Shown: in pieces, positions 1 to 64,000 of the stretch | Position numbering within the stretch: position 1 is the stretch's first letter | Layout: each line of letters opens with the position of its first letter | Assembly: GCA_963781585.1 (NCBI GenBank) | Contig: CAWAGQ010000004.1 | Span: 992,001 to 1,056,000, forward strand | Origin: an uncultured Gemmatimonadaceae bacterium | GTDB lineage: Bacteria > Gemmatimonadota > Gemmatimonadetes > Gemmatimonadales > Gemmatimonadaceae | Direction of reading: 5' to 3' | Length of the DNA: 64,000 nt | Position numbers and translations under genes: made by a program | The notes under the pieces: model-generated | What the model was told of the DNA's origin: nothing | Seen by the model: only the letters and a program-made list of their open reading frames with translations | Databases searched by the model: none

Positions 1-2130
1 GTCGCTGAAAATGGTGCAGCCGCGCGCGCCGCTGAACAGCGACACGTATCGATGCAATGGCGCAGTCGGGACTGGACGCTCGGCCGCCGCGTCGCTCGCC
101 GGAACGTCGAGCCGGCGTCGCTCGACGATGCCATACGCAGCGTCGGCGAACACCCGCGGCGCCACCAGCGGAGTTCTGATGCAGGCACGGATCCGCACGT
201 CGGTGGCCCGATTGTCGCCCGCCACCCGTATCCGGACGAACGGCGCGCCCGCGTCGAGCTCGAACACCGCGCGAATCGGGATTCGTACCCACGGCGCGAC
301 ACGCGCCGTACCAGCCGCGGTGGTCAGGCGCCGGCCCGCGAGCTCCAGCTCCCAGTTTGCAGTGATCGCGGCGCGCAGCGGTCCTCGCATCGAGACCCTT
401 GCCCGCACGAACCGGGCGTCGGTGCGCGTGCCCTCGATCTCCGATCGGGTGTAGAGATCGCCCTGCTCCCCTTCGGCCTCGAACGAGAGAAACGACGGCA
501 TGTCCTGTCCATCGCTGCCGACCAGCGTCAGGTCTTCGCCGTCGATCGCCACCTGCAGCTTGCCATTTTCGATCGTCGTGCGGGTCGCCCGCGCTGCTTC
601 GGGCGGCTTCACAGGACGCCGGGCGCCCGGACGGATCGGCAGCAGCCGCATGCCGTATGCCGGAACCTGGTCCACCCAGGAGAGGACGCGTCGTCGCTCG
701 ACGAGACGATTCTGCGGATAGTGTTGCGGCGACTCTTCCCGCGCGAAGGTGCGGCGCCGGCTCAGCGTCTGCACCACAACGGCAGGATCGCCTAACGACA
801 CTGCCCGCGCGGCCGACGGTGGTGGCCCGGACGCGGCGGACCCCGGGCCCACCGGCACCTCCGCCAGCACGACGTCCAGCTCGAGCTCGGTCACGCCCGA
901 GCGGCGACGCGCGCTCGGATTCCGCACCACCGCCACCGGCAGCCACTCGCCTGACGCCGAGCGGGCCGCCACCGGATCGTGCCCCGCCAGCACGTCCAGC
1001 GCCGCGTCCCGCACGCCCTCGGCCGCCGCCTCGGCCTCCTCCAGCCGCGATGCCACGGCGCGCGCGACCGCGTCGATGGAGCAGCCGCAGAGCGTGTCGT
1101 GCGGATGACAGAGGAGCACCGACCGCCAGCTCGAGTGGAGCAGCGCGCGCGAGTCCCATCCTTCGCGCAGTCGAGCCAGCGCGGCCCAGGGCTCGGCGTC
1201 CCGTACCAGCAGCCGCTCCACGCCGGCATTCCGGCGCTTGAGTGCGCTCCGCACGCCGAGGGTCCCCTGCAGCGTCCAGGTGTACCCGTAGGATTCACGC
1301 AACTCCCCTTCGATCATCGGCAGCCGCCGGCCCGCCGCACGCTCCACGAGCCGCGCGGCGAATGCCGTGAGCGACGAGCGGACCAGCGTCTCGCTCCCCA
1401 TGGCGCGGCCGAGTGCGGCCACGGCCTCGTCGTCGTCGCGTTGCAGCGCGTGATGGTCGGCGCCGTGCGGAAGCAGCACCACGCCCAGAGACGAGCGTTC
1501 CACGATGTCATGCCGCAGTGCCGCCCAGCGCCCGCGTGCCGCCTCGTCGCTCAATGGCAGGTGCGCGCCGGCCTCGTAGCCGGCCGGCGGGAGATGAAAG
1601 AGCAGCGTGGTGGCCCCATCGGGTCCGCGCCAGCGCACCGTGTCTCCGCGCGGCCAGCGCGCGCCTCCGTATCCACGCCACACGATCGTCACGGGACAAC
1701 CGAATTCCGAGGCGATCGTGGCAAGGCTCGCCGGATGCCCGAAGGAATCCGGGCAGTACAGCACGGGTGGCGGTTGCGCTCGCAGCCGGCGGAGAACGCG
1801 ACGCCCGGCCAGCAGGTTCCGAACCAGCGCTTCACCGCCTGGAATCTGTTCGTCGGGGAGCACGTACCACGGACCCGCTTCCAGCGCACCCTTTCGCAGC
1901 ATCGCCGAGAGATCGGACGCCCGCTCCGGGCGAACGTCCAGGTAGTCGTCCAGCACCACGGCCTGCCCATCGAGCAGGAACGCCGCCGAGGATGGCGCGC
2001 CGAGCAATTCGTCGATCAGCGCCACCAGCCGCTGCCGGAACTGCACGGCAGGACGATACCACTCGCGGTCCCAGTGGGTGTGTGCGAGGAGATGGACTTC
2101 GAGTGGCGGTGCGTTCGGAAGCGATGACAT
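1..2130 (-). CDS. Glycoside hydrolase family 38 (alpha-mannosidase / mannosylglycerate hydrolase-like), 3' end beyond window
   Basis: Not in the ORF track because it has no stop in the window. Manual translation from ATG at 2130 gives MSSLPNAPPLEVHLLAHTHWDREWY..., then FLLDGQ, GPWYV, YCPDSFGH (nucleophile Asp motif) and PHGADH. The same frame is still coding at base 1 (...PTAPLHRYVSLFSGARGCTIFSD). Confidence 0.9.
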   Translation of the reverse strand, partial: MSSLPNAPPLEVHLLAHTHWDREWYRPAVQFRQRLVALIDELLGAPSSAAFLLDGQAVVLDDYLDVRPERASDLSAMLRKGALEAGPWYVLPDEQIPGGEALVRNLLAGRRVLRRLRAQPPPVLYCPDSFGHPASLATIASEFGCPVTIVWRGYGGARWPRGDTVRWRGPDGATTLLFHLPPAGYEAGAHLPLSDEAARGRWAALRHDIVERSSLGVVLLPHGADHHALQRDDDEAVAALGRAMGSETLVRSSLTAFAARLVERAAGRRLPMIEGELRESYGYTWTLQGTLGVRSALKRRNAGVERLLVRDAEPWAALARLREGWDSRALLHSSWRSVLLCHPHDTLCGCSIDAVARAVASRLEEAEAAAEGVRDAALDVLAGHDPVAARSASGEWLPVAVVRNPSARRRSGVTELELDVVLAEVPVGPGSAASGPPPSAARAVSLGDPAVVVQTLSRRRTFAREESPQHYPQNRLVERRRVLSWVDQVPAYGMRLLPIRPGARRPVKPPEAARATRTTIENGKLQVAIDGEDLTLVGSDGQDMPSFLSFEAEGEQGDLYTRSEIEGTRTDARFVRARVSMRGPLRAAITANWELELAGRRLTTAAGTARVAPWVRIPIRAVFELDAGAPFVRIRVAGDNRATDVRIRACIRTPLVAPRVFADAAYGIVERRRLDVPASDAAAERPVPTAPLHRYVSLFSGARGCTIFSD

Positions 2131-2247
2131 GCGCACGAGAGTCTGTGTTGACCGACCGATCGTCGCAAGACAGCGTGACCGAACAGTTGACCGAGGCGTG
2201 ACCCCCCTCGAGCTTACGGCGTCCGATCGCCCTCTCACTCCTGTGCC

Positions 2248-2883
2248 ATGAGCCACCTGTTCGACCTTTTTCACCGACTCCAGGACCTCCCCGCGCTTGT
2301 GGAGTGGGCTGGCTACATCGGTCTCGCCGTGATCGTGTTCACCGAAACCGGGTTGTTCGTCGGTTTCTTTCTGCCCGGCGACTCGCTCCTGGTGACCGCC
2401 GGGCTGCTGGCTGCCCAGGGCCTGGACCTGAACGTGTACCTGATGGGCGCGTTGATGAACGTGGCGGCCGTGCTCGGTGACAATTCGAACTACTGGATCG
2501 GCCGGCTCTCGGGACCGAAGATCTTCCACCGCGAAGATTCGTTGTTCTTCCGCCGCAAGCACGTGGAGCACGCGCGCACCTTCTACGCCCGACACGGCGC
2601 GAAGACGATCGTCCTGGCGCGCTTCGTCCCCATCGTCCGCACCTTCGCGCCGCTGGTGGCCGGGGTCGCGCTGATGGACTACCGGGTCTTCCTCACCTTC
2701 AGCATACTCGGCGGCACGGCGTGGATATGGAGCATGCTTTTCACGGGGTACTTTCTCGGCCGATACATCCCGGGGATCGACAGGCACATCGAATTGGTTA
2801 TCATCGGAGTGATCTTCCTGTCGATACTCCCTGGAATCATCGGGTATCTGAAGGAACGCCGGCGCACGGTCGCTCAGCCGTAA
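2248..2883 (+). CDS. DedA family membrane protein (VTT domain)
   Basis: [26 protein letters not shown] and [12 protein letters not shown] motifs. Confidence 0.95.
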
Positions 2884-2948
2884 GAGCCGCCAGCTGGAGC
2901 GCGCGCCGGCGCGATGCCGTGGACGACCCTAGCCGGAGAACCGAGCTC

Positions 2949-3560
2949 ATGCCGTACACCCTGCCATCCCTTCCTTACGCCTTCGATGCGCTGGAACCGC
3001 ACGTCGATGCCACCACCATGCAGATCCACCATGGCAAGCATCACCAGGCGTACGTCAACAATCTCAACACCGCGCTGGACAAACAGCCGGAGCTGTACAA
3101 GAAGTCGCTCGAGGATCTGCTCGGTGGGTTGAGCGCGGTGCCGGACACGATTCGGACCGCGGTGCGGAACAATGGCGGTGGCCACTGGAACCACTCGATG
3201 TTCTGGCAGATCATGGGGCCTGACGCCGGGGGCGAGCCGAAGGGCGATCTGGCCAAGGCCATCAGTTCGTCTTTCGGCGACTTCGCAAAATTCAGGGAAC
3301 AGTTTGGCGCAGCCGCTGGTGCGCGATTCGGTTCGGGATGGGCGTGGCTGCTGCGGGAAGGCGGCAAACTGTCGATCACCTCCACGCCTAACCAGGACAA
3401 CCCGTTGATGGACGGCAAGAAGGCCGCCGATATCATCCTCGGACTCGACGTCTGGGAGCACGCCTACTACCTGAAATACCAGAACCGCCGGCCGGAGTAC
3501 GTGGCCGCCTGGTGGAACGTGGTGAACTGGAAGGCAGTGGGAGACCGATTCGCCGCCTAG
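2949..3560 (+). CDS. sodA: Superoxide dismutase, Mn type
   Basis: Start [11 protein letters not shown] at 2949. [15 protein letters not shown] and NQD (Mn-type signature residues), DVWEHAYY. Confidence 0.93.
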
Positions 3561-3576
3561 CGCCTGCGATCGCAAC

Positions 3577-3610
3577 GGCGGGGCGCGCCACCACGCTGCG
3601 CGCCGCCGCC
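3577..3610. terminator. GC-rich hairpin between convergent sodA and permease genes
   Basis: GGCGG-GGCGCGC pairs with GCGCGCC-(G)-CCGCC, a 12-bp stem with one bulge. No U tract. Confidence 0.45.
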
Positions 3611-3623
3611 TGACGCTGCCGCG

Positions 3624-6329
3624 TCACTCGTCGCGCAACGCGACGGTCGGATCCACATGGGCCGCGCGCCAGGCGGGGAGGAAGCTGGCCACGAGGGCGA
3701 CGGCGAGGAGCGAACCGGACGCGACCGCCAGCAGTAACGGGTCGCGTGGCGAGACGTGAAACAGCAGCGGGGCCAGCACACGCCCGAGCGCGAGCGTGAG
3801 TGCGAGTCCCGTGAGTACGCCCAGTAGCGCACTGCGAACCCCGTCACCCACGACGAGCTTCAGGATCTGCTCCATTCGCGCGCCGAGGGCGACGCGTACC
3901 CCGAGCTCCGGGGTGCGCTGCAGTGTGTCGTAGGAGACGACGCTGTAGAGGCCCACCGCCGCCAGCACCAGCGCGGTCGCCCCGAAAATCACGAACAACG
4001 ACGCGCCGAGCCGCCAGGGTCGAACCTGCGGCTCGACGAGGGTCTGCAGCGGATCCACTCTGGCGTAGGGTAATCCACTCTCGATGCCCTGCATCGTCGC
4101 GCGGATCGCGCGCTCTGCTCCCGCAAGGTCCCCACGCGGTCGCACCATTACCACCCGGGACTCCGGTCCCTTCCACACCTCCTGCGGTTCGAGCACGAAA
4201 TACTGCGCCGAGCTGACGTCCTGCACGCTCTGGCGGCGGAAATCATGCACAATCCCGACCACCGTGAGGCACCTGGTATTGTTCCCTTCGATGTAGAGGC
4301 AGGTGCCGAGTGGATCGCGGCCGGGGTATTCGACGCGCGTCATCGTTTCGTTGATGACAGCCACCGGCGGCGCGCCGCGCACGTCGGTGGAGTCGAAGCC
4401 CCTGCCGCGGACGATGTGCATCCCCATGGTCGCGAAGTACTCGGGCCCCACGGCGTTGATGTACGGTCCGCCATCCTGCAGGGGCACCAGTGAGTCGAGT
4501 CCCGCGATCCGGAGGTTGGTGGCCCAGCTGCTGAAGAACGGGGCCGTCACTGCGATGCTGGCGCGCTCGACCTCGGGCAGCGCCGCAATGCGCTCGCGCG
4601 CGGTCCGGAAGAACGCGATTTGCTCGGGCGCCTTCTTCCCGACCGCATCCAGGTTCATGTCGGCGAGCAGGACGCGGTGCGCATCGTAGCCGAGATCGAC
4701 CTGGAGCACATTGCGCAGGCTCGCGACGAACATTGCCGCACCGGCAAGCAGCGTGACCGACAGGCTCCCCTGCACGACGAGAAGCGATCGGCGCAGGCGG
4801 GAACGCCGGTGCAATTCGCCGTGCATGCCCGCGCGCAGCACGCCGGCGACATCGCCCCGCAGCGCGTGTAGCGCCGGGGCGAGGCCACAGAGAAGGCCGC
4901 AGCCGAGCGACACCGCCGCCGCGACGACAAAGACGCGCCCGTCAACCACCGGATCGGCGCGGGAGAAATCCGGAAGCAGGAGGCGGCGCAACATCATTCC
5001 CCCCACCGCGGCGATAAGGAGCGCGGCCGCGCCGGCGCAGAGCGCCAGGGCGACGCTCTCCGTCAGCAGCTGCCCCATCAGGCGTGACCGGCTGATCCCA
5101 ACCGCCAGTCGCACCGCGATCTCCCGCCGTCGCTGCGACGCGCGTGTCACCAGCAGGTTGGCGATGTTCGCGGTGGCTACCAAAAGGAGTACGATCGACG
5201 TCGCCATCAGCAGCAGGGAGAGCCGGCTCGACGCCGTTGCCCCATCACCGGGGGCACGTCCCGGAATGATCGAGCCGAGTATCGCCGTGCCGTTGCGTTC
5301 CCCCTTGTTCTTCGCATGCGCGGCGCGATACACCAACGTTGCGCGTGCCGCCGCCTGCGTCTCCATCACCCCCGGCTTCAGTCGCACAACCACTCTTAGC
5401 CACTGCCAGTTGTACGTCGAGGCCCAGTCGGTAGTGATTGCGCGCGACGCCGCGGCGCTGATCGGAACGAAGACATCCACATCCGCGGTGCCGGTTCCGC
5501 GGAACCCTCTCGGCGCAACGCCGATGATCGTGAAGGGCCGGCCCTGCAGATCCAGCGTCTGGCCGATCACGTTACGTTCGCCGCCGAAGGCACGCTGCCA
5601 GTATCCGTACGACAGCACGACCACGGGCGTCCCGTCGGGAGGACGATCCTCATCCTCGGTGTAGAAACGGCCCAGAAAGGGTCGCGTCTCGAGGGTCGGG
5701 AAATAGCTCGCCGTGGTGAGCAGGGCGCGCACCTGGTCCGCGTCAGCACCGCGTCCCCGGGGCAAAGAGGTTGGATAGGCCGCGGCGGCGACTTCGATGA
5801 CGTCGTGCAGGCCCGCAATGTCGAGATAGTCCGGATACCCCTGGCTCGAATTGGTGAACGACCCCATGACGTCGAACGTCACCCGATGGTAGACAAACCG
5901 CAGGCCATCGGCCTCGCGGATCAGGGGTGCGGGACGCAGCAACAGCCGATCGACGATCCCGAACATCGCCGCGTTCGCCCCGATCCCGATCGCCAGCGTC
6001 CCGATCACGGTCGCGGCGAATCCCGGAGACCGACGCATGGTGCGCAGCGCGTAGGTCGCGTTCTGCGCGGCCGCGTCCAGCCAACTCCGCCATCGCGCGC
6101 GCCTGACGAGCCCCAGATCGATGCGACGCAACTCCGACCGCGCGCGGCCGACATCGCCGAATTCGGTCGCGGCGATCGCACGCGCGTCAGCCGGTGACGC
6201 CCCCTCACGAATCAGCGCATCCATCCGGGTTTCCAGGTGAAACCGGAGCTCGTCGTCGATCTCCCGGTTCACGGTCTCACGGCGGGGACGGACCCGCAAC
6301 AGCCGACGGAACGACCAGCCGCCGCTCAC
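3624..6329 (-). CDS. Duplicated orphan ABC permease (ADOP-like; two MacB-PCD/FtsX units)
   Basis: EIDDELRFHLE prefix, RSPGFAATVIGTLAIGIGAN, and two RE(I/L)xVRxAxG coupling motifs. GTG start at 6329 overlaps the padR stop (GTGA). Confidence 0.92.
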   Translation of the reverse strand: MSGGWSFRRLLRVRPRRETVNREIDDELRFHLETRMDALIREGASPADARAIAATEFGDVGRARSELRRIDLGLVRRARWRSWLDAAAQNATYALRTMRRSPGFAATVIGTLAIGIGANAAMFGIVDRLLLRPAPLIREADGLRFVYHRVTFDVMGSFTNSSQGYPDYLDIAGLHDVIEVAAAAYPTSLPRGRGADADQVRALLTTASYFPTLETRPFLGRFYTEDEDRPPDGTPVVVLSYGYWQRAFGGERNVIGQTLDLQGRPFTIIGVAPRGFRGTGTADVDVFVPISAAASRAITTDWASTYNWQWLRVVVRLKPGVMETQAAARATLVYRAAHAKNKGERNGTAILGSIIPGRAPGDGATASSRLSLLLMATSIVLLLVATANIANLLVTRASQRRREIAVRLAVGISRSRLMGQLLTESVALALCAGAAALLIAAVGGMMLRRLLLPDFSRADPVVDGRVFVVAAAVSLGCGLLCGLAPALHALRGDVAGVLRAGMHGELHRRSRLRRSLLVVQGSLSVTLLAGAAMFVASLRNVLQVDLGYDAHRVLLADMNLDAVGKKAPEQIAFFRTARERIAALPEVERASIAVTAPFFSSWATNLRIAGLDSLVPLQDGGPYINAVGPEYFATMGMHIVRGRGFDSTDVRGAPPVAVINETMTRVEYPGRDPLGTCLYIEGNNTRCLTVVGIVHDFRRQSVQDVSSAQYFVLEPQEVWKGPESRVVMVRPRGDLAGAERAIRATMQGIESGLPYARVDPLQTLVEPQVRPWRLGASLFVIFGATALVLAAVGLYSVVSYDTLQRTPELGVRVALGARMEQILKLVVGDGVRSALLGVLTGLALTLALGRVLAPLLFHVSPRDPLLLAVASGSLLAVALVASFLPAWRAAHVDPTVALRDE

Positions 6330-6673
6330 GTGGACGCCTGCGAGGGGTTCGATCGCAGCACCCCGAACACTGCGTCCACGTATCGCGTCCAGCGCGCCGT
6401 CTCGGAGCGAAGGGCGCGACGCCCTTCCGTCGTCAGCCGGTAGTACTTCGCTTTGCGGTTGTTTTCCGACACGCCCCACTCACTCTCAACGAATCGCCGC
6501 GCCTCGAGCCGGTGCAGCGCGACATAGAGGGCGCGATCCTCAACCGCCAGCGCCTCCTTGCTCGACGTCTTGATCCAGCGGGCGACCGCGTAGCCATGAC
6601 GAGGTCCCCAGGAAAGGGTCTTGAGGACCAGCAGATCGAGCGTCCCCTGCACCAGGTCGAGCTCGGACGTCAT
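6326..6673 (-). CDS. PadR family transcriptional regulator (acidobacterial type)
   Basis: QGTLDLLVLKTL, HGYAVA, LYVALHRLE, WGVSENNRKAKYY. ATG at 6673 with GGGGAG RBS. Confidence 0.95.
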   Translation of the reverse strand: MTSELDLVQGTLDLLVLKTLSWGPRHGYAVARWIKTSSKEALAVEDRALYVALHRLEARRFVESEWGVSENNRKAKYYRLTTEGRRALRSETARWTRYVDAVFGVLRSNPSQAST

Positions 6674-6681
6674 CGGATCGC

Positions 6682-6708
6682 TCCCCGGAAGTGTTCCGGG
6701 GAATGATA
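6682..6708 (-). promoter_or_regulatory. Putative PadR operator (TCCCCGGAA-GTG-TTCCGGGGA) with adjacent -10 hexamer TATCAT
   Basis: Perfect 9-bp inverted repeat at 6682-6702 overlapping the padR RBS. TATCAT on the minus strand at 6703-6708 lies immediately upstream. Confidence 0.7.
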
Positions 6709-6779
6709 GGAATCCGGGGTGGCCTCGGCAAGGGTCGGACGGTTCGCGGTGCACAGGCGTGTCGCAGCCCGGGCGCACG

Positions 6780-6856
6780 ACCTATGACCTTGGGTTTTCG
6801 GCCTCTGGCCTCTGCCCCCTGACCTTTGCCACGTGGCCTATCGCCTGTGGCCACTA
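6780..6856. repeat. Degenerate heptamer tandem repeat, 11 units, consensus approx. RCCTHTG
   Basis: acctatg accttgg gttttcg gcctctg gcctctg ccccctg acctttg ccacgtg gcctatc gcctgtg gccacta, in unbroken 7-nt register. Confidence 0.75.
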
Positions 6857-8815
6857 TCTCGCCGCTTCCCCTTCGAGATAGGTGTACCCTTCCAGTCCGG
6901 CCACGTACTCCGCAATGAAGCTGTTCGATTCCTGACGCGTCAGCGCCGTCGCCGCGGCCACCTTGCGCCGGAATCGCGCCAGCAGGTCCGCCGCGTTGAA
7001 CTGCACATAATTGAGCACCTCGGTGACCGTGTCCCCTCGCACCAGATCGGTGACCTCGTAGCCCGATTCGCCGAGCCGCACGTGGACGGCATTCGTGTCA
7101 CCAAACAGGTTGTGCAGATCGCCGAGTATTTCCTGATACGCACCCGTCAGGAACACCCCCAGGACGTACTGCTCGCCATCGCGGAATTCGTGGAGCTGCA
7201 CGCTCGGCTGGCCGCCCTTGTTGCCCACGAATCGGTCGATCTTGCCATCGGAATCACAGGTGATGTCCTGCAGCGTGCCGCGGCGCAGGGGGCGCTCGTC
7301 GAGCCGGTGCACCGGCATGATCGGAAACAACTGGTCGATCGCCCACGAATCCGGCAGCGACTGGAAGAGCGAGAAGTTGCAGAAGTAGCGGTCGACCAGC
7401 ACCGCACGGATGTCGGCCGTGATCTCGTCGAATCCGTTCGGATTCTCGTCCACGATGTGGCCGATCCGGTTCATCGTGGCGAAGTAGATCGTCTCCGCCA
7501 TCGCCCGATGGCGGAGCGTAATGACGCCGGTATTGAACAGCTGCTGCGCGCGTTCCTTGTCGAACGACGCATCGTGGCAGATCTCGACGATCTTGCGCTT
7601 CGGGATCCGCTTCCGGGAGACGGTGCGGCAGTCCTCCATCATCTCCTTCAGCAGCGCCGGATCGTCGGCCGTGAGTTCCGGAACCACTGGATCGGCCTGG
7701 GACTCGACGTCGATGACCTTCAGCAGCAGCAGCGCGTGATGGGCGGTGAGGGCCCGCCCCGACTCGCTGATGATGTGCGGCATCGGCAACCCGCGATTGC
7801 GGCATGCCTCGCCGATCGTGTACACGACGTCGTTGGCGTACTCCTGCAGCGTGTAATTCACGCTCGCCTGCGACGTGGAGTTGCTGCCGTCGTAGTCCAC
7901 CCCCAGGCCGCCTCCAACATCGATGTGCGTGATGTCCACGCCCAGCGCGCGCAGCTCGATGTAGAACCGCGTGATCTCCTGCAGCGCGGTCTTGATGTAG
8001 CGGATGTCGGTGATCTGGCTGCCGAGGTGGAAGTGGATGAGCTTGAGAATGTCCAGCTGGCCCAGTTCCCGGAGGCGGTCCACCAGTTTGACCAGCTCGG
8101 GAGCCGTGAGGCCGAACTTCGACTTCTCCCCGCCGCTGGTCGCCCACCGCCCCGACCCCTCGGTCGCGAGCTTGATGCGCACACCGGCCTGCGGTACCGC
8201 GTCCAGGTCGCGCGCCGCATCGAGCAGGACGTCGAGTTCGCTCAGCTGCTCGAGGACGATGAACACGCGGTGACCCAGTTTCTGGCCCATCAGGGCCAGC
8301 CGCATGAACTCTTCGTCCTTGTATCCGTTACAGACGATGACGTGTTGAGTCGACTCCGACAGGCCGAGTACCGCCTGCAGCTCGGGCTTCGAACCGCACT
8401 CCAGTCCAACCTGATGCTTCGTCCCGAACTCGACGATCTCCTCCACCACGTGCCGCTGCTGATTTACCTTGATCGGATACACCGTCGTGTAGCCGCCGGA
8501 ATACTCGAATTCGCGGATCGCCGACGCGAATCGCTCGCAGAGCGATTCGATGCGGGCACGCAGAATGTCGGAGAAGCGGAGCAGGACCGGCAGGGCAATG
8601 CCCTGCTCCTCGAGGTCCATTGCCAACTCGTACAGGTCGAGTGTGCGCTCCGCGCGCTCGGGGTCGGGATGGACGACTACGTGTCCCGCATCGTTGATGT
8701 CGAAGAACCCGATGCCCCAGCCGTCGACGTTGTAGAGTTCCCTGGCATCGTCGACAGTCCAGTCCCTGGACGGCGCCGCCGGAGGAGCCGCCGCCGGAAC
8801 GCGGGTACTTGTCAT
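6854..8815 (-). CDS. speA: Biosynthetic arginine decarboxylase
   Basis: YPIKVNQ (PLP Lys), HFHLGSQI, DVGGGLGVDYDG, ESGRA, TCDSDG, GAYQEILGDLHNLFG. Confidence 0.97.
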   Translation of the reverse strand: MTSTRVPAAAPPAAPSRDWTVDDARELYNVDGWGIGFFDINDAGHVVVHPDPERAERTLDLYELAMDLEEQGIALPVLLRFSDILRARIESLCERFASAIREFEYSGGYTTVYPIKVNQQRHVVEEIVEFGTKHQVGLECGSKPELQAVLGLSESTQHVIVCNGYKDEEFMRLALMGQKLGHRVFIVLEQLSELDVLLDAARDLDAVPQAGVRIKLATEGSGRWATSGGEKSKFGLTAPELVKLVDRLRELGQLDILKLIHFHLGSQITDIRYIKTALQEITRFYIELRALGVDITHIDVGGGLGVDYDGSNSTSQASVNYTLQEYANDVVYTIGEACRNRGLPMPHIISESGRALTAHHALLLLKVIDVESQADPVVPELTADDPALLKEMMEDCRTVSRKRIPKRKIVEICHDASFDKERAQQLFNTGVITLRHRAMAETIYFATMNRIGHIVDENPNGFDEITADIRAVLVDRYFCNFSLFQSLPDSWAIDQLFPIMPVHRLDERPLRRGTLQDITCDSDGKIDRFVGNKGGQPSVQLHEFRDGEQYVLGVFLTGAYQEILGDLHNLFGDTNAVHVRLGESGYEVTDLVRGDTVTEVLNYVQFNAADLLARFRRKVAAATALTRQESNSFIAEYVAGLEGYTYLEGEAAR

Positions 8816-8869
8816 GGCGCGAACTATATGTGATCTGCGGCGCTGGAGTCCAGTGGGCGGAGCCGCTCG

Positions 8870-9685
8870 TTACCCCATCGCGCGGCGCATGAAACTGCGC
8901 ACGCCCAGCGAGGCGAATCCGAGCGTCACCACCAGCATGGCCGCCGACGCGACCGGCAATGGCATGTGCGGGATCTCCGGCGTGAGTGCGCCGCGCATCG
9001 CCTCGGCGACGTACACCATCGGATTGACCAGCACGCCGTACTTGAACGCCGGCACCGCATCGAGTCCGCGCCACGGATAATACGCGCAGCCGAACATCAG
9101 CATCGGCGCGATGATGATGCTGAACATCAATCCGATCTGCTGAGGGTTGATGGACGTTCCCATCCACAGCCCGAGCGACGCGAACGCTGCCGATCCGAGC
9201 AACGTGACGCTGAATGCCAGTCCGGCGTGCCCCAACGTCAGTCCGGGAACGGGGCCCATGATCAGGCGGGCCGCCGGCAGCACCACGATCGCCGCGATGA
9301 CTCCCTGCAGCGATCCGGATACCAGCTTCTCCACAGCGATCAGGCGGATCGGCACGGGCGCCAGCAGCCGGTCCTCGATTTCCCGGGTCCACCCGAAGTC
9401 CTGCATCATCGGCAGCGACACCGATTGCACCGACGACATCGTCAGGCTCACCGCCAGGATGCCCGGCAGCAACGCCGTCGTGTACCCTCCGCGGATGAAT
9501 CCCATGCGCGGCAGCAAGAACCCGAAGACCACCAGAAAGAGCACCGGCTGCATGACCGTGCGGATGAGAAAGAACGGCAGCTCACGCCTCGCCACGCGCA
9601 CGTCGCGCAGCAGCAACGCCCCGAAGACCCCCAGGGGACTTGGGGCCGGCCTTCGGAGTTCCGGGAGAACGGCCGCGTCGGTCAA
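8870..9685 (-). CDS. ABC-2 type transporter permease
   Basis: About six hydrophobic segments, EIEDRLLAPV and NPMVYVAEAMR motifs. TTG start overlaps the ATPase stop (TTGA). Confidence 0.88.
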   Translation of the reverse strand: MTDAAVLPELRRPAPSPLGVFGALLLRDVRVARRELPFFLIRTVMQPVLFLVVFGFLLPRMGFIRGGYTTALLPGILAVSLTMSSVQSVSLPMMQDFGWTREIEDRLLAPVPIRLIAVEKLVSGSLQGVIAAIVVLPAARLIMGPVPGLTLGHAGLAFSVTLLGSAAFASLGLWMGTSINPQQIGLMFSIIIAPMLMFGCAYYPWRGLDAVPAFKYGVLVNPMVYVAEAMRGALTPEIPHMPLPVASAAMLVVTLGFASLGVRSFMRRAMG

Positions 9686-10704
9686 TCGAGTTTCCGTCCG
9701 GTGAGCGAAATGAACAGGCTCTCGAGGCTCGGGCTCGTCAGGTGGATGTTGCGAACCTGACGGCCGCTCGCTCCGGCGGCGGCGATCAGCGCGGGGATGA
9801 TCTCCCCTCCCCGTTGACTGTAGGCACGGAGCTCGGCGCCGTGCGCTTCGACCCGCCGCACGCCACCCACGTGATCGGCGCGGGCGGCCGTATCGGACGC
9901 ATCGCCATCCAGCATCAGTTCCACGAGCGTGCCTTCCGGGGCCTTCGACTTGAGCGCCGCCGGCGTATCCACAGCGAGCAGCTTCCCTCGATCCATGATG
10001 GCGACGCGCTCGCACAGCTGGTCGGCCTCTTCCATATAGTGCGTCGTCATGACAATCGTCCGACCCTGACGGTGCAGGTCGCGAAGGATTCCCCAGAGAT
10101 CCAGCCGCGCCTGCGGATCGAGCCCCACGGTCGGCTCGTCCAGGAACAGCACCTCGGGCTCGTGAATCAGCGCGCGGGCGATCATCAGGCGCTGTTGCTG
10201 CCCTCCCGAGAGCTGATCGACCTTCGCGCTCTCGCGCCCCTGGAGTTCCAGGCGCGCGAGGAGTCCGCGCGCACGCCGCTCCGCGTCGCTCATGGAAAAC
10301 CCGAAGTACGCCGCGTGAAAGACCAGATTCTCCAGCGCCGTCAGGCTGCGGTCCGGATTGGGACGCTGGGGAACCACGCCAATGCGCTGCCGAACCGCGA
10401 CGGCATGCGTCGCCACATCCGCCCCTGCGACAAGCGCGCGGCCCGAGGTCGCGCGAACCCGCGTCGTGAGGATACCGATCGTGGTGGTCTTGCCGGCGCC
10501 GTTGGGTCCCAGCAAGCCGAAGAACTCGCCCGTGCTCACCGTGAGATCGATGGCGTCGAGGGCGATGATTGCCCCTCCCCCGGACGGCGCCGGTGCCATG
10601 CCAACCGGAGGCGGCAATCGCGACGGCACGGCCGGCATGCGCCGGCGGCCATTCGCCGCCGGATACACCTTGCGCAGCGCTTCCGTGACAATGGCGTCGG
10701 CCAT
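9682..10704 (-). CDS. ABC transporter ATP-binding protein (DrrA/NodI-like)
   Basis: GPNGAGKTT, LSGGQ, FLDEPT, TTHYMEEAD. Start set at MADAIVTEALRK. Confidence 0.93.
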   Translation of the reverse strand: MADAIVTEALRKVYPAANGRRRMPAVPSRLPPPVGMAPAPSGGGAIIALDAIDLTVSTGEFFGLLGPNGAGKTTTIGILTTRVRATSGRALVAGADVATHAVAVRQRIGVVPQRPNPDRSLTALENLVFHAAYFGFSMSDAERRARGLLARLELQGRESAKVDQLSGGQQQRLMIARALIHEPEVLFLDEPTVGLDPQARLDLWGILRDLHRQGRTIVMTTHYMEEADQLCERVAIMDRGKLLAVDTPAALKSKAPEGTLVELMLDGDASDTAARADHVGGVRRVEAHGAELRAYSQRGGEIIPALIAAAGASGRQVRNIHLTSPSLESLFISLTGRKLD

Positions 10705-10837
10705 GGGCCACAATGTATCGGTGGCGCCGGAAGGTGTCAGCTCGCCTCGACAAGTCGTTGCACAATGCCGGCGACAAGAAAGCAACTCTGGCCTTCACGC
10801 GGAAGCACCACGGGGCCGACCTTCCGGATCAGGACTG

Positions 10838-10860
10838 GTCCCCGGGGTGTGACCGGGGAC
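10838..10860. promoter_or_regulatory. Inverted repeat GTCCCCGG-N7-CCGGGGAC in a divergent promoter region (second copy of the padR operator motif)
   Basis: Same TCCCCGG-N7-CCGGGGA geometry as 6682-6702. Lies between the divergent ABC-2 ATPase and MBL-rhodanese genes. Confidence 0.55.
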
Positions 10861-10916
10861 AGCTTTCCGTGAAGAAAGTGCGTGCCAAACCGGTCTGACG
10901 ATCGCCTGGAGGCCGA

Positions 10917-12362
10917 TTGCTTCTCAAGCGCTTCTATCACGAGGGACTCGCACACGCCAGTTACCTCGTTGGGTGTCAGCAGACAGGGGACGCGCTGGTG
11001 GTCGACGGCAATCGCGACTTCGACCAGTACGTCCAGGCGGCGTCCGACAACGGCCTGCGTATCACCCACGTGGTGGAGACGCACATCCACGCCGACTTCC
11101 TTTCCGGGTCACGCGAACTCGCGGCACGAGTCGGTGCGCGGCTCTACCTCTCGGGCGAGGGGGGACCGGACTGGCAGTACGCGTTCGCGGACCAGGCGCG
11201 CGCCGACTTGCTGCGTGACGGCAATCGTTTCCACGTCGGCAACGTCCGTCTGGACGTGATCCATACACCGGGGCACACGCCTGAGCACCTGACCTTCGTC
11301 GTGACCGACACCCTCGCATCGGAGCGCCCCGTCGGCGCGCTCACCGGTGACTTCATTTTCGTTGGCGACGTGGGTCGGCCGGACCTGCTCGAGCGCGCCG
11401 CCGGTGTGGAGGGGACGATGCGCGCCGGCGCGAAGCTCTTGTTCGAGTCGCTCCGGCGGTTCACGGAGCACTACCCGGACTACCTGCAACTCTGGCCGGC
11501 GCACGGAGCCGGCTCGGCCTGCGGGAAATCCCTGGGTGCCGTACCGCAGACCACGCTGGGCTATGAAAAGCTCGTCAACTGGGCGTTTCAGATCGACGAT
11601 GAAGCCCAGTTCGCCGAAGCAGTCCTCGAGGGACAGCCCGAGCCACCACGCTACTTCGCCATGATGAAGCGACTGAATCGCGATGGGCCTCCCAGCCTGC
11701 CGCGAACCGCGGCCCTGCGACAGGACGCGGCGTCGATCAGACACGCTGTGCAGCGAGACCTGGTCGTCGATCTCCGACAGCCCGCGGCGTTCGGCGGCGG
11801 CTTCATTCCCGGGACCATCAACATTCCGCTCACGCGCAAGTTCGTCAGCTACGCCGGCTGGCTGCTGCCGTACGACCGCGACATCTACCTCCTCTCGGAC
11901 GATGCCGGCGATGCGTCTTTCCGCGCGGCGGCGAGCGAGCTCTCGATGATTGGAATCGACCGCGTGGCAGGCTGGTTCGACGCCACGGCACTCGCCGCCT
12001 GGCAGGCATCGGGCGCGGCCCTGGCCGACCTTCCTCGCGTGACGCCGGGGGAACTGGCAGCGCTGATCGAGCAGGGAGACGTGACCGTGGTGGACGTGCG
12101 TGCGGAGAGCGAGTTCAGCGAGGGACGGGTACCGGGCTCGATCGTCGTTCCGCTGAGTCATCTGGCAGAACGCGTCCGTGACGTGCCGCGCGAGGCGCGC
12201 ATGGTACTGGTCTGCCAGAGCGGAACGCGATCGGCGATCGGCGCGAGCGTGCTGGCGTCCCTGGGCTTCCGCTCGATCGCGAACATGCCAGGTGGAGTCG
12301 TGGAATGGGCGAGAGCCGGGCTCCCGCTGGAGCGCGACTCCGCCGCTCTCGCCGCATCCTGA
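10917..12362 (+). CDS. MBL-fold persulfide dioxygenase-rhodanese fusion (CstB-like)
   Basis: THIHADF, TPGHTPEH, GDVGRPDL, HGAGSACGK; then a Cys-less rhodanese domain and an active rhodanese domain (CQSGTRS). TTG start. Confidence 0.9.
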   Translation: MLLKRFYHEGLAHASYLVGCQQTGDALVVDGNRDFDQYVQAASDNGLRITHVVETHIHADFLSGSRELAARVGARLYLSGEGGPDWQYAFADQARADLLRDGNRFHVGNVRLDVIHTPGHTPEHLTFVVTDTLASERPVGALTGDFIFVGDVGRPDLLERAAGVEGTMRAGAKLLFESLRRFTEHYPDYLQLWPAHGAGSACGKSLGAVPQTTLGYEKLVNWAFQIDDEAQFAEAVLEGQPEPPRYFAMMKRLNRDGPPSLPRTAALRQDAASIRHAVQRDLVVDLRQPAAFGGGFIPGTINIPLTRKFVSYAGWLLPYDRDIYLLSDDAGDASFRAAASELSMIGIDRVAGWFDATALAAWQASGAALADLPRVTPGELAALIEQGDVTVVDVRAESEFSEGRVPGSIVVPLSHLAERVRDVPREARMVLVCQSGTRSAIGASVLASLGFRSIANMPGGVVEWARAGLPLERDSAALAAS

Positions 12363-12370
12363 GCCAGGGC

Positions 12371-12964
12371 ATGAACCCGACCCGCCGTCTGCTCCGGTAC
12401 TTCTTTCGCGGCCTGATCTTTCTCGCGCCGGTCGCCATCACCCTCTGGATCTGCGTGTGGCTGTTCCAGGAGATCGACGGGTGGATGGGGATCGGGATTC
12501 CCGGCCTCGGCTTCGTGGCCACGATCGCCTTCATCACGCTGTTCGGCTTCCTCGCCTCCGGGCTCTTCACCCGCGGCGTGATAGCGACCGTCGAGAGGGT
12601 GCTCAATCGCGTTCCCTTCGTACGTCTCGTCTACGCGTCCACCCGCGACCTGGTGAACGCGTTCGTCGGCGAGAAACGGAGCTTCGACAAGCCGGTGCTG
12701 GTCCAGTTGTTCAGCGGCGGACACGCGCGAGCGTTTGGATTCGTCACCAAGCAGTCGCTGGAGCAGCTCGGCCTCCACGAATACGTCACAGTGTACCTGC
12801 CGCAATCGTATCACTTCGCCGGCCAGCTCTACGTTTTCCCGGCATCGGCGGTCGAGCACTTGAATGCCAGCAGCGCCGACGTGATGGCATTCATCGTCTC
12901 GGGCGGCGTCACGGACGTTCCGAGGCCCGCCCCAACCGGAATCGCGACCCCCGCGCCCGACTGA
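12371..12964 (+). CDS. DUF502 family membrane protein
   Basis: FFRGLIFLAPVAIT, RVPFVRLVY, FGFVT, VYLPQSY, FIVSGG. Confidence 0.85.
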   Translation: MNPTRRLLRYFFRGLIFLAPVAITLWICVWLFQEIDGWMGIGIPGLGFVATIAFITLFGFLASGLFTRGVIATVERVLNRVPFVRLVYASTRDLVNAFVGEKRSFDKPVLVQLFSGGHARAFGFVTKQSLEQLGLHEYVTVYLPQSYHFAGQLYVFPASAVEHLNASSADVMAFIVSGGVTDVPRPAPTGIATPAPD

Positions 12965-13055
12965 GGACCAGCGTCCGGAGAATACCCCGTGACGCGTTCC
13001 GGTTCGGTGCGCGGGCGGTAATATCCGGAAAGAACTCACACCGGATACTCATACA

Positions 13056-14411
13056 ATGCGCGCGACGCACGCGTCCCCCCTGCACTCCGCGTTCCGGCGA
13101 TCCGCTCTTGCCGCACTCGCCGTCTCCTCCCTGGCGCACGCGCAGCCGACGGGCGCGCCCCAGACTCCCGCCCGCAGCATCCTGCTTCGGCCGGCGCACA
13201 TCTTCGACGGCGTCAGCGCGCAACTGCAGAGCGGCTCGGTGGTGTTGGTGCGGGGCGATCAGATCGTGGCGGTCGGAGCGGCATCGCAGATCACCGTGCC
13301 ACCGGGGACGGAGGTCGTGGAGCTGCCGAATCTGACCCTGCTCCCCGGACTCATCGACGCGCACTCCCACGTCCTCCTGCACCCGTACAACGAAGCCACC
13401 TGGGATGACCAGGTCCTCAAGGAACCGTTAGGGATGCGCGTGGCGCGGGCCACCGTGAGTCTGCGCAACACGCTGATGGCCGGTTTCACGTTACTTCGCG
13501 ACCTCGGCACCGAGGGAGCCGGATACGCTGATGTCGGACTCAAGCAGGCGATCGAGCGCGACGTGATCCCCGGTCCACGGATGATCGTCGTGACCCGCGC
13601 CATCGTGATGAAGGGGAGCTATGGCCCCAGGGGTTTCGCCCCGGAAGTGGACGTCCCCCAGGGCGCCGAAGAGGCCGCCGGTCTGGAAGATCTCTCGCGA
13701 ATCGTGCGCGACCAGATTCGGCGCGGCGCGGACTGGATCAAGGTGTACGCCGACTACCGTTGGGGCCCGAACGGCGAGGCGCGCCCGGCGTTCACGCTGG
13801 AAGAGCTCCAGCGCGTCGTCGAAATCGCCAGCAGCAGCGGCCGTCCGGTGGCGGCGCATTCCACCACCGCCGAAGGAATGCGCCGGGCCGCGATGGCCGG
13901 CGTCACCACCATCGAGCACGGTGACAACGGCACTCCCGAGGTATTCAGACTGATGGCCGAGAAGGGAGTGGCGCTCTGTCCCACGCTCGCCGCCGGTGAC
14001 GCCACGCTCTCCTACAGGGGGTGGCGTCGCGGGGTCGATCCGGATCCCCCGTCAATCCAGGCCAAACGGGCAAGCTTCAAGGCGGCTCTGGAGGCGGGAG
14101 TGACCATCTGCAATGGCAGCGACGTCGGCGTGTTTACACATGGTGACAACGCCCGCGAGATCGAGTTGCTCGTGAACTACGGAATGACACCCGCCCAGGC
14201 CCTCATCACCGCCACCAGCGTGACAGCCCGCGTGCTGCGGCTGGAGAATCGACTTGGCGCGGTCAAGCCGGGATTGTGGGCGGATTTGATCGCCGTCGAC
14301 GGCGATCCAACGCACGACATCTCGGCTCTGCACAACGTGAAGTTCGTGATGAAAGGCGGCCGTGTGTATTTCGGGCCGGGGATCGCGCCCGACCAGCGGA
14401 GGGTGCGATAG
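13056..14411 (+). CDS. Secreted metal-dependent amidohydrolase (prolidase-like subtype)
   Basis: Signal peptide (AHA-Q), [39 protein letters not shown]. Confidence 0.92.
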
Positions 14412-14453
14412 CAACGCGCCCTGCGCGCAGTCGGCAGCGCGCAGGGCGTGTTG
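14412..14453. terminator. Long hairpin between convergent genes (likely bidirectional terminator)
   Basis: CAACGCGCCCTGCGCGC pairs with GCGCGCAGGGCGTGTTG (17 bp, one G-U), 8-nt loop, starting right after the amidohydrolase stop. Confidence 0.7.
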
Positions 14454-14502
14454 GTAGGTGGGGTGTGCTCGGCCGTCGTTGATGCGGCTGCGCGCGACGC
14501 GC

Positions 14503-15069
14503 TTACGGCTGGCCACGCCCGATTGCGTGGGCTCGCTGAATCAACCCGCCGACCGCGGAGCGGATCGATGCCGCGCCATTCCGCCCTGTCGTTGGCCTCC
14601 CTGAGATTACGCGGCCGTAACCGCCGTAGACCGTGCCGACTCGTACCACGCGCCCGGCACGGTCGTACACCCGCCCATCCCTTCCGAGATACCCGATCAG
14701 CCGGCCGTTACGGTCATACACCGCGTTGCGGTTGTTCACAACGGTGCTGCGGCCATTGTAGCGATCGTCGCGGTCATGATCGTTGGCGACACGATCATCC
14801 CGGTTGTTATCGTTCCGGCCCGCAACGCTTCGATCGACGTAGTCGCAACGGCCATTGTGGTTCACGTCGTAACAGACGTTACGGTCGGCGACGCGTGCCT
14901 GGTCGTTGCATCGATTCTGCTTGGCCAGACCGGGGGGACAGCGGTCGTTTCTCGCGATGCCCGGCGGCACGTTTCGACTGCGTCCCTGGGCGCCGGCCGG
15001 AGAGACGACGAGGAGCATTGACGCGCCCACCAGCGAAATCTGCGTCATTTGACGAAGCATGTTGTTCAT
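14503..15069 (-). CDS. Hypothetical secreted Arg/Asp/Asn-rich protein with PPGxA motifs
   Basis: GGAGG RBS before ATG 15069, signal peptide (AGA-Q), VPPGIAR and CPPGLAK, repeated YDxxGR units. Confidence 0.75.
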   Translation of the reverse strand: MNNMLRQMTQISLVGASMLLVVSPAGAQGRSRNVPPGIARNDRCPPGLAKQNRCNDQARVADRNVCYDVNHNGRCDYVDRSVAGRNDNNRDDRVANDHDRDDRYNGRSTVVNNRNAVYDRNGRLIGYLGRDGRVYDRAGRVVRVGTVYGGYGRVISGRPTTGRNGAASIRSAVGGLIQRAHAIGRGQP

Positions 15070-15450
15070 GGGATTCCTCCGGTTGTGCCTTCTGCAGGCA
15101 TCGGCACAAGGTTCATGTATGGTGCCAGAGGAAGCTCCATGAGACACCAGCGCATAAGTGCCTGTGCAACAGCACCTTGCATTTACCACCTTCAAGCGAC
15201 TTCTGGGCGCGTGTCCCGCCGCGGGCACGCGCCCTGTCCGTCCCAGTGTACACCAGCGGCGTCGTGTACCAGCCTCCGGACTGAGCAGGCCTAACGCGCA
15301 TGTCCCCTTCCGGGCGGCGCAGCGCCAGTGTGCCGCGCCTCTCTTGACGCTTCTTCGTGGATCAGATCGTCACCTCCGCACCCCTACCTGGGCGACGTCC
15401 CGATGCGCAACACCGCCATACGGAATACGACGGTCGCTGGGAAGAGGCTG

Positions 15451-17049
15451 CTACGTCACGCCCCTGACACCCCGTCGTTCGCTGGCGACGATCTCGTGTG
15501 CCGCCAGCAGGCCGCACGCGCCCGCATGACTGGCCGGATGCGTACCGGTGCCGCAGAGCCACAGACCGGGGAGCGGCGTGGCATATCGGGCACACTGCGG
15601 CACCGGTCGCATGAACAGCGCCTGGTCCAGTGCCAGTTCGCCATGGGTCAGACTTCCCTCGGCGACGCCGAAGCGCTCCTCGAGGTCCGCCGGGGTGAGG
15701 ATCCAGCGCGCCAGGATGCGGTCCCGGAAGTCCCACGCTACCTGCGCCAGCCTCGCTTCCACCAAATCGCCCAGGGCGGCGCGTTCCCTGTCCCCCCAGC
15801 CTCCGTGCCGTCGGTAGGGTACGTGGTGGACGTCCACCGACAGAACGTGACGCTCCGGCGGAGCGAGCGCCGCATCGAGCAGCGACGGCACGGTAAAGGT
15901 GAGAGCCGGCTCGGCCGGCATCTGACCGAATTTCGCATCATCGTATGCGCGTTCCAATCCCATGACGCCGGGCGACACCACGATGGTTCCACGCGCAAGT
16001 CCGTTCTCCCACGGTTTGCCATCGGTCGAGAACACGGGCAGGCCGTCCAGTGCGAAGTGGACCCGCGCCGTCGCCCCGCGCATGCGGATGTTGTCCACCG
16101 CCCGCAGGAGATCTGCATCGAGCCACATCGGGTCGACCAGACCGAAGGTCCGTCGCGGATCCAATCCGGAGACCACAAGCGGCGATGAAAGCTCCTCTCC
16201 GCTGTGGAGGGCGACGCCTGACACGCGACCGTCCCGAATCGTGATTTGCGCGACGTCGGCGTTCGTCCGGATGCGCGTGCCGGCGGCCTGCGCCGAGGCC
16301 GCGATCGCGTCGGCGAGCGCACCGCGTCCTCCCGCCACGACGTGTCGCATTCCGATGTGGCCGGTTCGCCAGCCCACGTGTCGGTGAAGGAACACGAAAC
16401 CCGTACCGCTCGACTGTGGACCATGCTGGATCCCATGGATACCCAGCGTGGCCAGCGCCCCCGCCAGCGATGGCTCGTCAACCCACTCGCCGACCAGGTC
16501 GGCGACAGGCATCGGAATGGCGCGCGTCACGTCCATCATGCGCCGCCGACCGAGCGCGCGGAGACGCCGTCCCACGCGCAGGATGGAGAGCAGCTCGGCG
16601 GTCGACTCGCTCTGCACGTTGGGCGCGGAGCGCGAATACAGGAGCTCCAGCAGACGTGACGCCGATCCGACGAGATCGCAGAAGCCTCGCCAGCGCGCGG
16701 TGTCCCGTTGCGACAGGCCGGCGACCGAGACCGCACGCGCCGCGCGCTCCGTGACGGCGATCGGCGGCGCCGCCGCACAGACGGCAACGAGACCGACCGG
16801 GGCGTCCGTTACGCGAAGCCCATGACGGGCCAGTCGCAGGTCGCGCGGGAGCTGTCTCGGCATCCATCCGGGATCATCGCCGCAGACGTTGACGCGATAT
16901 CCAGGATGGAACTCTTCGGTGGCGGCGGTCCCACCGATGGTCTCGCGCCGTTCGAGGACCAGCACGGTTTTCCCGCGGCGCGCGAGAAAGGCCGCGGTGG
17001 TGAGGCCGTTCACGCCGGCGCCGACGATGATCGCGTCGAACCGGCTCAC
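15451..17049 (-). CDS. Phytoene dehydrogenase-like FAD-dependent oxidoreductase, divergent paralog
   Basis: IIVGAGVNG Rossmann motif, LERRETIGG, ERAYDDAKFG, LCGTGTHP. GTG start overlaps the upstream stop (GTGA). Confidence 0.9.
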   Translation of the reverse strand: MSRFDAIIVGAGVNGLTTAAFLARRGKTVLVLERRETIGGTAATEEFHPGYRVNVCGDDPGWMPRQLPRDLRLARHGLRVTDAPVGLVAVCAAAPPIAVTERAARAVSVAGLSQRDTARWRGFCDLVGSASRLLELLYSRSAPNVQSESTAELLSILRVGRRLRALGRRRMMDVTRAIPMPVADLVGEWVDEPSLAGALATLGIHGIQHGPQSSGTGFVFLHRHVGWRTGHIGMRHVVAGGRGALADAIAASAQAAGTRIRTNADVAQITIRDGRVSGVALHSGEELSSPLVVSGLDPRRTFGLVDPMWLDADLLRAVDNIRMRGATARVHFALDGLPVFSTDGKPWENGLARGTIVVSPGVMGLERAYDDAKFGQMPAEPALTFTVPSLLDAALAPPERHVLSVDVHHVPYRRHGGWGDRERAALGDLVEARLAQVAWDFRDRILARWILTPADLEERFGVAEGSLTHGELALDQALFMRPVPQCARYATPLPGLWLCGTGTHPASHAGACGLLAAHEIVASERRGVRGVT

Positions 17050-18617
17050 GAGCGGAGAATCTCCATCGCCGCGAGCCGTCCGCCCGCGCCCATGATTCCG
17101 CCGCCGGGATGGGTGCCCGATCCGCACTGGAAGAGCCCTCGCACGGGGGTGCGATACTGCGCCCATCCCGGCGCCGGACGCAGGAAGAACAGCTGATGCA
17201 AGGCCAGCTCACCCTGGAAGATGTTGCCATCGGTGAGTCCGGTGATGCGTTCGATATCGGCCGGCGTGAGCACCTGACGACCCAGGATCGCGCGCCGGAT
17301 ATTCGGTGCAAAGCGCTCCAACGCGTCGATCACCGCGTCGCCGAAGGCCTCGCGCCTTGCGTCGTTCCAGCCACCCTGGATGTCGGACGGCGCGTACTGG
17401 ACGAAGATCGACATCACGTGCCGCCCCGGCGGTGCCATGTGTGGATCGATCATCGAGGGAATGATCACGTCCATGTATGGGCGTCGGGAGAAGCCGCCGT
17501 GTTTGGCGTCGTCGTATGCCCGTTCGACATACTCGAGCGTCGGAGAGATCGAGATGGCTCCACGCAGATGCGGACCGAAGCCGGGCAGGCAGGTGAAGTC
17601 CGGCAGCTCCCCCAACGCCAGGTTCACCTTCCCCGAAGATCCGCGGATCTTGTACCGCCGGATGTCTTCGACGAAGTCGTCGGGGAGAGTGTTGGCGTCG
17701 AGCAGTGTGAGAAAGGTGCGCTTGGGGTCGAGCGACGACACGACGATGTCGGCCTGGAGCTCGTCGCCGCCGGCCAGCGCTACGCCGGTGACGCGACCGC
17801 TCTTGGTGGTGATGCGCGCGACCTCTGCGTCGGTGCGAATCGTCGCGCCGAAGCCCTGCGCGGCGCGCGCGATGGCCGAAGAAATCGCGCCTGTGCCTCC
17901 CTTGGCGAATCCCCAGGCACGGAACGCGCCATCGATTTCGCCCATGTAGTGGTGCAGGAGCACATAGGCCGATCCCGGCGTGCGCGGCCCCATGAACGTA
18001 CCGATAATGCCGCTCGCCGATCTGGTTGCCTTGAGCACGTCGCTCTCGAACCACTCATCGAGAAAGTCGGCCGAGCTCATGGTCATCAACTTGTACAGGG
18101 CGTGAAACTGCCGCGGGTTCATTGACCGAAAATGCTTCCCGAGGCGAAGCAGGCCGCGCAGGTCCCGCGGGGAGAGTGAAGCCGGGTCGGGCGGCACCAT
18201 GCCGATGATGGGTTTCACCGCCATCGCCATGAGTCCCATCAGGCGGCCGTATTCGTCATACGCGTCCGCGTCACGCAGCGAATGGCGCGCGATCTCGCGT
18301 CTTGTCAGATCGTGGTCTGGCCACGACGCGAGGTAATCATTGTCTTCCATCGGCGTGACGGTACTCTCCAGCGGCAGGATCTCGAGACCGTAGCGCGGCA
18401 GTTCGAGGTCGCGAATGATCACGGGCCGCAGAAGGCTGACGACATACGAGAACACCGAGAACTTGAATCCCGGGAACAGCTCTTCGGTGACGGCCGCGCC
18501 GCCAACCAGCGGCCGCCGCTCCAGGACCAGCACCCGCTTGCCGCCGCGTGCCAGGTAGGCCGCGTTCACCAGGCCGTTGTGGCCTCCGCCTACCACGATG
18601 ACGTCGTAGCGGCTCAT
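17046..18617 (-). CDS. Phytoene dehydrogenase-like (PYROXD2-like) FAD-dependent oxidoreductase
   Basis: VVGGGHNG, GGAAVTEELFPGF, YVVSLL, YVLLHHYMGE, GNIFQG, CGSGTHPGGG. ATGA overlap with the upstream gene. Confidence 0.93.
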   Translation of the reverse strand: MSRYDVIVVGGGHNGLVNAAYLARGGKRVLVLERRPLVGGAAVTEELFPGFKFSVFSYVVSLLRPVIIRDLELPRYGLEILPLESTVTPMEDNDYLASWPDHDLTRREIARHSLRDADAYDEYGRLMGLMAMAVKPIIGMVPPDPASLSPRDLRGLLRLGKHFRSMNPRQFHALYKLMTMSSADFLDEWFESDVLKATRSASGIIGTFMGPRTPGSAYVLLHHYMGEIDGAFRAWGFAKGGTGAISSAIARAAQGFGATIRTDAEVARITTKSGRVTGVALAGGDELQADIVVSSLDPKRTFLTLLDANTLPDDFVEDIRRYKIRGSSGKVNLALGELPDFTCLPGFGPHLRGAISISPTLEYVERAYDDAKHGGFSRRPYMDVIIPSMIDPHMAPPGRHVMSIFVQYAPSDIQGGWNDARREAFGDAVIDALERFAPNIRRAILGRQVLTPADIERITGLTDGNIFQGELALHQLFFLRPAPGWAQYRTPVRGLFQCGSGTHPGGGIMGAGGRLAAMEILRS

Positions 18618-19816
18618 GCGCGCTTGCGCTCCGGGTTGAAGAACGGCAGTGAGGTGACGACGGCGGGTGCGCGCTTGCGGTGGTGTTCCACCGTGATCTC
18701 GATCTCCAGCCGCATGCCGGGTGCAGCCTGATCTCGCTCGAGGTGTGCGAGTGCGATGTACCGTTTCAGCAGGGGCGACCAGCACCCACTGGTGGCGTAT
18801 CCAACCTGCGTTCCGTCGGCGCCTCCGTAGAGCGGAACGCTGGTGCGCCATGCCGTGGTGGGGAGCTTTGGCGGGAGCCCGACGTCCGCGTACAGCGACT
18901 CCAGGGCCTCCCAGTCCACGTCGACTCCCATGAGCTTCCACGCCGCCCCGCGCGCCCGTTCGGCCATCAGGGCCGAGCGACCTTCGAACGCCGGTTTGTC
19001 GAACGCCACGGTCCAGTCGAGGGAGAGCTCGAGCGGCGTCGACGTCTGCTGGTCGATTACCGCCTTGCGCGCCGACACGTAGTCGACGTCGAGGAGAATG
19101 AGCCCGGCTTCGGTACGAGCCACGTCGAGCGCCAGAATACCCGCCGGAACCAGGCCGTACGGTCCTCCCGCATCCACGACGGCGTCCCAGACGGGAATGG
19201 CGTGCTCCGCATCCATCCAGATCTCGTAGCCCAGGTCGCCGGTGTACCCTGTCCGCGTGATGTTGACGGGAACGCCGCGAATCAGCGCCGTCGTCAGGCG
19301 GAAGAACTTCACCGCGGTCAGATCGCTCTCGGCCGCGACTTCGAGAATCACCCGCGCGCTCGGGCCTTGCAGGGCGAGCGCCGCGATAGCGTCGGACACA
19401 TCATCCACGTTCACCTCGAGTCCGCGGGCATGGTCCCCGAGCCAGCGGTAGTTCGGATCGGCCGATGTCAGACGGAAGAAGTCCTCGCCCAGTCGTGACA
19501 CGGTGCCGTCATCGAGCACCTTGCCGGCGGGGTCGCACCACGGGGTGTACAGCACCTGCCCCACACGCGAGGCGCCTACATCGCGCGTGACTACGCGGTC
19601 GAGAAGCCGCGCGGCGTCGCGGCCGCGAACGTGGTACTTGTAGAGTGGCGAGATGTCGAACAGGGCCGCCGTGCTCCGCACGGCGTGATACTCGCGGTCG
19701 TGCTGGGGTTCGTACGAGCTCGCGACAAGGTACCCGGCCCACCGGCGCCAGTTGAGCGTACGGCAGAGCGGCGCGGTACGGGCGTGAAACGGCGTCCCGG
19801 GCAGCGACCAGGTCAC
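18614..19816 (-). CDS. Aminomethyltransferase (GcvT-like, THF-binding) family protein
   Basis: TPFHART, LFDISPL, GKVLDDG, LALQGP, TRTGYTGDLGYEIW, ARTEAG, GYATSG. Start set at GTG 19816. Confidence 0.92.
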   Translation of the reverse strand: MTWSLPGTPFHARTAPLCRTLNWRRWAGYLVASSYEPQHDREYHAVRSTAALFDISPLYKYHVRGRDAARLLDRVVTRDVGASRVGQVLYTPWCDPAGKVLDDGTVSRLGEDFFRLTSADPNYRWLGDHARGLEVNVDDVSDAIAALALQGPSARVILEVAAESDLTAVKFFRLTTALIRGVPVNITRTGYTGDLGYEIWMDAEHAIPVWDAVVDAGGPYGLVPAGILALDVARTEAGLILLDVDYVSARKAVIDQQTSTPLELSLDWTVAFDKPAFEGRSALMAERARGAAWKLMGVDVDWEALESLYADVGLPPKLPTTAWRTSVPLYGGADGTQVGYATSGCWSPLLKRYIALAHLERDQAAPGMRLEIEITVEHHRKRAPAVVTSLPFFNPERKRA

Positions 19817-19826
19817 GAAGGACGTC

Positions 19827-20459
19827 TCACGTGACCGAGAAGAGCTCCGGATGTCGCGGCACCACGCTTCCGAAGAAAGTCTTGAGCTGCACAAGATCGC
19901 CGGCCAAATCGCCCGTTGGCCAGTACGGCGCGCCGATCACCACCGCCTTGCGGCAGTAGTCCAGCCCGACTGGCACGATGGGCGCGTGCGCGCCACTTGC
20001 GAGATGCCAGAACCCCGAGCGCCACTCGCGCACTCGCTTGCGCGTGCCCTCCGGCGCCAGCGCGAGTGCGACCGCGTCCCGACGATCGAATTCCATGACC
20101 CATTGATCGATCACGTGATGTCGCCCTGACCGAACGACCGGAATCCCCCCCAACCATCGCAGCAACCAGCCGAGTGGCGCACGAAAGATCGTGTGCTTGC
20201 CGAACCATCGGGCGTCGAGGTCGATCGCCAGCGCCGCGAACAGCCCGACCAGAAAGTCCCAGTTCGACGTGTGCGGAGCCACGATGATCACCACCTTTGC
20301 CACATCGGGGAAGTTCCCCTCGACCCGCCAATCGAAGAGTGCCATTCCCAGCGCCCCGATCGCCCGCAACGTGCGACTCCCTCGTCGGGGGATCGACGGC
20401 GGAAGGACGGGAACGCGCGCCAGGCCGGTAGAGCGGAGATGGGGGTGGCAATTGTGCAA
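19827..20459 (-). CDS. Lysophospholipid acyltransferase family (PlsC-like)
   Basis: PHTSNWD (HxxxxD) and APEGTR motifs. True start uncertain. Confidence 0.88.
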   Translation of the reverse strand: MHNCHPHLRSTGLARVPVLPPSIPRRGSRTLRAIGALGMALFDWRVEGNFPDVAKVVIIVAPHTSNWDFLVGLFAALAIDLDARWFGKHTIFRAPLGWLLRWLGGIPVVRSGRHHVIDQWVMEFDRRDAVALALAPEGTRKRVREWRSGFWHLASGAHAPIVPVGLDYCRKAVVIGAPYWPTGDLAGDLVQLKTFFGSVVPRHPELFSVT

Positions 20460-20610
20460 GATGCGACCCAGAGAAGCCCACCGCCACTCCGCGCCTCTCG
20501 GTCCCTTCCAACATCCACCGCCGTCCGATACTGTCCGAATCCGGGCGCCCTATCTGGCTCGTACGTAGCTACCAGATGTTTGTAGGTCCTCTGCTTCCGT
20601 TGCAGCGACC

Positions 20611-22485
20611 GTGAATCTCTCGATCATGCCGGACCCCGCGGCGAAACACGCGATAGGCGACTACGGCATGATCGGCGACTGTCGCAGCGCCGCGCTGATT
20701 TCGCGCTACGGGAGCCTGGATTGGCTCTGCTGGCCGGCTTTTGACAGCCCGTCGCTCTTTGCCGCGCTGCTCGATCAGGAACGCGGCGGTCACTTTCGGG
20801 TGACGCCGCGCGGCGGCGTGCGCAGTGTGCGGCGACGCTACGTCGGCGACACCGCGGTTCTCGAAACCGAATTCCAGACCGACACCGGCCTTGCACGGGT
20901 GACGGATTTCATGCCCGTCGCCTCCACGGAGGAGCGGCGCAGGCTCCTGACGCCCGACTGCCACGTCCTGCGCGTCCTGGATGGTCTCGACGGTGAAGTC
21001 GAATTCGAGATCGAGTGTCGTCCCCGGCCCGACTTCGCCCGGGTGACACCGCGGCTGATCGATCGAGGCGCCCTCGGTTTCTTCTTCGAGCACGGCGCGC
21101 GCGTCACGATAGTGCGCGCTGACCTGCCGCTGGAGTCGAGCCCCGCGGACGCGGCCGTACGGGGTCGGGTGCGCCTCCGCGCGGGCGAGCGACGCGCGGT
21201 GGCACTCGCCCACAGTGACCGCGAGATCGCGGTGCTACCAGCGCTGGGCACCACGGTCGAGCTTCGGCTTCGACAATCGCTCGCGTGGTGGAATCGCTGG
21301 GCCGCCCGCTGCTCCTACGAGGGAAAGTGGCGCGAGACCGTGATGCGCAGCGCATTGACCCTCAAGCTGATGTGCTTTGCGCCCTCGGGCGCGGTGGTCG
21401 CGGCTCCGACGACGTCGCTGCCCGAGAAGCGTGGCGGTACGCGCAACTGGGACTATCGATACTGCTGGGTGCGCGACGCCTCGCTGACGATGCAGGCGCT
21501 GTTCGACCTCGGCTACTCCCAGGAGGCCGCCGCTTTCGTCTCCTGGCTGATTCACACCACCAAGATCACCAGGCCGGCGCTGCAGATTCTGTACGATGTC
21601 TACGGCGGGGCACATCTCCACGAGCAGGAGCTTGCGCACCTGCGCGGGTTCGACGGAGCGCGTCCGGTTCGCGTGGGGAACGCCGCGTACACCCAGTTGC
21701 AGCTCGATGTCTACGGGGAAGTGATCGACGCGGTGTACGAGTTCCAGAGCCGCGGTGGCGAACTCGACGCCGCGAGCCGCGCGATGCTGCGAGCCTGGGG
21801 CTCGATGGTGACCAGGCACTGGATGGAACCGGACGAAGGGATCTGGGAGGCCCGGGCGGGCCGTCGGCATCACACGCATTCCAAGGTCATGTGCTGGCTG
21901 GCGCTCACGCGCCTGCTGCAACTGGCTGACGCCGGTGAACTGAAGATCGACAGGGACCACTACCGGACCGTGCAGCGCGCCATCCGCGAGGCCGTGGACG
22001 CGCGCGGGTACAATACGGACTTGCAGTCCTACGTGAGCGAGCTTGATGGCGCCGAGGTGGATGCAAGCCTGCTGCTGCTGGCGCGCTTCGGCTACGAGGA
22101 CGCCGCCTCGGAGCGAATGGCCGGTACCTACCGGCTGATCGAACAGCGGCTCGGCCGCAACGGCCTGCTGTACCGGTACTGCTATCCGGACGGCCTTCCC
22201 CCGGGCGACGGCGCGTTCGGGATCTGCAGTTTCTGGCAGGTCGACTACCTGGCGCGCGCCGGCCGGCTCGACGACGCCCAGCGGCTGTTCGAGCAGTTGC
22301 TCGGGTTCGCCAATGATCTGGGTCTCTACGGCGAGGAGATCGATCCCGACGACGGCGAGGCGTTAGGCAATTTTCCCCAGGCCTTCACCCACGTCGGACT
22401 GATCGACGCCGCGCTCACCATCGAGGACCGCGGCGGTGGCAAGGCGCGCGGCAGCCGCCAACCCGGGACCAAAACGCTCCAGTGA
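20611..22485 (+). CDS. Glycoside hydrolase family 15 (trehalase/glucoamylase-like)
   Basis: DYGMIGDC, AAPTTSLPE, RNWDYRYCWVRD, DEGIWE, LYGEE, GNFPQAFTH. Start may be ATG 20626. Confidence 0.95.
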   Translation: MNLSIMPDPAAKHAIGDYGMIGDCRSAALISRYGSLDWLCWPAFDSPSLFAALLDQERGGHFRVTPRGGVRSVRRRYVGDTAVLETEFQTDTGLARVTDFMPVASTEERRRLLTPDCHVLRVLDGLDGEVEFEIECRPRPDFARVTPRLIDRGALGFFFEHGARVTIVRADLPLESSPADAAVRGRVRLRAGERRAVALAHSDREIAVLPALGTTVELRLRQSLAWWNRWAARCSYEGKWRETVMRSALTLKLMCFAPSGAVVAAPTTSLPEKRGGTRNWDYRYCWVRDASLTMQALFDLGYSQEAAAFVSWLIHTTKITRPALQILYDVYGGAHLHEQELAHLRGFDGARPVRVGNAAYTQLQLDVYGEVIDAVYEFQSRGGELDAASRAMLRAWGSMVTRHWMEPDEGIWEARAGRRHHTHSKVMCWLALTRLLQLADAGELKIDRDHYRTVQRAIREAVDARGYNTDLQSYVSELDGAEVDASLLLLARFGYEDAASERMAGTYRLIEQRLGRNGLLYRYCYPDGLPPGDGAFGICSFWQVDYLARAGRLDDAQRLFEQLLGFANDLGLYGEEIDPDDGEALGNFPQAFTHVGLIDAALTIEDRGGGKARGSRQPGTKTLQ

Positions 22486-22967
22486 ACCTCTCCAGCGCGC
22501 TCCTCTGGGGCCTCGTCGCCACGCTCGTGTTCACCTCGATGATGTCGGCAAGTCAGGCGCTGGGGATCTCGCGCATCGGCATCCCGAGCATGCTCGGCAC
22601 GATGTTTACGGCCGATCGCGATCGGGCCCCGATCGTAGGGTTTGGGGCACACTCGGTCCTTGGGCTCGTGTTCGCTCTGCTGTACGGGGCAATCTTCGAC
22701 AGCCTCGGCCGATCGGGTTGGGCGCTGGGAGCCCTCATGGGCCTGGCGCACGGGTTCGTGATGCTGATCGTCTTCATCCCCATGCTCCCCGGAATCCACC
22801 CACGCATGGCGAGTGAACACGACGGCCCGGACCCCACCCGTGCGCTCGAGCCACCCGGGTTTCTCGCGTTGAACTACGGCAGAACTACGCCCCTGATCGT
22901 GCTGCTCTCGCACGTCGTCTACGGGATCATCCTGGGGGCCTTCTACCACGTCGGCGCGAGCCCATAG
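22482..22967 (+). CDS. Hypothetical four-TM membrane protein coupled to GH15
   Basis: GTGA overlap with the GH15 stop, four hydrophobic helices each near a His, IHPRMASE...PPGFLALNYG loop. Confidence 0.8.
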   Translation: MNLSSALLWGLVATLVFTSMMSASQALGISRIGIPSMLGTMFTADRDRAPIVGFGAHSVLGLVFALLYGAIFDSLGRSGWALGALMGLAHGFVMLIVFIPMLPGIHPRMASEHDGPDPTRALEPPGFLALNYGRTTPLIVLLSHVVYGIILGAFYHVGASP

Positions 22968-22979
22968 GACCGGAGTGCC

Positions 22980-24389
22980 CTAGCGCGGAAGGCGCTCGGG
23001 CATGTCCGCCACCACATACGCCACCACGGCCATCGTTGCCACGCACAGGGCCATCTCCGCCGGATCGAGTTTGTCCACGGTGTCGGCCTCGCTGTGGTGA
23101 TACCAGAAGTACCTGGTGCCGTCGGTGGTGAGTCCCATTCCGGGAACGCCGCGTTGCATGATCGGTCCGATGTCCGCGCCTCCGCCGCCTCGGCTGACGG
23201 TTCCGGCCCCGATGCCACCGAGCAGCGCGGTGATGCGCGACATGATCGCAAAAGCCGAATCGCTTCCCGTGAATCCGAAGCCCAGGGGCTTGAACACCCC
23301 GTCATCGCTCTCGATTGCCAGCACGTGCGCGTCGAGGGCAGCCGCGTGCGCATCGCGATAGGCGTTCCCGCCCCGGGTACCGTTCTCCTCGTTGGTCCAC
23401 GCCACGACCCGGATCGTCCGCCGCGGCCGCAGCCCCAGCTCCTTGAGGAGCCGCAGGGCCTCCCACGCCACCACCACACCTCCGCCATCGTCCATCGCGC
23501 CCCGTCCCACATCCCATGAGTCGATGTGTCCCCCCATCACCACCACCTCGTCAGGCAGTGCCGACCCGCGGAGCTCACCCACGACGTTCCGCGAAGGTGC
23601 GTCAGGAAGTGTCTGCGCGCTCATGGTGAGTTTCACCACCACGCGCTGACCGCGCTCGATCATACGCTGAATCATGTCGGCGTCTTCGGTGGTGATGGCC
23701 GCGTGAGGGATCCGGCGGCCCGTGGAGTCGTAGTACATCACGCCCGTGTGCGGTGTGCGCTGCGAATAGGGCGTGACCGACCGGATCAGCGAAGCCACCG
23801 CACCAGCCTTCGCGGCTTCGATCGCGCCATTGGTGCGGTACTGAACGGTCTCGCCGTAGTTGGTGAATGGCACGTTGAACAGCACGATCCGGCCCCTGGC
23901 CTGATCCGCCCGGCGATGCAATTCGTCGAAGCTGCCGACGACCATCACGTCGGCGGTGATACCGCCTGACGGCGTGGCGATGCTTCCGCCGAGGCCCAAC
24001 ATGGGCAGGTTCTGGTCGCGCGGCTGCAGAAGGCGGGCCGACTCGGCTCCGCGCACCCAGTGGGGGACCATCGCCGCCTCACCGTGCACGTTCTCCAGCC
24101 CGTCCTTTCGCATTTCCGCGAGCACCCAGTCGATCGCCCGCTCAAGCTGCGACGACCCGCTGAGGCGATTGCCGAACGCCTCCGTGAGAACGGCCAGCCG
24201 GTTCCACGCAGCGCTGTCGCTGCGTGCCCGCGCAATGATGCGGTTCGCGGCGTCGCGATAGCGATCAGCTACGTCCTGCGCGTGGAGGCGAGCTGGACCG
24301 ATTGACGCGATCAGCGCCGCCAGCACGAAGGAGCGGGCGACCACGCGCTTCGCGCACGTCGCGCCAGCACGTCGAGACACGGGAGCCAT
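22980..24389 (-). CDS. M28 family metallopeptidase (carboxypeptidase Q-like)
   Basis: GGHIDSWDVG, AMDDGGG, NEENG, ESD, YFWYHHSEADT; signal peptide. Start uncertain. Confidence 0.92.
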   Translation of the reverse strand: MAPVSRRAGATCAKRVVARSFVLAALIASIGPARLHAQDVADRYRDAANRIIARARSDSAAWNRLAVLTEAFGNRLSGSSQLERAIDWVLAEMRKDGLENVHGEAAMVPHWVRGAESARLLQPRDQNLPMLGLGGSIATPSGGITADVMVVGSFDELHRRADQARGRIVLFNVPFTNYGETVQYRTNGAIEAAKAGAVASLIRSVTPYSQRTPHTGVMYYDSTGRRIPHAAITTEDADMIQRMIERGQRVVVKLTMSAQTLPDAPSRNVVGELRGSALPDEVVVMGGHIDSWDVGRGAMDDGGGVVVAWEALRLLKELGLRPRRTIRVVAWTNEENGTRGGNAYRDAHAAALDAHVLAIESDDGVFKPLGFGFTGSDSAFAIMSRITALLGGIGAGTVSRGGGGADIGPIMQRGVPGMGLTTDGTRYFWYHHSEADTVDKLDPAEMALCVATMAVVAYVVADMPERLPR

Positions 24390-24479
24390 GGCAGGGCGGG
24401 TGAAGGCTGACCGGCAGATGTAGCGGTCTGCCGAATCTAGCCGAACCCGCACCCGCCGGGCATCCCGCGGGCGCGTGAC

Positions 24480-24947
24480 CTAGAACGTCACGCCGAGCAC
24501 CGTGACCGTTCGTCCGATCGCGTCGTGGCGCCGCACTTCGCCAAACACGCCGAAGCGGCCGACACCCGCGCGCACACCCGCGCCGAAATCCCACCCGGTC
24601 ACCTTCTGGCCGGGGGCATTGGCGTAGCGCCCGCGTCCGAGGAGGGCATATGGCTGCACGACAGGCAGCCGCATCTGGACCACGCCGTTGACCGAATAGG
24701 AAATGGCGTCCGTGTCGAACTTGGATCCAAACAACATCGCATCGGCGCGGACGGCAACCGGAATTACCGGAAGCCCGAGTTGCACGCCGAGCTGCTTTGC
24801 GTCCTTGCCGAACGTCACGCTCCCATCCTGCGACGCCCCACCCGCGCCGGCCCAGATGGTCAGGCCGGTCTGCGCCGAGGCCGGCGCCGTCGCAACAAGG
24901 AAGCCGACGGTCGCCCCAAGAAGGTACCGCATTGCTGTAGGCATCAT
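24480..24947 (-). CDS. Hypothetical small outer-membrane beta-barrel-like protein
   Basis: Signal peptide (ASA-Q), alternating beta-strand pattern, C-terminal ...VLGVTF beta-signal, GAGG RBS (start 24947 or 24944). Confidence 0.7.
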   Translation of the reverse strand: MMPTAMRYLLGATVGFLVATAPASAQTGLTIWAGAGGASQDGSVTFGKDAKQLGVQLGLPVIPVAVRADAMLFGSKFDTDAISYSVNGVVQMRLPVVQPYALLGRGRYANAPGQKVTGWDFGAGVRAGVGRFGVFGEVRRHDAIGRTVTVLGVTF

Positions 24948-24951
24948 GTCC

Positions 24952-26145
24952 TCACCGGTTGCCAACGTTGTATTTCGCGAGGATTTCACGCACGCGATCG
25001 AGCGGAAGCGCCTGCACCGTCCGGCCGCGGCTGGTGACGGTCGTGGCCATGAACAGCGAGTTGTAGATCGCTTCCTCGGTTGCTTCCACCACGCCCTCGA
25101 ACAACCCCGACATGTCGTCGTTCGACAGATCCTCGAGCTGCCGCCGCAACGGACCGGACGCGGTACGCGTCTGCGCCGGGCGTCGTCGCACCGACTCGGC
25201 TGTCGAAAAGGCGATGACGTAGTCGCCCGATCCGTTCGAGGCCGACGACCCGGTGCGTGCGAGTCCCATGAGGGCCCGCGCCCCCAGACGATCGAGGTTT
25301 CGATCCGAGAGCGGCGCATCGGTGGCCACGACGATCATGATCGATCCGTCTCCGTGGTCGCGCTCCGACTGGTTCCTGAAGGCATACTGTCCGAGCTCCT
25401 TGCCGACGGGCGCTCCCAGCACCTGGAGGATTCCGCCGAAGTTGGTCTGCACCAGCACCCCTACCGTGTATCCGCCTAACGATGCCGGCAGGATGCGGGA
25501 CGAGGTCCCGATGCCGCCTTTCCATCCGAACGCCACCGTGCCCGCCCCCGCCCCGACCGCCCCTTCCGCCACCGGTCCGTTGCTGGCGGACTCGAGCGCC
25601 TGACGGACGTGCTCGGGGCGGATTGGCCGTGACCGAATGGCATTGAGCTGCCCGTCGTTGGTTTCTCCGACCACCGGGTTGATCGACTGCACGCTCTGCA
25701 TCCCCGGCTGGTCCAGTAGCCAGGCCACCATCGCGTCGGCTGCCTGCCACACGCACAGGGTACACGTGAGCAGGATGGGCGTTTCCAGTTCCCCCAGCTC
25801 GGTGACCTGCGTCACGCCGAGCAACTTGCCGAACGCGTTGCCGACGTGAACCGCAGCCGGCACCCGATCGAAGAACAGGTTGCCCTCGTGGGGCAGGACG
25901 GCGGTCACGCCGGTGTGCACCGAGTCGCCCTCAATGACCGTGGCGTGTCCAACGCGCACGCCGGCCACGTCGGTGATAGCGTTGTTCGCCCCCGGTTTGA
26001 ATACGCCCGGGGCGACGCCCAGGTCACGGGCGCGCACGCGCGCGGAGCTGGAAGGGACGGACTGCGCGGTGACCGCGCCGGGATGAAGCATCGACAGGAG
26101 GGCGGTCGCGAGCGCCGCACCGCCCAGAGGGCACAGGTATCGCAT
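24952..26145 (-). CDS. P1/S58 family peptidase (DmpA-like aminopeptidase)
   Basis: NAITDVAGVRVGH, PVVGETND, GAVGAGAG, KGGIGTSSR, DG/SIMIV autocleavage site, GSGDY. Confidence 0.93.
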   Translation of the reverse strand: MRYLCPLGGAALATALLSMLHPGAVTAQSVPSSSARVRARDLGVAPGVFKPGANNAITDVAGVRVGHATVIEGDSVHTGVTAVLPHEGNLFFDRVPAAVHVGNAFGKLLGVTQVTELGELETPILLTCTLCVWQAADAMVAWLLDQPGMQSVQSINPVVGETNDGQLNAIRSRPIRPEHVRQALESASNGPVAEGAVGAGAGTVAFGWKGGIGTSSRILPASLGGYTVGVLVQTNFGGILQVLGAPVGKELGQYAFRNQSERDHGDGSIMIVVATDAPLSDRNLDRLGARALMGLARTGSSASNGSGDYVIAFSTAESVRRRPAQTRTASGPLRRQLEDLSNDDMSGLFEGVVEATEEAIYNSLFMATTVTSRGRTVQALPLDRVREILAKYNVGNR

Positions 26146-26223
26146 GGACCATCCGCGGCATCGGTTGCCCGCGATATAGTGGACGCCCCGGCGACGGCGC
26201 AAGCCGCGACCGGTCACTGCCGC

Positions 26224-28726
26224 TCAGGTCCGACGGAGTGCAGCCGCCGGTTCCACGCGGGCGGTGCGCCGCGCCGGGAGGTAGCAGGCCACCAGGGCAA
26301 CCGACGTGAACAGCGTCGCCACCGATGAATAGGTCAGGACGTCCACCGGCGTCACGCCCCACAGCAGCCTGGTCAACACCCGGGTCAGCGCGGCGGCCAA
26401 GACCAATCCGGTTCCCACGCCCCACAGCACCAGGCGCGCTCCATCGCGAACTACGAGTGCGACGATAGTCGACGCGTGCGCCCCGAGTGCCATGCGGATC
26501 GCGAGTTCCCGCGAGCGGCGCGCGACGGCATAGGCGCATACTCCGTAGATGCCGATCAGGGCCAGGACGAGCGCGCAGAGGGCGAATGAACCTACCACGC
26601 CTCCGAGCATCCGGACGAGGGAGAGTCCATCCTGTCGTTCCGTCGCCAGCAGGCGGACCCCCGCCGGCGCGAGCTCGGGGTCGACCGAGTGCAGCGCGTC
26701 GACCACCCGAGCCGCAACCGCGTCTGGATCGCCGGCAGGTCCGCACCAGCACGCCGGTATTCCACGCCGTGGCCTGTCGCTCGGAGAGGTACAGGTCCGG
26801 ATCGGGATCGGCGTTCACGATCCCCATGCGGCTGGACAGGCGGCGGACATCGCGCACGACGCCGACCACCGTGAGCGGTGTCCCTAACGCGCCGATCTGC
26901 ACCTGCTGGCCAAGCGGAGACGCGCCGCCCCACACCAGCCGCGCGAGGCGTGCGCTGACCATGACGACTGGTTCGCTCTCGGCACGATCGCCGCGATCAA
27001 AGCTCCGCCCCTGCGTCACCCCCATCCCCATCACGCGAAAGTACTCGTCCGACACCACCAGGAACTGCGGCGACGGCTGAACGCCCGCCGCAACGCTCCG
27101 CGTCACGTCGGCTGGAAGGAAGAGGCGACGGTCCGGCGTGTTCGGTAAGGCACCGGTGCTGTCGGTCCCACGATTGCGCCGCGCGCCGCGCTCGAGGTTC
27201 GTGGAGTCCGCGATGAGCTCATTCAACCCACCCTCGCGCGCCACACCCTGGATTCCCGGTGTGGCCTCGAGCCGCGCGGCGAGCTGCTCCTCAAAGGTCT
27301 GGCGCTGGTTCGCACCGGCGTACCCGGTGGAATCCAGGTTGACGGAGAGCCGGAGGACACGCTCGGGGTGATAGCCCGGGTCGAGCGCCGTCACGTTGTG
27401 GTAGGTACGCGCGAGCAGCGCCGCACCGACAGAGAGCACGATGGTGAGCGCCAGTTCCGCCACGATGACGCTGCGGCCACGGCGGGTGCCGCGCCCGGCG
27501 GTCGCCGACAGATCCCCGCTCTCCTTGAGGGTGTCCGTGAGATCCACTCTGGTGGCCACCAGCGCCGGCAACAGGCCGACGCCCGCCACCGTGAGGAGAG
27601 CGATGGTGAAGGTGAAGGCCAGGACGCGCCAGTCGATCCCCAGCCGGATCCACGATGGAAGATTCCCGTGCGGTACCACGATCCCGACCAGGTGCACCCC
27701 CCAGTCAGCCAGCAGCGCGCCGAGCGCACCGGCGAGGAGAGCCAACAGCAGACTCTCGGTGAGATTCTGGCGAATCAGCCGCGCGCGAGAGGCCCCCAGC
27801 GATGCGCGAATCGCCATCTCCGCACGACGTTCTTCGGCACGCGCGAGAAGCAGGTTGGCCACGTTGGAGCAGGCCACGAGCAGCACCACGAGAGCGGCTC
27901 CGATCACCAACGCAGCGAACGATCCCCACGCTCGGGCTCCACGGTCCACCATGCCGTCCCGCACCGCGAGGGACCAGCCACCATAGTCGGCTGGTCTTGC
28001 GGCCGCGAGCTGCTGTCCAACCAGTCGTATTTCTTCGCGGGCACGGCTCAGCGTAGCGCCGGCGGCCAACCTTGCGATCGCCGAGTAGTTGCGATCGACC
28101 TCGCCAACATTCGATGTGGCAGGTGGAGCCAGCGGAAGCCAGACGTCCGAACGCTCGTCGAACCGAAAACCCGGTGGCATCACCCCCACGATCCGGCGGA
28201 TGCTTCCATTCACCGTGAGGCTCTGTCCTATGACATCGGCGCGCGCCGCGTAGTACTGTCGCCACAGCGAATCGCCGATGAGAACGATGGGCTCGCGATT
28301 GGTAATCTCCTGTGGCGTGAACGGGCGTCCTACGGCCGGCGCCGTCCGCAGCACGGCCAGGAGGTCCCCATCGATCTCCGTACCGGTGACCCCGATCGCC
28401 TGGCCGCCGACCGACAACCGGGAATACGTCTCCCTGAAGACCGCGACGCGTTCGAACGCCGTAACGCTCTGCCGTACGGCCTCGATGCCCGATAGAGAGA
28501 CGCGGCTGAAGGCAATGTAGGCCCGCGGATTCGTCTCGCTCAGCGCCACGATTCTTCGCGAATCCGCATATGGGAGCGGGCGAAGGAGCGCACTGTTCAC
28601 GAAACTGAAGAAGGTGGTCACCACGCCGATTCCCACGGCAAGCGTGGCCACGGTGGTTGCCGCAACGCCCGGACGCGCCACAATCCCGCGCAGTGCGACG
28701 CGAATATCATGACGGGTGGCGTCCAT
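26224..28726 (-). pseudogene. Duplicated orphan ABC permease (ADOP-like) with a one-base frameshift near 26737-26739
   Basis: The N-terminal frame reads as permease up to ...TGVLVRT. The C-terminal FtsX part (RSRELAIRMALGA...RRTARVEPAAALR) is in another frame. Removing one base from CGG ACC T GCC GGC GAT CCA restores VRTAGDPDAVAARVVDAL and an 833-aa ORF. Could be a sequencing error. Confidence 0.85.
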
Positions 28727-28943
28727 CTGGCCTCCTCGGCGAAGCGGACTCCATGATCATAGCGCCCGTCTCCGGACGCGGGCGAGGTAGGCCATGCTCG
28801 CACTGGTCCGCCGGGAATCGACCCGCGAGACGACCAGGTCGTCGCGTGGCGAATTGGTGGTGGCTCGGGCTCTCCGATGGCCGATCACAGGTCCCAACGG
28901 TGCGCGCATGGTCCGGGTCCCACTGCCCCATTAGCGTTCGCGG

Positions 28944-29666
28944 ATGCCGCCGCGCACCACCAGCCTCCGCGTCGCCCTCATTGGCGACTTCAATCCGGGT
29001 GTGGTCGCGCACCAGGCCGTACCCCGTGCCCTGGCGCGCGCGGGCGTCGATCTCGGTGCCACGGTCGACGCCGTATGGCGCCATACCACGACGCTCGCCA
29101 GTGATGCCGCCGAATCGCTGGCCGGATTCGACGGCGTCTGGTTCGTGCCCGCAACACCGTACGCCAATACGGAAGGGGCACTCGAAGCAATCCGACACGC
29201 GCGGCAATCGGGACTTCCGCTCCTCGGCACCTGCGGCGGTTTCCAGCATGTCATGCTGGAGTACACCCGCCATGTGCTGGGCCTGTCCGATGCGGCGCAT
29301 GCCGAACTCGACCCCGCGGCGGCCGATCCGGTCATTGCGCCCCTGCACTGCTCGCTGGTGGAGCGCTCGGGGACGGTGCGGCTGCTTCCCGGCACGCGCA
29401 TCGCGCGCGCGTACGGCCTGGAGCGCATCCAGGAGGAGTACCACTGTTCCTATGGGTTGGCTCCACGCCTGGTACCGCTCCTTCAGCGCGGGCCGCTGCG
29501 CATCACAGCACGCGATGTCTCTGGGGATGTGAGGGCGGTGGAGCTCGACGACCACCCGTTCTTCATGGCCACGCTCTTTCAATCCGAGCGGCGCGCGTTG
29601 CGCGCCGAAACGCCACCGGTCGTCCACGCCTTCGTCGCCGCGATGATCGGGTTGCGGACCGAATGA
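28944..29666 (+). CDS. Stand-alone CTP synthase C-terminal-like glutamine amidotransferase domain protein
   Basis: VALIGDF, LGTCGGFQH, EEYHCSYG, HPFFMATLFQSER. No synthetase domain. Confidence 0.88.
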   Translation: MPPRTTSLRVALIGDFNPGVVAHQAVPRALARAGVDLGATVDAVWRHTTTLASDAAESLAGFDGVWFVPATPYANTEGALEAIRHARQSGLPLLGTCGGFQHVMLEYTRHVLGLSDAAHAELDPAAADPVIAPLHCSLVERSGTVRLLPGTRIARAYGLERIQEEYHCSYGLAPRLVPLLQRGPLRITARDVSGDVRAVELDDHPFFMATLFQSERRALRAETPPVVHAFVAAMIGLRTE

Positions 29667-29678
29667 GCTGAAGGAGCG

Positions 29679-30977
29679 TCACGCCGTCGGGCGCGCCGGG
29701 GCGTCCCCCATCCCGCCACGTGGACTCACTCCGGACAGCGCGGCGATCTCTCCCTCCCGATCGGCCGCTCGTCCCTCGAGTCGTGCCACGAGCAGTCCCG
29801 CGCCGGCATAGCTGGTCACGTTGAGTACGGTCTTGAAGATGTCGGGGATGAGATCCACAGCGATGAGAATGCCAAGTCCCTCCGGCGGCAATCCGACCGC
29901 GGTGTAGAGGGGCGCCTGCACGAAGAATCCGCCACTTGGAATGCCCGGGACGGCAAACGACAGCACGATCGTCCCGACGCAGAACACCACCAGCTTCGCC
30001 CCGGAGAACTCGACGCCGTACAGCCGGGCCACCAGGAGCGCGCCGAGGAGCCAGTTCATCGGCGCATTGAGCTTGAAGATCGATGCGCCCAGCGGGAGGA
30101 CGAACCCCGTGACCGATTCGGAGAGGCCCAGCTTGCTCCGGGTATCGCTCATCAGCACGGGCAACGATGCCAGCGACGAGCGCGAGGTGACGGCGACAGT
30201 CTGCGCCGGAATCAGGGCCGCGGCGAACGTACGCAGGGGGACCCGCGCCCCCCGGGCCGTGATAACGTAGAGCATGCCTAACGCAATGATCAACAGGAGG
30301 CACACGGCCACGATGTAGTAGCCGATGGCCCCGACGCCCGCGATGCCCAGATGGGCCCCCACCGCCACCGCCAGACCGAAGACGCCGATCGGAGCCGCCG
30401 CCAGCACCCAGCGAATCACTTGCGACATGGCCTCGGCCACCCCGCGCAGGAACAGCACGTGCGCGCTTCGCACGCCTTCCGACACCCGTGACAGCGCGAG
30501 TCCGTACGCGAGGCTGAAGATCACCAGCGGCAACAGAGCTCCGTCGGCAGCGGCCCCCACCGGATTCGCCGGAATCAGCGTCAGGAACCAGTCCTTCAGC
30601 GACAGCTGCTGGAGCACCGACGGATCGATCTGCGCAGTTCGCCGCAGGGCCTCGGTGCTGGCCGGGTCAAGTCGGAGGTTGGCCATCAACGCCACCGCAG
30701 CCGGACTCATGATGACTTCGAAGAACGTCTGCAGCACCAGGAACACCGCAAGTGTGCGAAAGGCCAGCGATCCCACCGTCCGCACGTCGCGTGCCCCTCC
30801 GATGGCGGTCACGAGAAGGCAGACAATGAGCGGGAGGACAGGCATCCGAATGGCATTCACCCAGATCGTCCCGATCGGCTCGAACACCCGCGGGACGAAG
30901 GTGTCGCGCAAGAGCGCGCCGGCGATGAAACCGGCGAGCAGGGCGATGGCGACATGAGCGGCAGACTTTCGCGACAC
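29679..30977 (-). CDS. Dicarboxylate/amino acid:cation symporter (DAACS)
   Basis: LIPANPV, TSRSSLASLP, FVLPLG, PGIPSG, DLIPDIFKTVLNV. GTG start at 30977. Confidence 0.9.
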   Translation of the reverse strand: MSRKSAAHVAIALLAGFIAGALLRDTFVPRVFEPIGTIWVNAIRMPVLPLIVCLLVTAIGGARDVRTVGSLAFRTLAVFLVLQTFFEVIMSPAAVALMANLRLDPASTEALRRTAQIDPSVLQQLSLKDWFLTLIPANPVGAAADGALLPLVIFSLAYGLALSRVSEGVRSAHVLFLRGVAEAMSQVIRWVLAAAPIGVFGLAVAVGAHLGIAGVGAIGYYIVAVCLLLIIALGMLYVITARGARVPLRTFAAALIPAQTVAVTSRSSLASLPVLMSDTRSKLGLSESVTGFVLPLGASIFKLNAPMNWLLGALLVARLYGVEFSGAKLVVFCVGTIVLSFAVPGIPSGGFFVQAPLYTAVGLPPEGLGILIAVDLIPDIFKTVLNVTSYAGAGLLVARLEGRAADREGEIAALSGVSPRGGMGDAPARPTA

Positions 30978-30982
30978 TGGTC

Positions 30983-31705
30983 TCAGCTCAGGATCGCGGC
31001 GCTCGCGCTCTGCGGCCCAGCCAGATACTGGCGCGCGAACTGGTGGTCCGCCCGGGCAGCCTGCGGCGACCCGAGTTCGTGCGTGGTGCCATCCGTGCAC
31101 CAGGTAACCTGGTCGGCCGCGGCAAAGAGAACCTCGACCTCATGTCCGGTGATCACCACCGCGCAGCCGGCGCGCGCGAGATCGCGGAATACCTTCGTCA
31201 GCACTTCCGCGTCCAGTGGAGCAATGCCGCGCAGCGGCTCATCCGCCAAGAGCCACCTCGGACGGCGTAGCACGGCGGCGGCCACTTCCGCGCGGCGCCG
31301 CTCGCCACCGGACAACTGGCCGGGACGCTTGTCGAGGAAGGGCTCGAGACGCAACGACTCCACCACCGGCGCGATGTCCTGAACCGACGACATGTGCGCG
31401 ATGACTCCGAGTTGCTGCGCCAGGGTGACGTGGCGGAGGAGGAGGTGGAACTCGGGCAGGTAGAACACACCGCGCTTCGCCATCTGGTGAAGACGCGGCC
31501 GCTCGAGCCGCTCGCTCCCGATCCGCACGGTGCCGCCATCCGCGTGGAGCATGCCGCAGGTGATCTGGAGAAGCGTCGACTTCTCCGCTCCGTTGCGCCC
31601 GACCAGAGCACGCACCTGACCGGGCACCGCGCGCAACGTGGCTGCGCTCAGCACCCACCGCGCGCCGAAGCGCTTTCCCACGCTGTCCGACACCAGGAGT
31701 GCCAT
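30983..31705 (-). CDS. ABC ATP-binding protein (LptB-like) with altered Walker A
   Basis: GRNGAEKST, YLPE, LSGGERRRAE, LADEP, ITGH. Confidence 0.85.
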   Translation of the reverse strand: MALLVSDSVGKRFGARWVLSAATLRAVPGQVRALVGRNGAEKSTLLQITCGMLHADGGTVRIGSERLERPRLHQMAKRGVFYLPEFHLLLRHVTLAQQLGVIAHMSSVQDIAPVVESLRLEPFLDKRPGQLSGGERRRAEVAAAVLRRPRWLLADEPLRGIAPLDAEVLTKVFRDLARAGCAVVITGHEVEVLFAAADQVTWCTDGTTHELGSPQAARADHQFARQYLAGPQSASAAILS

Positions 31706-32149
31706 CTATCCCCCGATAATGGCGCGGAGGAGCAGCTCGGCAATGACCATGGGAACGAGGCCGACCACCAGATACATCGACGTTCCCACTCCGAGGTTGG
31801 CCAGCAGCACCTCTTCCCGGCGCCGTCGCAGGTCGATGACCGACAGCGTCCCGCTCACCACCAGCATCAGGACCGCGCCAAGCGGCGACTGCCGAAGGAT
31901 CGCCAGGCCACCGGCACCGGAGGCGAAGAACTCTGCGTGACTGGTCGTCTGGGCGAACGCGGCGACGACGGCCGCGGTCAGATGTACGCCGCTCCAAATG
32001 CCGAGGGAGCGGACGACGATGATCCGCAGGAGCATCCTGTCGGGAAGGCGCAACCTTCGAGATTGATCGACGCCGGAGGCTTCGGCATGGGGCCCGCGCA
32101 CCGGCGTTGCAGGTGCGAGCGAGTGCGGCGGCGGCGGCGATTCGGGCAT
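31706..32149 (-). CDS. Hypothetical small membrane protein, probable partner of the ABC ATPase
   Basis: Three hydrophobic segments and RRREEVLLANLG. Stop abuts the ATPase ATG. Confidence 0.7.
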   Translation of the reverse strand: MPESPPPPHSLAPATPVRGPHAEASGVDQSRRLRLPDRMLLRIIVVRSLGIWSGVHLTAAVVAAFAQTTSHAEFFASGAGGLAILRQSPLGAVLMLVVSGTLSVIDLRRRREEVLLANLGVGTSMYLVVGLVPMVIAELLLRAIIGG

Positions 32150-32153
32150 CGTC

Positions 32154-32564
32154 TCAGCTCGCTGCCTCACGGATGCGACGCCGAATGGGTTCGTTATCCG
32201 CGAACACGTGCCACTCCGCGATCGCTCCGCGTTTCACCCGGGCGAGCCACGCGCCCGGCGTCTCCCAGCGATCCTCCCCATGCATCACGCCGTCCCGCGC
32301 GTAGGTGCCCCGGGCGACACCAACCACCACGACGCTGCCCCTGTCGCCGAACGTGTGGTGGACGTCAATGAGATAGTCGGGGACCATCCGCAGGTATGCC
32401 GCCCACCCGGCACGCAACCTCTCACGTCCTTCGAACACCGCGCCGAGCGAATCGACGAAGCGATGGTCGTCGGAGAGGCAGTGCACGATGCCATCGAGGT
32501 CGTGCGCGTTGATGCGCTCGATGAAGCGACGCACGCTCGTGGCGGGAGAGGGATAGCGAGCCAT
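32154..32564 (-). CDS. SnoaL/NTF2-like domain protein
   Basis: VRRFIERINAHD, DDHRFVDSLG, EWHVFADN. Confidence 0.85.
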   Translation of the reverse strand: MARYPSPATSVRRFIERINAHDLDGIVHCLSDDHRFVDSLGAVFEGRERLRAGWAAYLRMVPDYLIDVHHTFGDRGSVVVVGVARGTYARDGVMHGEDRWETPGAWLARVKRGAIAEWHVFADNEPIRRRIREAAS

Positions 32565-32632
32565 GTCTCCGTCTGACTGCGTGTGATTCCTGTGGCCTCT
32601 GCCGGGACGACGAGGAATGATAGTCCGTGAGA

Positions 32633-33130
32633 CTACAGGCAGAGGCTGAAATCAGCGACCCAGAGGGTACCGGAGCCGCTCAGGTTGCGATCGAGCGGTC
32701 GGAATGCGCCCAGGCGACCTCCGAGGCACAACAATGGGATGACCTGCAGTTCGAATCCGGCGTAGCGCGGGTGGTGCGCGTCACCCGACAGGAGCAGCCA
32801 CGACGCGCGTGCGCTCCACCCGCCAGCGAAACTCCCAACCGACTCCGCGTAGCCCGCCGACAGACGCTGCGCACCGATCCCCGGTTCGGCGAGCGCAAAG
32901 AGGAAACGTGAACGATCCTCAGGCTCTACTCCGTCGCGCTTGAAGCCGGCGCCCACGGCAATGGACGCATTGGTCGGCCCGAAGAAGTGTAGCCCACCTC
33001 CCCAGCCGAAGTGCCACGCCGGCACCGAGTCGCTGGTTGCGGCGGAAGCCTGCGCTGCCACTACCGGCGTCGCGACCACAAGGAGCGTGAGCGCGAGAAA
33101 GAGCCTCGGGAGCGGGATTCGGCGGCGCAC
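32633..33130 (-). CDS. Hypothetical exported protein (beta-rich)
   Basis: Signal peptide, Gly/aromatic-rich alternating strands. No family recognised. Confidence 0.6.
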   Translation of the reverse strand: MRRRIPLPRLFLALTLLVVATPVVAAQASAATSDSVPAWHFGWGGGLHFFGPTNASIAVGAGFKRDGVEPEDRSRFLFALAEPGIGAQRLSAGYAESVGSFAGGWSARASWLLLSGDAHHPRYAGFELQVIPLLCLGGRLGAFRPLDRNLSGSGTLWVADFSLCL

Positions 33131-33162
33131 GCCGGATTGTACGTCCGGACAATGGCGGGTGC

Positions 33163-33208
33163 CAACACACGGCGCTCCGGGAGCCGGCTCCCGGAGCGCC
33201 GTGTGTTG
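33163..33208. repeat. 46-bp perfect palindrome with no spacer (terminator position)
   Basis: CAACACACGGCGCTCCGGGAGCC followed directly by GGCTCCCGGAGCGCCGTGTGTTG, 24 nt downstream of the stop at 33233. Confidence 0.9.
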
Positions 33209-33232
33209 CGCTCACAACGTACCAGCCGGTGC

Positions 33233-36200
33233 TCAGCGCTCGAACAGCCACTCGTCCTTGAGCACGTCCACCGTCTTGGTCTGACTCATCCCCCCCACGG
33301 TGAGCGTCACCGCGTAGGTGCCCGGATCCACAGCACCGAACCCACCGAATCCGCCGCCTCGCCCACCACCACCGCCCCCACCACCACCCTGCGGCGGATT
33401 GGGCGCGAGATTCCACAGCACGCGGTTGATGCCGGCGTCCTTGGTGCCATCGAGGGCCCTGATCTCGCGACCGGTGGCGTCCTTGATAGTGATCTTCACG
33501 TCCCCCGACGCCGGTGTCTTGAGGTAGTAGCTGATGTACGTGCCGCGCGGCGGATTCGCACCCGAAAACACCTTCTGTCCGCCACCTTGCGACCCCAGCC
33601 GGCGGTCGTTCAGCCACGCCACCGCCGGCCGAACGTCGAACAGTGTCACGTCCGCGGATTGCACCGCTGGGGTCAGCTGCTGGAGCGGCGTGATGTCATC
33701 GGCGATCCACACGCCTCGCCCGTGCGTGGCCACGATCAGGTCCCCATCGCGCGGATGAATGAAGATGTCGTCGGTGCGCACGGTGGGATAATCGTTCATG
33801 AACTTCTTCCACGATTTGCCAGCATCGGTGGAGAGATAGAGGCCAAACTCGGTCCCGACGTACAGCAGATCCTTGTTCTTCGGATCTTCCTTCACGACCT
33901 GGATGTTGCCGTACGCCGGAAGATCGTTGGCGATGCTCTGGAAGGTCGCGCCGAAGTCGTGCGTGACGTAGAGATACGGTCTGAGATCATCGCTCCGGTG
34001 TCCGTCCACCGACACGTACGCCGTCGCCGAGTCGAAGTGCGAGGCGTCCACTCGCGAAATCCAGTACATGTTGCCGCGCGGCAGTCCCGGGAGGTTCTTT
34101 CCAACCTCGGTGAACGACACGCCCCCGTCACGCGTGACCTGCAGATTGCCGTCGTCGGTGCCGGCCCATACGATGCCAGGCTTCACCGGCGATTCGGAGA
34201 CCGTGATGATCGTGCTGTACTCGCTGAGGCCGTCGTTCTTCGACAGCATCGTCAGGTTCCCTTTCATCCCCATGATCTCGGCGTCATTGCGATCGTACTG
34301 CTTCGTGAGATCCGGGCTGGCGATCCAGGTGTCGCCACGATCGTACGACTTGAAGAGCCGGTTTCCGCCCAGCCAGAGCACCTGGGGATTGTGCGGCGAG
34401 ATGATGTAGGGCGTGTTCCAGTTGAAGCGGTACTGCTCGGTGGGCGGCAGGTTGATGACGTTCGAGCGCCCCCCGGCTCCACCACCGCCCCCGCCCCCGC
34501 CCCCACCGCCCCGCCCGCCGACGCCACGTGGTTTGATGCTGGGCGAGCGACCGGTCGCCACTTCGATGCGGTTGACGTTGCCGTCCTGTGACTCCGCGTA
34601 GATCACGTTGAAGTCTGTGGGATCCACGGCCGTGTAGAAACCGTCGCCGCCGCCAATGCGGAACCAATCGCTGTTGAGGATTCCGTTTCCGCTGCGACGC
34701 ATCGACGGTCCGGCCCAGCTGCCGTTGTCCTGGAGCCCGGTGTAGACCCAGTAGGGGTGCCCCATGTCAGCCGTCACCACGTAGGAGAGCGCCGTCGCCA
34801 TGGTATTCACGTAGTCCCAGGTCTTCCCCTGATCCCACGAGATATCCAGGCCCCCATCGTTGCCGATCATCAGGTGATTCGAGTTCTTCGGATCGACCCA
34901 GATGGCATGCTGATCGACGTGTCCGGGAGAGTCGTTCCCGCCGGCGTCATCGAGAGTGGCGAACGTCTTGCCGCCATCGACCGACTTGGCCACTGGAAGC
35001 CCGGCCACATAGATGATGTCCGGGTTCATTGCGTCGACGCGCAGTTGGCTGAAGTACATCGGCCGCGCATCGCAATTTGTGATGAGGCGGAACGACCCCC
35101 CGGCGTTGTCCGACCGGAAGACGCCGCCCCGCGACAGATCGAGCTTCGGCGGCGTCTGCGGCTCCGCCGGCGCCGCTTGCTGTCCGCCACGTCCGCCGCC
35201 CCGCCCGAAGCCGTGCGTCGGACCGCCATTGTTACACCAATCGAATCCGCCCCGTCCACCGCCGCCCCCGCCACCACCACCACCACCGCCGCCCGCCCGC
35301 CCAGCGCGACCCGCCGCGCCCGGCTGATTCGCGGGCTGGGGCGGCGGCGCACCGCCACGACCACGGCCGGCGTCGGGAGTCCCCGTCACACCCGCCTCGA
35401 CCTGCACGTACACGATATTCGGATTCGACCGTGAGACATCCAGGGCAATGCGCCCGTAGGTCACGCCCGTCGGAAGGCCGCTGGTGAGCTTGTTCCAGGT
35501 ACGCCCCGCGTCCGTCGATTTCCAGACTGCGCTCCCGGGCCCTCCCCCGTTGAAGCAGCACGTGGTGCGGCGGCGCTGATAGCTGGAGGCGTAGAGCACA
35601 CTCGGATTCGCGTGATCGATTGCGATGTCGTTGAAGCCGGTGTCCTCATCGATGTACTTCACCTTCGTCCAGGTCCTGCCGCCGTCGGTGGACTTGTAGA
35701 TGCCGCGATCCGGACTGGAACCGAACAGATGGCCCGGCGAGGCCACGTACACCGTCTCGGGATTCCGCGGGTCGATGACGATGCGCGCGATCGTCTGCGT
35801 CTCCCGCAGCCCCATCGGCTGGAAGGTCTTCCCGCCATCGGTCGTCTTGTAGAGGCCGGCGCCGAACGACGACGTCTGGCGATTGTTCGGCTCGCCCGTT
35901 CCCACGTACACGATGTTCGGGTTGGTCGGATGAATCGCGATGTCGCCGATCGACGCGACCTCGTAGGTCTGGAAGACCGGCTCGAACGTCGTGCCGTTGT
36001 TTTCCGACTTCCATACACCGCCCACGGCGTATCCGAGATAGATGATGTTCGGATTCGACTCGGACACGGCGATGTCGTCGAGGCGCCCCCCCATGCCGGC
36101 GGGCCCGACGTTGCGGAATCGGAACGACTTCAGCAGGGGATCGGAAGACTGATTGAACATGGGGCCGGACTCTTCCTGTCCACCACCGCGTCCCTGCGCG

Positions 36201-36271
36201 GCAAGCCCGGTCGCGCCCACCAGGAGCGCCGAGAGAGTGCAGAGCGAATACCGCCGAAGTCCGCTGTCCAT
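33233..36271 (-). CDS. Secreted BNR/Asp-box repeat (VPS10/sortilin-like) beta-propeller protein
   Basis: Signal peptide, FRNVGPAGMGGR, many (S/T)xDGGxT(W/F) Asp boxes, GNDGG, GLQDNG, ATHGRG, Gly-rich inserts. Confidence 0.92.
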   Translation of the reverse strand: MDSGLRRYSLCTLSALLVGATGLAAQGRGGGQEESGPMFNQSSDPLLKSFRFRNVGPAGMGGRLDDIAVSESNPNIIYLGYAVGGVWKSENNGTTFEPVFQTYEVASIGDIAIHPTNPNIVYVGTGEPNNRQTSSFGAGLYKTTDGGKTFQPMGLRETQTIARIVIDPRNPETVYVASPGHLFGSSPDRGIYKSTDGGRTWTKVKYIDEDTGFNDIAIDHANPSVLYASSYQRRRTTCCFNGGGPGSAVWKSTDAGRTWNKLTSGLPTGVTYGRIALDVSRSNPNIVYVQVEAGVTGTPDAGRGRGGAPPPQPANQPGAAGRAGRAGGGGGGGGGGGGGRGGFDWCNNGGPTHGFGRGGGRGGQQAAPAEPQTPPKLDLSRGGVFRSDNAGGSFRLITNCDARPMYFSQLRVDAMNPDIIYVAGLPVAKSVDGGKTFATLDDAGGNDSPGHVDQHAIWVDPKNSNHLMIGNDGGLDISWDQGKTWDYVNTMATALSYVVTADMGHPYWVYTGLQDNGSWAGPSMRRSGNGILNSDWFRIGGGDGFYTAVDPTDFNVIYAESQDGNVNRIEVATGRSPSIKPRGVGGRGGGGGGGGGGGAGGRSNVINLPPTEQYRFNWNTPYIISPHNPQVLWLGGNRLFKSYDRGDTWIASPDLTKQYDRNDAEIMGMKGNLTMLSKNDGLSEYSTIITVSESPVKPGIVWAGTDDGNLQVTRDGGVSFTEVGKNLPGLPRGNMYWISRVDASHFDSATAYVSVDGHRSDDLRPYLYVTHDFGATFQSIANDLPAYGNIQVVKEDPKNKDLLYVGTEFGLYLSTDAGKSWKKFMNDYPTVRTDDIFIHPRDGDLIVATHGRGVWIADDITPLQQLTPAVQSADVTLFDVRPAVAWLNDRRLGSQGGGQKVFSGANPPRGTYISYYLKTPASGDVKITIKDATGREIRALDGTKDAGINRVLWNLAPNPPQGGGGGGGGGRGGGFGGFGAVDPGTYAVTLTVGGMSQTKTVDVLKDEWLFER

Positions 36272-36555
36272 GGGCTACTATCCTCGTTGGAGGGCGAAGG
36301 AACGCGACTGGACGACCATCGCTGAACGCGCAGCGCTTGAATGCTGGAACTGGGCGCGGGTTGTGTGTCGCGTCCAGTATCCCGCCGGGCGCCGAGGTGT
36401 CAAGGTGGCGGCGCTGTGGCGCAAGTAGCCCGTCTGCGACTTCGGCGCTCGGCGGGTGCCGTGGGTCTTCGCCTCAAGTACGCCGCCGCACGGCGGATCG
36501 TTGCCGCCTCGCGACGGGGCTCCCGTTGCCGCCAACTCGTTAGGTCGCCCTCGAC

Positions 36556-37716
36556 CTATGGCATCAGGAGCGGCGGCCCGCCACCCAGCGTATTCAGGAC
36601 CATGACGTCCGAGAGCGTCAGGGTGCCGGTGCTCACGACGACCAGCCGGGTCACCTCCGGGCCGTACAGCGGGCCGTCGGAGCGGATTCCCGTCACCACG
36701 TAGTAGCGCTGGCCGTCCCCGCTCACCACGCCGCCGCCGACGCCCAGAGGCCGTACGCCTCCAGGCAGAGCGTGCAGGTCTACCACTGCCACCAGCTCCA
36801 GATCCGGCCGGAGAACATGAATGAGATCCGAACTGGGCTGCGTTGCCGTTCCCGGCGCCACCATGAAGAAGCGCCCGTCCCGCGGAGAACGGACCACCAG
36901 ACCGCCATTGGGGCGCACCGCCGATGCCGTAGTGCGCCAGGCGACCACATCCACCCGCAGAAGGCGGGTATCGGTTGCGACCACCATCTCGCGGCCGTCG
37001 TTCGCTGCGCTGACTTGCAGGACGTGCGATGACGGGCGCGCGAACACCAGCGAATCCGTAAGGGTCATCGGCGACCCCGTCAGCACGTACAGGTGCGCCC
37101 GAAGATTCTGCTGTGGACCATCGTCTCCGAAAACGATGAGCCCGCCTCCCGGAAAGCGTGGGTTGGGTGGGAGATACGCCAACCCACCTGGTCGGGTTGC
37201 CAGCGGACCAAAAAAGTCGGTGACGGCTCCCCGATCCGTGTCAAACGTGGCAACGCCAACGGCGCCATCCCGGCGGGACCGCCACAGGTACAGCTCGTGG
37301 TGGGAGGGGTGCGCGGCGATCGCCCCAGTGCCAAGTGAGGTCCCGTCGTACAGGACCTGGCCGTTTCCGGTGGCGGTCACGTAACGCCAGAGCTGGGTGC
37401 CGGTGCCTGCGTCGAATCCCAGGAGAACCTGCTCGCCAGTGGCGGTCGTCCCGGTGGTCACCAGATCGCCACCGTTCAGAAAGGTCGGCCCCTGGCCGGT
37501 GAGTCGCGGGCCGATGGCCCTGACTATGGCCCGCCTGGCCGGGTCCACCACGACCGCGGCCGCGTCCTCGGTGGCCGGGACCAACAGCAGATCGGCTTTG
37601 GCCGACGCGTCAGGCGTTGTTGCGTCCTTGCATCCCAGCAGCACGCCCGACGACGCCAGGAACAGCCCCACGACGAGGCGAAGAGAAAGGGATGGCAACT
37701 CGTCGCGGCCCTGCAC
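36556..37716 (-). CDS. Hypothetical lipoprotein, probable beta-propeller
   Basis: Lipobox VLLG-C, repeated xxDxxTG blade motifs (FDAGTGTQLW). Start uncertain. Confidence 0.7.
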   Translation of the reverse strand: MQGRDELPSLSLRLVVGLFLASSGVLLGCKDATTPDASAKADLLLVPATEDAAAVVVDPARRAIVRAIGPRLTGQGPTFLNGGDLVTTGTTATGEQVLLGFDAGTGTQLWRYVTATGNGQVLYDGTSLGTGAIAAHPSHHELYLWRSRRDGAVGVATFDTDRGAVTDFFGPLATRPGGLAYLPPNPRFPGGGLIVFGDDGPQQNLRAHLYVLTGSPMTLTDSLVFARPSSHVLQVSAANDGREMVVATDTRLLRVDVVAWRTTASAVRPNGGLVVRSPRDGRFFMVAPGTATQPSSDLIHVLRPDLELVAVVDLHALPGGVRPLGVGGGVVSGDGQRYYVVTGIRSDGPLYGPEVTRLVVVSTGTLTLSDVMVLNTLGGGPPLLMP

Positions 37717-37744
37717 AGCCCCTCTTTTCAGTTGCCAAAGCGCG

Positions 37745-37918
37745 TCAGAATTCGCGGCGCTTCATCTCGCGGAACATGCGTTGTATTTCGCCCGTCTCGT
37801 CCTGGTTCCGACGCGTCGCATCGAGCGTCGCATCGTACGTTCGGGACCGGTTGGTCTGTACCCTGGCCGCCCTCGCTGCGTTTTTCCGTGCCAGCGCCTC
37901 GAGCTTCTTCTGGTTCAT
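37745..37918 (-). CDS. Small basic hypothetical protein, 57 aa (below the ORF-track cutoff)
   Basis: MNQKKLEALARKNAARAARVQTNRSRTYDATLDATRRNQDETGEIQRMFREMKRREF*. ATGA overlap with the TerB-family stop, AAAGGAG upstream, fills the gap. Confidence 0.75.
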   Translation of the reverse strand: MNQKKLEALARKNAARAARVQTNRSRTYDATLDATRRNQDETGEIQRMFREMKRREF

Positions 37919-38403
37919 GACCCTTCTGCTCCTTTTTGCGGAGTCCTTTGGGTAGCAGCCGCTGCCTTGGCTGCTGAAAGATAGCCGGGTTCGAGCTCGA
38001 GAAGGTTGGCGATCTTCCGCGTGAGGTATTGCTCATGCTCGGCAATCTTCCCGTCGGCCAGAACCAGCCCCCACATCACCTCGGCCAGTACCATCTTCTG
38101 ACCAAGGTCATAGCGCTTCTGTAACATCGACGTGAAGTGAAAGTGGTCGATCGACTTCCGCCGTTCGGCGTCGGCGATTTCGATGAGGCGTCGGCCGGCT
38201 TCCGGCTCCAACCCGAAGTGGCGCTCCAGAACGGCGTCGAGATGGGCGCGTTCTGGGGCCGTGAACTCGCCATCCGCGTACGCCACTTCGAGCAGCAGCG
38301 CGCAGGCCGCCAGATGGAGAGGATCGACGTCGGGATCGGGGGACGCGGTCGGTGCGGCGTCCTTACGCGGGGCAATCAGGGATCGAATCTGGTCCAGGAT
38401 CAT
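37915..38403 (-). CDS. TerB-like (tellurite resistance family) protein
   Basis: ACALLLEVAYADGEF..E, MWGLVLADG..EHE..L.RKIANLL; GGAGG RBS. Confidence 0.88.
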   Translation of the reverse strand: MILDQIRSLIAPRKDAAPTASPDPDVDPLHLAACALLLEVAYADGEFTAPERAHLDAVLERHFGLEPEAGRRLIEIADAERRKSIDHFHFTSMLQKRYDLGQKMVLAEVMWGLVLADGKIAEHEQYLTRKIANLLELEPGYLSAAKAAAATQRTPQKGAEGS

Positions 38404-38496
38404 TCCTGCCTCCAGTCGTTTGGGAGCGGCGAGGAGAGAGGCCCGTGGCCGCCTGCCGGCAGCCGCGCGCGCCGCCTATCGCAAGGTACTGCACTG

Positions 38497-38510
38497 TGAC
38501 AAGGGTGTCA
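38497..38510. promoter_or_regulatory. Candidate operator TGACA-N4-TGTCA upstream of the aldolase operon
   Basis: Perfect 5-bp inverted repeat in the divergent intergenic region, about 80 nt before ATG 38591. Short, so may be chance. Confidence 0.3.
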
Positions 38511-38590
38511 GCACGCGAAGACATCGGTTGCCGCGCCCGCGTTACTCGTGCTTCTTTGTTGCCGCCTCGTCACTCGTCGGAGCGCACGCG

Positions 38591-39271
38591 ATGTCGCAAA
38601 CCGGGAAACCAGGATTCCGGATTCTCCCCGCCCCGCCGCGGCTGAGCACTGATGTGGTGGAGCGCTTTCGCGGCTTCGCGAGTTCCAATCTGGCCGATGC
38701 GATGGGGCGCTTCCGGTACATGGACCCGGGGATTCAGTCCCGGAGCGGCCGGTCGCTTTGCGGAATCGCCCTGACCGCCCTCTGCCGTCCAGCGGATAAC
38801 CTCATGGTCCACAAGGCGCTCGCGGTGGCCGCTCCGGGCGACGTCGTGGTAGTGAACACCGGCGGCAACCTCACGAGCGCGGTGTTCGGTGAGCTGATGT
38901 GTCACACCGCCATGGGAGCGCGGTTGGGCGGGATTGTGGTGGACGGCGCGATCCGGGACGTGGAGGGCATTACAGAGCTGGGCCTCCCGGCCTTCAGCCG
39001 AACCGTGAGTCCCGGAGGCTGCGACAAGGATGGACCCGGCGAGATCAACGTGCCCGTGTGCTGCGGCGGCACCGTCGTCTCCCCGGGCGACATCATCGTG
39101 GGCGACGGCGACGGAATCGCCGTGGTGCCACGCGAGCTCGCCATGGAGATCCTGGATCTCGTCGGCGCTCTGCAGGCGCGCGAGCGCGATCGGGTCGCGG
39201 AGATTCGCGCCGGCGCCCTGTTCCGGGCCGAGATCGACGAGACCTTGCGCCGCAAGGGCGCGATCGAATGA
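38591..39271 (+). CDS. RraA family / 4-hydroxy-4-methyl-2-oxoglutarate aldolase-like protein
   Basis: SNLADAM, ADNLMVHKAL, AVFGELM, VDGAIRD (catalytic Arg/Asp), GEINVPV, PGDIIVGDGDG. Confidence 0.9.
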   Translation: MSQTGKPGFRILPAPPRLSTDVVERFRGFASSNLADAMGRFRYMDPGIQSRSGRSLCGIALTALCRPADNLMVHKALAVAAPGDVVVVNTGGNLTSAVFGELMCHTAMGARLGGIVVDGAIRDVEGITELGLPAFSRTVSPGGCDKDGPGEINVPVCCGGTVVSPGDIIVGDGDGIAVVPRELAMEILDLVGALQARERDRVAEIRAGALFRAEIDETLRRKGAIE

Positions 39272-40422
39272 ACCCGGACCCCGCGTCCCTGGTGCTGATG
39301 ACACCGGGACCGACGCGCGTGCCCGAGCGCGTCCTGCGCGCCGGAGCCCGGCCCATGCTGCACCACCGCACGCCGGAGTTCTCACGGGAACTGGCCGCGG
39401 TCCTCGAGCTGCTCGCTCCGGTATTCGGCACCGCCGGGCGTGTGCTGCCGGTGCACACCACCGGTCGCGGTGCGATGGAAGCCACGATCTGCAACCTCTT
39501 CTCGCCCGGCGAGGAGATCGCAGTCTGCTGCAATGGCAAGTTCGGCGAGATGTGGGCGTCGTTCGCGGAATCGTACGGCCTCGTGGTGCATCGCTTCGCG
39601 CGAAGCTGGCACGAGGACATCGATCCTCTGGAGCTGGAGCACGCGTTCGACGAACATCGGCGCCTGAAGGCCCTGGCCCTGGCCTTCGGCGACACCTCCA
39701 CCGGCGTGTGCAATGACGTCGAGGCGGCCAGCCGCATCGCTCACGCCCGCGGCGTCCTGGTGCTCGTGGACGGCGTATCGTCGTTAGGCGGCATGCCGTT
39801 CGCTTTCGACGCCTGGGGTGTGGATGTCGCCATCACGGCTTCACAGAAGTGCCTGATGTCGGCGCCGGGACTGTCATTCGTCGCGGTCAGCGAGCGGGGC
39901 TGGGCGGCGGTCGCGCGGTCGCGACTCCCCCGCAACTACTGGGACTTCCGTGCGATTCGCGACGAGGTGTCCAAGCCGCGGCCGGAAACCCCCGGAACGA
40001 CGCCCGTGCACATCGTCCTGCAGGTGGCCGAGGCACTCCGGATGATGCACGAGGAGGGACTCGCCGCCGTCTTCGCGCGTCACGAGAGCATGGGCGCGCG
40101 CACCCGCGAAGGCGTGGCGGCTCTCGGACTCTCACTGCAGTGCGGCACCCTGCGGCGCCTGTCGCCCACGCTCACGGCGGTCGCGCTGCCGACCTCGATC
40201 GCGCCACGGGCCCTGCGTGACGCGATGAAGGAACGCGGCATTCTCACCGCTGCCGGACTGGGCCCGTTCGCCACCACGGCCTTCCGAATCGGCCACATGG
40301 GAGACATCCGCCTCGCCGACGTGGAACGGACGCTGGACGTCCTGGCACAGGTACTCCCTGCCACGCGTGAAGCGACAGCATCAGCCCCCGCGCCCGGCGC
40401 CCGCGGCGTGCCGGCCGAGTGA
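39268..40422 (+). CDS. Class V PLP aminotransferase (serine/alanine-glyoxylate type)
   Basis: MTPGPT, HHRTPEF, DTSTGV, VDGVSS, ASQKCL (PLP Lys), FRIGHMG. ATGA overlap. Confidence 0.93.
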   Translation: MNPDPASLVLMTPGPTRVPERVLRAGARPMLHHRTPEFSRELAAVLELLAPVFGTAGRVLPVHTTGRGAMEATICNLFSPGEEIAVCCNGKFGEMWASFAESYGLVVHRFARSWHEDIDPLELEHAFDEHRRLKALALAFGDTSTGVCNDVEAASRIAHARGVLVLVDGVSSLGGMPFAFDAWGVDVAITASQKCLMSAPGLSFVAVSERGWAAVARSRLPRNYWDFRAIRDEVSKPRPETPGTTPVHIVLQVAEALRMMHEEGLAAVFARHESMGARTREGVAALGLSLQCGTLRRLSPTLTAVALPTSIAPRALRDAMKERGILTAAGLGPFATTAFRIGHMGDIRLADVERTLDVLAQVLPATREATASAPAPGARGVPAE

Positions 40423-41672
40423 AGCTGCATACCAGCATCCTCCTTGGCCTGGTGGCCGGGGCCGCGGTGGGCGGCGCGGCTCGCCTTGCCGGGGCGCCGC
40501 TGCAGCGCGCGGTGTTGCTCGCCGAGCCGCTCGGCACGGCGTTCATTCGACTGGTTACGATGGTCGTGGTTCCGCTGGTCATCGCCAGCCTGTTCGTCGG
40601 AGTCGCTTCACTCGGGGATGTGCGCCGCCTGGGACAGATCGGCGGTCGCAGTCTGGGCTGGTTTCTCGCGACGACCGTGGCAGCCGCGACAATCGGCCTC
40701 GCTACGGCGCTGGTGCTTCATGTCGGTCGAAATGCGCCGGCTGTAGCGTTCGCCAGCCAGGCAGCCAACGGCGCAGACGCGCCCGATGGTGTGAGCGCAG
40801 CCGGACTTGGCAAGGCGCTGCTGGCTCTCATCCCGCAGAATCCGTTTGCCGCCGCGGCGCAGGCCGATCTGCTCCCACTGATCGTCGCGGTGTGCCTGTT
40901 CGCGGCCGCGGCAACCGCGATCGGCGAGGAGCGTCGTCGGCCGCTGCTGTCCTTCTTCGAGAGCGTGAACGACGTGGCGATGGTGCTGATTCGCTGGCTG
41001 ATGGCACTCGCGCCGGCCGCAGTCCTGGTACTCATCGCCGCGACGGTCGCACGGTCGGGGCTGGCGATGCTGCGGAGTCTGTTGTGGTACGCGGTCGTGG
41101 TCGTTATCGCGTTAGGCATTCACGTCGGCGCGGTACTGCTGCCGCTGCTGCGGGCGCGCGCCGGGCTGGGGGTGGGCGGGTTCCTGCGTGCCGTGGGCGA
41201 TGCGCTGCTGCTTGCCCTGTCGACCGCCTCGTCGAGCGCGACCCTGCCGGTGAGCATGGCCGCGGCGCGGGACCGCCTTGGCATTCCCAACGAAGTGGCG
41301 AGTTTTCTGCTTCCCGCGGGTACGACCCTGAACAAGAACGGGGCCGCGGTTTACAAGGCCGTCACCGCGGTGTTCCTGGCGCAGGTCTACGGCCTTCACC
41401 TCGACCCGGTGCGGCTCGGCGTCATTCTGATCACCGCCTCCGTGGCCGCCTTTGCCGGGGCCGGCGTACCTGGAAGCTCCCTCGTCACGACCCTCATCGT
41501 GCTCAACGCGATCGGACTCGGTCCACGCGCGGCGGCCGGCATCGCGTTGGTCACGGGCATCGACCGGCCGCTCGACATGTGTCGCACCACCGTCAACACG
41601 CTCGGCAACCTGGTTGGTGCCGCGGTTGTCGCCCGCCGCCACCAGGGCACACCCGAGTCCGGGCGGAGGTGA
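40419..41672 (+). CDS. Dicarboxylate/amino acid:cation symporter (DAACS)
   Basis: LIPQNPF, STASSSATLP, GTTLNKNG, AGVPG, DRPLDMCRTTVN. GTGA overlap. Confidence 0.93.
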   Translation: MKLHTSILLGLVAGAAVGGAARLAGAPLQRAVLLAEPLGTAFIRLVTMVVVPLVIASLFVGVASLGDVRRLGQIGGRSLGWFLATTVAAATIGLATALVLHVGRNAPAVAFASQAANGADAPDGVSAAGLGKALLALIPQNPFAAAAQADLLPLIVAVCLFAAAATAIGEERRRPLLSFFESVNDVAMVLIRWLMALAPAAVLVLIAATVARSGLAMLRSLLWYAVVVVIALGIHVGAVLLPLLRARAGLGVGGFLRAVGDALLLALSTASSSATLPVSMAAARDRLGIPNEVASFLLPAGTTLNKNGAAVYKAVTAVFLAQVYGLHLDPVRLGVILITASVAAFAGAGVPGSSLVTTLIVLNAIGLGPRAAAGIALVTGIDRPLDMCRTTVNTLGNLVGAAVVARRHQGTPESGRR

Positions 41673-41676
41673 ACGA

Positions 41677-42945
41677 GTGGTATCGGCCAAGACGATTTCC
41701 GAGAAGATCCTTTCGATCAAGTCTGGCTCCGACGCGCGGGCTGGCGACGTGGTGGTCTGTGTGACCGATCAGGTCATCGGCACCGACGCCTCCGCACCGA
41801 TGGCGATCGACTACTTCGAGCAGATGGATGGTGACCGCCTGTTCGACGCCTCGCGGGTGATGTTCGCGCTCGACCATTACGCACCGCCGACGTCGCCGGT
41901 CACCGCGTCGTACCATGCCCGGGTCCGGGAATTTGCCGCCCGGTTCGGTGCCGAGGTGCGTGAGGTGGGCGAGGGCATCAGTCATCAGGTCGCCGCCGAA
42001 AGCGGGCGGGCGCTCCCGGGCAACCTGATCGTGGGTGCCGACAGCCACACGGTGGGATGTGGGGCGCTCAACCTCTTCGCAACAGGTGTCGGCTCCTCCG
42101 ATCTGGCGGCCGCCATGCTCACCGGGCAGATCTGGTTGCGGGTGCCGGACTCGGTCCGGGTCGTGCTGTCAGGACGGCGTGGGCCCGGCGTGGCCGCCAA
42201 GGACGTGGGCCTCGCGCTCATTGCCGCACTCGGCGCCGACGGTGCCAACTACCGGGCGCTGGAATTCCATGGCGAGGCGTTAGGCGGCTTCACGCTCGAA
42301 GAACGGGTCGTGCTGTGCAATCTCGCGGTGGAGACCGGCGCCAAGGCGGCCATCTGCCCCGTGGATCAGGAGACGCACGAGTACCTCGCCGGCCGGACGA
42401 CCGATCTCGGCCGCCCGGTGCACGCCGACGCCGGCGCCCGGTATGTCCGCGAAGTCACCCTCGACGTGTCGAACGTGGCACCGCAGCTGGCGGTCCCACA
42501 TGCACCGGACCGGGTGGTACCGCTGGACGCAGCCGCTGGAACGCCGGTGCACATGGTGTTCATCGGGACCTGTACCGGCGGCCGCGTGGCCGACATTCAC
42601 GATGCGCTGCGGGTGCTCGAGCGCGGTGGCGGACGCCTCGCGCCCAACGTCCAGCTCGTCGTAACGCCGGCCTCGCGCGAAGTCTTCCTCCGCCTCATCG
42701 AGGATGGCTCGCTCGGCCGACTCGCGGCGCTTGGCGCGGTCATTACCACGCCCGGCTGCGGCGCCTGCTGCGGCACCAGCGGCGTGGTCCCGGCCGATGA
42801 CATGGTCGTGCTGTCGACCGCCAATCGCAATTTCCGGGGTCGGATGGGGAATTCCTCGGCCGCCATCTATCTCGCGTCCCCGGCCGCGTGCGCCGCTGCC
42901 GCCGTCACGGGGCGGATCACCGATCCGCGTACCGTACACGTCTGA
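41677..42945 (+). CDS. Aconitase-family hydro-lyase large subunit (LeuC/HacA-like)
   Basis: KTISEKIL, DH, GISHQ, GADSHT, three [4Fe-4S] Cys in GTCTGGR and GCGAC, STANRNF.GRMG, YLASP; GGAGG RBS. Confidence 0.92.
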   Translation: MVSAKTISEKILSIKSGSDARAGDVVVCVTDQVIGTDASAPMAIDYFEQMDGDRLFDASRVMFALDHYAPPTSPVTASYHARVREFAARFGAEVREVGEGISHQVAAESGRALPGNLIVGADSHTVGCGALNLFATGVGSSDLAAAMLTGQIWLRVPDSVRVVLSGRRGPGVAAKDVGLALIAALGADGANYRALEFHGEALGGFTLEERVVLCNLAVETGAKAAICPVDQETHEYLAGRTTDLGRPVHADAGARYVREVTLDVSNVAPQLAVPHAPDRVVPLDAAAGTPVHMVFIGTCTGGRVADIHDALRVLERGGGRLAPNVQLVVTPASREVFLRLIEDGSLGRLAALGAVITTPGCGACCGTSGVVPADDMVVLSTANRNFRGRMGNSSAAIYLASPAACAAAAVTGRITDPRTVHV

Positions 42946-42946
42946 G

Positions 42947-43498
42947 ATGGCCACGCATCTGCGGGCGCGCGCTCGCGTGTTGGGCGACAACGTCAACAGT
43001 GATTACATCATCGCGTCCACGCGGAAGCGCGATTCCCTCGATACGGAGGTCCTCAAGCAGTACCTGCTCGAAGCGGTGGACCCTTCCTTCGCGCAGTCCG
43101 TTCGCGCGGGCGACGTCCTGGTCGCCGGCGAAAACTTCGGCTGCGGTTCGGCAATGGAGGTCGCCGCGACCGTCATTCTGGCTGCGGGAATTCGCGTGGT
43201 CCTGGCACGAAGCTTTGCTCGCGCCTTCTTCCGCAACGCCGTCAATAACGGGCTGGTGCCACTCGAGTGCGACACCGCCGGCATCGCCGAAGGCGACCGC
43301 CTGACGATTGATCTGATGGGCGGAGATGCGCGGGTCACCAATCTCACACGCAACCTGGCGATCGAGGCGGCCAGTCTTCCCGCCATTGCACTTCGGATCC
43401 TCGATGCCGGCGGGCTGGTGGCGTTCCTGCGTGCGCAACCGGGACACTCGTTCACCGCATCCACCACCGGCGAGCATCCGCGGCGGACGCCGGACTGA
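42947..43498 (+). CDS. Aconitase-family hydro-lyase small subunit (LeuD/HacB-like)
   Basis: GDNVNSDYII, GENFGCGSAME, SFARAFFRNAVNNG, ILDAGGL. Confidence 0.9.
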   Translation: MATHLRARARVLGDNVNSDYIIASTRKRDSLDTEVLKQYLLEAVDPSFAQSVRAGDVLVAGENFGCGSAMEVAATVILAAGIRVVLARSFARAFFRNAVNNGLVPLECDTAGIAEGDRLTIDLMGGDARVTNLTRNLAIEAASLPAIALRILDAGGLVAFLRAQPGHSFTASTTGEHPRRTPD

Positions 43499-43649
43499 TC
43501 CTGCGATTCGCGCCAGGGCCAGGTCGCCGTTTCAAGGGCAGCGCCGGACTCGTGGCAGGAATTCGGCGAGCGCCTCTCTCCCAGCGATGGCCTCCCGGAC
43601 GTGCCGCCAACCGGTGCCCGCACCAGGCGCTGACCCACGCCGGCGAACT

Positions 43650-45104
43650 CTACGCCGAGCGATGCCCTTCCTGTCCGGACGCGGCCTTCATGTCGTAGAG
43701 CATCAGATCTGCGGTGGACAGGAGCGCCTCGGCGGTCGCCCCGTCGCGAGGGTAGACGGCGTAGCCAGCGCTCACGGTCACGCGGGGAGACTGGCCATCG
43801 CTCTCCAGGGCGGCCGCGATTCGGGCTGTCACGTGGTACGCGGCATTATCATCAGCCTCCGGCAGCACCAGCGCGAACTCATCGCCCCCGTAGCGCGCCG
43901 CGGTGTCGATCGTGCGACACGTTGTCCGCATCGCATCGGCTACCCGGCACAGCGCCTTGCTGCCTGTCAGATGGCCGTGACGATCGTTGATGTCCTTGAG
44001 GCGATCCAGATCGAGGAGCAGGACCGCGAAGGACCGCTTCGTTCGCGCCGACCGCTGAATCTCCTGCTCCAGCACGTCCAGCAGCTGGCGATAGTTCGAC
44101 AGCCCGGTGAGCGCGTCGGTTACCGCCAGTCGTCGCAATTGCCCTTCCACGCTCTCCCGCTCGGCGACCACGCTGGCGAGCACCAGGCTGGTCAGCGCAT
44201 TCACGCCGGTAAAGACCTGAAGCAGCACCAGACTCTCGTTGAGCGTGCCGGTGACGAACGGGCCGCGACCGTGCACCGTCCCCCAGGTGGCGATCCCGGA
44301 GACGACCAGCACCGCGGTGGCAGCCTCGCGGCGTCCGAACCGATATGCCGCCCAAAGCAGCAGGGGCATGCACAGGAATTCGAGGGGGAAACTCGAACCC
44401 TGGTCGCCAGGGAGTCCGCCAAACACAAAGAGCGCGACCGCGGCAAGGGAGACCAGCAGGGCGAGCGCCTCGAGCCACTGGTATACGGTCCACTGCACTC
44501 GAGGACGGGCGAGCCACAGGAGCAGAAGCGGCGCGATGACGATGTCTCCGCCTGCGTCACCCAGCCACCAGGTGGTCCAGATGGACCAGAATTCGTGCCA
44601 TTGTGCAAGTCCGCCGAGGGCGAGCGTCGTCACGCCCACGGTGGCGCTCACCATCGTGCTCGCTATCGCCGCGTAGAACACGAGCCTGACGATGTACGAC
44701 GCCCGTTCAACCGCGTGTCGCCCACCCGCGAATCGCTGGAGGAGCGCCGCACCAACCAGGGCCTCGAGCGTGTTTCCGGTCGCGATTCCAAGCGACGTCG
44801 CCACGCCTCCGGCAGTCAGCAGGCTGGCGATGAATGCGCCCAGAAACACGCCCGGCCAGGGACGCGGACCGAAATAGAGCAGGGCCGCGAGCGCGATGCC
44901 GGAGGCTGGCCAGACCGCGGTCGCACTGGCATTGACCACGGCAAACTGCAGGCCGAAGCGTGCCGCGACGAAATACACGAGCGCCAGCGCCATGCAGGCC
45001 GCCAGAAGTTGGTGCGCACGCCACAGCCGGGGGCCGGCGGGGGGCGCGTTCGTGTCACCAAGCGTGCTATTCTCGCCTGCGGGAGCGGCCAAGGATGTCG
45101 CCAT
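43650..45104 (-). CDS. MASE1-domain diguanylate cyclase
   Basis: MASE1 (VWPASG, WWLGD), DALTGL, KDINDRHGH, RTID (RxxD I-site) then RYGGDEF. Confidence 0.95.
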   Translation of the reverse strand: MATSLAAPAGENSTLGDTNAPPAGPRLWRAHQLLAACMALALVYFVAARFGLQFAVVNASATAVWPASGIALAALLYFGPRPWPGVFLGAFIASLLTAGGVATSLGIATGNTLEALVGAALLQRFAGGRHAVERASYIVRLVFYAAIASTMVSATVGVTTLALGGLAQWHEFWSIWTTWWLGDAGGDIVIAPLLLLWLARPRVQWTVYQWLEALALLVSLAAVALFVFGGLPGDQGSSFPLEFLCMPLLLWAAYRFGRREAATAVLVVSGIATWGTVHGRGPFVTGTLNESLVLLQVFTGVNALTSLVLASVVAERESVEGQLRRLAVTDALTGLSNYRQLLDVLEQEIQRSARTKRSFAVLLLDLDRLKDINDRHGHLTGSKALCRVADAMRTTCRTIDTAARYGGDEFALVLPEADDNAAYHVTARIAAALESDGQSPRVTVSAGYAVYPRDGATAEALLSTADLMLYDMKAASGQEGHRSA

Positions 45105-45428
45105 GCGTGATTAGAATGCTCGATCGACCGATTGGGTCGGGGCCGTGACCGGCACCACAAGACTCCCGGTCACTGGATCCGATTCGACCATTGACCAAAC
45201 AAAGTCGGGGGCAGTTCCTGCCTCACTATCCCCTCGAAAACGGGCCGTGCCCGTCGTACCGATTCGTCACGAAGAATAATGCGACGGTCGTCGCGAGACC
45301 GCAGTCAGGCGTTCCGGGCATCGCTGCCGCACTGTGCCCATCGGCGCATGTCGGCGAGCTGGCGATCGATGTCCTCCGGCATGCCAGGATGCACGGCGAT
45401 CGCGGCCCCCCGCACCCGGGCGGTGCAG

Positions 45429-47195
45429 TTATCGGGGCGCCGTGTCGTCCCGCGCCGGCCGCTCCGGCGCCAGGCGTTCCGGAGTCAGCGCCTCAGGAAG
45501 CTCCTCCGGCGCAATCACACCCCGCCCAACCAGCTCCAATGCGCGATTCCGCATCGGGACCAGCCCCGCCGCCAGCGCCGCATCGCGCAACTCGTTGAGG
45601 GCAAGCCGGCGCGCGATGGCGCGACGCACCGCCGAGGTCGCGTCGAGGTACTCGACCAGCGCGATCCGGCCGTGACTCCCGACCCCGCCGCATCGGCTGC
45701 ACCCGGTTCCGCGGAATGCGGTGAACCCGGGCGGCACACCGTCCGGGAAGATCTCGCCTAACAAGTCTGCGTCCGCAGTGTGCGGCGCCCGACAGCCGTC
45801 GCAGATTCGCTTGGCCAGCCGCTGCGCGAACACGGCAGCCAACTCGCTCGCGATCGAATTGGGATGCATGCCCAAGTCCAGCAGGCGCTGCACGGCGTCG
45901 ATCGCGTCATTGCCGTGGAGCGTAGAGAGGACCAGGTGTCCGGTCTGCGACGCCCGCAGCGCCTCGAGTGCCGTTTCCCCGTCCCGGATCTCGCCCACCA
46001 GAATGACGTCAGGATCCTCCCGCACGAAGGCGCGCATGGCGTTGGCGAACGTGAACCCGACTTCGGGCAGCACCTGCGATTGCTGTACGCCGTCGATCGC
46101 ATACTCGATCGGATCCTCGACCGTGATCACCTTGCGTGTGGTCTCCCCTGCCAGCACCTGCAGGCCCGCATAGAGCGTTGTCGATTTGCCCGATCCGGTC
46201 GGACCCACCACCAGCACCAGTCCTCCCGGGCTGTCGAGCAGACGCCGGTACGCGCGTGCCAGATCCTCCGGGAAACCGAGGTCCGGGATGGAAAGGAGGT
46301 TCGTATCCTGCGCCAGCAGGCGCAGCACCAGGTGCTCTCCGTGCAGCGACGGCTGGGTCTGCGCGCGCACGTCGAACTGCCGATCTCCCATGCGGACGCT
46401 GAAGCGGCCTCCCTGAGGCGCGCGGTGCTCGGCGAGATCCATCCTGGCGCGCACCTTCGCGACGCTGACGACCGAGACCGCCTGCGCAACGGTGAGCCGG
46501 TAGTGCGCCAGGTCGCGAAGATCGCCGTCGACGCGGATGCGTACCCGAACCTGCTCGCCGTAGACTTCAAGGTGTACGTCGCTGGCGCGCTCGGCGATGG
46601 CATCGAGCAGAATGGCCTGGAACAGCTCCTGAATTGGTGCCGAGAGGTGATGGTCTGCCGCGAGGAGGTTCGGCGTGGAGACCGACGCGGCCTGATCCCC
46701 GCGGGAATCGACCGGCATGGCGAGGTCGAGCGAGAGCCGGAGGCGACGATAGTCGGTGGGCGTGATGAGGACGATCTCGATCTCGCGCAGGCCGACCGCC
46801 GACGCCAGTTCGGGAGGGAACGCTTCCGGCTCCGACGATGCGACGATCAGGCGCCCGGCCGCGATAGCCAACGGCACCAGATGGTGGTATTCCCGAAACT
46901 GGCGGGAGATGCGTGCGACGACCTCACGATCGACGATCGGCAGCAGGTCGGCGACATCGGCAAAGCGCAGCTCGTGCAGGATCGCGAGCTGCTGATACAC
47001 GTCGCGCTCCTCGGCCATCCCCTGTTCCGTGAGGATCTCACCGATGCGGCGGCGCACACGCCGAGCGAGCGCGGCCGCCTGCTCGACGTCCTCACGCGAC
47101 GCAATGCCCGCCTCGACAATCAGGTCGCCCAGACGCCTGTCGAGCCGCTTCTGCCTCAGCGCGATCGTCTTCTCAGGCGCCTGGTCGGCGGACAT
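45429..47195 (-). CDS. GspE/PilB family secretion ATPase with N-terminal MshEN motif
   Basis: RLGDLIVEAG and RIGEILTEQG, ASDVHLE, GPTGSGKSTT, EDPIE, DPDVILVGEIRD, TGHLVLSTLH, CxxC...CxxC. Confidence 0.93.
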   Translation of the reverse strand: MSADQAPEKTIALRQKRLDRRLGDLIVEAGIASREDVEQAAALARRVRRRIGEILTEQGMAEERDVYQQLAILHELRFADVADLLPIVDREVVARISRQFREYHHLVPLAIAAGRLIVASSEPEAFPPELASAVGLREIEIVLITPTDYRRLRLSLDLAMPVDSRGDQAASVSTPNLLAADHHLSAPIQELFQAILLDAIAERASDVHLEVYGEQVRVRIRVDGDLRDLAHYRLTVAQAVSVVSVAKVRARMDLAEHRAPQGGRFSVRMGDRQFDVRAQTQPSLHGEHLVLRLLAQDTNLLSIPDLGFPEDLARAYRRLLDSPGGLVLVVGPTGSGKSTTLYAGLQVLAGETTRKVITVEDPIEYAIDGVQQSQVLPEVGFTFANAMRAFVREDPDVILVGEIRDGETALEALRASQTGHLVLSTLHGNDAIDAVQRLLDLGMHPNSIASELAAVFAQRLAKRICDGCRAPHTADADLLGEIFPDGVPPGFTAFRGTGCSRCGGVGSHGRIALVEYLDATSAVRRAIARRLALNELRDAALAAGLVPMRNRALELVGRGVIAPEELPEALTPERLAPERPARDDTAPR

Positions 47196-47204
47196 GACGC
47201 TGCG

Positions 47205-50200
47205 TTACCCTCCGGCGGCAGGCGAATGGTCGGACACAGCGTTCGTCCGCTGCGGAGGCGGCTCGTCGGTCGTCGGGACGATCTCGGGAAGTCCGGCCGC
47301 CTTGAGCATGGCGTTCAGGCGACCGAGGAACGCATCCACGTTCTTCTTGTATCGGGCGAGCTCCCGGTCGAGTTTCGGCGACAACGTGTTGAAGACCTCG
47401 TATGCCTGCGGGGGCGGCCGCCGTTCGCCGTTACTCACGAAACCCATCAGTGCCGCAAGCTGGTTGTTCACGCGTACCGGGAAGTTGAGTGGATCCTCAC
47501 CGCTCTTGTTCTTCGTCTGGTAGATGGAGTCTTCGACCGCGCTCAGACTGTCGGCAAACGTCGTGGCGAGCGGCGCGAACGCCGCGACCGCCGCCATCTT
47601 CGGTGTGCGGTCATCGAGCTGCCGTTTGACGCTGCGAATTCGCTTGACGGCGTCGTTGGCCTCGGTGACCCGGTCGCGTAGCTGCAGCGCGAACCGCGTC
47701 TGCTCGGCGAGATCGGCGTCGGTGGCGCTCGCTCGCGGGTCGCGGCGAACCACGAGCGGTGCCGACAGCGGCGCGGCGTCGCCGACCGTGAGCCGCACGG
47801 TGTAGGTCCCCGGCGCGATCGCCGGGCCGGTGACTCCGCCCGCCCAGAAGATCATCCCCTGAAAGCTCGATGCGTCGGGGTAGCGCATGTTCCATTGATA
47901 CTGATTGACGCCGAGCCGCGTGGTGACCCGCGCCGCACCGGCGCCACCAAATCGCCCGCCGCCTCCGCGCCCGCCGACGCCCTGCGGCACCGAATCCGTG
48001 GACGAGTATTTCCGGACGAGCTTGCCTGTCGGATCGAGGAATTCAACAGTCACCGGCTGTGAGTCCTGCGCGAGGCGATACATCACGGTGGCGCTCGCGT
48101 TGCCGGCGCGGGTGACCGGCGCCGGCTTGTAGAGGAAGTTCTTCCCCTGCGCAGCCGCCACTTCCGGTGCCTGACGCAGCTCGGTCAGGTTCTCCATCAC
48201 CCAGAACGCCCGCCCGTGCGTGGCGATCACCATGTCGTCATCGCGCAGAGCGATGTCGTGTACCGGGACGGGCGGGAGGTTGCGCTGCAGGCTCTGCCAG
48301 TTGCGGCCGTCGTTGTACGACACCCACACGCCGCGTTCGGTGGCCGCGTACAGCAGACCTGGACGGACCAGGTCCTCGCGTACGGCGCGCGTGAACTCGG
48401 TCGGCGTGATCCCGTCAGTGATTTTCGTCCAGGTTGCTCCGTAGTCATGCGTCTTGTACAGGTACGGCGCGAAGTCGTCCAACTGGTATCGATTCGCCGC
48501 CACGTACGCCGTAGCCGGGTCATGCGGCGACGGGTCGATGATCGAGATGCGCGTCCACTCGGGCAGCCCTTTCGGTGTGACGTTCTTCCAGCTCTTGCCG
48601 CCGTCCCGGGTCAGGTAGATGAGCCCATCGTCCGAGCCTGTCCAGATCAACCCGGGCGTGACCGGTGACTCCTGGACGGCGAAGATCGTGGCGTAGTACT
48701 CGATAGACGTCTGATCCTTCGTGATGGGCCCACCCGACGGACCGAGCGTCGCGGGATCGTGCCGCGTGAGATCCGGCGAAATCACCGACCAGGTCTTCCC
48801 GTCGTTCGACGACTTGAAGAGCACGTTGGATCCCACGTACAGGACGTGCGGATCGCGCGGCGAGTTCATGATCGGGTACGTCCACTGGAAGCGGTACTTC
48901 GAATCCTTCGCGTCGTGGCCCATCGGGTTGAGCGGCCAGGGGTCCAGCCGCTCGCTCAGCCCGGTCCGGCGATTCTGCATCTCGAGCACGCCGCTGTAGT
49001 TGCCGCCGTAGGTGATTTCGGGATCGAGCGGATCGGAGGCGATGTAGCCCGACTCGCCGCCCGCAACACCGTAGAAGTCGGAATACTGCGGTCCGGACGT
49101 CGTGCCACCGCGCCCGCCGCGGCCTCCCCCGCCACCACCCCGTCCGAATCCGCCGGCCGCTCGCACCGGGCCGCACGACGATCCGGCATCCTGCTTGGCC
49201 CCGCACACGTGATATGGAACGTGATTCGTGAGGTGTACGTGGTAGAATTGCCCGGTCGGCGCCGCCACCCGGATCGACGATGAGCCGCCGTCGGTGGTGA
49301 TGATCGCCCCGTTGTCGTGCGCCACGGCGATCCGCTTCGGGTCGTCGGGCGCGATCCACACGTCATGATTGTCGCCGCCGCCGAACCCGCGCGCGAAGGT
49401 CTTGCCGCCATCCTTCGACCACATCGGTCCCACGTTAGGCGCTGCAAGGACGTTCGTGTCCTTCGGGTCGGCGTAGATGTTCGAGTAGTACCAGGCCCGC
49501 TGGCGCAGATCGCGGTCGCCATTCATGAAGGTCCAGGTCGCCCCGCCGTCGGCCGATCGGTAGATGCCGCCGTTCGGCTCATGCTCGATCAGCGCCCACA
49601 CCAGGTTCGACTTCACCGGCGACACCGCGACGCCGATGCGTCCCAGAACTCCCGACGGGAGCCCGGGGTTGTGCGTGATCTCCGTCCAGTGTTCCCCACC
49701 ATCGGTGGTCTTGAAGATGCCGCTCCCGGCCCCGCCGCTGATGAGCAACCACGGTTTCCGCCCGGCCTGCCAGAACGCGGCGTACAGCACCTCCGGATTC
49801 GTCGGATCCATGACCAGATCGCTGATGCCGGTGGAGTCGTTCCGGAACAGCACCTTGCGCCAGGTTCTGCCACCGTCGGTGGTCTTGAAAACGCCGCGCT
49901 CCGGATTCGGTCCCCACACATGTCCGAGCGCACCGACGTACACAATGTCCGGATTGGTGGGGTGGACACGGACCCTCGCAATCTGTTGCGTCTCTCGGAG
50001 ACCCAGGTAGCTCCAGGTCTTTCCACCGTCCGTGGTCTTCCAGACACCCTCGCCATGGGACACGTTTCCGCGGATCGGCGATTCGCCGCCCCCCACGTAC
50101 ACGATGTCGGGATTGCTCTCGCTCACAGCGATCGCCCCGATGGTCCCGCCGAAGTACTTGTCGGTAACTGGTGTGAGGGTCGTGCCACCATCCGTTGTCT

Positions 50201-50471
50201 TCCACACGCCGCCACCGGTTGTGCCGAAGTAGTACTCCCTGGGTCTCGCCGACGAACCCGCTACCGCAGCCATCCGGCCCGCGCTGTTCGGGCCGATGCT
50301 TCGCCACTGCAGGCTGCCCCACAGCGCGGTGTCGACGGGGACCGCGACCTGCGTCGCGGCGGATATCTGCCGGCCGACGGACGATCCGGTGGGTCGCTGC
50401 TGTGCCACAAGGGCACCGGGCACAGCGCAGGCGACGGCCAGTGCTCGCGAGAGGAGGGTCGGTCGATTCAC
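47205..50471 (-). CDS. Secreted BNR/Asp-box repeat (VPS10/sortilin-like) beta-propeller protein with helical C-terminal tail
   Basis: Signal peptide, WRSIGP..AGR, repeated TTDGGxTW, QRAWYY, YRFQW, ATHGR, EDPLNFP. Confidence 0.93.
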   Translation of the reverse strand: MNRPTLLSRALAVACAVPGALVAQQRPTGSSVGRQISAATQVAVPVDTALWGSLQWRSIGPNSAGRMAAVAGSSARPREYYFGTTGGGVWKTTDGGTTLTPVTDKYFGGTIGAIAVSESNPDIVYVGGGESPIRGNVSHGEGVWKTTDGGKTWSYLGLRETQQIARVRVHPTNPDIVYVGALGHVWGPNPERGVFKTTDGGRTWRKVLFRNDSTGISDLVMDPTNPEVLYAAFWQAGRKPWLLISGGAGSGIFKTTDGGEHWTEITHNPGLPSGVLGRIGVAVSPVKSNLVWALIEHEPNGGIYRSADGGATWTFMNGDRDLRQRAWYYSNIYADPKDTNVLAAPNVGPMWSKDGGKTFARGFGGGDNHDVWIAPDDPKRIAVAHDNGAIITTDGGSSSIRVAAPTGQFYHVHLTNHVPYHVCGAKQDAGSSCGPVRAAGGFGRGGGGGGRGGRGGTTSGPQYSDFYGVAGGESGYIASDPLDPEITYGGNYSGVLEMQNRRTGLSERLDPWPLNPMGHDAKDSKYRFQWTYPIMNSPRDPHVLYVGSNVLFKSSNDGKTWSVISPDLTRHDPATLGPSGGPITKDQTSIEYYATIFAVQESPVTPGLIWTGSDDGLIYLTRDGGKSWKNVTPKGLPEWTRISIIDPSPHDPATAYVAANRYQLDDFAPYLYKTHDYGATWTKITDGITPTEFTRAVREDLVRPGLLYAATERGVWVSYNDGRNWQSLQRNLPPVPVHDIALRDDDMVIATHGRAFWVMENLTELRQAPEVAAAQGKNFLYKPAPVTRAGNASATVMYRLAQDSQPVTVEFLDPTGKLVRKYSSTDSVPQGVGGRGGGGRFGGAGAARVTTRLGVNQYQWNMRYPDASSFQGMIFWAGGVTGPAIAPGTYTVRLTVGDAAPLSAPLVVRRDPRASATDADLAEQTRFALQLRDRVTEANDAVKRIRSVKRQLDDRTPKMAAVAAFAPLATTFADSLSAVEDSIYQTKNKSGEDPLNFPVRVNNQLAALMGFVSNGERRPPPQAYEVFNTLSPKLDRELARYKKNVDAFLGRLNAMLKAAGLPEIVPTTDEPPPQRTNAVSDHSPAAGG

Positions 50472-50640
50472 TTGGACGATTCCGGGACAGGAGGGGGGCG
50501 CGTTTGCAGAGGTTGGGCGTTCGGCTCGTGGTCAAGGCGCGCCGTCATCCTACGCTACGCGCGCGACCCGCGTTGTGCCACCGGGGATGCCGGCTCCCGC
50601 GGTCGCTCGCGGCAGCTCTCTGCCGTCGGCTACAGCGGGG

Positions 50641-50922
50641 CTATCCGCCGCTCACGGCGGCGATGATCTCGATGGTGTCGCCGTCGCGCACACCCGTCTC
50701 CAGTCCCTCGGCAAATCGGACGCTCTCCTGTCCCACGAACACGTTCACGTGCTCACGAATGGCGCCCTGCTCGGTGAGCACGCGGTCCACGGCGGCCGGA
50801 TACCGGTCCTTCAGCGCGATGAGCGCATGTCGGACGGTAGAACATTGCTCCTCCAGAACCACGATGCGGCTGCCGCTGGCGTACGGCTCCAGTGCACTAG
50901 GCAAGGCGATGGTCACAGACAT
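50641..50922 (-). CDS. MoaD/ThiS family ubiquitin-fold protein
   Basis: 93 aa beta-grasp pattern, HVNVFV, C-terminal AVSGG. Confidence 0.92.
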   Translation of the reverse strand: MSVTIALPSALEPYASGSRIVVLEEQCSTVRHALIALKDRYPAAVDRVLTEQGAIREHVNVFVGQESVRFAEGLETGVRDGDTIEIIAAVSGG

Positions 50923-50938
50923 GATGGCCGGAGCAGTC

Positions 50939-52078
50939 TCAGGTCACGCCAGCCGGTCCGCCGACCACCGCCGCGTTCACGCAGGTGATGGGGGGCAGCG
51001 CGTCGCTGATCGCCTTCCACGTTTCTCCCTCGTCGGAGGAACCGAAGAGCTTTCCGCTGCGGGTACCAAAATAGATACCCGCCTGGTTGCACGAGTCCGC
51101 GCACAGGGCATCACGCAGAACTGCCTCGTACGCACGACGCTGCGGCAATCCCCTTGCCAGCGGCTGCCACGATGCGCCCGCGTCGCGCGTGCGATACACC
51201 CGGAGCCTCGCTCCCGGAACACACCTGAACATGTCGGACTCGAGCGGAACGATGTACACCGAGTCGGCGTCTGTCGGATGCATCTGCATCGCGAACCCGA
51301 AGTCGCTCGGGACACCGTTGGCAATGTCGTGCCAACTGTCTCCCCAATCATCGCTGCGGTAAAGTCCCCAGTGATTCTGAAGAAACAGCCGCTCAGGCCG
51401 ACTGGGATGCTGCGCCACCTTGTGGACGCACTGCCCGAACTCCGGATGTTTGTCGGGCAGAAACTCCGCACGAACACCCACGTTGCGAGGCCGCCAGGTT
51501 CGGCCGCCGTCCTCGGTGCGGTAGACGCCGCCCGTGGACATCGCCACGATCATGCGCTGCCGATCGGTGGGATGCGTTACGATCGTGTGGAGGCAGAGCC
51601 CGCCGCCTCCCGGCGTCCACCGGGCTCGGTGCTCGTGCGTCAGCAGCCCGTCGACGACCGTCCACGTATCGCCGCCGTCGCGCGATTCGAAGAGCGCCGA
51701 CGGTTCCACTCCCGCCCAGAGCAGGTTCGGTTCGTCAGCCGGACCGGGGAGAATCTGCCAGATCTGAACGAGAGACAGACCAGACGCTTCCGGAAACCTC
51801 ACGGACGGACGATCGGGTGCACTCCAGCTCCGGCCAAAGTCATCGCTCGTGCGAATGCCGCTGCCCCAGTGAAAGCTGCGCGTGGCTGCGAGAAGCCGTC
51901 GGCGACCGCCGCGCTCGTCGTACGTGAAGGCGTATACGGATTCCCCGGGGAAGTGAGGACCATCCATGCGCCATCGCTTACGGAACGGATCGGACGCCAG
52001 GACAAAGGCGCCCTTGGTCGTGCCGACGAGGAGAAGGACATCGCCCTTGTTCGGTGAAGGTGCGCGGCTTCGAGGCAT
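50939..52078 (-). CDS. Cytoplasmic BNR-repeat (sialidase-like) beta-propeller protein
   Basis: LLVGTTKGAF, SDDFGRSW, SRDGGDTW, GGLCLHTI, GQCVHK, QNHWG, PSDFGF, LRDA. No signal peptide. Confidence 0.9.
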   Translation of the reverse strand: MPRSRAPSPNKGDVLLLVGTTKGAFVLASDPFRKRWRMDGPHFPGESVYAFTYDERGGRRRLLAATRSFHWGSGIRTSDDFGRSWSAPDRPSVRFPEASGLSLVQIWQILPGPADEPNLLWAGVEPSALFESRDGGDTWTVVDGLLTHEHRARWTPGGGGLCLHTIVTHPTDRQRMIVAMSTGGVYRTEDGGRTWRPRNVGVRAEFLPDKHPEFGQCVHKVAQHPSRPERLFLQNHWGLYRSDDWGDSWHDIANGVPSDFGFAMQMHPTDADSVYIVPLESDMFRCVPGARLRVYRTRDAGASWQPLARGLPQRRAYEAVLRDALCADSCNQAGIYFGTRSGKLFGSSDEGETWKAISDALPPITCVNAAVVGGPAGVT

Positions 52079-52270
52079 GGTGTTGTGAGAGTCGATGCAA
52101 CAGCGGTGAGAAGGTACGCCAGAGACCGTCGTTCGCTATGCCGAACCCGGAAAGAGCCCACATCCGGCGCGCTGTGCCTCGAGTCGAGCAATGCTCATTG
52201 GTCGGCTTCCCTCGCAAGGGGTGGCTCCGGCGCTCGAAAACTCGGCGCGCGCCGGGTCCGACGCAAGCAA

Positions 52271-53488
52271 CTACTCGTATCGCAGGGCCTGAATGGGATC
52301 GAGGAGTGCTGCTTTGCGAGCTGGATAGTAGCCGAAGAAGATGCCGACCGCGGCCGAGAACCCGATCGCGATGCCGGCCATCGCCGGCGCAATGGTCGTG
52401 CCCCAGCCGGTGAAGTGTTGCAGTACCGCCGCCCCTCCAAATCCCACACCGATACCGATGATGCCACCGAACACGCTCATCACCACGCTCTCAACCAGGA
52501 ACTGGCGCATGACGTCCGCTCCGCGGGCGCCGATGGCGAGCCGGATCCCGATCTCGCGGGTCCGCTCGGTGACCGATACCAGCATGATGTTCATGATGCC
52601 GATGCCGCCGACCAGCAGCGAGATGCTGGCAATCGCCGCGAGCAGCAGCGACATGACCTCCGTCGTGCCCTGGGCCGCCTGCGCCAGATCAGTCTGATTC
52701 CGGACGGTAAAATCATCCGGCTCGTATTCGGCGAGTTTGTGGGTCTCACGCAGAATGCCGCGGATCTCGTCTTCGGCTGCCGGGATGTCGGCCTTCGACG
52801 GCGTCGACGCGAGAATCTGGGGGATGAACGTGTGACGGGACAGGCGGGTCTGCACGGTCGTATACGGCGCGAGGATCACGTCGTCCTGGTCGCTTCCCTC
52901 GGCGGTCTGGCCTTTTTCCGACAACACACCGACGATTTCGACCGGCACGTTCCTGATCAGAATCTGCTGACCGACGGGGTCCTGATTCGGGAAGAGATTC
53001 TTCGCGACGGTCTGGCCGATCACCACGACTTTCCGCACGCCGCGGACCTCACTGTCGTCGAACAGTCGACCCGATTGCGCCTGCCAGTCGCGAATGATGA
53101 AGTAATCGGTGGAAACGCCGTCGACCATGGTGCGCCAGTTGGTTCCTCCGCCCACCACCTGCGTCGGCGCCATCACCACCGGCGACGACCCGGCCAGCAA
53201 CACGCTTTCGCGCTTGAGGGCATCCGCATCCTCCAGTGACAGTCGGTTCGACGTTCCCGCTCCCTGGCTGACTCCGCCGGACTGACTCGCTCCCTGGGTA
53301 ATTACGATCATGTTCGTTCCAAGATTCTCGATGCGCTGCTGAATCTGGGTCTTCGCACCCTGTCCCACGGCGACCATCACAATCACCGCGGCCACACCGA
53401 TGATGATGCCAAGCATGGTCAGCAGCGTACGCATCTTGTTCTTCAGGATGCTCTTGGTCGCTATGTCGATCAGTCGGGTTGCCTTCAT
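52271..53488 (-). CDS. MacB-like ABC transporter permease
   Basis: RTLLTMLGIIIGV, ISLLVGGIGIMNIMLVSVTERTREIGIRLAIGA, PIQALRYE. ATG at 53488. Confidence 0.95.
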   Translation of the reverse strand: MKATRLIDIATKSILKNKMRTLLTMLGIIIGVAAVIVMVAVGQGAKTQIQQRIENLGTNMIVITQGASQSGGVSQGAGTSNRLSLEDADALKRESVLLAGSSPVVMAPTQVVGGGTNWRTMVDGVSTDYFIIRDWQAQSGRLFDDSEVRGVRKVVVIGQTVAKNLFPNQDPVGQQILIRNVPVEIVGVLSEKGQTAEGSDQDDVILAPYTTVQTRLSRHTFIPQILASTPSKADIPAAEDEIRGILRETHKLAEYEPDDFTVRNQTDLAQAAQGTTEVMSLLLAAIASISLLVGGIGIMNIMLVSVTERTREIGIRLAIGARGADVMRQFLVESVVMSVFGGIIGIGVGFGGAAVLQHFTGWGTTIAPAMAGIAIGFSAAVGIFFGYYPARKAALLDPIQALRYE

Positions 53489-53489
53489 G

Positions 53490-54251
53490 TCAATCTTCCA
53501 CCGGAATGGGACCAACCAGCTCCAGGTCGCGGGCCGCCGCGTGGCGATCGCTGACCGGCTCGTCGCGAAGAATGTGGCCATCTCGCAGTTCGACGATACG
53601 CCGGGCGTACTGCGCGATGTCGTGTTCGTGCGTCACCAGGAGTATCGTGATGCCCTGGTCGTTCAGGGTTTGAAAGATGGAAAGCACTTCGATCGACGTG
53701 ACGCTGTCGAGATTGCCGGTTGGTTCGTCGGCGAGCACGATCGCCGGCTGGGTGACGAGGGCGCGTGCGATGGCGACGCGCTGCTGTTGACCACCCGACA
53801 GTTCGCTGGGCTCGTGATCCATTCGGTCACCGAGTCCCACGCGTTCGAGGGCCTCACGCGCGACACGCTTCGTATCCAGCTTGCGGCCGCTCCGATCATA
53901 CAGGAGGGGCAGCTCGACATTGTCCAGTGCACTCGTGCGCGGCAGCAGGTTGAATCCCTGAAAGACGAAACCGATGCGCGAGTTGCGAATGTCCGCGAGC
54001 GCGTTCTTGTCCAGTCCGTCCACGCGCACGTCGTCCAGCCAGTAGCTGCCCGATGTGGGCCGATCGAGACAGCCAAGAATATTCATGAGCGTCGACTTTC
54101 CAGAGCCGGACGCGCCCATGATGGCCACCATCTCGCCCCGATCCACCGACAAGTCGACCCCGCGCAGGGCGTGCACCTCGGTCTTTCCGGTGCGATAGAT
54201 GCGCTTGAGGTGCTCAACCCGGATCACCGGACTTCCTGCGACGGCCGTCAT
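53490..54251 (-). CDS. MacB/LolD-like ABC ATP-binding protein
   Basis: GASGSGKST, LSGGQQQRVAIARAL, ADEPTGNLD, VTHE. Confidence 0.96.
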   Translation of the reverse strand: MTAVAGSPVIRVEHLKRIYRTGKTEVHALRGVDLSVDRGEMVAIMGASGSGKSTLMNILGCLDRPTSGSYWLDDVRVDGLDKNALADIRNSRIGFVFQGFNLLPRTSALDNVELPLLYDRSGRKLDTKRVAREALERVGLGDRMDHEPSELSGGQQQRVAIARALVTQPAIVLADEPTGNLDSVTSIEVLSIFQTLNDQGITILLVTHEHDIAQYARRIVELRDGHILRDEPVSDRHAAARDLELVGPIPVED

Positions 54252-55558
54252 CAGAATCCTCCGCGACCCCGGAAGCCGCCGCGGCCCTGTGGCTGACCGG
54301 TCTGAAACGGGCTGGACACGGCGCCCGGAGCCTGGTCGGACGACGTCACGGCCGCGATGACCTGCATGCCTTCGTGGACGCTGCTGCCGGTGATTTCAGT
54401 CTCCTGGCCGTTCGTCAAGCCGGTCCGCACGCGCGTCATGGCCGGGTTTCCGTTGTCGTCCAGATACCAGAGCTGCGCAAACCCCACGCGCTGGGATTCG
54501 CCGACACCGCCCGCGCGCCCGGGCTCGCGGAGCGCATCCTCCTCAACGGTGCCAGGCCGCCGAGCGATGCCGCGGCCGCTGTCCGTGCCCGCACGCGAAC
54601 TGTCGCGCAACCCGGCCGGACCGCCTGTCCGTGCAGTCGCAATCATGGCCGCGGTGGGACGCAGGCGCAGGGCCGCGTTTTGCACCTTGAGCACGTTGGT
54701 CGCTTTGGCGACCTCGAAGCTGACGGTCGCCGTCATCCCCGGCAGAAGAAGCCCATCGGGATTGTTCACGGCGACGACCACCGTGTAGTTGACGACGTTC
54801 TCGTTGGCCGTGGACTGCATCCGCACCTGACCGACCTTTCCGTCGAAGGTGCGATTGGGATAGGCCTGCACCGTGAAGTGGACTGGCTGGCCTTCGCGGA
54901 TCTGGCCGATGTCGCCTTCGTCAACCGAGGCGAGGATCTGCATATGCGACAGGTCCTCGGCGATCAGGAAGAGCTGTGGCGCGGACAGGCTGGCCGCCAC
55001 GGTCTGCCCGACGTCCACGTTGCGCTCGATCACAATGCCGTCGATGGGCGAGTAGATCGACGCGTAGCTGAGATTCCGCTTGGCGCGTTCGAGATTCGAC
55101 TGCGACGACTTGAGCGCCGCCTCGGACATTTTCGCGTCATACTGCGCGGTCTTGTACTCAGTCTCCGTGGAGACCTCGTTCTTGTACATGGACTCTGTCT
55201 GATTGAGCACGAACTGCTTCTGCTGCAGATCAGCCTGAGCCCGTTCCACGTCTGCCTCCGCCTGCCGAACGGCCTCTTCGAGCACCGTCGGATCGAGACG
55301 GGCGATGAGCTGGCCCTTCTTGACATGGTCGTTGAAGTCAGCGTGGAGCTCGGCGATCTGCCCGGACACCTGCGTGCCGACCTGCACCGTGCGGACCGCG
55401 CTGAGGATCCCCGTGGAATTCACCGCCGACTCGATGTCGCCGCGTGTCACTTCCACAAAACGATATGACGTGGTGTCTTTCGCCGAGCGGTGCAGCAGAA
55501 ACGCGATGCTGACACCAGCAATGGCGAGGACGGAAATCCCGGTGATGAGGCGTCTCAT
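54251..55558 (-). CDS. Efflux periplasmic adaptor subunit (MacA-like)
   Basis: VQVGTQVSGQI, VKKGQLIA, SPIDGIVI..VDVGQTVAASL, PGMTA. ATG at 55558 with GGGAGAG RBS. Confidence 0.94.
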   Translation of the reverse strand: MRRLITGISVLAIAGVSIAFLLHRSAKDTTSYRFVEVTRGDIESAVNSTGILSAVRTVQVGTQVSGQIAELHADFNDHVKKGQLIARLDPTVLEEAVRQAEADVERAQADLQQKQFVLNQTESMYKNEVSTETEYKTAQYDAKMSEAALKSSQSNLERAKRNLSYASIYSPIDGIVIERNVDVGQTVAASLSAPQLFLIAEDLSHMQILASVDEGDIGQIREGQPVHFTVQAYPNRTFDGKVGQVRMQSTANENVVNYTVVVAVNNPDGLLLPGMTATVSFEVAKATNVLKVQNAALRLRPTAAMIATARTGGPAGLRDSSRAGTDSGRGIARRPGTVEEDALREPGRAGGVGESQRVGFAQLWYLDDNGNPAMTRVRTGLTNGQETEITGSSVHEGMQVIAAVTSSDQAPGAVSSPFQTGQPQGRGGFRGRGGF

Positions 55559-55850
55559 TGCTCTCCCGTAATGGCGGAGTTCTCGCCGCCGAAGCGGCAG
55601 GTAGAATCGCTCGTGTTCCTGGGCGCGCTCCTCGAACGAGGAGTACCCGCGAAAGCGCTGCGCGGTCGGCTGCACACGCGAAAGCGCGCTCGAGAACGAG
55701 CGCGAGGTGCGGCGGACTCAGCCGCGAAGGCGCGGGATCACGAACGTGTCGAAATCAGCGCGCGATCCTGCGCTTCTTAGACGGACCGAGCGCCCTATCC
55801 GTTAACGGAGCCCGACTGCACATCGTTGGGCGCTTGTCGAAGGTCGCAAA

Positions 55851-57557
55851 CTACCACTTGTCGACGTGCTTCTTGAGTTCCTCGAGGCCGTGATCGGTGG
55901 TGAGCACGAGCAGCCGGTCGCCGGCCAGCAGCTGCACTCCCTTGTGAGGCACCTGCATGTGTTCTCCACGCATGATGGCGATGATCTGTGCGTCGTCGTC
56001 GAGGCGGCCTCCATTCTCCGGCATGACGGTTCCCGCGAACGCACTGTCAGGGCGCAGCACGCCCACGACCAGTCGACGGTCATCGGCCAGCTGCGCCGCC
56101 TCACCCGAGCGAAGCTGCGACAGCAGGGCCAAGTGGTCGGGGTCGAGTGGGCGGGTCAGGCGGCGCTGCTCGAGAATCCGCAGCGCGATGTCGAGGTGCT
56201 CCACATGGTGCGCCGGCGAGTCCGACCGGCGTGGCACCTGTTCCTGGTACAGCCGACGGTAGCGCAGTCGGCTGCTGCCGCGCACCTGGATGATGTAGCT
56301 GAGCATGACTGCCAGCGCGGCCGGCACCAGGAGCGTGTAGCCGCCCGTCATTTCGGTGACCATGATGAGCGACGCCACGGGCACGCGCGCGGCCCCGGCA
56401 AAGACCGCCGCCATGCCGACGATCGCGAACGGCGCGGGAGCCTTGTGAACGGCCACCGCGAAGAACCCGCCCAGCATCGTTCCGATAAACAGGCTCGGTG
56501 CGAAGACTCCACCTGATCCCCCGGAGGAGACCGTCAGACTCATCGCGACCATTTTTGCGAACACGAGCATGAGCAGCGTGGTCGCGAGCATGTTGCCGTC
56601 GATGGCCCGCTGCATCCACCCGTATCCACCCCCGATCACCTGCGGCGCCGCGATCGCCAGTGAGCCCATGAGCAGGCCGCCGATGGCCGGTCTGAGCGGT
56701 GGCGGGACCGGCAACCGGCGGAACAGATCGCGGGTGCCGTAGAAAACCGTCGGAACAACCATCGCGACGATTCCGGCGGCCACGCCGAGCACCGCGAACC
56801 AGGCGTAGTCGAGACTCCCGGGCACCGCCAGGGGGGGTATGCGGAACAGCGGCGTGAAACCGACGAAGATGCCGTTGACAGCGTAGGCCACGATCGACGC
56901 CAGCATCGTGTACAGGAGGGCGCCGGTCTCGAACTCCATGTCGGAGTACAGCACTTCGATGGCAAACAGCGCCGTGCCCACCGGGGATCGGAAGATTGCT
57001 GCGAGACCCGCCGACATGCCGATCAGGAGGAGCAGGCGTCGGTCCTCGGCGTCGCGATGAGTCAGCGACGCGTACCACGACCCGATGCCGGCCGCCATGA
57101 GCGCCGCCGGTCCCTCGCGACCCGCCGAACCGCCGGACCCCACGGTGAGGGCCGATGCGATAAGCTTCAGCGGCGGAACGCGCGCGCGTAGAGCTCCGTC
57201 GGCGCGATGGAAGGCCCGGATGGCCGTGTCGGTGCCGTGTCCTTCGGTTTCGGGGGCCACCTTCCAGGTCAGGAACCCAACCAGCAGCCCGCCGAGTGTG
57301 GTCGCGACGGGAATGAGCCAGAGCCCGTACGGCCCGATCAGCTCGATGGGATTCCCGCCCTCATTGATCAGGCCAGGTGGGTGGTACCCGGCCAGCCGCG
57401 ACAGAAAGACTCCCTGGGCCAGGCGAAGCAGCAGGAGGAATAGCTGTGCTGCGAATGCCCCTCCCACGCCGAGGAGGGCACTGTCGATGATCAGGCGGTG
57501 CTGTCGCTGTACCTCGTCTCTCAGGGGTGGCTCCGGACTCGCGCTTTTCTCTCGCAA
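55851..57557 (-). CDS. ClC family chloride channel/transporter with C-terminal TrkA-C (RCK_C)-like domain
   Basis: GHGTD, GGSAGREGP, SGGSGGVFAP, EMTGGY, LY. C-terminal IIAIMRG..P..L.GDRL. Confidence 0.93.
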   Translation of the reverse strand: MREKSASPEPPLRDEVQRQHRLIIDSALLGVGGAFAAQLFLLLLRLAQGVFLSRLAGYHPPGLINEGGNPIELIGPYGLWLIPVATTLGGLLVGFLTWKVAPETEGHGTDTAIRAFHRADGALRARVPPLKLIASALTVGSGGSAGREGPAALMAAGIGSWYASLTHRDAEDRRLLLLIGMSAGLAAIFRSPVGTALFAIEVLYSDMEFETGALLYTMLASIVAYAVNGIFVGFTPLFRIPPLAVPGSLDYAWFAVLGVAAGIVAMVVPTVFYGTRDLFRRLPVPPPLRPAIGGLLMGSLAIAAPQVIGGGYGWMQRAIDGNMLATTLLMLVFAKMVAMSLTVSSGGSGGVFAPSLFIGTMLGGFFAVAVHKAPAPFAIVGMAAVFAGAARVPVASLIMVTEMTGGYTLLVPAALAVMLSYIIQVRGSSRLRYRRLYQEQVPRRSDSPAHHVEHLDIALRILEQRRLTRPLDPDHLALLSQLRSGEAAQLADDRRLVVGVLRPDSAFAGTVMPENGGRLDDDAQIIAIMRGEHMQVPHKGVQLLAGDRLLVLTTDHGLEELKKHVDKW

Positions 57558-57634
57558 CGTAGCCGGGTGGCCAACCTCGCGCCATGCTTGCGCACCGGCA
57601 TCCCAGGTCCGTGCGGCGGCGACGGTTGGACCGC

Positions 57635-58003
57635 CTACGCGGACTTATCGCACCTCAGTTCAATGCGAACCATGGAGCTCGGATCGCCAACGGCGGGACG
57701 AGCCGGCTGGCGAATGCCCGTGAACGCCTGTTCCCAGCGCAGGTATCGCGTTCCCTCGTCCGGGAGCGACAAGGTAACGGTCGCGCCTGGCGACACCGTT
57801 CCGAGCGGCCGTCGAGTCCCGCGAGCGTCGTATGCGATGATGTCGATGTCCTGCGGGAGACGATTCGAGACCGTCGCCACACCACCGTACTCGCACGACG
57901 ATGCCGGCGCGGGCGCCGCGGAGCGTGACGAGTGCTGCGTGCAGCCCGACAACGGCGGCGCGCCTGCGATGACAACGAGCTCGATGAGGCGGATAACCCG
58001 CAT
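57635..58003 (-). CDS. Hypothetical lipoprotein
   Basis: Lipobox LSG-C, LGTVSPG beta-sandwich-like segment. Start uncertain. Confidence 0.5.
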   Translation of the reverse strand: MRVIRLIELVVIAGAPPLSGCTQHSSRSAAPAPASSCEYGGVATVSNRLPQDIDIIAYDARGTRRPLGTVSPGATVTLSLPDEGTRYLRWEQAFTGIRQPARPAVGDPSSMVRIELRCDKSA

Positions 58004-58203
58004 CGATATTGCCCTGCGCACGGGAACGTGGACCACACGCAGCACCGACATGCTGACACCGGCCCAGCAGGAATGTTGACCTATCCCTCGCGGCAGGGGA
58101 AGACGGCGTCGCCTGCCGGTATCACCGGTGCCCTGCAGCGAACGCCGGGCGCGTAGCGCCGCGATCGCGCGATTCGTACCGTCCATCCGGTAGTGGCTGA
58201 TCG

Positions 58204-59463
58204 TCAGGCGGGAGCGGAAGGTAGGGCAGACGCCTCGCCCGGAGGCTCAGCCGGCGGCGGCGATCCTGGCGCCGCGGCTCTGGGAAGCTGGTCGAGCCAG
58301 CGGAGCAGCGGCGGCATCGTGCTCCCCTGAACGATCAGCGAGAACGCGACCACCGCGAACGTGACGCGAACAATCTGCTCGCGAAACGCCAGACCGGGTG
58401 GCAGGCCCAGCGCCAGCGCAAGGGCAAGCGCGCCGCGCAATCCGCCCCAGAAGAGTACGTGCTGATGGCGGCGCTCCACGCGATGCCGGGTGGGCGCGAT
58501 GACTGCGCACAGCGGATAGATCGCGACGGCGCGGGCCGCGAGGACGAGAGGAATGGCCACCACCGCCGATGCGACAGCGGTCAGAAAATCCTCCCTCACT
58601 TCGCGCATACCGATCAGCAGAAAGATCAGCGAATTCACCACGAACGCGGCGTACGCCCAGAAGCCGTCGACCGCCTCGCGCCCGCGCTGCGAAATGGCAC
58701 CCATCGATACGCCGAGGTTGCCCACGATGAGTCCGGCCGTGAGGCACGCGAGGACGCCCGAAAAGTGGCGCTGTTCGGCCAGAATGAACGAGCCGTATGC
58801 GGCGACGGTGGTGAACGTGATTTCGACCAGGTGATCTGTGGTGCGTCCGGCAAGCAGCAGCGCCACTCCGGCGACCACGCCGCCGACGACGATGGCGCCC
58901 CCGATGGTACGCAGAATGTCGAGCCCGATGGCCGCGGCGCCGCCTCCCGTCCCTGCGGCGGCGAACGCCAGCGCCGTAGCGAACAGGATCGCCGCAGTGG
59001 AATCGTTGAACAGGCTCTCGGCTTCCACCAGCAGTCGGAGCCGCCCGCGCAATCCGGCTTCCCGGAACAGGGCGATCACCGATACCGGGTCGGTCGCCGC
59101 GATGAGCGAGCCGAACAACAGTGACGCGGGTACGGGCCATCCGGCGATGTAGCGCATGCCGGCGGCCGTCACCCCCGCCGAGATCAGCACGCCGGCGGAG
59201 GCGAGCAGCAGCACGACGCCGAAGTCGCGCCACAGTTCCTTCCACTTGAGATCGATCGCCGCTTCAAAGATCAGCGGGGGAAGAAACGCGTTGTAGATGA
59301 GATCGCGTGTGAGGTCCAGTCCCGGAGACACGTCGAAGAACGCGAGGGCGCCACCGGCGACGACCAGCCCGACGCTCGACGGCACATGCAGGCGGCGCGC
59401 GACGATCGCCACCAGCGCGGCGATGAGCAGCAGGATTTCGACGCGATTGAGGATCTGGTCCAC
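58204..59463 (-). CDS. CPA1 family Na+/H+ antiporter (NhaP-like)
   Basis: FLPPLIFEAA, IAATDPVSV, EAESLFND, WGGLRGAL. Confidence 0.94.
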   Translation of the reverse strand: MDQILNRVEILLLIAALVAIVARRLHVPSSVGLVVAGGALAFFDVSPGLDLTRDLIYNAFLPPLIFEAAIDLKWKELWRDFGVVLLLASAGVLISAGVTAAGMRYIAGWPVPASLLFGSLIAATDPVSVIALFREAGLRGRLRLLVEAESLFNDSTAAILFATALAFAAAGTGGGAAAIGLDILRTIGGAIVVGGVVAGVALLLAGRTTDHLVEITFTTVAAYGSFILAEQRHFSGVLACLTAGLIVGNLGVSMGAISQRGREAVDGFWAYAAFVVNSLIFLLIGMREVREDFLTAVASAVVAIPLVLAARAVAIYPLCAVIAPTRHRVERRHQHVLFWGGLRGALALALALGLPPGLAFREQIVRVTFAVVAFSLIVQGSTMPPLLRWLDQLPRAAAPGSPPPAEPPGEASALPSAPA

Positions 59464-59570
59464 GGGTCGCCTCGACGGGGTGTGCGGTTAATGTAGCGGC
59501 GACACGGGGACCGGGACGAACGCGGGGGTGAGCCGGTGACCGCCTGTCCAGACCGTGCGCCGCACCGTGT

Positions 59571-61748
59571 TCAAGGGCGGCCGCTCAAGCCTAACGAGGA
59601 CGGTGCGCTGCGCACGATGTCGAGGCGCAGCTCGGTCCAGCCGTCCACCTGGAAGAAGCGCAGGCGCAGGGCGTGACGCCCCGCCGCGACCGGTACGGCA
59701 TCGACCGCTGACTCGTGCAGGGTCCAGCGATCGATGCGGAGCGTGTCGTCCACCCAGACGCGGATGCCGTCGTCGCTGATTGTCCGCAGGATGTAGGAGC
59801 CTGGCGCCAGATCGACCGCAGTCGTCGCCTCGATCGCAAACCGCGCCTGAGGCAACTCACGAATCGTGGGCCGATACCAGAGATAGTCGAGTCGCGGGGC
59901 GCGCCGCTCCACCAGCGGCTCCGACCGCAGCAGGGCGTCGAAGCGATCCGACGCGGTGCGCGGATCGGTGCTGTCGGCCCAGGCAAAGAAGCGGATGTCC
60001 CAATCGACCCGCGGCTCGAAGTGCTCATACGAAAGGCGCACCGGCGTGCCCGGAGGACGTCGCGTCCCCGTGGACGACACCGTGGCCCTGCCCCGGTATT
60101 CGAGCGTAAGCGTCCAGTCATCCGCAGCTTCAGGCTCGGGCGTCACCGCGATCGTATCTCCCACGCGGCCGGCAGCGCGCGACACCCGACTCACTCCGCG
60201 TCGTGCCACCACGCGCCAGTCACCGGAAGGACCGAGCACGGCGAGCCGGAGCGGAACGGCACGCGTGCTGTCCACAGGCCACAGCCTGGGCGTCCTCCAG
60301 TCATACGGTCCCCATTCGTCCACCACGATCGCGGCTCGGTTCCGGCGGGCGTCGGCCGAAGATGGCGGGCGACGCGGAACGCCGGGAAGCGTGGGAACCC
60401 GCCGCGCCCACTCGCTCGGGACCGCCGGGGCCGGGCAATCGCCCGGCGTCGTGCCTGACGAGTCGTTCTGATCGACCGTCAGGCCGCTGGTATTGGCCGA
60501 CTGAATCCGGATGCGATTGGCGACGAATCTGTTCTGCTCGATCCGGTAGTCGCGACTGCGCGTGTCGCGGTGCCGGGGGTAGCCCCAGTCGGAGGGCTCG
60601 ATGCTGTCCGCCCACAACCGAATGGCCGTGCTGTCGCCGAGAAAGAAGTTTCCGGCAATGACGTTGTCCTGCCCGTGTTCGATGGCCACGCCGGTGTGGT
60701 TCCCGTGAAAGCAGTTGGCGATGACCTGCGATTCGAAGCTGTAACCGCCCCAGAGCCCGTAGTCGCTCCCCGCGGCTCGATTGGCGACGAAACTGTTCCG
60801 ACTGAACGTGGCCTCCATGGCATTGGCGGGCGCGAAGCTGAAATCGTTGCCGACGAACAGATTGTCGTTCGCCCCACCTTCTCCCGTGTCCATGGTGCTC
60901 TGTCCGGCCCAGAGAAAGAGCCCGTCGCCGCCGTGCGTGGCCGAGTTGAATGCGACGATGTTTCGGCTGCTCTGCTCGTACAACAGGATGTCCGCGGAGT
61001 CCTGGCCGCGCCGGTAGAAGCCGTCACTGTAGCCGCGCACGTTGAAGTCGACGCGATTGCGCACAACGGTATTATCGCTCGACCGGTAAAGGCCGATGCC
61101 GACGCCGGAGTTGAACGAGAAGTCGTTGTCCTGGACCCGGAGGTGGTTGCTGCGCACCAGGAGCAGGGCGTTCATCCCCTGGCGGACCACGGAGCGCCGC
61201 ACCGCACCGCCCTGCACGTCCACCAGGTACATCGCAGCGCCGTAGCGGAGCCACTCGTCCTTCTCGTTGTGATGATAGCTGAGCCAGTCGACGAGACTCT
61301 CATGCTCGACCAGGCTGAAGAGACGCGGCTTCCAGTTGTAGCTGGCATCGATGTTCGTGAGCACGAGGTCGCGTGTGCCGCGGGCCAGGATTGCAACCTT
61401 GTAGCCGCGGATGCGCGCGTTGATGATGCGTACGTTTCGGCCGCCATCAATGCGAATGGCAACGCCGGTGGCGAGGTCGGGGGCGGCGGCGGCCGCAGTA
61501 CCCTGGAGCGTGGCGCCGTCGAAGTCCACGGTTACATCGTCGCCACGAACCACGATCAGCGAGGAATCGAGACCACCTGGTGCCGGCAGCCGATACACCT
61601 CGGGGACGACGCGCACCGACTGCGAGATGACCATCCCTGAGCGCAGCCGGATCCGTTCCTGGGCGCTTGATGCGCGCGCGAATCCGAGCGCGCACACCCC
61701 AACCGCGAGGGACACCCGGACCGCGCCGCAGGGTAGCGGCAATCTCAC
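59571..61748 (-). CDS. Secreted right-handed parallel beta-helix (NosD/pectin lyase-like) protein with C-terminal PA14 domain
   Basis: Signal peptide, stacked Asn-rich repeats (NDFSFN, NxFxxN), PA14 signature ISDDGIRVWVD...IDRW. Confidence 0.85.
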   Translation of the reverse strand: MRLPLPCGAVRVSLAVGVCALGFARASSAQERIRLRSGMVISQSVRVVPEVYRLPAPGGLDSSLIVVRGDDVTVDFDGATLQGTAAAAAPDLATGVAIRIDGGRNVRIINARIRGYKVAILARGTRDLVLTNIDASYNWKPRLFSLVEHESLVDWLSYHHNEKDEWLRYGAAMYLVDVQGGAVRRSVVRQGMNALLLVRSNHLRVQDNDFSFNSGVGIGLYRSSDNTVVRNRVDFNVRGYSDGFYRRGQDSADILLYEQSSRNIVAFNSATHGGDGLFLWAGQSTMDTGEGGANDNLFVGNDFSFAPANAMEATFSRNSFVANRAAGSDYGLWGGYSFESQVIANCFHGNHTGVAIEHGQDNVIAGNFFLGDSTAIRLWADSIEPSDWGYPRHRDTRSRDYRIEQNRFVANRIRIQSANTSGLTVDQNDSSGTTPGDCPAPAVPSEWARRVPTLPGVPRRPPSSADARRNRAAIVVDEWGPYDWRTPRLWPVDSTRAVPLRLAVLGPSGDWRVVARRGVSRVSRAAGRVGDTIAVTPEPEAADDWTLTLEYRGRATVSSTGTRRPPGTPVRLSYEHFEPRVDWDIRFFAWADSTDPRTASDRFDALLRSEPLVERRAPRLDYLWYRPTIRELPQARFAIEATTAVDLAPGSYILRTISDDGIRVWVDDTLRIDRWTLHESAVDAVPVAAGRHALRLRFFQVDGWTELRLDIVRSAPSSLGLSGRP

Positions 61749-62050
61749 GGCGCGTGCCGGCCCTTCGGCTTGCCAAAGAGGACGAGCAATTCGTGCGTGG
61801 CCCGTTCCGGTCGGCGGCGGCGGGCCGCGGGCAGGCCCTTCCCAGCCCGATTGATGCAGAAGAACATGAACATCGACATCGCCGAGCGACAGGCACCGGC
61901 CTTGCGTCGCCAGCTCCGCTCGGCCGATCGCTTCAATGATCGCGCGATGGCACGCCGGTCATCGAACGCCAATACGCCGCGATCCAGATCGGCCGCATTG
62001 CTCCGCCCGGTGACCCGCTCCGACCAACATGCCCCGGCGCCCTTCCCCAT
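61745..62050 (-). CDS. DUF3175-like protein, degenerate
   Basis: WSERVT..SNA.DL..GV...D...IARSLKRSAERS.RRK....SAMSM....INRAGK.L matches the DUF3175 pattern as I recall it, with several odd substitutions. Confidence 0.65.
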   Translation of the reverse strand: MGKGAGACWSERVTGRSNAADLDRGVLAFDDRRAIARSLKRSAERSWRRKAGACRSAMSMFMFFCINRAGKGLPAARRRRPERATHELLVLFGKPKGRHAP

Positions 62051-62066
62051 CGTCCAACCTGATCGA

Positions 62067-62573
62067 TCAGCCGCCCTTGTGGCTGATGGCGTAGACATAC
62101 GCAGCAACCGCCTTGATCTGATCCTGGGTGAGGTTCGCGCCTCCCATGGGAAGCATCGGGCCCGGAAACGGCGGCGTGGGGTTGGGCATGCCTTCGGTCA
62201 CGCGCTTCTGGATGAACGCATACGTTCCATCTCCGGTCTGCCACAGAGAATCGACCAGCGACGGGGCGAGCTGCGTGCCCTTGGCGTCGACGCCGTGACA
62301 GGTGAAGCAGGCGCCGCTGGCGACCTGACCATGGAAGATGCTGTCGCCGAGGGCGACCATTTCCGCCGTGGCACCGGCTGGTGGCGCCCCGGGCGTCGGA
62401 GGCGCGGCCATCGCCATGGCGGCGGTATCCGGGGCCATTGCCATCCCGGTGTCCGTCTGCGCCGCCTTCTCGCCCCCTCCCCCGCACGCGTTCATGGTGA
62501 ACGCGAGCGCCAGTCCGAATGCCGCCACCGGGCGTGCTCGGCGCAAGAGATCCCCGGAATCGCACGTACGCAT
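62067..62573 (-). CDS. Monoheme c-type cytochrome lipoprotein
   Basis: GGAGG RBS, lipobox MNA-C, CFTCH heme motif, distal PMLPMGG Met ligand candidates. Confidence 0.9.
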   Translation of the reverse strand: MRTCDSGDLLRRARPVAAFGLALAFTMNACGGGGEKAAQTDTGMAMAPDTAAMAMAAPPTPGAPPAGATAEMVALGDSIFHGQVASGACFTCHGVDAKGTQLAPSLVDSLWQTGDGTYAFIQKRVTEGMPNPTPPFPGPMLPMGGANLTQDQIKAVAAYVYAISHKGG

Positions 62574-62867
62574 GTCATCCTCCATTCTTGCCGTTGGGTT
62601 GAAACTATCATAGCGCATCGCATGGTCACTGTGGCGGCGGGGCCATGGCGCAGCTGAGGGCGATTCTCGCGGCTGCCCCTGCTTGCGGTCCCCGGACCGA
62701 CGTCACCGGCCATGCGGCGAAGTCGTGTACATTCCGACAGCGTCAACAATATCATGTTGTCGTTCGATTTGGCATGGCCGCCCCGCCGGTCTCCTCGGTT
62801 CGGGCCAGGGATCGCGGCCCCCCGGGGTGTGCTCCACCGTCCGATCATCTGCCGGAAGAGATTCTCC

Positions 62868-64000
62868 ATGATACCGCCGCCATATCGCCGGGCCCGGTCG
62901 CTACGCCTAACGCCTGTCGCGCTCTGTGCGCTGCTGACCGCGGTCGCGGTGTGTCCGGCAAGGGCGCAGGGCATCCCGGCTCGCCTCGACGACAGTACGT
63001 TCTGGCAGATGATCTCCGACCTGTCGGAGCCGGGCGGAACGTTCCGATCGGACAACTTCGTCTCGAATGAGGCGGCCTATCAGTACGTCATCCCGGGACT
63101 GCTGTCCCGCGTTCGGCCCGGCGGCGTGTACCTCGGTGTGGGTCCCGACCAGAATTTCACGTACATCGCGGCGTTTGTCCCGCGGATTGCGTTCATCGTC
63201 GACATCCGCCGTCAGAACCTGGTCCAGCACCTGATGTACAAGGCGCTGATCGAGGACTCGGCCGACCGCCCAGAGTTCGTATCCCGGCTCTTCTCTCGAC
63301 CACGACCGGCCGGGCTCGATACCAGCATGAGCGCGGAGGTCATCCTGGACGCGTATGCAGCGGTGGCACCCGACTCGGCGATGTTCCGCCGCACGCTGAC
63401 CGCGATCCGGGAGCGCCTCCTGTCAGCACACGGGTTTGCGCTCACCCATGAGGACCTGAACTCGCTGGACTATGTCTTCGGGGCGTTCTACCGCGCGGGT
63501 CCCGACATCACGTACTCCTTCGGGTCTGCCGGGCGCAACTATGGTGGATACGGCATGCCCACCTATGCGCAGCTGATGCTGGAGACCGACGGGCACGGTG
63601 TCGACCGGAGCTACCTCGGCAGCGAGTCGACCTATCGCACACTCAAGGAACTGGAGGAGCAGAACCTGATCGTTCCGCTGGTGGGGGACTTCGCCGGGCC
63701 GCAGGCGCTGCGTGCGGTGGGAGAGTATCTGAAGGCGCATGGCGCCGCCGTGTCGATATTCTACACGTCCAACGTCGAGATGTATCTGTTCCAGGACCCG
63801 GACGCGTGGAAGCGATTCTACAGCAGCGTGTCGACTCTGCCGATCGATTCCACCAGTACGTTCATCCGGTCGCTCTCGAATCGCGGCTGGGTGACGAGCC
63901 AGAATCCGAATTCGCGGTCGGCGCAGCTCGTGGCATCAATGGCCGATCTCGTGGACGCCTTTGCGCACGGGCGTATCGAATCCTACTACAGCATCATCCA
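62868..64000 (+). CDS. Conserved hypothetical exported protein, 3' end beyond window
   Basis: Not in the ORF track. ATG 62868, signal peptide (ARA-Q), LSEPGGTFRSDNFVSNE, GGVYLGVGPDQNFTY, VDIRRQN, GDFAG, FYTSNVEMYL. The motifs hint at a methyltransferase-like Rossmann fold. Confidence 0.85.
   Translation, partial: MIPPPYRRARSLRLTPVALCALLTAVAVCPARAQGIPARLDDSTFWQMISDLSEPGGTFRSDNFVSNEAAYQYVIPGLLSRVRPGGVYLGVGPDQNFTYIAAFVPRIAFIVDIRRQNLVQHLMYKALIEDSADRPEFVSRLFSRPRPAGLDTSMSAEVILDAYAAVAPDSAMFRRTLTAIRERLLSAHGFALTHEDLNSLDYVFGAFYRAGPDITYSFGSAGRNYGGYGMPTYAQLMLETDGHGVDRSYLGSESTYRTLKELEEQNLIVPLVGDFAGPQALRAVGEYLKAHGAAVSIFYTSNVEMYLFQDPDAWKRFYSSVSTLPIDSTSTFIRSLSNRGWVTSQNPNSRSAQLVASMADLVDAFAHGRIESYYSII

Follow-up and report, generated by a model that had tools for sequence, protein, structure and literature searches.

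The enzymes DMGO, DMGDH and SARDH combine a DAO-family flavin domain, an FAO_M linker and a GcvT domain in a single chain. In sarcosine oxidase, the second nucleotide-binding Rossmann module does not carry out catalytic turnover, and the genes of this enzyme are often encoded together with purU. Other members of the GcvT family work differently: the glycine cleavage aminomethyltransferase depends on GcvH as its obligatory aminomethyl carrier, DmdA and LigM do not need a flavoprotein, and the YgfZ/CAF17 proteins also use the GcvT fold. In the trimethylamine N-oxide (TMAO) demethylase Tdm, the THF domain captures channelled formaldehyde as methylene-THF (PMC13619132).

Here we analyze three adjacent genes (the trio) of a soil Gemmatimonadaceae bacterium, located in a window of 64,000 nucleotides, which is the whole stretch of DNA that was analyzed. 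We consider it likely that the trio encodes a THF-coupled flavin N-demethylase made of separate subunits, analogous to the dimethylglycine and sarcosine oxidases and based on another flavoprotein family. A literature search found no published description of the trio. The features of the locus are as follows.

18614-19816, minus strand: GcvT-family gene (product P0001), GTG start, 400 aa; proposed one-carbon acceptor subunit, putatively THF-binding
17046-18617, minus strand: FP1, PYROXD2-like FAD flavoprotein gene, ATG start, 523 aa; proposed catalytic amine-oxidising subunit
15451-17049, minus strand: FP2, divergent FP1 paralogue, GTG start, 532 aa; proposed auxiliary FAD-binding subunit
18614-18617, minus strand: ATGA overlap of the GcvT stop and the FP1 start, read directly in the sequence
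17046-17049, minus strand: GTGA overlap of the FP1 stop and the FP2 start, read directly in the sequence
19827-20459, minus strand: PlsC-like acyltransferase gene (Pfam Acyltransferase, 1.4e-11), outside the conserved module

The two overlaps bear out the translational coupling that a preliminary description of this DNA had claimed for the trio. The 3' end of the PlsC-like gene lies 10 nt upstream of the GcvT start and, because of this short spacer, the gene is probably co-transcribed with the trio in this genome; it has no counterpart at 88 related loci. It had also been stated that carotenoid genes and gcvP/gcvH are absent nearby and, indeed, a Pfam scan of the 42 other ORFs in the window gave no match to the carotenoid, GcvH or GcvP families. 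According to a profile search of the whole assembly, which is estimated to be 93.5% complete, the sole GCV_H gene is located on contig C3, and a GCV_T gene that scores better than P0001 is located on contig C12.

The trio is a strongly conserved unit whose genes stay linked across about ten bacterial phyla, and it is because of this conservation that we consider its arrangement to be beyond chance. Two sets of loci were used, 68 recovered using FP1 alone and bearing ten phylum labels, and 20 Gemmatimonadota loci recovered using GcvT; nearly all of the sequences compared come from MAG contigs, and their taxon labels may be wrong. In the FP1-found set, in which the FP1 orthologues are 58-76% identical over the ten labels, a GcvT orthologue (46-67% identity) is present at 60 of the 68 loci, and a second, divergent FP is found directly downstream of FP1 at 61. 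Contig ends cut six of the eight loci that lack GcvT and six of the seven that lack the second FP; L074 and L080 are the two full-length exceptions, and their genomes contain a GcvT orthologue elsewhere. Both FPs are intact at 18 of the 20 GcvT-found loci. The spacing is at most 10 nt between GcvT and FP1 at 22 of 30 same-strand loci, and between FP1 and FP2 at 48 of 63 loci, and the genes flanking the trio differ widely between loci. Thus, the gene-neighbourhood survey that had been proposed as a check shows conservation far outside this lineage.

Fusion proteins were also found. P0282 (957 aa) cleanly joins GcvT (residues 5-405) to FP1 (429-947); P0283 has the same architecture and shares 63% identity with it, and P0307 is a further case. 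In the tree, the GcvT-FP1 fusion proteins fall among the FP1 orthologues. Most apparent FP1-FP2 fusions, of which only P0274 is clean, have an unaligned middle and may be frameshift artefacts.

P0001 has the GcvT domain architecture, with Pfam matches to GCV_T (PF01571, 5.4e-62) and GCV_T_C (PF08669, 1.7e-12), and judged by its sequence it looks like a formaldehyde-capturing THF site. Firstly, its top NCBIfam match is NF053776 (TMAO demethylase), on which it obtains 272 bits (cut-off 1100) over model positions 388-761 only. In the PDB it matches best the THF domain at the C-terminus of TMAO demethylase (9q59, E 6.7e-56), and among longer proteins it is nearest to about 100 Tdm-type proteins that join DUF1989 to GcvT. 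Secondly, residues R78, F172, R397, DD102-103 and RTGYTGDLGYE are kept in 48-50 of 50 orthologues. The THF contacts published for Tdm include R480, F582 and K782, whose equivalents in P0001 are R78 (49/50), F172 (50/50) and R397 (50/50), as well as F672, which corresponds to W268, a position that is aromatic in only 26 of the 50 orthologues (PMC13619132). Furthermore, P0001 aligns with the C-terminal domains of DMGO, DMGDH and SARDH (PDB 1pj5, 4p9s and 5l46; E 4e-28 to 2e-25) and with the C-terminus of SoxA (PDB 2gag and 1vrq; E 8e-27), and obtains 160 on the soxA model, whose cut-off is 1164. The retained folate hallmarks, together with the formaldehyde-capturing domain of TMAO demethylase as nearest relative, fit the earlier proposal that the GcvT-like subunit passes the C1 unit to THF. 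P0001 does not appear to be GcvT proper: it stays below the cut-offs of TIGR00528 (176 against 235.85) and NF001567 (216 against 300 bits). GcvT proper works with GcvH and GcvP, which are usually encoded close by; GcvH is present neither in the window nor among the recurrent neighbours. Nor is it Tdm, as it falls far short of the NF053776 cut-off and a Pfam search found no DUF1989 domain, the Zn domain of that enzyme.

Two other roles for P0001 were considered. On the one hand, it might itself be the demethylase and, in the manner of DmdA and LigM, pass a methyl group directly to THF from an onium or O-methyl compound, while the flavoproteins act on the carbon skeleton before or after this step. 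P0001 indeed matches the DmdA (114 bits) and LigM (67 bits) models weakly and, among the loci scanned, a DmdA-like gene, just under the cut-off, adjoins the trio at L027, L051 and L095. However, P0001 scores far higher on Tdm, GcvT and SoxA, its obligatory pairing and its fusion with FP1 are the pattern of flavin-dependent THF-coupled oxidases, and relatives on the PYROXD2 side are fused to a GFA formaldehyde-activating domain, which hints at formaldehyde as a product of the flavoprotein; we consider this role decidedly unlikely. On the other hand, the three genes might simply be co-inherited, with P0001 being a non-catalytic or repair protein of the YgfZ type that serves redox enzymes unrelated to one-carbon transfer. 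The fold shared with YgfZ/CAF17 would allow this, and at L049 a neighbouring GcvT-family gene matches the YgfZ domain model. We regard it as highly improbable, however, because the YgfZ model is not among the eight NCBIfam matches of P0001, because P0001 has kept those transferase residues that contact THF or are of the catalytic type, and because PurU (formyl-THF deformylase), found above its curated cut-off near the trio at 10 loci, argues for a real one-carbon flux.

FP1 and FP2 share 39% identity in an alignment of 530 columns (E 7e-106). FP1 matches Pfam Amino_oxidase (8e-17), and the DAO matches of both proteins are limited to the N-terminal Rossmann stretch; they do not contain the DAO flavin domain of the DMGDH/SARDH type but are Amino_oxidase/CrtI-like. 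The preliminary description had spoken of a candidate split THF-dependent N-demethylase; the word 'split' holds by analogy, as the flavoproteins of the trio differ from the DAO-family domain found in the dimethylglycine and sarcosine dehydrogenases. An AF2 model of FP1 (pLDDT 87.8) predicts a CrtI/amine-oxidase fold, with nicotine, putrescine and monoamine oxidases among its predicted fold neighbours and the carotenoid desaturase 4rep as its best match (TM 0.78, 19% identity). As had been noted, FP2 is the more degenerate of the two: in the alignment with FP1 it has GAGVNG in place of GGGHNG, CGDDPGWMP in place of SYVVSLLRP and EGSLTHGEL in place of DGNIFQGEL. There are 132 invariant columns among 50 FP1 orthologues and only 17 among 49 FP2 orthologues, and the tree indicates that FP2 evolves 2.3-fold faster than the slow-evolving FP1. 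The FP2 orthologues, whose clade has a support of 100/99, mostly retain the FAD motifs and vary in the substrate-side blocks. Thus, FP2 looks like an old FP1 paralogue that is still able to bind FAD.

Automatic annotation places FP1 and FP2 in the phytoene desaturase family, as CrtO-like proteins, and they might accordingly be carotenoid or isoprenoid desaturases or ketolases, with GcvT as an unrelated neighbour. Gemmatimonadota do make carotenoids, and in both the HMM and the predicted-fold comparison the characterised proteins closest to FP1 are carotenoid enzymes, the CrtO ketolase being its best NCBIfam model. However, FP1 and FP2 obtain only 302 and 204 bits on the CrtO model (NF045689, cut-off 1000), and 117 and 87 on crtI_fam (TIGR02734, cut-off 238). 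In addition, the sole SQS_PSY (phytoene/squalene synthase) gene of the assembly is located on another contig, C13, where it adjoins a separate, distant CrtI-like paralogue (28% identical), the linkage or fusion of GcvT with FP1 extends over ten phylum labels, and the recurrent neighbours of the trio include no carotenoid gene. We therefore consider a function in carotenoid synthesis extremely improbable. The label is probably misleading, as had been suspected, since both proteins fail the curated carotenoid models and group with proteins named PYROXD2.

The PYROXD2 family has no curated model, and membership was judged by similarity and by tree. FP1 is similar over the full length to proteins named PYROXD2, at 31-41% identity, and the Atlas clusters closest to FP1 bear this name. 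One tree places eukaryotic PYROXD2 with FP1 and away from FP2 with a support of 99; in a second tree, FP2 again stands apart (100/99) from every other group, eukaryotic PYROXD2 and the GcvT-fused forms among them. Both the identity and the tree grouping thus agree with the family assignment made previously. The association of human PYROXD2 variants with levels of N-methylated metabolites, which had also been put forward, is confirmed for N2-acetyl,N6,N6-dimethyllysine and trimethylamine (PMC13352909). The reaction of PYROXD2 is given as unknown in PMC8777681, and a literature search found no enzymology of it.

The neighbours of the trio point to the catabolism of betaines and N-methyl amino acids, with THF-dependent one-carbon disposal. 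Rieske oxygenases that, among proteins of solved structure, match stachydrine demethylase and carnitine monooxygenase best are found near the trio at 15 loci, and APC amino-acid permeases at 20; PurU and the DmdA-like genes mentioned above belong to this context as well. An operon with a related solo FP contains a Rieske oxygenase, an amino-acid permease and a gene of the N-methyl-L-tryptophan oxidase (MTOX) type (311 bits against a cut-off of 257). In the genome studied here, PurU, a GbcA-like Rieske oxygenase and SoxB were not found above cut-off, and hence this supportive context comes from other lineages. FAO_M was not found in this genome either; of the 18 Gemmatimonadota genomes with FAO_M genes (DMGDH/SARDH type), 15 carry the trio as well, from which it follows that the trio is not simply a replacement for DMGDH/SARDH.

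It is conceivable that the trio cooperates on another C-N bond, for instance that of an N-substituted glycine or a polyamine-like amine, and that the GcvT-like protein handles an aminomethyl or one-carbon fragment as in glycine cleavage. Putrescine oxidase and MAO, both deaminating Amino_oxidase members among the predicted fold neighbours of FP1, would be in line with this, and so would the presence of a true aminomethyltransferase in the GcvT family, given the NF001567 score of P0001. Against it, GcvH is encoded neither near the trio nor by its recurrent neighbours, the closest GcvT-family kin (Tdm, DMGDH, SoxA and DmdA) capture formaldehyde or accept methyl groups, and the genes nearby encode Rieske oxygenases of the demethylase type, PurU and an MTOX-type oxidase. 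Such chemistry is, in our view, unlikely.

In the N-demethylase that we favour, FP1, the bacterial equivalent of PYROXD2, would oxidize an N-methyl group to an iminium ion with the help of FAD. Its substrate would be a secondary or tertiary amine, most likely one derived from a betaine or an amino acid methylated on nitrogen. Tetrahydrofolate bound to the GcvT-like subunit would take up the one-carbon unit as 5,10-methylene-THF, so that formaldehyde would not escape. Gene structure, family membership, the fusions, the gene context and the conservation of the trio are observed here, whereas the chemistry and the substrate class are inferred; the three products would associate physically, with FP1 and FP2 dividing the labour and an electron acceptor taking part. 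FP2 may be a structural or electron-passing partner of FP1, perhaps by analogy with that half of sarcosine oxidase subunit alpha which binds a nucleotide but is not catalytic. Where it could be checked computationally, the overall reading of the preliminary description is supported.

Like DMGO, DMGDH and SARDH, the trio would pair amine oxidation by a flavin unit with capture of the one-carbon unit at a THF site of the GcvT fold; unlike them, it has a CrtI/PYROXD2-type flavoprotein, two paralogous subunits and a separate GcvT protein. It would share with heterotetrameric sarcosine oxidase (SoxBDAG) a multi-subunit make-up with a catalytic flavoprotein, a second Rossmann module and a GcvT-like THF domain, but it has no homologues of SoxB, SoxD or SoxG, and its Rossmann modules are full CrtI-like paralogues. 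Tdm comes closest to P0001 in the HMM comparison, in the PDB sequence search and within the set of longer proteins, whereas its catalytic part is a Zn-containing DUF1989 domain instead of a flavoprotein. CrtI, CrtO and CrtD (PDB 4dgk, 4rep) resemble FP1 and FP2 in overall fold and FAD-binding motifs, but FP1 and FP2 fall far below the family cut-offs, have no carotenoid context and are linked to THF and methylamine genes. Finally, PYROXD2 is a member of the same flavoprotein family and stands with FP1 where FP1 and FP2 part; in contrast to the trio, it is encoded by one gene, for which no GcvT partner is known, and is in humans a mitochondrial orphan flavoprotein, and our reading of the trio would give this uncharacterised human protein a testable function.

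The trio lies on the minus strand of the window (G+C about 67%), with the coordinates that the preliminary description had assigned to its three genes, and the ATGA and GTGA overlaps between them are present:

15451-17049, minus strand: second flavoprotein, FP2 (P0003), GTG start, 532 aa
17046-17049, minus strand: FP1/FP2 junction, GTGA overlap
17046-18617, minus strand: first flavoprotein, FP1 (P0002), 523 aa
18614-18617, minus strand: GcvT/FP1 junction, ATGA overlap
18614-19816, minus strand: GcvT-family gene (P0001), GTG start, 400 aa

FP1 and FP2 share 39% identity, and FP2 departs from FP1 at exactly the motifs listed in that description (GVNG for GHNG, and the loss of YVVSLL and GNIFQG). 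Carotenoid genes, gcvP and gcvH had been said to be missing nearby, and indeed the 42 other window ORFs that were scanned gave no match to a carotenoid or glycine-cleavage family. In the assembly (5.7 Mb, 17 contigs, 93.5% complete, 7.2% contaminated), the GcvH gene is located on contig C3, and the sole phytoene/squalene synthase gene is located on contig C13, where it adjoins a distant CrtI-like gene.

On the upstream side, the gene of a PlsC-like acyltransferase ends 10 nt before the GcvT start, and it is probably co-transcribed with the trio in the window. This gene is peculiar to this genome and was ruled out as a member of the module because the other related loci contain no counterpart; the M28 and S58 peptidases and the amidohydrolase were ruled out because few related loci share them. 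Rfam searches at the gathering threshold, covering the window and four loci, detected no riboswitch or other RNA near the operon, and the promoter and terminator scan gave nothing exceeding shuffled expectation. The amidohydrolase gene is separated from the end of FP2 by about 1 kb (14412-15450) in which no reading frame shows GC3 of the coding type; this stretch is not similar to the syntenic locus L014 and has no Rfam match. Elsewhere in the window, a MacB/FtsX-type permease appears to be split, possibly by a frameshift: two MacB_PCD domains and an FtsX domain are encoded by the long frame (26024-28756, minus strand), and an overlapping, different frame (26224-26814, minus strand) encodes a further FtsX domain.

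The three genes had been treated as a unit, and the neighbourhood survey bears this out. The trio's GcvT orthologue is present in 60 of the 201 sampled Gemmatimonadota genomes, a sample that includes the unpublished genomes G182 and G057, on which alone no claim stands; the genomes having it also contain FP1 orthologues of at least 62% identity. Around the GcvT orthologue, 20 loci were retrieved; both flavoproteins are intact in 18 of them, 17 in the order of the window and one with a divergent GcvT gene. In L015 (G046:C2:824114-825683), the FP1 orthologue is spread over two frames (residues 2-243 and 230-522), owing to a frameshift or to misassembly. In L016 (G142:C1:1631474-1633093), the single flavoprotein gene adjoining the GcvT orthologue is a hybrid: over its first ~70 residues it shares 80% identity with FP1, and the remainder is FP2-like (46% identity) and falls on the FP2 side of the tree, so that it probably arose by a deletion between tandem paralogues.

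A search of one genome per species, using an FP1-family alignment, yielded 68 loci with FP1 at 58-76% identity. According to the record titles, 35 of these belong to Acidobacteriota, 12 to Gemmatimonadota, five each to Chloroflexota and Actinomycetota, three to Pseudomonadota, and one each to Dormiibacterota, Fidelibacterota, Bdellovibrionota, Zixiibacteriota and Planctomycetota, with three unclassified; because the loci are MAG contigs, some of these labels may be wrong. The GcvT orthologue accompanies FP1 in 60 of the 68 loci, on the same strand or divergently. Six of the eight others are cut by contig ends, and in L074 and L080 the GcvT orthologue is located elsewhere in the genome, with no other module genes near it. 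A second flavoprotein gene lies directly downstream of FP1 in 61 of the 68 loci; six of the remaining seven are cut, and L034 genuinely lacks it. This contig, labelled as a Burkholderiales MAG, encodes GcvT (61%) and FP1 (72%) orthologues of Gemmatimonadota-like appearance and no second flavoprotein in the 7 kb downstream, and is possibly mis-binned or else reflects a real loss of FP2. With start codons as assigned in this analysis, no more than 10 nt separate FP1 from FP2 in 48 of 63 cases, and GcvT from FP1 in 22 of the 30 cases where these two genes share a strand.

Both flavoproteins match the Pfam family Amino_oxidase. Their top NCBIfam model is that of the CrtO ketolase, with 302 bits for FP1 and 204 bits for FP2 versus a cut-off of 1000. 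They thus remain below the CrtO cut-off and also fail the crtI family model, in agreement with the earlier warning that a 'phytoene desaturase' label would be misleading. FP1 is 31-41% identical to proteins called PYROXD2 by their sources, and the ESM-Atlas clusters closest to it are named PYROXD2. The AlphaFold model of FP1, based on an alignment of 50 orthologues, has a pLDDT of 87.8 and a pTM of 0.89, and its sole poorly defined stretch (residues 227-234) is located inside the near-invariant HHYMGEIDGAFRAWG motif. A Foldseek search with this model returned first the carotenoid desaturase 4rep (TM 0.78, 19% identity), followed by the flavin amine oxidases NicA2, 6-hydroxynicotine oxidase, putrescine oxidase and MAO.

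In the careful maximum-likelihood tree (71 rows, LG+G4, 200 bootstrap trees), from which the long rows P0302, L092_B and L097_B had been excluded after a quick tree, all second genes fall on one side of a branch with support of 100/99 that is present in 100% of the 200 bootstrap trees. Eukaryotic PYROXD2 and its relatives fused to a GFA (glutathione-dependent formaldehyde-activating) domain are sister to FP1 and the GcvT-fused proteins in the quick tree, with a quick-tree support of 99, and the careful tree again places them on the side opposite FP2. Placement of the GcvT-fused proteins inside versus beside the FP1 clade gave p = 0.21 in the AU test. Over 24 loci, FP2 distances are 2.3 times the FP1 distances, with a correlation of r = 0.79 between them. 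Of the alignment columns, 132 are invariant among 50 FP1 orthologues, versus 17 for FP2 among 49 after removal of the L072 row, which contains an internal stop. Motifs invariant in FP1 include SYVVSLLRP, HHYMGEIDG and GSSGKVN. In most lineages, FP2 retains the dinucleotide and C-terminal FAD motifs, with G[GA]GHN[GA]L in 37 of the 49 sequences; the FP2 of the window is at the degenerate end, with a GAGVNGL motif shared by 2 of the 49. Blocks 41-100, 121-140, 201-240 and 341-360 are loose in FP2, and these same blocks are the most constrained in FP1. From the retained FAD motifs and this pattern of constraint, we infer that the pair consists of one catalytic and one auxiliary subunit, the latter probably still binding FAD.

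P0001 contains GCV_T and GCV_T_C domains and scores below the curated GcvT cut-offs. Among NCBIfam models, it matches the C-terminal half of trimethylamine N-oxide (TMAO) demethylase (Tdm) best, and its best solved relative is 9q59, a Tdm structure (E 6.7e-56), which ranks ahead of true T-proteins (1e-46 and below). About 100 of 112 longer P0001 relatives are DUF1989-GcvT proteins of the Tdm type. Conservation among the orthologues extends to the RTGYTGDLGYE motif and to the DD pair at positions 102-103, the second Asp of which we take to be catalytic in T-proteins. According to the available part of a 2026 cryo-EM study of Tdm, its GcvT-like domain binds tetrahydrofolate (THF) and turns channelled formaldehyde into methylene-THF, with R480, F582, F672 and K782 near the folate (PMC13619132). 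In the P0001/9q59 alignment these residues correspond to R78, F172, W268 and R397, which are conserved in 49, 50, 26 and 50 of 50 orthologues, respectively.

Fused relatives exist as well. P0282 is a clean fusion of GcvT (residues 5-405) and FP1 (429-947), P0283 has the same architecture (63% identity), and P0307 is a third, truncated case. The PYROXD2-side relatives P0155, P0289 and P0290 have an N-terminal GFA domain and, in the tree, cluster with a eukaryotic PYROXD2. Tandem FP1-FP2 proteins were mostly set aside as an argument for a heterodimer: the middle parts of P0275-P0278 do not align, and the only clean fusion is P0274. P0304 appears to combine the trio's GcvT with another GcvT-family domain in tandem.

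Flanking ORFs were clustered over 88 loci, in which L033 and L039 duplicate L014 and L020. The recurring neighbours are an APC amino-acid permease (20 of the 88 loci), a Rieske oxygenase (15), PurU (10, above curated cut-offs), a SAM methyltransferase, a 515-aa protein of no known family and an S9 peptidase (nine each), and an aldehyde dehydrogenase (five). An ETF or similar gene does not recur among the neighbours. The usual order in Acidobacteriota is methyltransferase (-), permease (+), GcvT (-), and FP1, FP2, PurU and the 515-aa protein (all +). At L053:12269-13813 and in eight other Acidobacteriota loci, this conserved 515-aa protein, which has no family match in Pfam or NCBIfam, is encoded after FP1-FP2-PurU and in their orientation. 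The Rieske neighbours are of two kinds, both sub-threshold for the GbcA model; the best solved relatives of one are 3n0q, stachydrine demethylase 3vca and 4qup, and that of the other is carnitine monooxygenase 6y8j. Among the loci scanned, a second GcvT-family gene directly beside the trio (L027:13962-15182, L051:11316-12428, L095:2525-3505) is DmdA-like (DMSP-demethylase-like), with 338-400 bits versus a cut-off of 410. The genome of the window contains no PurU, GbcA-like Rieske oxygenase, SoxB or FAO_M above cut-off. Replacement of DMGDH/SARDH by the trio was ruled out: of the 18 Gemmatimonadota genomes in which FAO_M (DMGDH/SARDH-type) occurs, 15 have the trio as well. Given this co-occurrence, dimethylglycine or sarcosine is not the obvious substrate.

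About 35 sampled genomes without the trio's GcvT orthologue contain a member of a 'solo' PYROXD2-like subfamily (49-53% identity to FP1). In L102 and L105-L107, from other Gemmatimonadota genomes, its gene directly adjoins a Rieske oxygenase, and in several of these and in L108 it is found with an N-methyl-L-tryptophan-oxidase-type DAO gene, an APC permease or an S9 peptidase. These loci look like a stepwise demethylation operon without the THF subunit. For the trio, the permeases and the Rieske partners, along with the N-methyl-L-tryptophan-oxidase-type partner of the solo subfamily, suggest that the substrate is an N-methylated amino acid or an amine derived from a betaine.

Dimethylglycine oxidase and heterotetrameric sarcosine oxidase are well established, and by analogy with them FP1 would use FAD to oxidise an N-methyl C-H bond. 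The resulting iminium or formaldehyde equivalent would be passed to THF held by the GcvT-like subunit and leave as 5,10-methylene-THF or, where PurU is present, could leave as formate; FP2 would support FP1. A wider proposal, which we consider tentative and slightly less probable than its opposite, is that all members of the PYROXD2 family are demethylating oxidases of N-methyl (tertiary or secondary) amines and amino acids, and that GcvT-FP1-FP2 is an undescribed three-subunit, THF-coupled class with the decayed FP2 as scaffold or electron relay, working after Rieske-type betaine demethylases along the series from quaternary to tertiary, secondary and primary amine.

Human PYROXD2 is a mitochondrial disease gene and a metabolite-GWAS locus, and our literature search turned up neither a paper on the trio nor enzymological work on PYROXD2. 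The link of PYROXD2 variants to N-methylated metabolites that had been cited in the preliminary description is borne out by the available part of a study reporting N2-acetyl,N6,N6-dimethyllysine and urinary trimethylamine (PMC13352909). Our reading of the trio would provide a concrete, assayable hypothesis for the human protein. If the family-wide proposal is true, human PYROXD2 would demethylate compounds such as N6,N6-dimethyllysine derivatives, and this type of demethylation would account for its metabolite associations and for the disease caused by its loss. The trio itself would add a widespread route by which methylated nitrogen compounds are turned over in soil and sea, and thousands of genes annotated as 'phytoene desaturase' or 'glycine cleavage T protein' would have their labels corrected. 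To our knowledge, THF-coupled flavin demethylases have so far been known with flavin domains of the DAO family only, whereas the trio is built on the CrtI/PYROXD2 scaffold; if our reading is true, it would represent a second, independently built THF-coupled flavin demethylase, present in about ten bacterial phyla.

Follow-up and report, generated by a model that had tools for sequence, protein, structure and literature searches.

The genes described here lie on one strand of the window, by which we mean the whole 64,000-nucleotide stretch of DNA that was analysed, and were assigned from their open reading frames together with Pfam and NCBIfam matches (Table 1). The initial annotation had described five genes joined by overlaps or by gaps of 1–4 nt, and the coordinates of the reading frames agree: the RraA-like and aminotransferase genes overlap by 4 nt, as do the aminotransferase and DAACS genes, the LeuC-like gene starts after a 4-nt gap, and the LeuD-like gene follows it after 1 nt. 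No sigma-70-type consensus site was found in the 187-nt region upstream of the first gene, and its regulatory role is presumed only.

Table 1 Features of the five-gene operon and its immediate surroundings, with predicted products
Feature	Coordinates	Strand	Family match or remark
TerB gene	37915-38403	opposite to operon	flanking, unrelated
Presumed promoter/regulatory region, 187 nt, intergenic	38404..38590	.	between divergent TerB gene and first operon gene
RraA-like class II pyruvate aldolase/beta-keto-acid decarboxylase, 226 aa, PRK06201-type	38591..39271	+	PF03737, E 3e-42
Class V (AGXT-family) aminotransferase, 384 aa	39268..40422	+	PF00266
DAACS (SDF) family symporter, amino-acid type, 417 aa	40419..41672	+	PF00375, E 8e-100
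LeuC-like large subunit, divergent [4Fe-4S] hydro-lyase, 422 aa	41677..42945	+	PF00330
LeuD-like small subunit, "GSAME" clade, 183 aa	42947..43498	+	PF00694
MASE1-GGDEF gene	43650-45104	opposite to operon	flanking, unrelated

The hydro-lyase pair resembles the archaeal-type LeuCD/HacAB enzymes (small subunits 3vba, 2pkp and 1v7l) in consisting of two subunits of about 420 and 180 aa. The large subunit passed the subfamily models PRK00402, hacA_fam and IPMI_arch, and the small subunit passed LEUD_arch. Every equivalog model failed, namely those of the isopropylmalate dehydratase large subunit (LEU2, 376.5 bits vs 610.65; leuC, 179.1 vs 560.25) and small subunit (leud, 122 bits vs 245.85; leuD, 47 vs 116.25) and those of the methanogen-type homoaconitase (HacA_Meth, 346 bits vs 550; HacB_Meth, 121.5 vs 230). 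Like LeuCD/HacAB, the large subunit keeps the three cluster Cys residues, D-S-H-T and N-R-N-F-x-G-R, and across the pair the aconitase-superfamily [4Fe-4S] ligands and the residues at the core of catalysis are in place. Near the active site the large subunit differs from them by two substitutions specific to the clade, T-D-(A/G)-S replacing (S/T/C)-H-(E/D) and C-G-x-C-C-G replacing C-G-x-C-L-G.

The small subunit departs further from these enzymes. In this family GSSRE is the conserved motif for substrate binding, and the loop determines specificity (PMC7308503). GSAME took the place of GSSRE in all 12 orthologues, whereas the other LeuD proteins of the phylum all (8 of 8) carried GSSRE or GSSRQ. 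The first Ser of this motif, the general base in aconitase (PMC8184944), is kept in the GSAME clade as in LeuCD/HacAB. In the specificity loop, D-Y-I-I-x-S-x-R-K-R stands where 2pkp has YLRT and 3vba has YLVY; the R-K-R-D of this loop aligns with Y-L-R-T of 2pkp, with the Arg alone matching. S-A-M-E and the S, R, K and R of the loop were invariant across 11 aligned small subunits sharing 35–45% identity, and all 26 GSAME rows fell into one 29-row clade (SH-aLRT 91) in a quick-search tree without bootstrap.

The context of the pair is likewise not that of leucine or lysine biosynthesis. As the initial annotation had noted, leuA, leuB and lysine-pathway genes are absent from the window, and an HMGL-like gene (leuA or homocitrate synthase) had no match anywhere in the genome; the two Iso_dh genes of the genome both lie outside the window. 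LeuA, IlvB and IlvC queries from a relative gave no tblastn match in the genome, which is 93.5% complete, so that their absence is probable. Among the findings that would count against its reading, the same annotation had named a pair that is the genome's only leuCD. This is indeed the only LeuCD-type pair found there, yet this does not overturn the reading, because the searches for LeuA, IlvB and IlvC gave no match either and GSSRE is absent from the small subunit. Moreover, a true leu operon of the same phylum (L058) uses another LeuCD, only 42% identical. An identity as 3-isopropylmalate dehydratase (EC 4.2.1.33) was rejected on the failed equivalogs, the lost GSSRE and the missing LeuA, IlvB and IlvC; judged by sequence and gene content, the pair is not a leucine enzyme.

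For the RraA-like protein, the best model was the unnamed subfamily PRK06201 (224.2 bits against a cut-off of 231), which a Cupriavidus homologue clears with 261.9 bits, and the nearest solved relative was the P. putida HMG/CHA aldolase 3NOJ (E 5.7e-29), the record of which is titled aldolase/oxaloacetate decarboxylase. The equivalog models for HMG/CHA aldolase (PRK09262, 146.6 bits vs 179) and ligK_PcmE (131.2 bits vs 304.5) failed. As far as alignment can tell, the catalytic residues of the aldolase are intact, and the RraA fold is shared with LigK/GalC/ProA, as are the metal ligands D124 and E199, the enolate-stabilising catalytic R123, and N71, H75 and K147. Of 23 RraA-like homologues linked to such clusters, all have the equivalents of N71, H75, G101, R123, D124 and K147, and 22 have those of R40 and E199. 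The roles of these residues are taken from PMC5065237, where N71 and K147 were proposed as the binding residues for the C5 carboxylate of CHA; because N71A and K147A also cripple HMG cleavage (PMC5065237), they do not discriminate between substrates. Aldol cleavage is not the sole option for the enzyme, since members of the RraA family also act as oxaloacetate decarboxylases and one is a dehydratase/decarboxylase (PMC8563752).

The top NCBIfam model for the class V aminotransferase was BhcA, at 245.3 bits against a cut-off of 650; an identity as the aspartate-glyoxylate aminotransferase BhcA was not obtained, this equivalog cut-off being missed and bhcBCD-type neighbours being absent from the cluster. 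Its closest solved relatives are alanine/serine-glyoxylate aminotransferases, with the S-Q-K lysine motif aligned, and the protein is assignable only as a putative AGXT-family class V aminotransferase. Of the 14 close loci, 12 carry the gene; the genomes of the other two (L011 and L012; one genome, G302, is unpublished) contain only 31–36% identical paralogues. Among eight metagenome GSAME loci of at least 6 kb, one (L092) has no aminotransferase, and the remaining seven carry an enzyme of class V (five loci) or class I (two loci). That two non-homologous classes stand in for each other speaks for transamination as a genuine part of the pathway. At the same time, because the aminotransferase is missing from these close and metagenome loci, the obligate core comprises LeuCD, the RraA-like protein and the importer, and the LeuCD and RraA pair alone may be enough for some substrate.

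The nearest solved relative of the DAACS protein is the aspartate transporter 9bgz (E 1.6e-71), and the TM8 motif D-R-P-L-D-M-C-R-T-T-V-N aligns with D-R-I-L-D-M-A-R-T-T-V-N of that transporter. In such carriers, as established with GltPh, the TM8 Asp binds the amino group and the Arg binds the side-chain carboxylate of the substrate; both residues (the D..R motif) are kept in 14 of 14 orthologues. The NMDGT motif, which forms the sodium and substrate site in DAACS carriers and reads N-M-D-G-T in 9bgz, is not kept, being N-K-N-G-A/S in the orthologues and D-K-N-G-A in 2 of the 14, and the GltP equivalog model failed (217.5 bits vs 638). Elsewhere the GSAME core is linked to a GltS sodium/glutamate symporter (TIGR00210, 283 bits), a GltI-like ABC binding protein (matching 2ia4/2vha, E 3e-93), a TAXI-TRAP system or a Bug/TTT binding protein. 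The DAACS, GltS, GltI-like ABC and TAXI-TRAP importers belong to glutamate/aspartate-type families. Additionally, catabolic-type regulators (GntR-FCD, LysR, IclR) adjoin related clusters, and hydantoinase/oxoprolinase A and B genes, 45% and 43% identical across two contexts, lie inside or beside the cluster in both; their presence fits a route that could also start from the lactam of a glutamate analogue.

A synteny survey, proposed in the initial annotation, found the order RraA-like, class V aminotransferase, DAACS, LeuC-like, LeuD-like in 12 of 14 judgeable loci, mostly from Gemmatimonadota, and linkage across phyla (the 14 include the window itself; L015 and L055 are the same DNA, and contig ends truncate L013 and L019). 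Since the gene order is identical in these 12 orthologous loci, the arrangement is not due to chance. The GSAME clade also occurs in Cupriavidus, Eubacteriales and diverse metagenome contigs. In Cupriavidus campinensis, a LysR gene adjoins a cluster in the order Bug-type binding protein, LeuC (48% identical), LeuD (GSAME), class I aminotransferase (aspartate-transaminase-like; PRK06107, 612.8 bits) and RraA-like. GSAME was found in 20 of 80 LeuD loci in a metagenome scan; among the loci of at least 6 kb, an RraA-like gene accompanied 8 of 8 GSAME loci and an aminotransferase 7 of 8, against 0 of 35 other LeuD loci in each case. This constant RraA-like linkage, without leuA/leuB or lysine context, further sets the pair apart from LeuCD/HacAB.

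Taken as a whole, the operon probably serves the catabolism of an imported acidic amino acid, the likeliest being a C5 glutamate analogue, hydroxylated or unsaturated; the reactions, their order, the release of pyruvate and the substrate are what we infer from gene context. The DAACS carrier, in which the Asp for the amino group and the Arg for the side-chain carboxylate of Asp/Glu carriers are retained, would bring in the compound, and the aminotransferase would convert it to a 2-oxo-dicarboxylate. The LeuCD-type [4Fe-4S] hydro-lyase would then add or move water to give a 4-hydroxy-2-oxo-dicarboxylate, of the 4-hydroxy-2-oxoglutarate or HMG type. If the proton handled in this step adjoins the 2-oxo group and not a carboxylate, the loss of Ser-Arg from GSSRE and the gain of the S-x-R-K-R loop would be explained, and the basic loop could hold the displaced distal carboxylate; this part of the model draws on aconitase chemistry, specifically the role of Arg644. 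Finally, the RraA-like class II aldolase would split the product into pyruvate and a small carbonyl acid (glyoxylate, pyruvate or oxaloacetate), which could act as the amino acceptor in the transamination. With plain 4-hydroxyglutamate as the substrate, no hydro-lyase would be needed. Comparative genomics supports the general scheme put forward in the initial annotation, in which a conserved operon outside leucine metabolism breaks down an imported glutamate-like amino-carboxylate by way of transamination, a LeuCD-type hydro-lyase and an RraA-type aldolase, but not the aminotransferase as a constant member of it.

In an unlikely alternative, the LeuCD-type enzyme dehydrates a 3-substituted malate with both malate carboxylates intact, such as 3-hydroxyaspartate ("3-aminomalate") or a tartrate isomer, to oxaloacetate (and ammonia), which the RraA-like enzyme decarboxylates to pyruvate; the aminotransferase would be an accessory link between aspartate and oxaloacetate. 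The cores that exist without an aminotransferase (L011, L012, L092) agree with this route, as does the title of the 3NOJ record; the closest matches of either aminotransferase type are aspartate enzymes (BhcA, 245-296 bits; PRK06107), and the importers are of the Asp/Glu type, whose members may carry 3-hydroxyaspartate. Moreover, AcnX, of the aconitase superfamily, dehydrates a beta-hydroxy amino acid (PMC8184944). However, the aminotransferase is kept in most loci and swapped for another class, not lost, and C5 compounds are what GltS, TAXI-TRAP and the oxoprolinase-type genes suggest. If the substrate had both malate carboxylates, one would expect GSSRE to be retained, and an ammonium group on it would, as we see it, leave the three invariant basic residues of the loop unexplained.

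Very unlikely, in our estimate, is a tricarboxylate version, in which LeuCD is a homoaconitase-like hydratase, the RraA-like protein is a CHA aldolase yielding pyruvate and oxaloacetate, and a matching amino-tricarboxylate is imported. The conserved N71 and K147, the Arg shared between the YLRT and R-K-R loops and the Lys replacing Met of NMDGT in the carrier fit this version, as does the Amidohydro_2 gene that follows the RraA-like and aminotransferase genes in one locus (L080), a Pfam family that we take to hold LigJ and LigI. Against it, the malate core of CHA is intact, so that loss of GSSRE would be unexpected, homoaconitase small subunits retain the motif (2pkp), and N71 and K147 are indifferent to the substrate; to our knowledge, the importer families found here do not carry tricarboxylates, and amino-tricarboxylates are rare in nature. 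A housekeeping leucine (or lysine) isomerase, or a biosynthetic use in which an unusual amino acid is built from pyruvate by aldol condensation, dehydration and amination and exported, is hardly credible: the sole-pair status and the passed isopropylmalate/homoaconitate hydro-lyase subfamily models would suit it, but the equivalog failures, the lost GSSRE, the missing LeuA/homocitrate synthase, IlvB and IlvC, the different LeuCD of true leu operons and the binding-protein-dependent importers and catabolic-type regulators of related clusters all speak against it.

The initial annotation knew of no described pathway with this gene set, and no published description was found in the literature searched; besides LeuCD/HacAB, the nearest described systems are the following. 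The HMG/CHA aldolases belong to the protocatechuate 4,5-cleavage and gallate pathways, in which, as proposed here, a hydratase step is placed ahead of the aldolase. Their hydratase is of the LigJ/GalB type, whereas that of the operon is an Fe-S enzyme of the LeuCD type; the operon adds an amino-acid importer and an aminotransferase, and ring-cleavage genes were not found near it. In the mammalian hydroxyproline route, aspartate aminotransferase converts 4-hydroxyglutamate to 4-hydroxy-2-oxoglutarate, HOGA1 cleaves this to pyruvate and glyoxylate, and AGXT forms glycine. The proposed logic is the same, with transamination of an acidic hydroxy amino acid, aldolase cleavage and AGXT-family glyoxylate handling, but here the aldolase is of another fold family, an Fe-S hydro-lyase step is added for which the mammalian route has no need, and a bacterial operon brings its own importer. 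The beta-hydroxyaspartate cycle (BhcABCD) likewise deals with acidic amino and oxo acids and supplies the top aminotransferase model, but the score of 245 against a BhcA cut-off of 650 and the lack of BhcB-, BhcC- and BhcD-type genes in the cluster set it apart.

It is possible, though rather doubtful, that the GSAME LeuCD clade represents a new aconitase-superfamily activity on 2-oxo-dicarboxylates, in a redox-free route to pyruvate and glycine or alanine. If so, the enzyme would hydrate a 2-oxoglutaconate-type enone, or shift the hydroxyl of 3-hydroxy-2-oxoglutarate to C4, to give 4-hydroxy-2-oxoglutarate or its 4-methyl analogue, and together with the RraA-like aldolase and an aminotransferase able to use again, as its amino acceptor, the glyoxylate or pyruvate set free, it would make the route self-contained. 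The starting compounds would be hydroxylated or unsaturated glutamate analogues, plus their lactams where oxoprolinase-type genes are present. The route would occur in Gemmatimonadota of soil, in Betaproteobacteria and in Eubacteriales, an order with gut bacteria among its members. Among 301 Acidobacteriota genomes, the operon was present in the starting genome alone (0 of 300 others), and in Gemmatimonadota its occurrence was sporadic, with 7 of the 301 sampled genomes carrying it.

The five consecutive plus-strand genes that the initial annotation had placed in one operon were borne out by translation and profile searches, in a window with a G+C content of about 67% and numerous spurious ORFs. 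In order, the first two junctions overlap by 4 nt and the last two leave gaps of 4 nt and 1 nt; the adjacent genes, all transcribed from the other strand, are unrelated (TerB, MASE1-GGDEF, T2SSE ATPase and sortilin/BNR proteins). A scan for consensus promoters and terminators, which is uninformative for this phylum, gave no sites. Two DNA sequencing runs of one study, with small shares (0.08-0.09), and no RNA run were listed. Two very large sortilin/Vps10-BNR repeat paralogues flank the region, and the T2SSE-type secretion ATPase adjoins one of them. A second, divergent SDF-family paralogue, about 9 kb upstream of the operon carrier, lacks both the TM8 D..R pair (L-I-P-D-I-F-K-T instead) and the HP1 motif of the S-S-S-A-T-L-P type, and so probably carries a different cargo.

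Coordinates of the operon genes, nearby features and associated HyuA/HyuB genes (positions in the window unless another locus is named)
Feature	Coordinates	Strand	Length	Basis or location
RraA-like protein	38591-39271	+	226 aa	translation and profile search
Class V aminotransferase	39268-40422	+	384 aa	translation and profile search
DAACS/SDF symporter	40419-41672	+	417 aa	translation and profile search
LeuC-like subunit	41677-42945	+	422 aa	translation and profile search
LeuD-like subunit	42947-43498	+	183 aa	translation and profile search
Second SDF-family paralogue	29679-31100	-		
Sortilin/Vps10-BNR protein	33233-36271	-	1012 aa	
T2SSE-type secretion ATPase	45429-47195			
Sortilin/Vps10-BNR protein	47205-50471	-	~1070-1088 aa	
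Hydantoinase/oxoprolinase A and B genes (HyuA, HyuB)	1138-4891			metagenome locus L080
Hydantoinase/oxoprolinase A and B genes (HyuA, HyuB)	1726-5450			locus L070

The scan of the genome collection returned ten loci with a LeuC 59-69% identical to that of the operon, nine from Gemmatimonadota and one from Vicinamibacterales. Orthologues (at least 63% identity) occurred in 7 of 301 sampled Gemmatimonadota genomes, the host's own counted; among 301 sampled Acidobacteriota genomes, the starting genome alone had one. A survey of synteny, proposed with the initial annotation, found the five-gene order intact at 12 of the 14 judgeable loci (window included, the duplicate pair L015 and L055 counted once). 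The aminotransferase was absent from the other two, L011 and L012, whose genomes (that of L012 being the unpublished G302) contain aminotransferase paralogues only 31-36% identical. Past the five genes, no conserved flanking gene or regulator was found in the Gemmatimonadota loci.

The small subunit carries GSAME in 12/12 orthologues; GSSRE or GSSRQ is present in all eight of the phylum's other LeuD homologues that were examined. Passages of PMC7308503 describe GSSRE as binding the substrate and as conserved in every small subunit and in aconitases, with specificity set by a flexible loop. For this loop, 2pkp (homoaconitase) has YLRT and 3vba (isomerase) has YLVY, against R-K-R-D in the operon LeuD, where it sits inside D-Y-I-I-x-S-x-R-K-R. 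Eleven members aligned at 35-45% identity showed no variation in the loop residues S, R, K and R or in S-A-M-E, and SAME was carried by 45 of the best 150 representatives from a search of 1.84 billion proteins. A quick tree placed every one of the 26 full-length GSAME rows inside one 29-row clade (SH-aLRT 91), the remaining three rows of which likewise lack the Arg. The first Ser of the motif, which an excerpt of PMC8184944 equates with the aconitase general base, is kept in this clade. The large subunit keeps the cluster cysteines, D-S-H-T and N-R-N-F-x-G-R, beside which the clade-wide changes are T-D-(A/G)-S for (S/T/C)-H-(E/D) and C-G-x-C-C-G for C-G-x-C-L-G; the replacement of C-T-N-G-R by C-T-G-G-R is shared by the close orthologues and by the majority of divergent loci, L075, L076, L090 and L095 excepted. 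A plasmid match from Subdoligranulum (H8) was rejected as a member, being an ordinary LeuD with GSSRE, and a protein atlas search returned only generic "LeuD/DmdB" clusters.

GSAME was found in 20 of the 80 LeuD loci returned by a metagenome scan, and among loci of at least 6 kb (8 GSAME and 35 other LeuD) an RraA-like gene was present in 8/8 against 0/35, and an aminotransferase in seven of the eight (five class V, two class I) against none of the 35. Gene order varied from RraA–AT–LeuCD–DAACS (L089, AT being the aminotransferase) and LeuCD–AT–RraA (L085 and L087, the latter with an additional GltS glutamate symporter) to the bare LeuCD–RraA (L092). Regulators preceded three of the rows: GntR before AT–LeuC–LeuD–TAXI-TRAP–RraA (L075), IclR before RraA–LeuCD–AT–ABC importer–threonine-aldolase-family gene (L094), and LysR before LeuCD–GltI-like binding protein–class I AT–permease–RraA (L095). 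The GltI-like protein matches 2ia4/2vha (E 3e-93). Of these, 2vha is the glutamate/aspartate-binding protein; the ligands of TAXI proteins are glutamate or C5 dicarboxylates.

A related cluster is present in Cupriavidus campinensis (NZ_CP043441.1), comprising a divergently transcribed LysR regulator, a Bug/TTT-type binding protein, a LeuC 48% identical, a LeuD of the GSAME type, a class I aspartate-transaminase-like enzyme (PRK06107, 612.8 bits vs a cut-off of 617) and an RraA-like protein (PRK06201, 261.9 bits vs a cut-off of 231). In Eubacteriales, a GSAME LeuD was found under the source name Muriventricola aceti. A conserved, horizontally scattered module has as its constant core the GSAME LeuCD and the RraA-like enzyme, almost always accompanied by an aminotransferase, which comes from one or other of two unrelated classes, and usually by a glutamate/aspartate-type importer and catabolic-type regulators. 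The row LeuD–HyuA–HyuB–RraA–class I AT–Amidohydro_2 (L080) includes caprolactamase-like HyuA and HyuB, with scores far under the cut-off, which are 45% and 43% identical to those of Cupriavidus; their occurrence in two unrelated sources, both with the class I form of the module, hints at a lactam as the entry substrate.

Against 3NOJ, the HMG/CHA aldolase of P. putida, the RraA-like protein of the operon aligns with R40, N71, H75, G101, R123, D124, K147 and E199 kept, residues whose roles are set out in PMC5065237. All eight are kept in 22-23 of the 23 cluster-linked RraA-like homologues. The aminotransferase belongs to the AGXT family, with BhcA as its top NCBIfam model at a score far under the cut-off. 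The nearest solved relative of the DAACS carrier is an aspartate transporter, and the carrier keeps the TM8 D..R pair (Asp for the amino group, Arg for the carboxylate). At the NMDGT motif, the sodium and substrate site, the carrier and its orthologues (L010-L018 and L050-L055) read N-K-N-G-A/S, or D-K-N-G-A in two cases; Lys for Met and Asn for Asp suggest changed ion coupling or an additional substrate contact.

We infer a route in which an acidic, probably C5, amino acid would be imported and transaminated to its 2-oxo acid, which the Fe-S enzyme would hydrate or isomerise to a 4-hydroxy-2-oxo-dicarboxylate, to be split by the class II aldolase into pyruvate and a small carbonyl acid. The substrate may be 3-hydroxyglutamate or an unsaturated or 4-substituted glutamate, or a lactam of one of these where HyuAB is present. 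The weakest link is the argument, built on aconitase chemistry, that the LeuCD motif changes fit a substrate with an oxalyl (CO-COO-) group replacing one malate-type carboxylate, so that the Ser-Arg pair would be less needed and distal basic residues more needed. Three other reactions were set aside on purely chemical grounds: hydro-lyase action directly on 4-hydroxyglutamate or 2-hydroxyglutarate (no activated proton), pentarate-type dehydration (geminal carboxylate absent) and direct Markovnikov hydration of 4-methylene-2-oxoglutarate.

A rival is a two-step route via oxaloacetate, starting from 3-hydroxyaspartate or tartrate. Loci lacking an aminotransferase speak for it; the near-constancy of that enzyme, importers of the C5 type and the LeuCD motif changes speak against it. 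A tricarboxylate version, involving CHA or 4-oxalomesaconate, is a further alternative to the C5 amino acid route.

A biosynthetic or housekeeping role of the operon is largely excluded. In the 5.7-Mb host genome (93.5% complete), the search for an HMGL-like gene (LeuA or homocitrate synthase) came back empty, as did tblastn with the LeuA, IlvB and IlvC of L058, a leu/ilv operon from the same phylum. Besides the operon pair, the host genome's sole aconitase-family gene is a 984-aa aconitase-type ORF, and its two Iso_dh genes, both outside the window, encode an NADP isocitrate dehydrogenase and an isocitrate-dehydrogenase-like protein. For the LeuCD pair, only subfamily-level NCBIfam models passed and every equivalog model failed. 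By these gene and profile searches the pair serves neither leucine nor lysine biosynthesis. The host may have to obtain branched-chain amino acids from outside; in the Gemmatimonadota sample, only 34/301 genomes had any LeuC-like match to this archaeal-type query at E <= 1e-60. The automatic names in the source records, "3-isopropylmalate dehydratase" and "regulator of RNase E", are misleading for such genomes, making leucine prototrophy seem more complete than it is.

A literature search, mainly of listings and abstracts, found no description of this gene set, in agreement with the initial annotation, which knew of no described pathway containing it. The enzyme families are all known; their combination, like the LeuCD clade that has lost the conserved substrate-binding motif of the family, is without an assigned function. 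If true, the proposed route would represent a new reaction type for the aconitase superfamily and a new way of breaking down acidic amino acids without redox steps, spread over several phyla and over soil-type and Eubacteriales lineages alike. It would also provide a concrete physiological partner for the RraA-like proteins of PRK06201, a large group that is mostly unassigned. With Cupriavidus campinensis as a cultured carrier of the module, the question is directly testable.

Other LeuCD pairs were observed in other Gemmatimonadota genomes. Four loci (L059-L062) contain a different pair, 40-43% identical and with GSSRE intact, in a conserved row of Iso_dh, a short HMGL-like lyase (305-321 aa), a family III CoA-transferase, LeuC and LeuD, assigned by Pfam for L059 and L062 and by matching gene sizes and order only for L060 and L061. 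This row looks like another uncharacterised catabolic cluster, not a leu operon, perhaps for a citramalate/mesaconate-type acid. Further LeuCD-like pairs (L056 and L063) lie beside genes whose domains are of the succinyl-CoA-ligase ATP-grasp type (matching ATP-citrate synthase types weakly), the CoA-ligase type and the C-terminal citrate-synthase type; a fused aconitase-family protein of 611 aa is also a neighbour.
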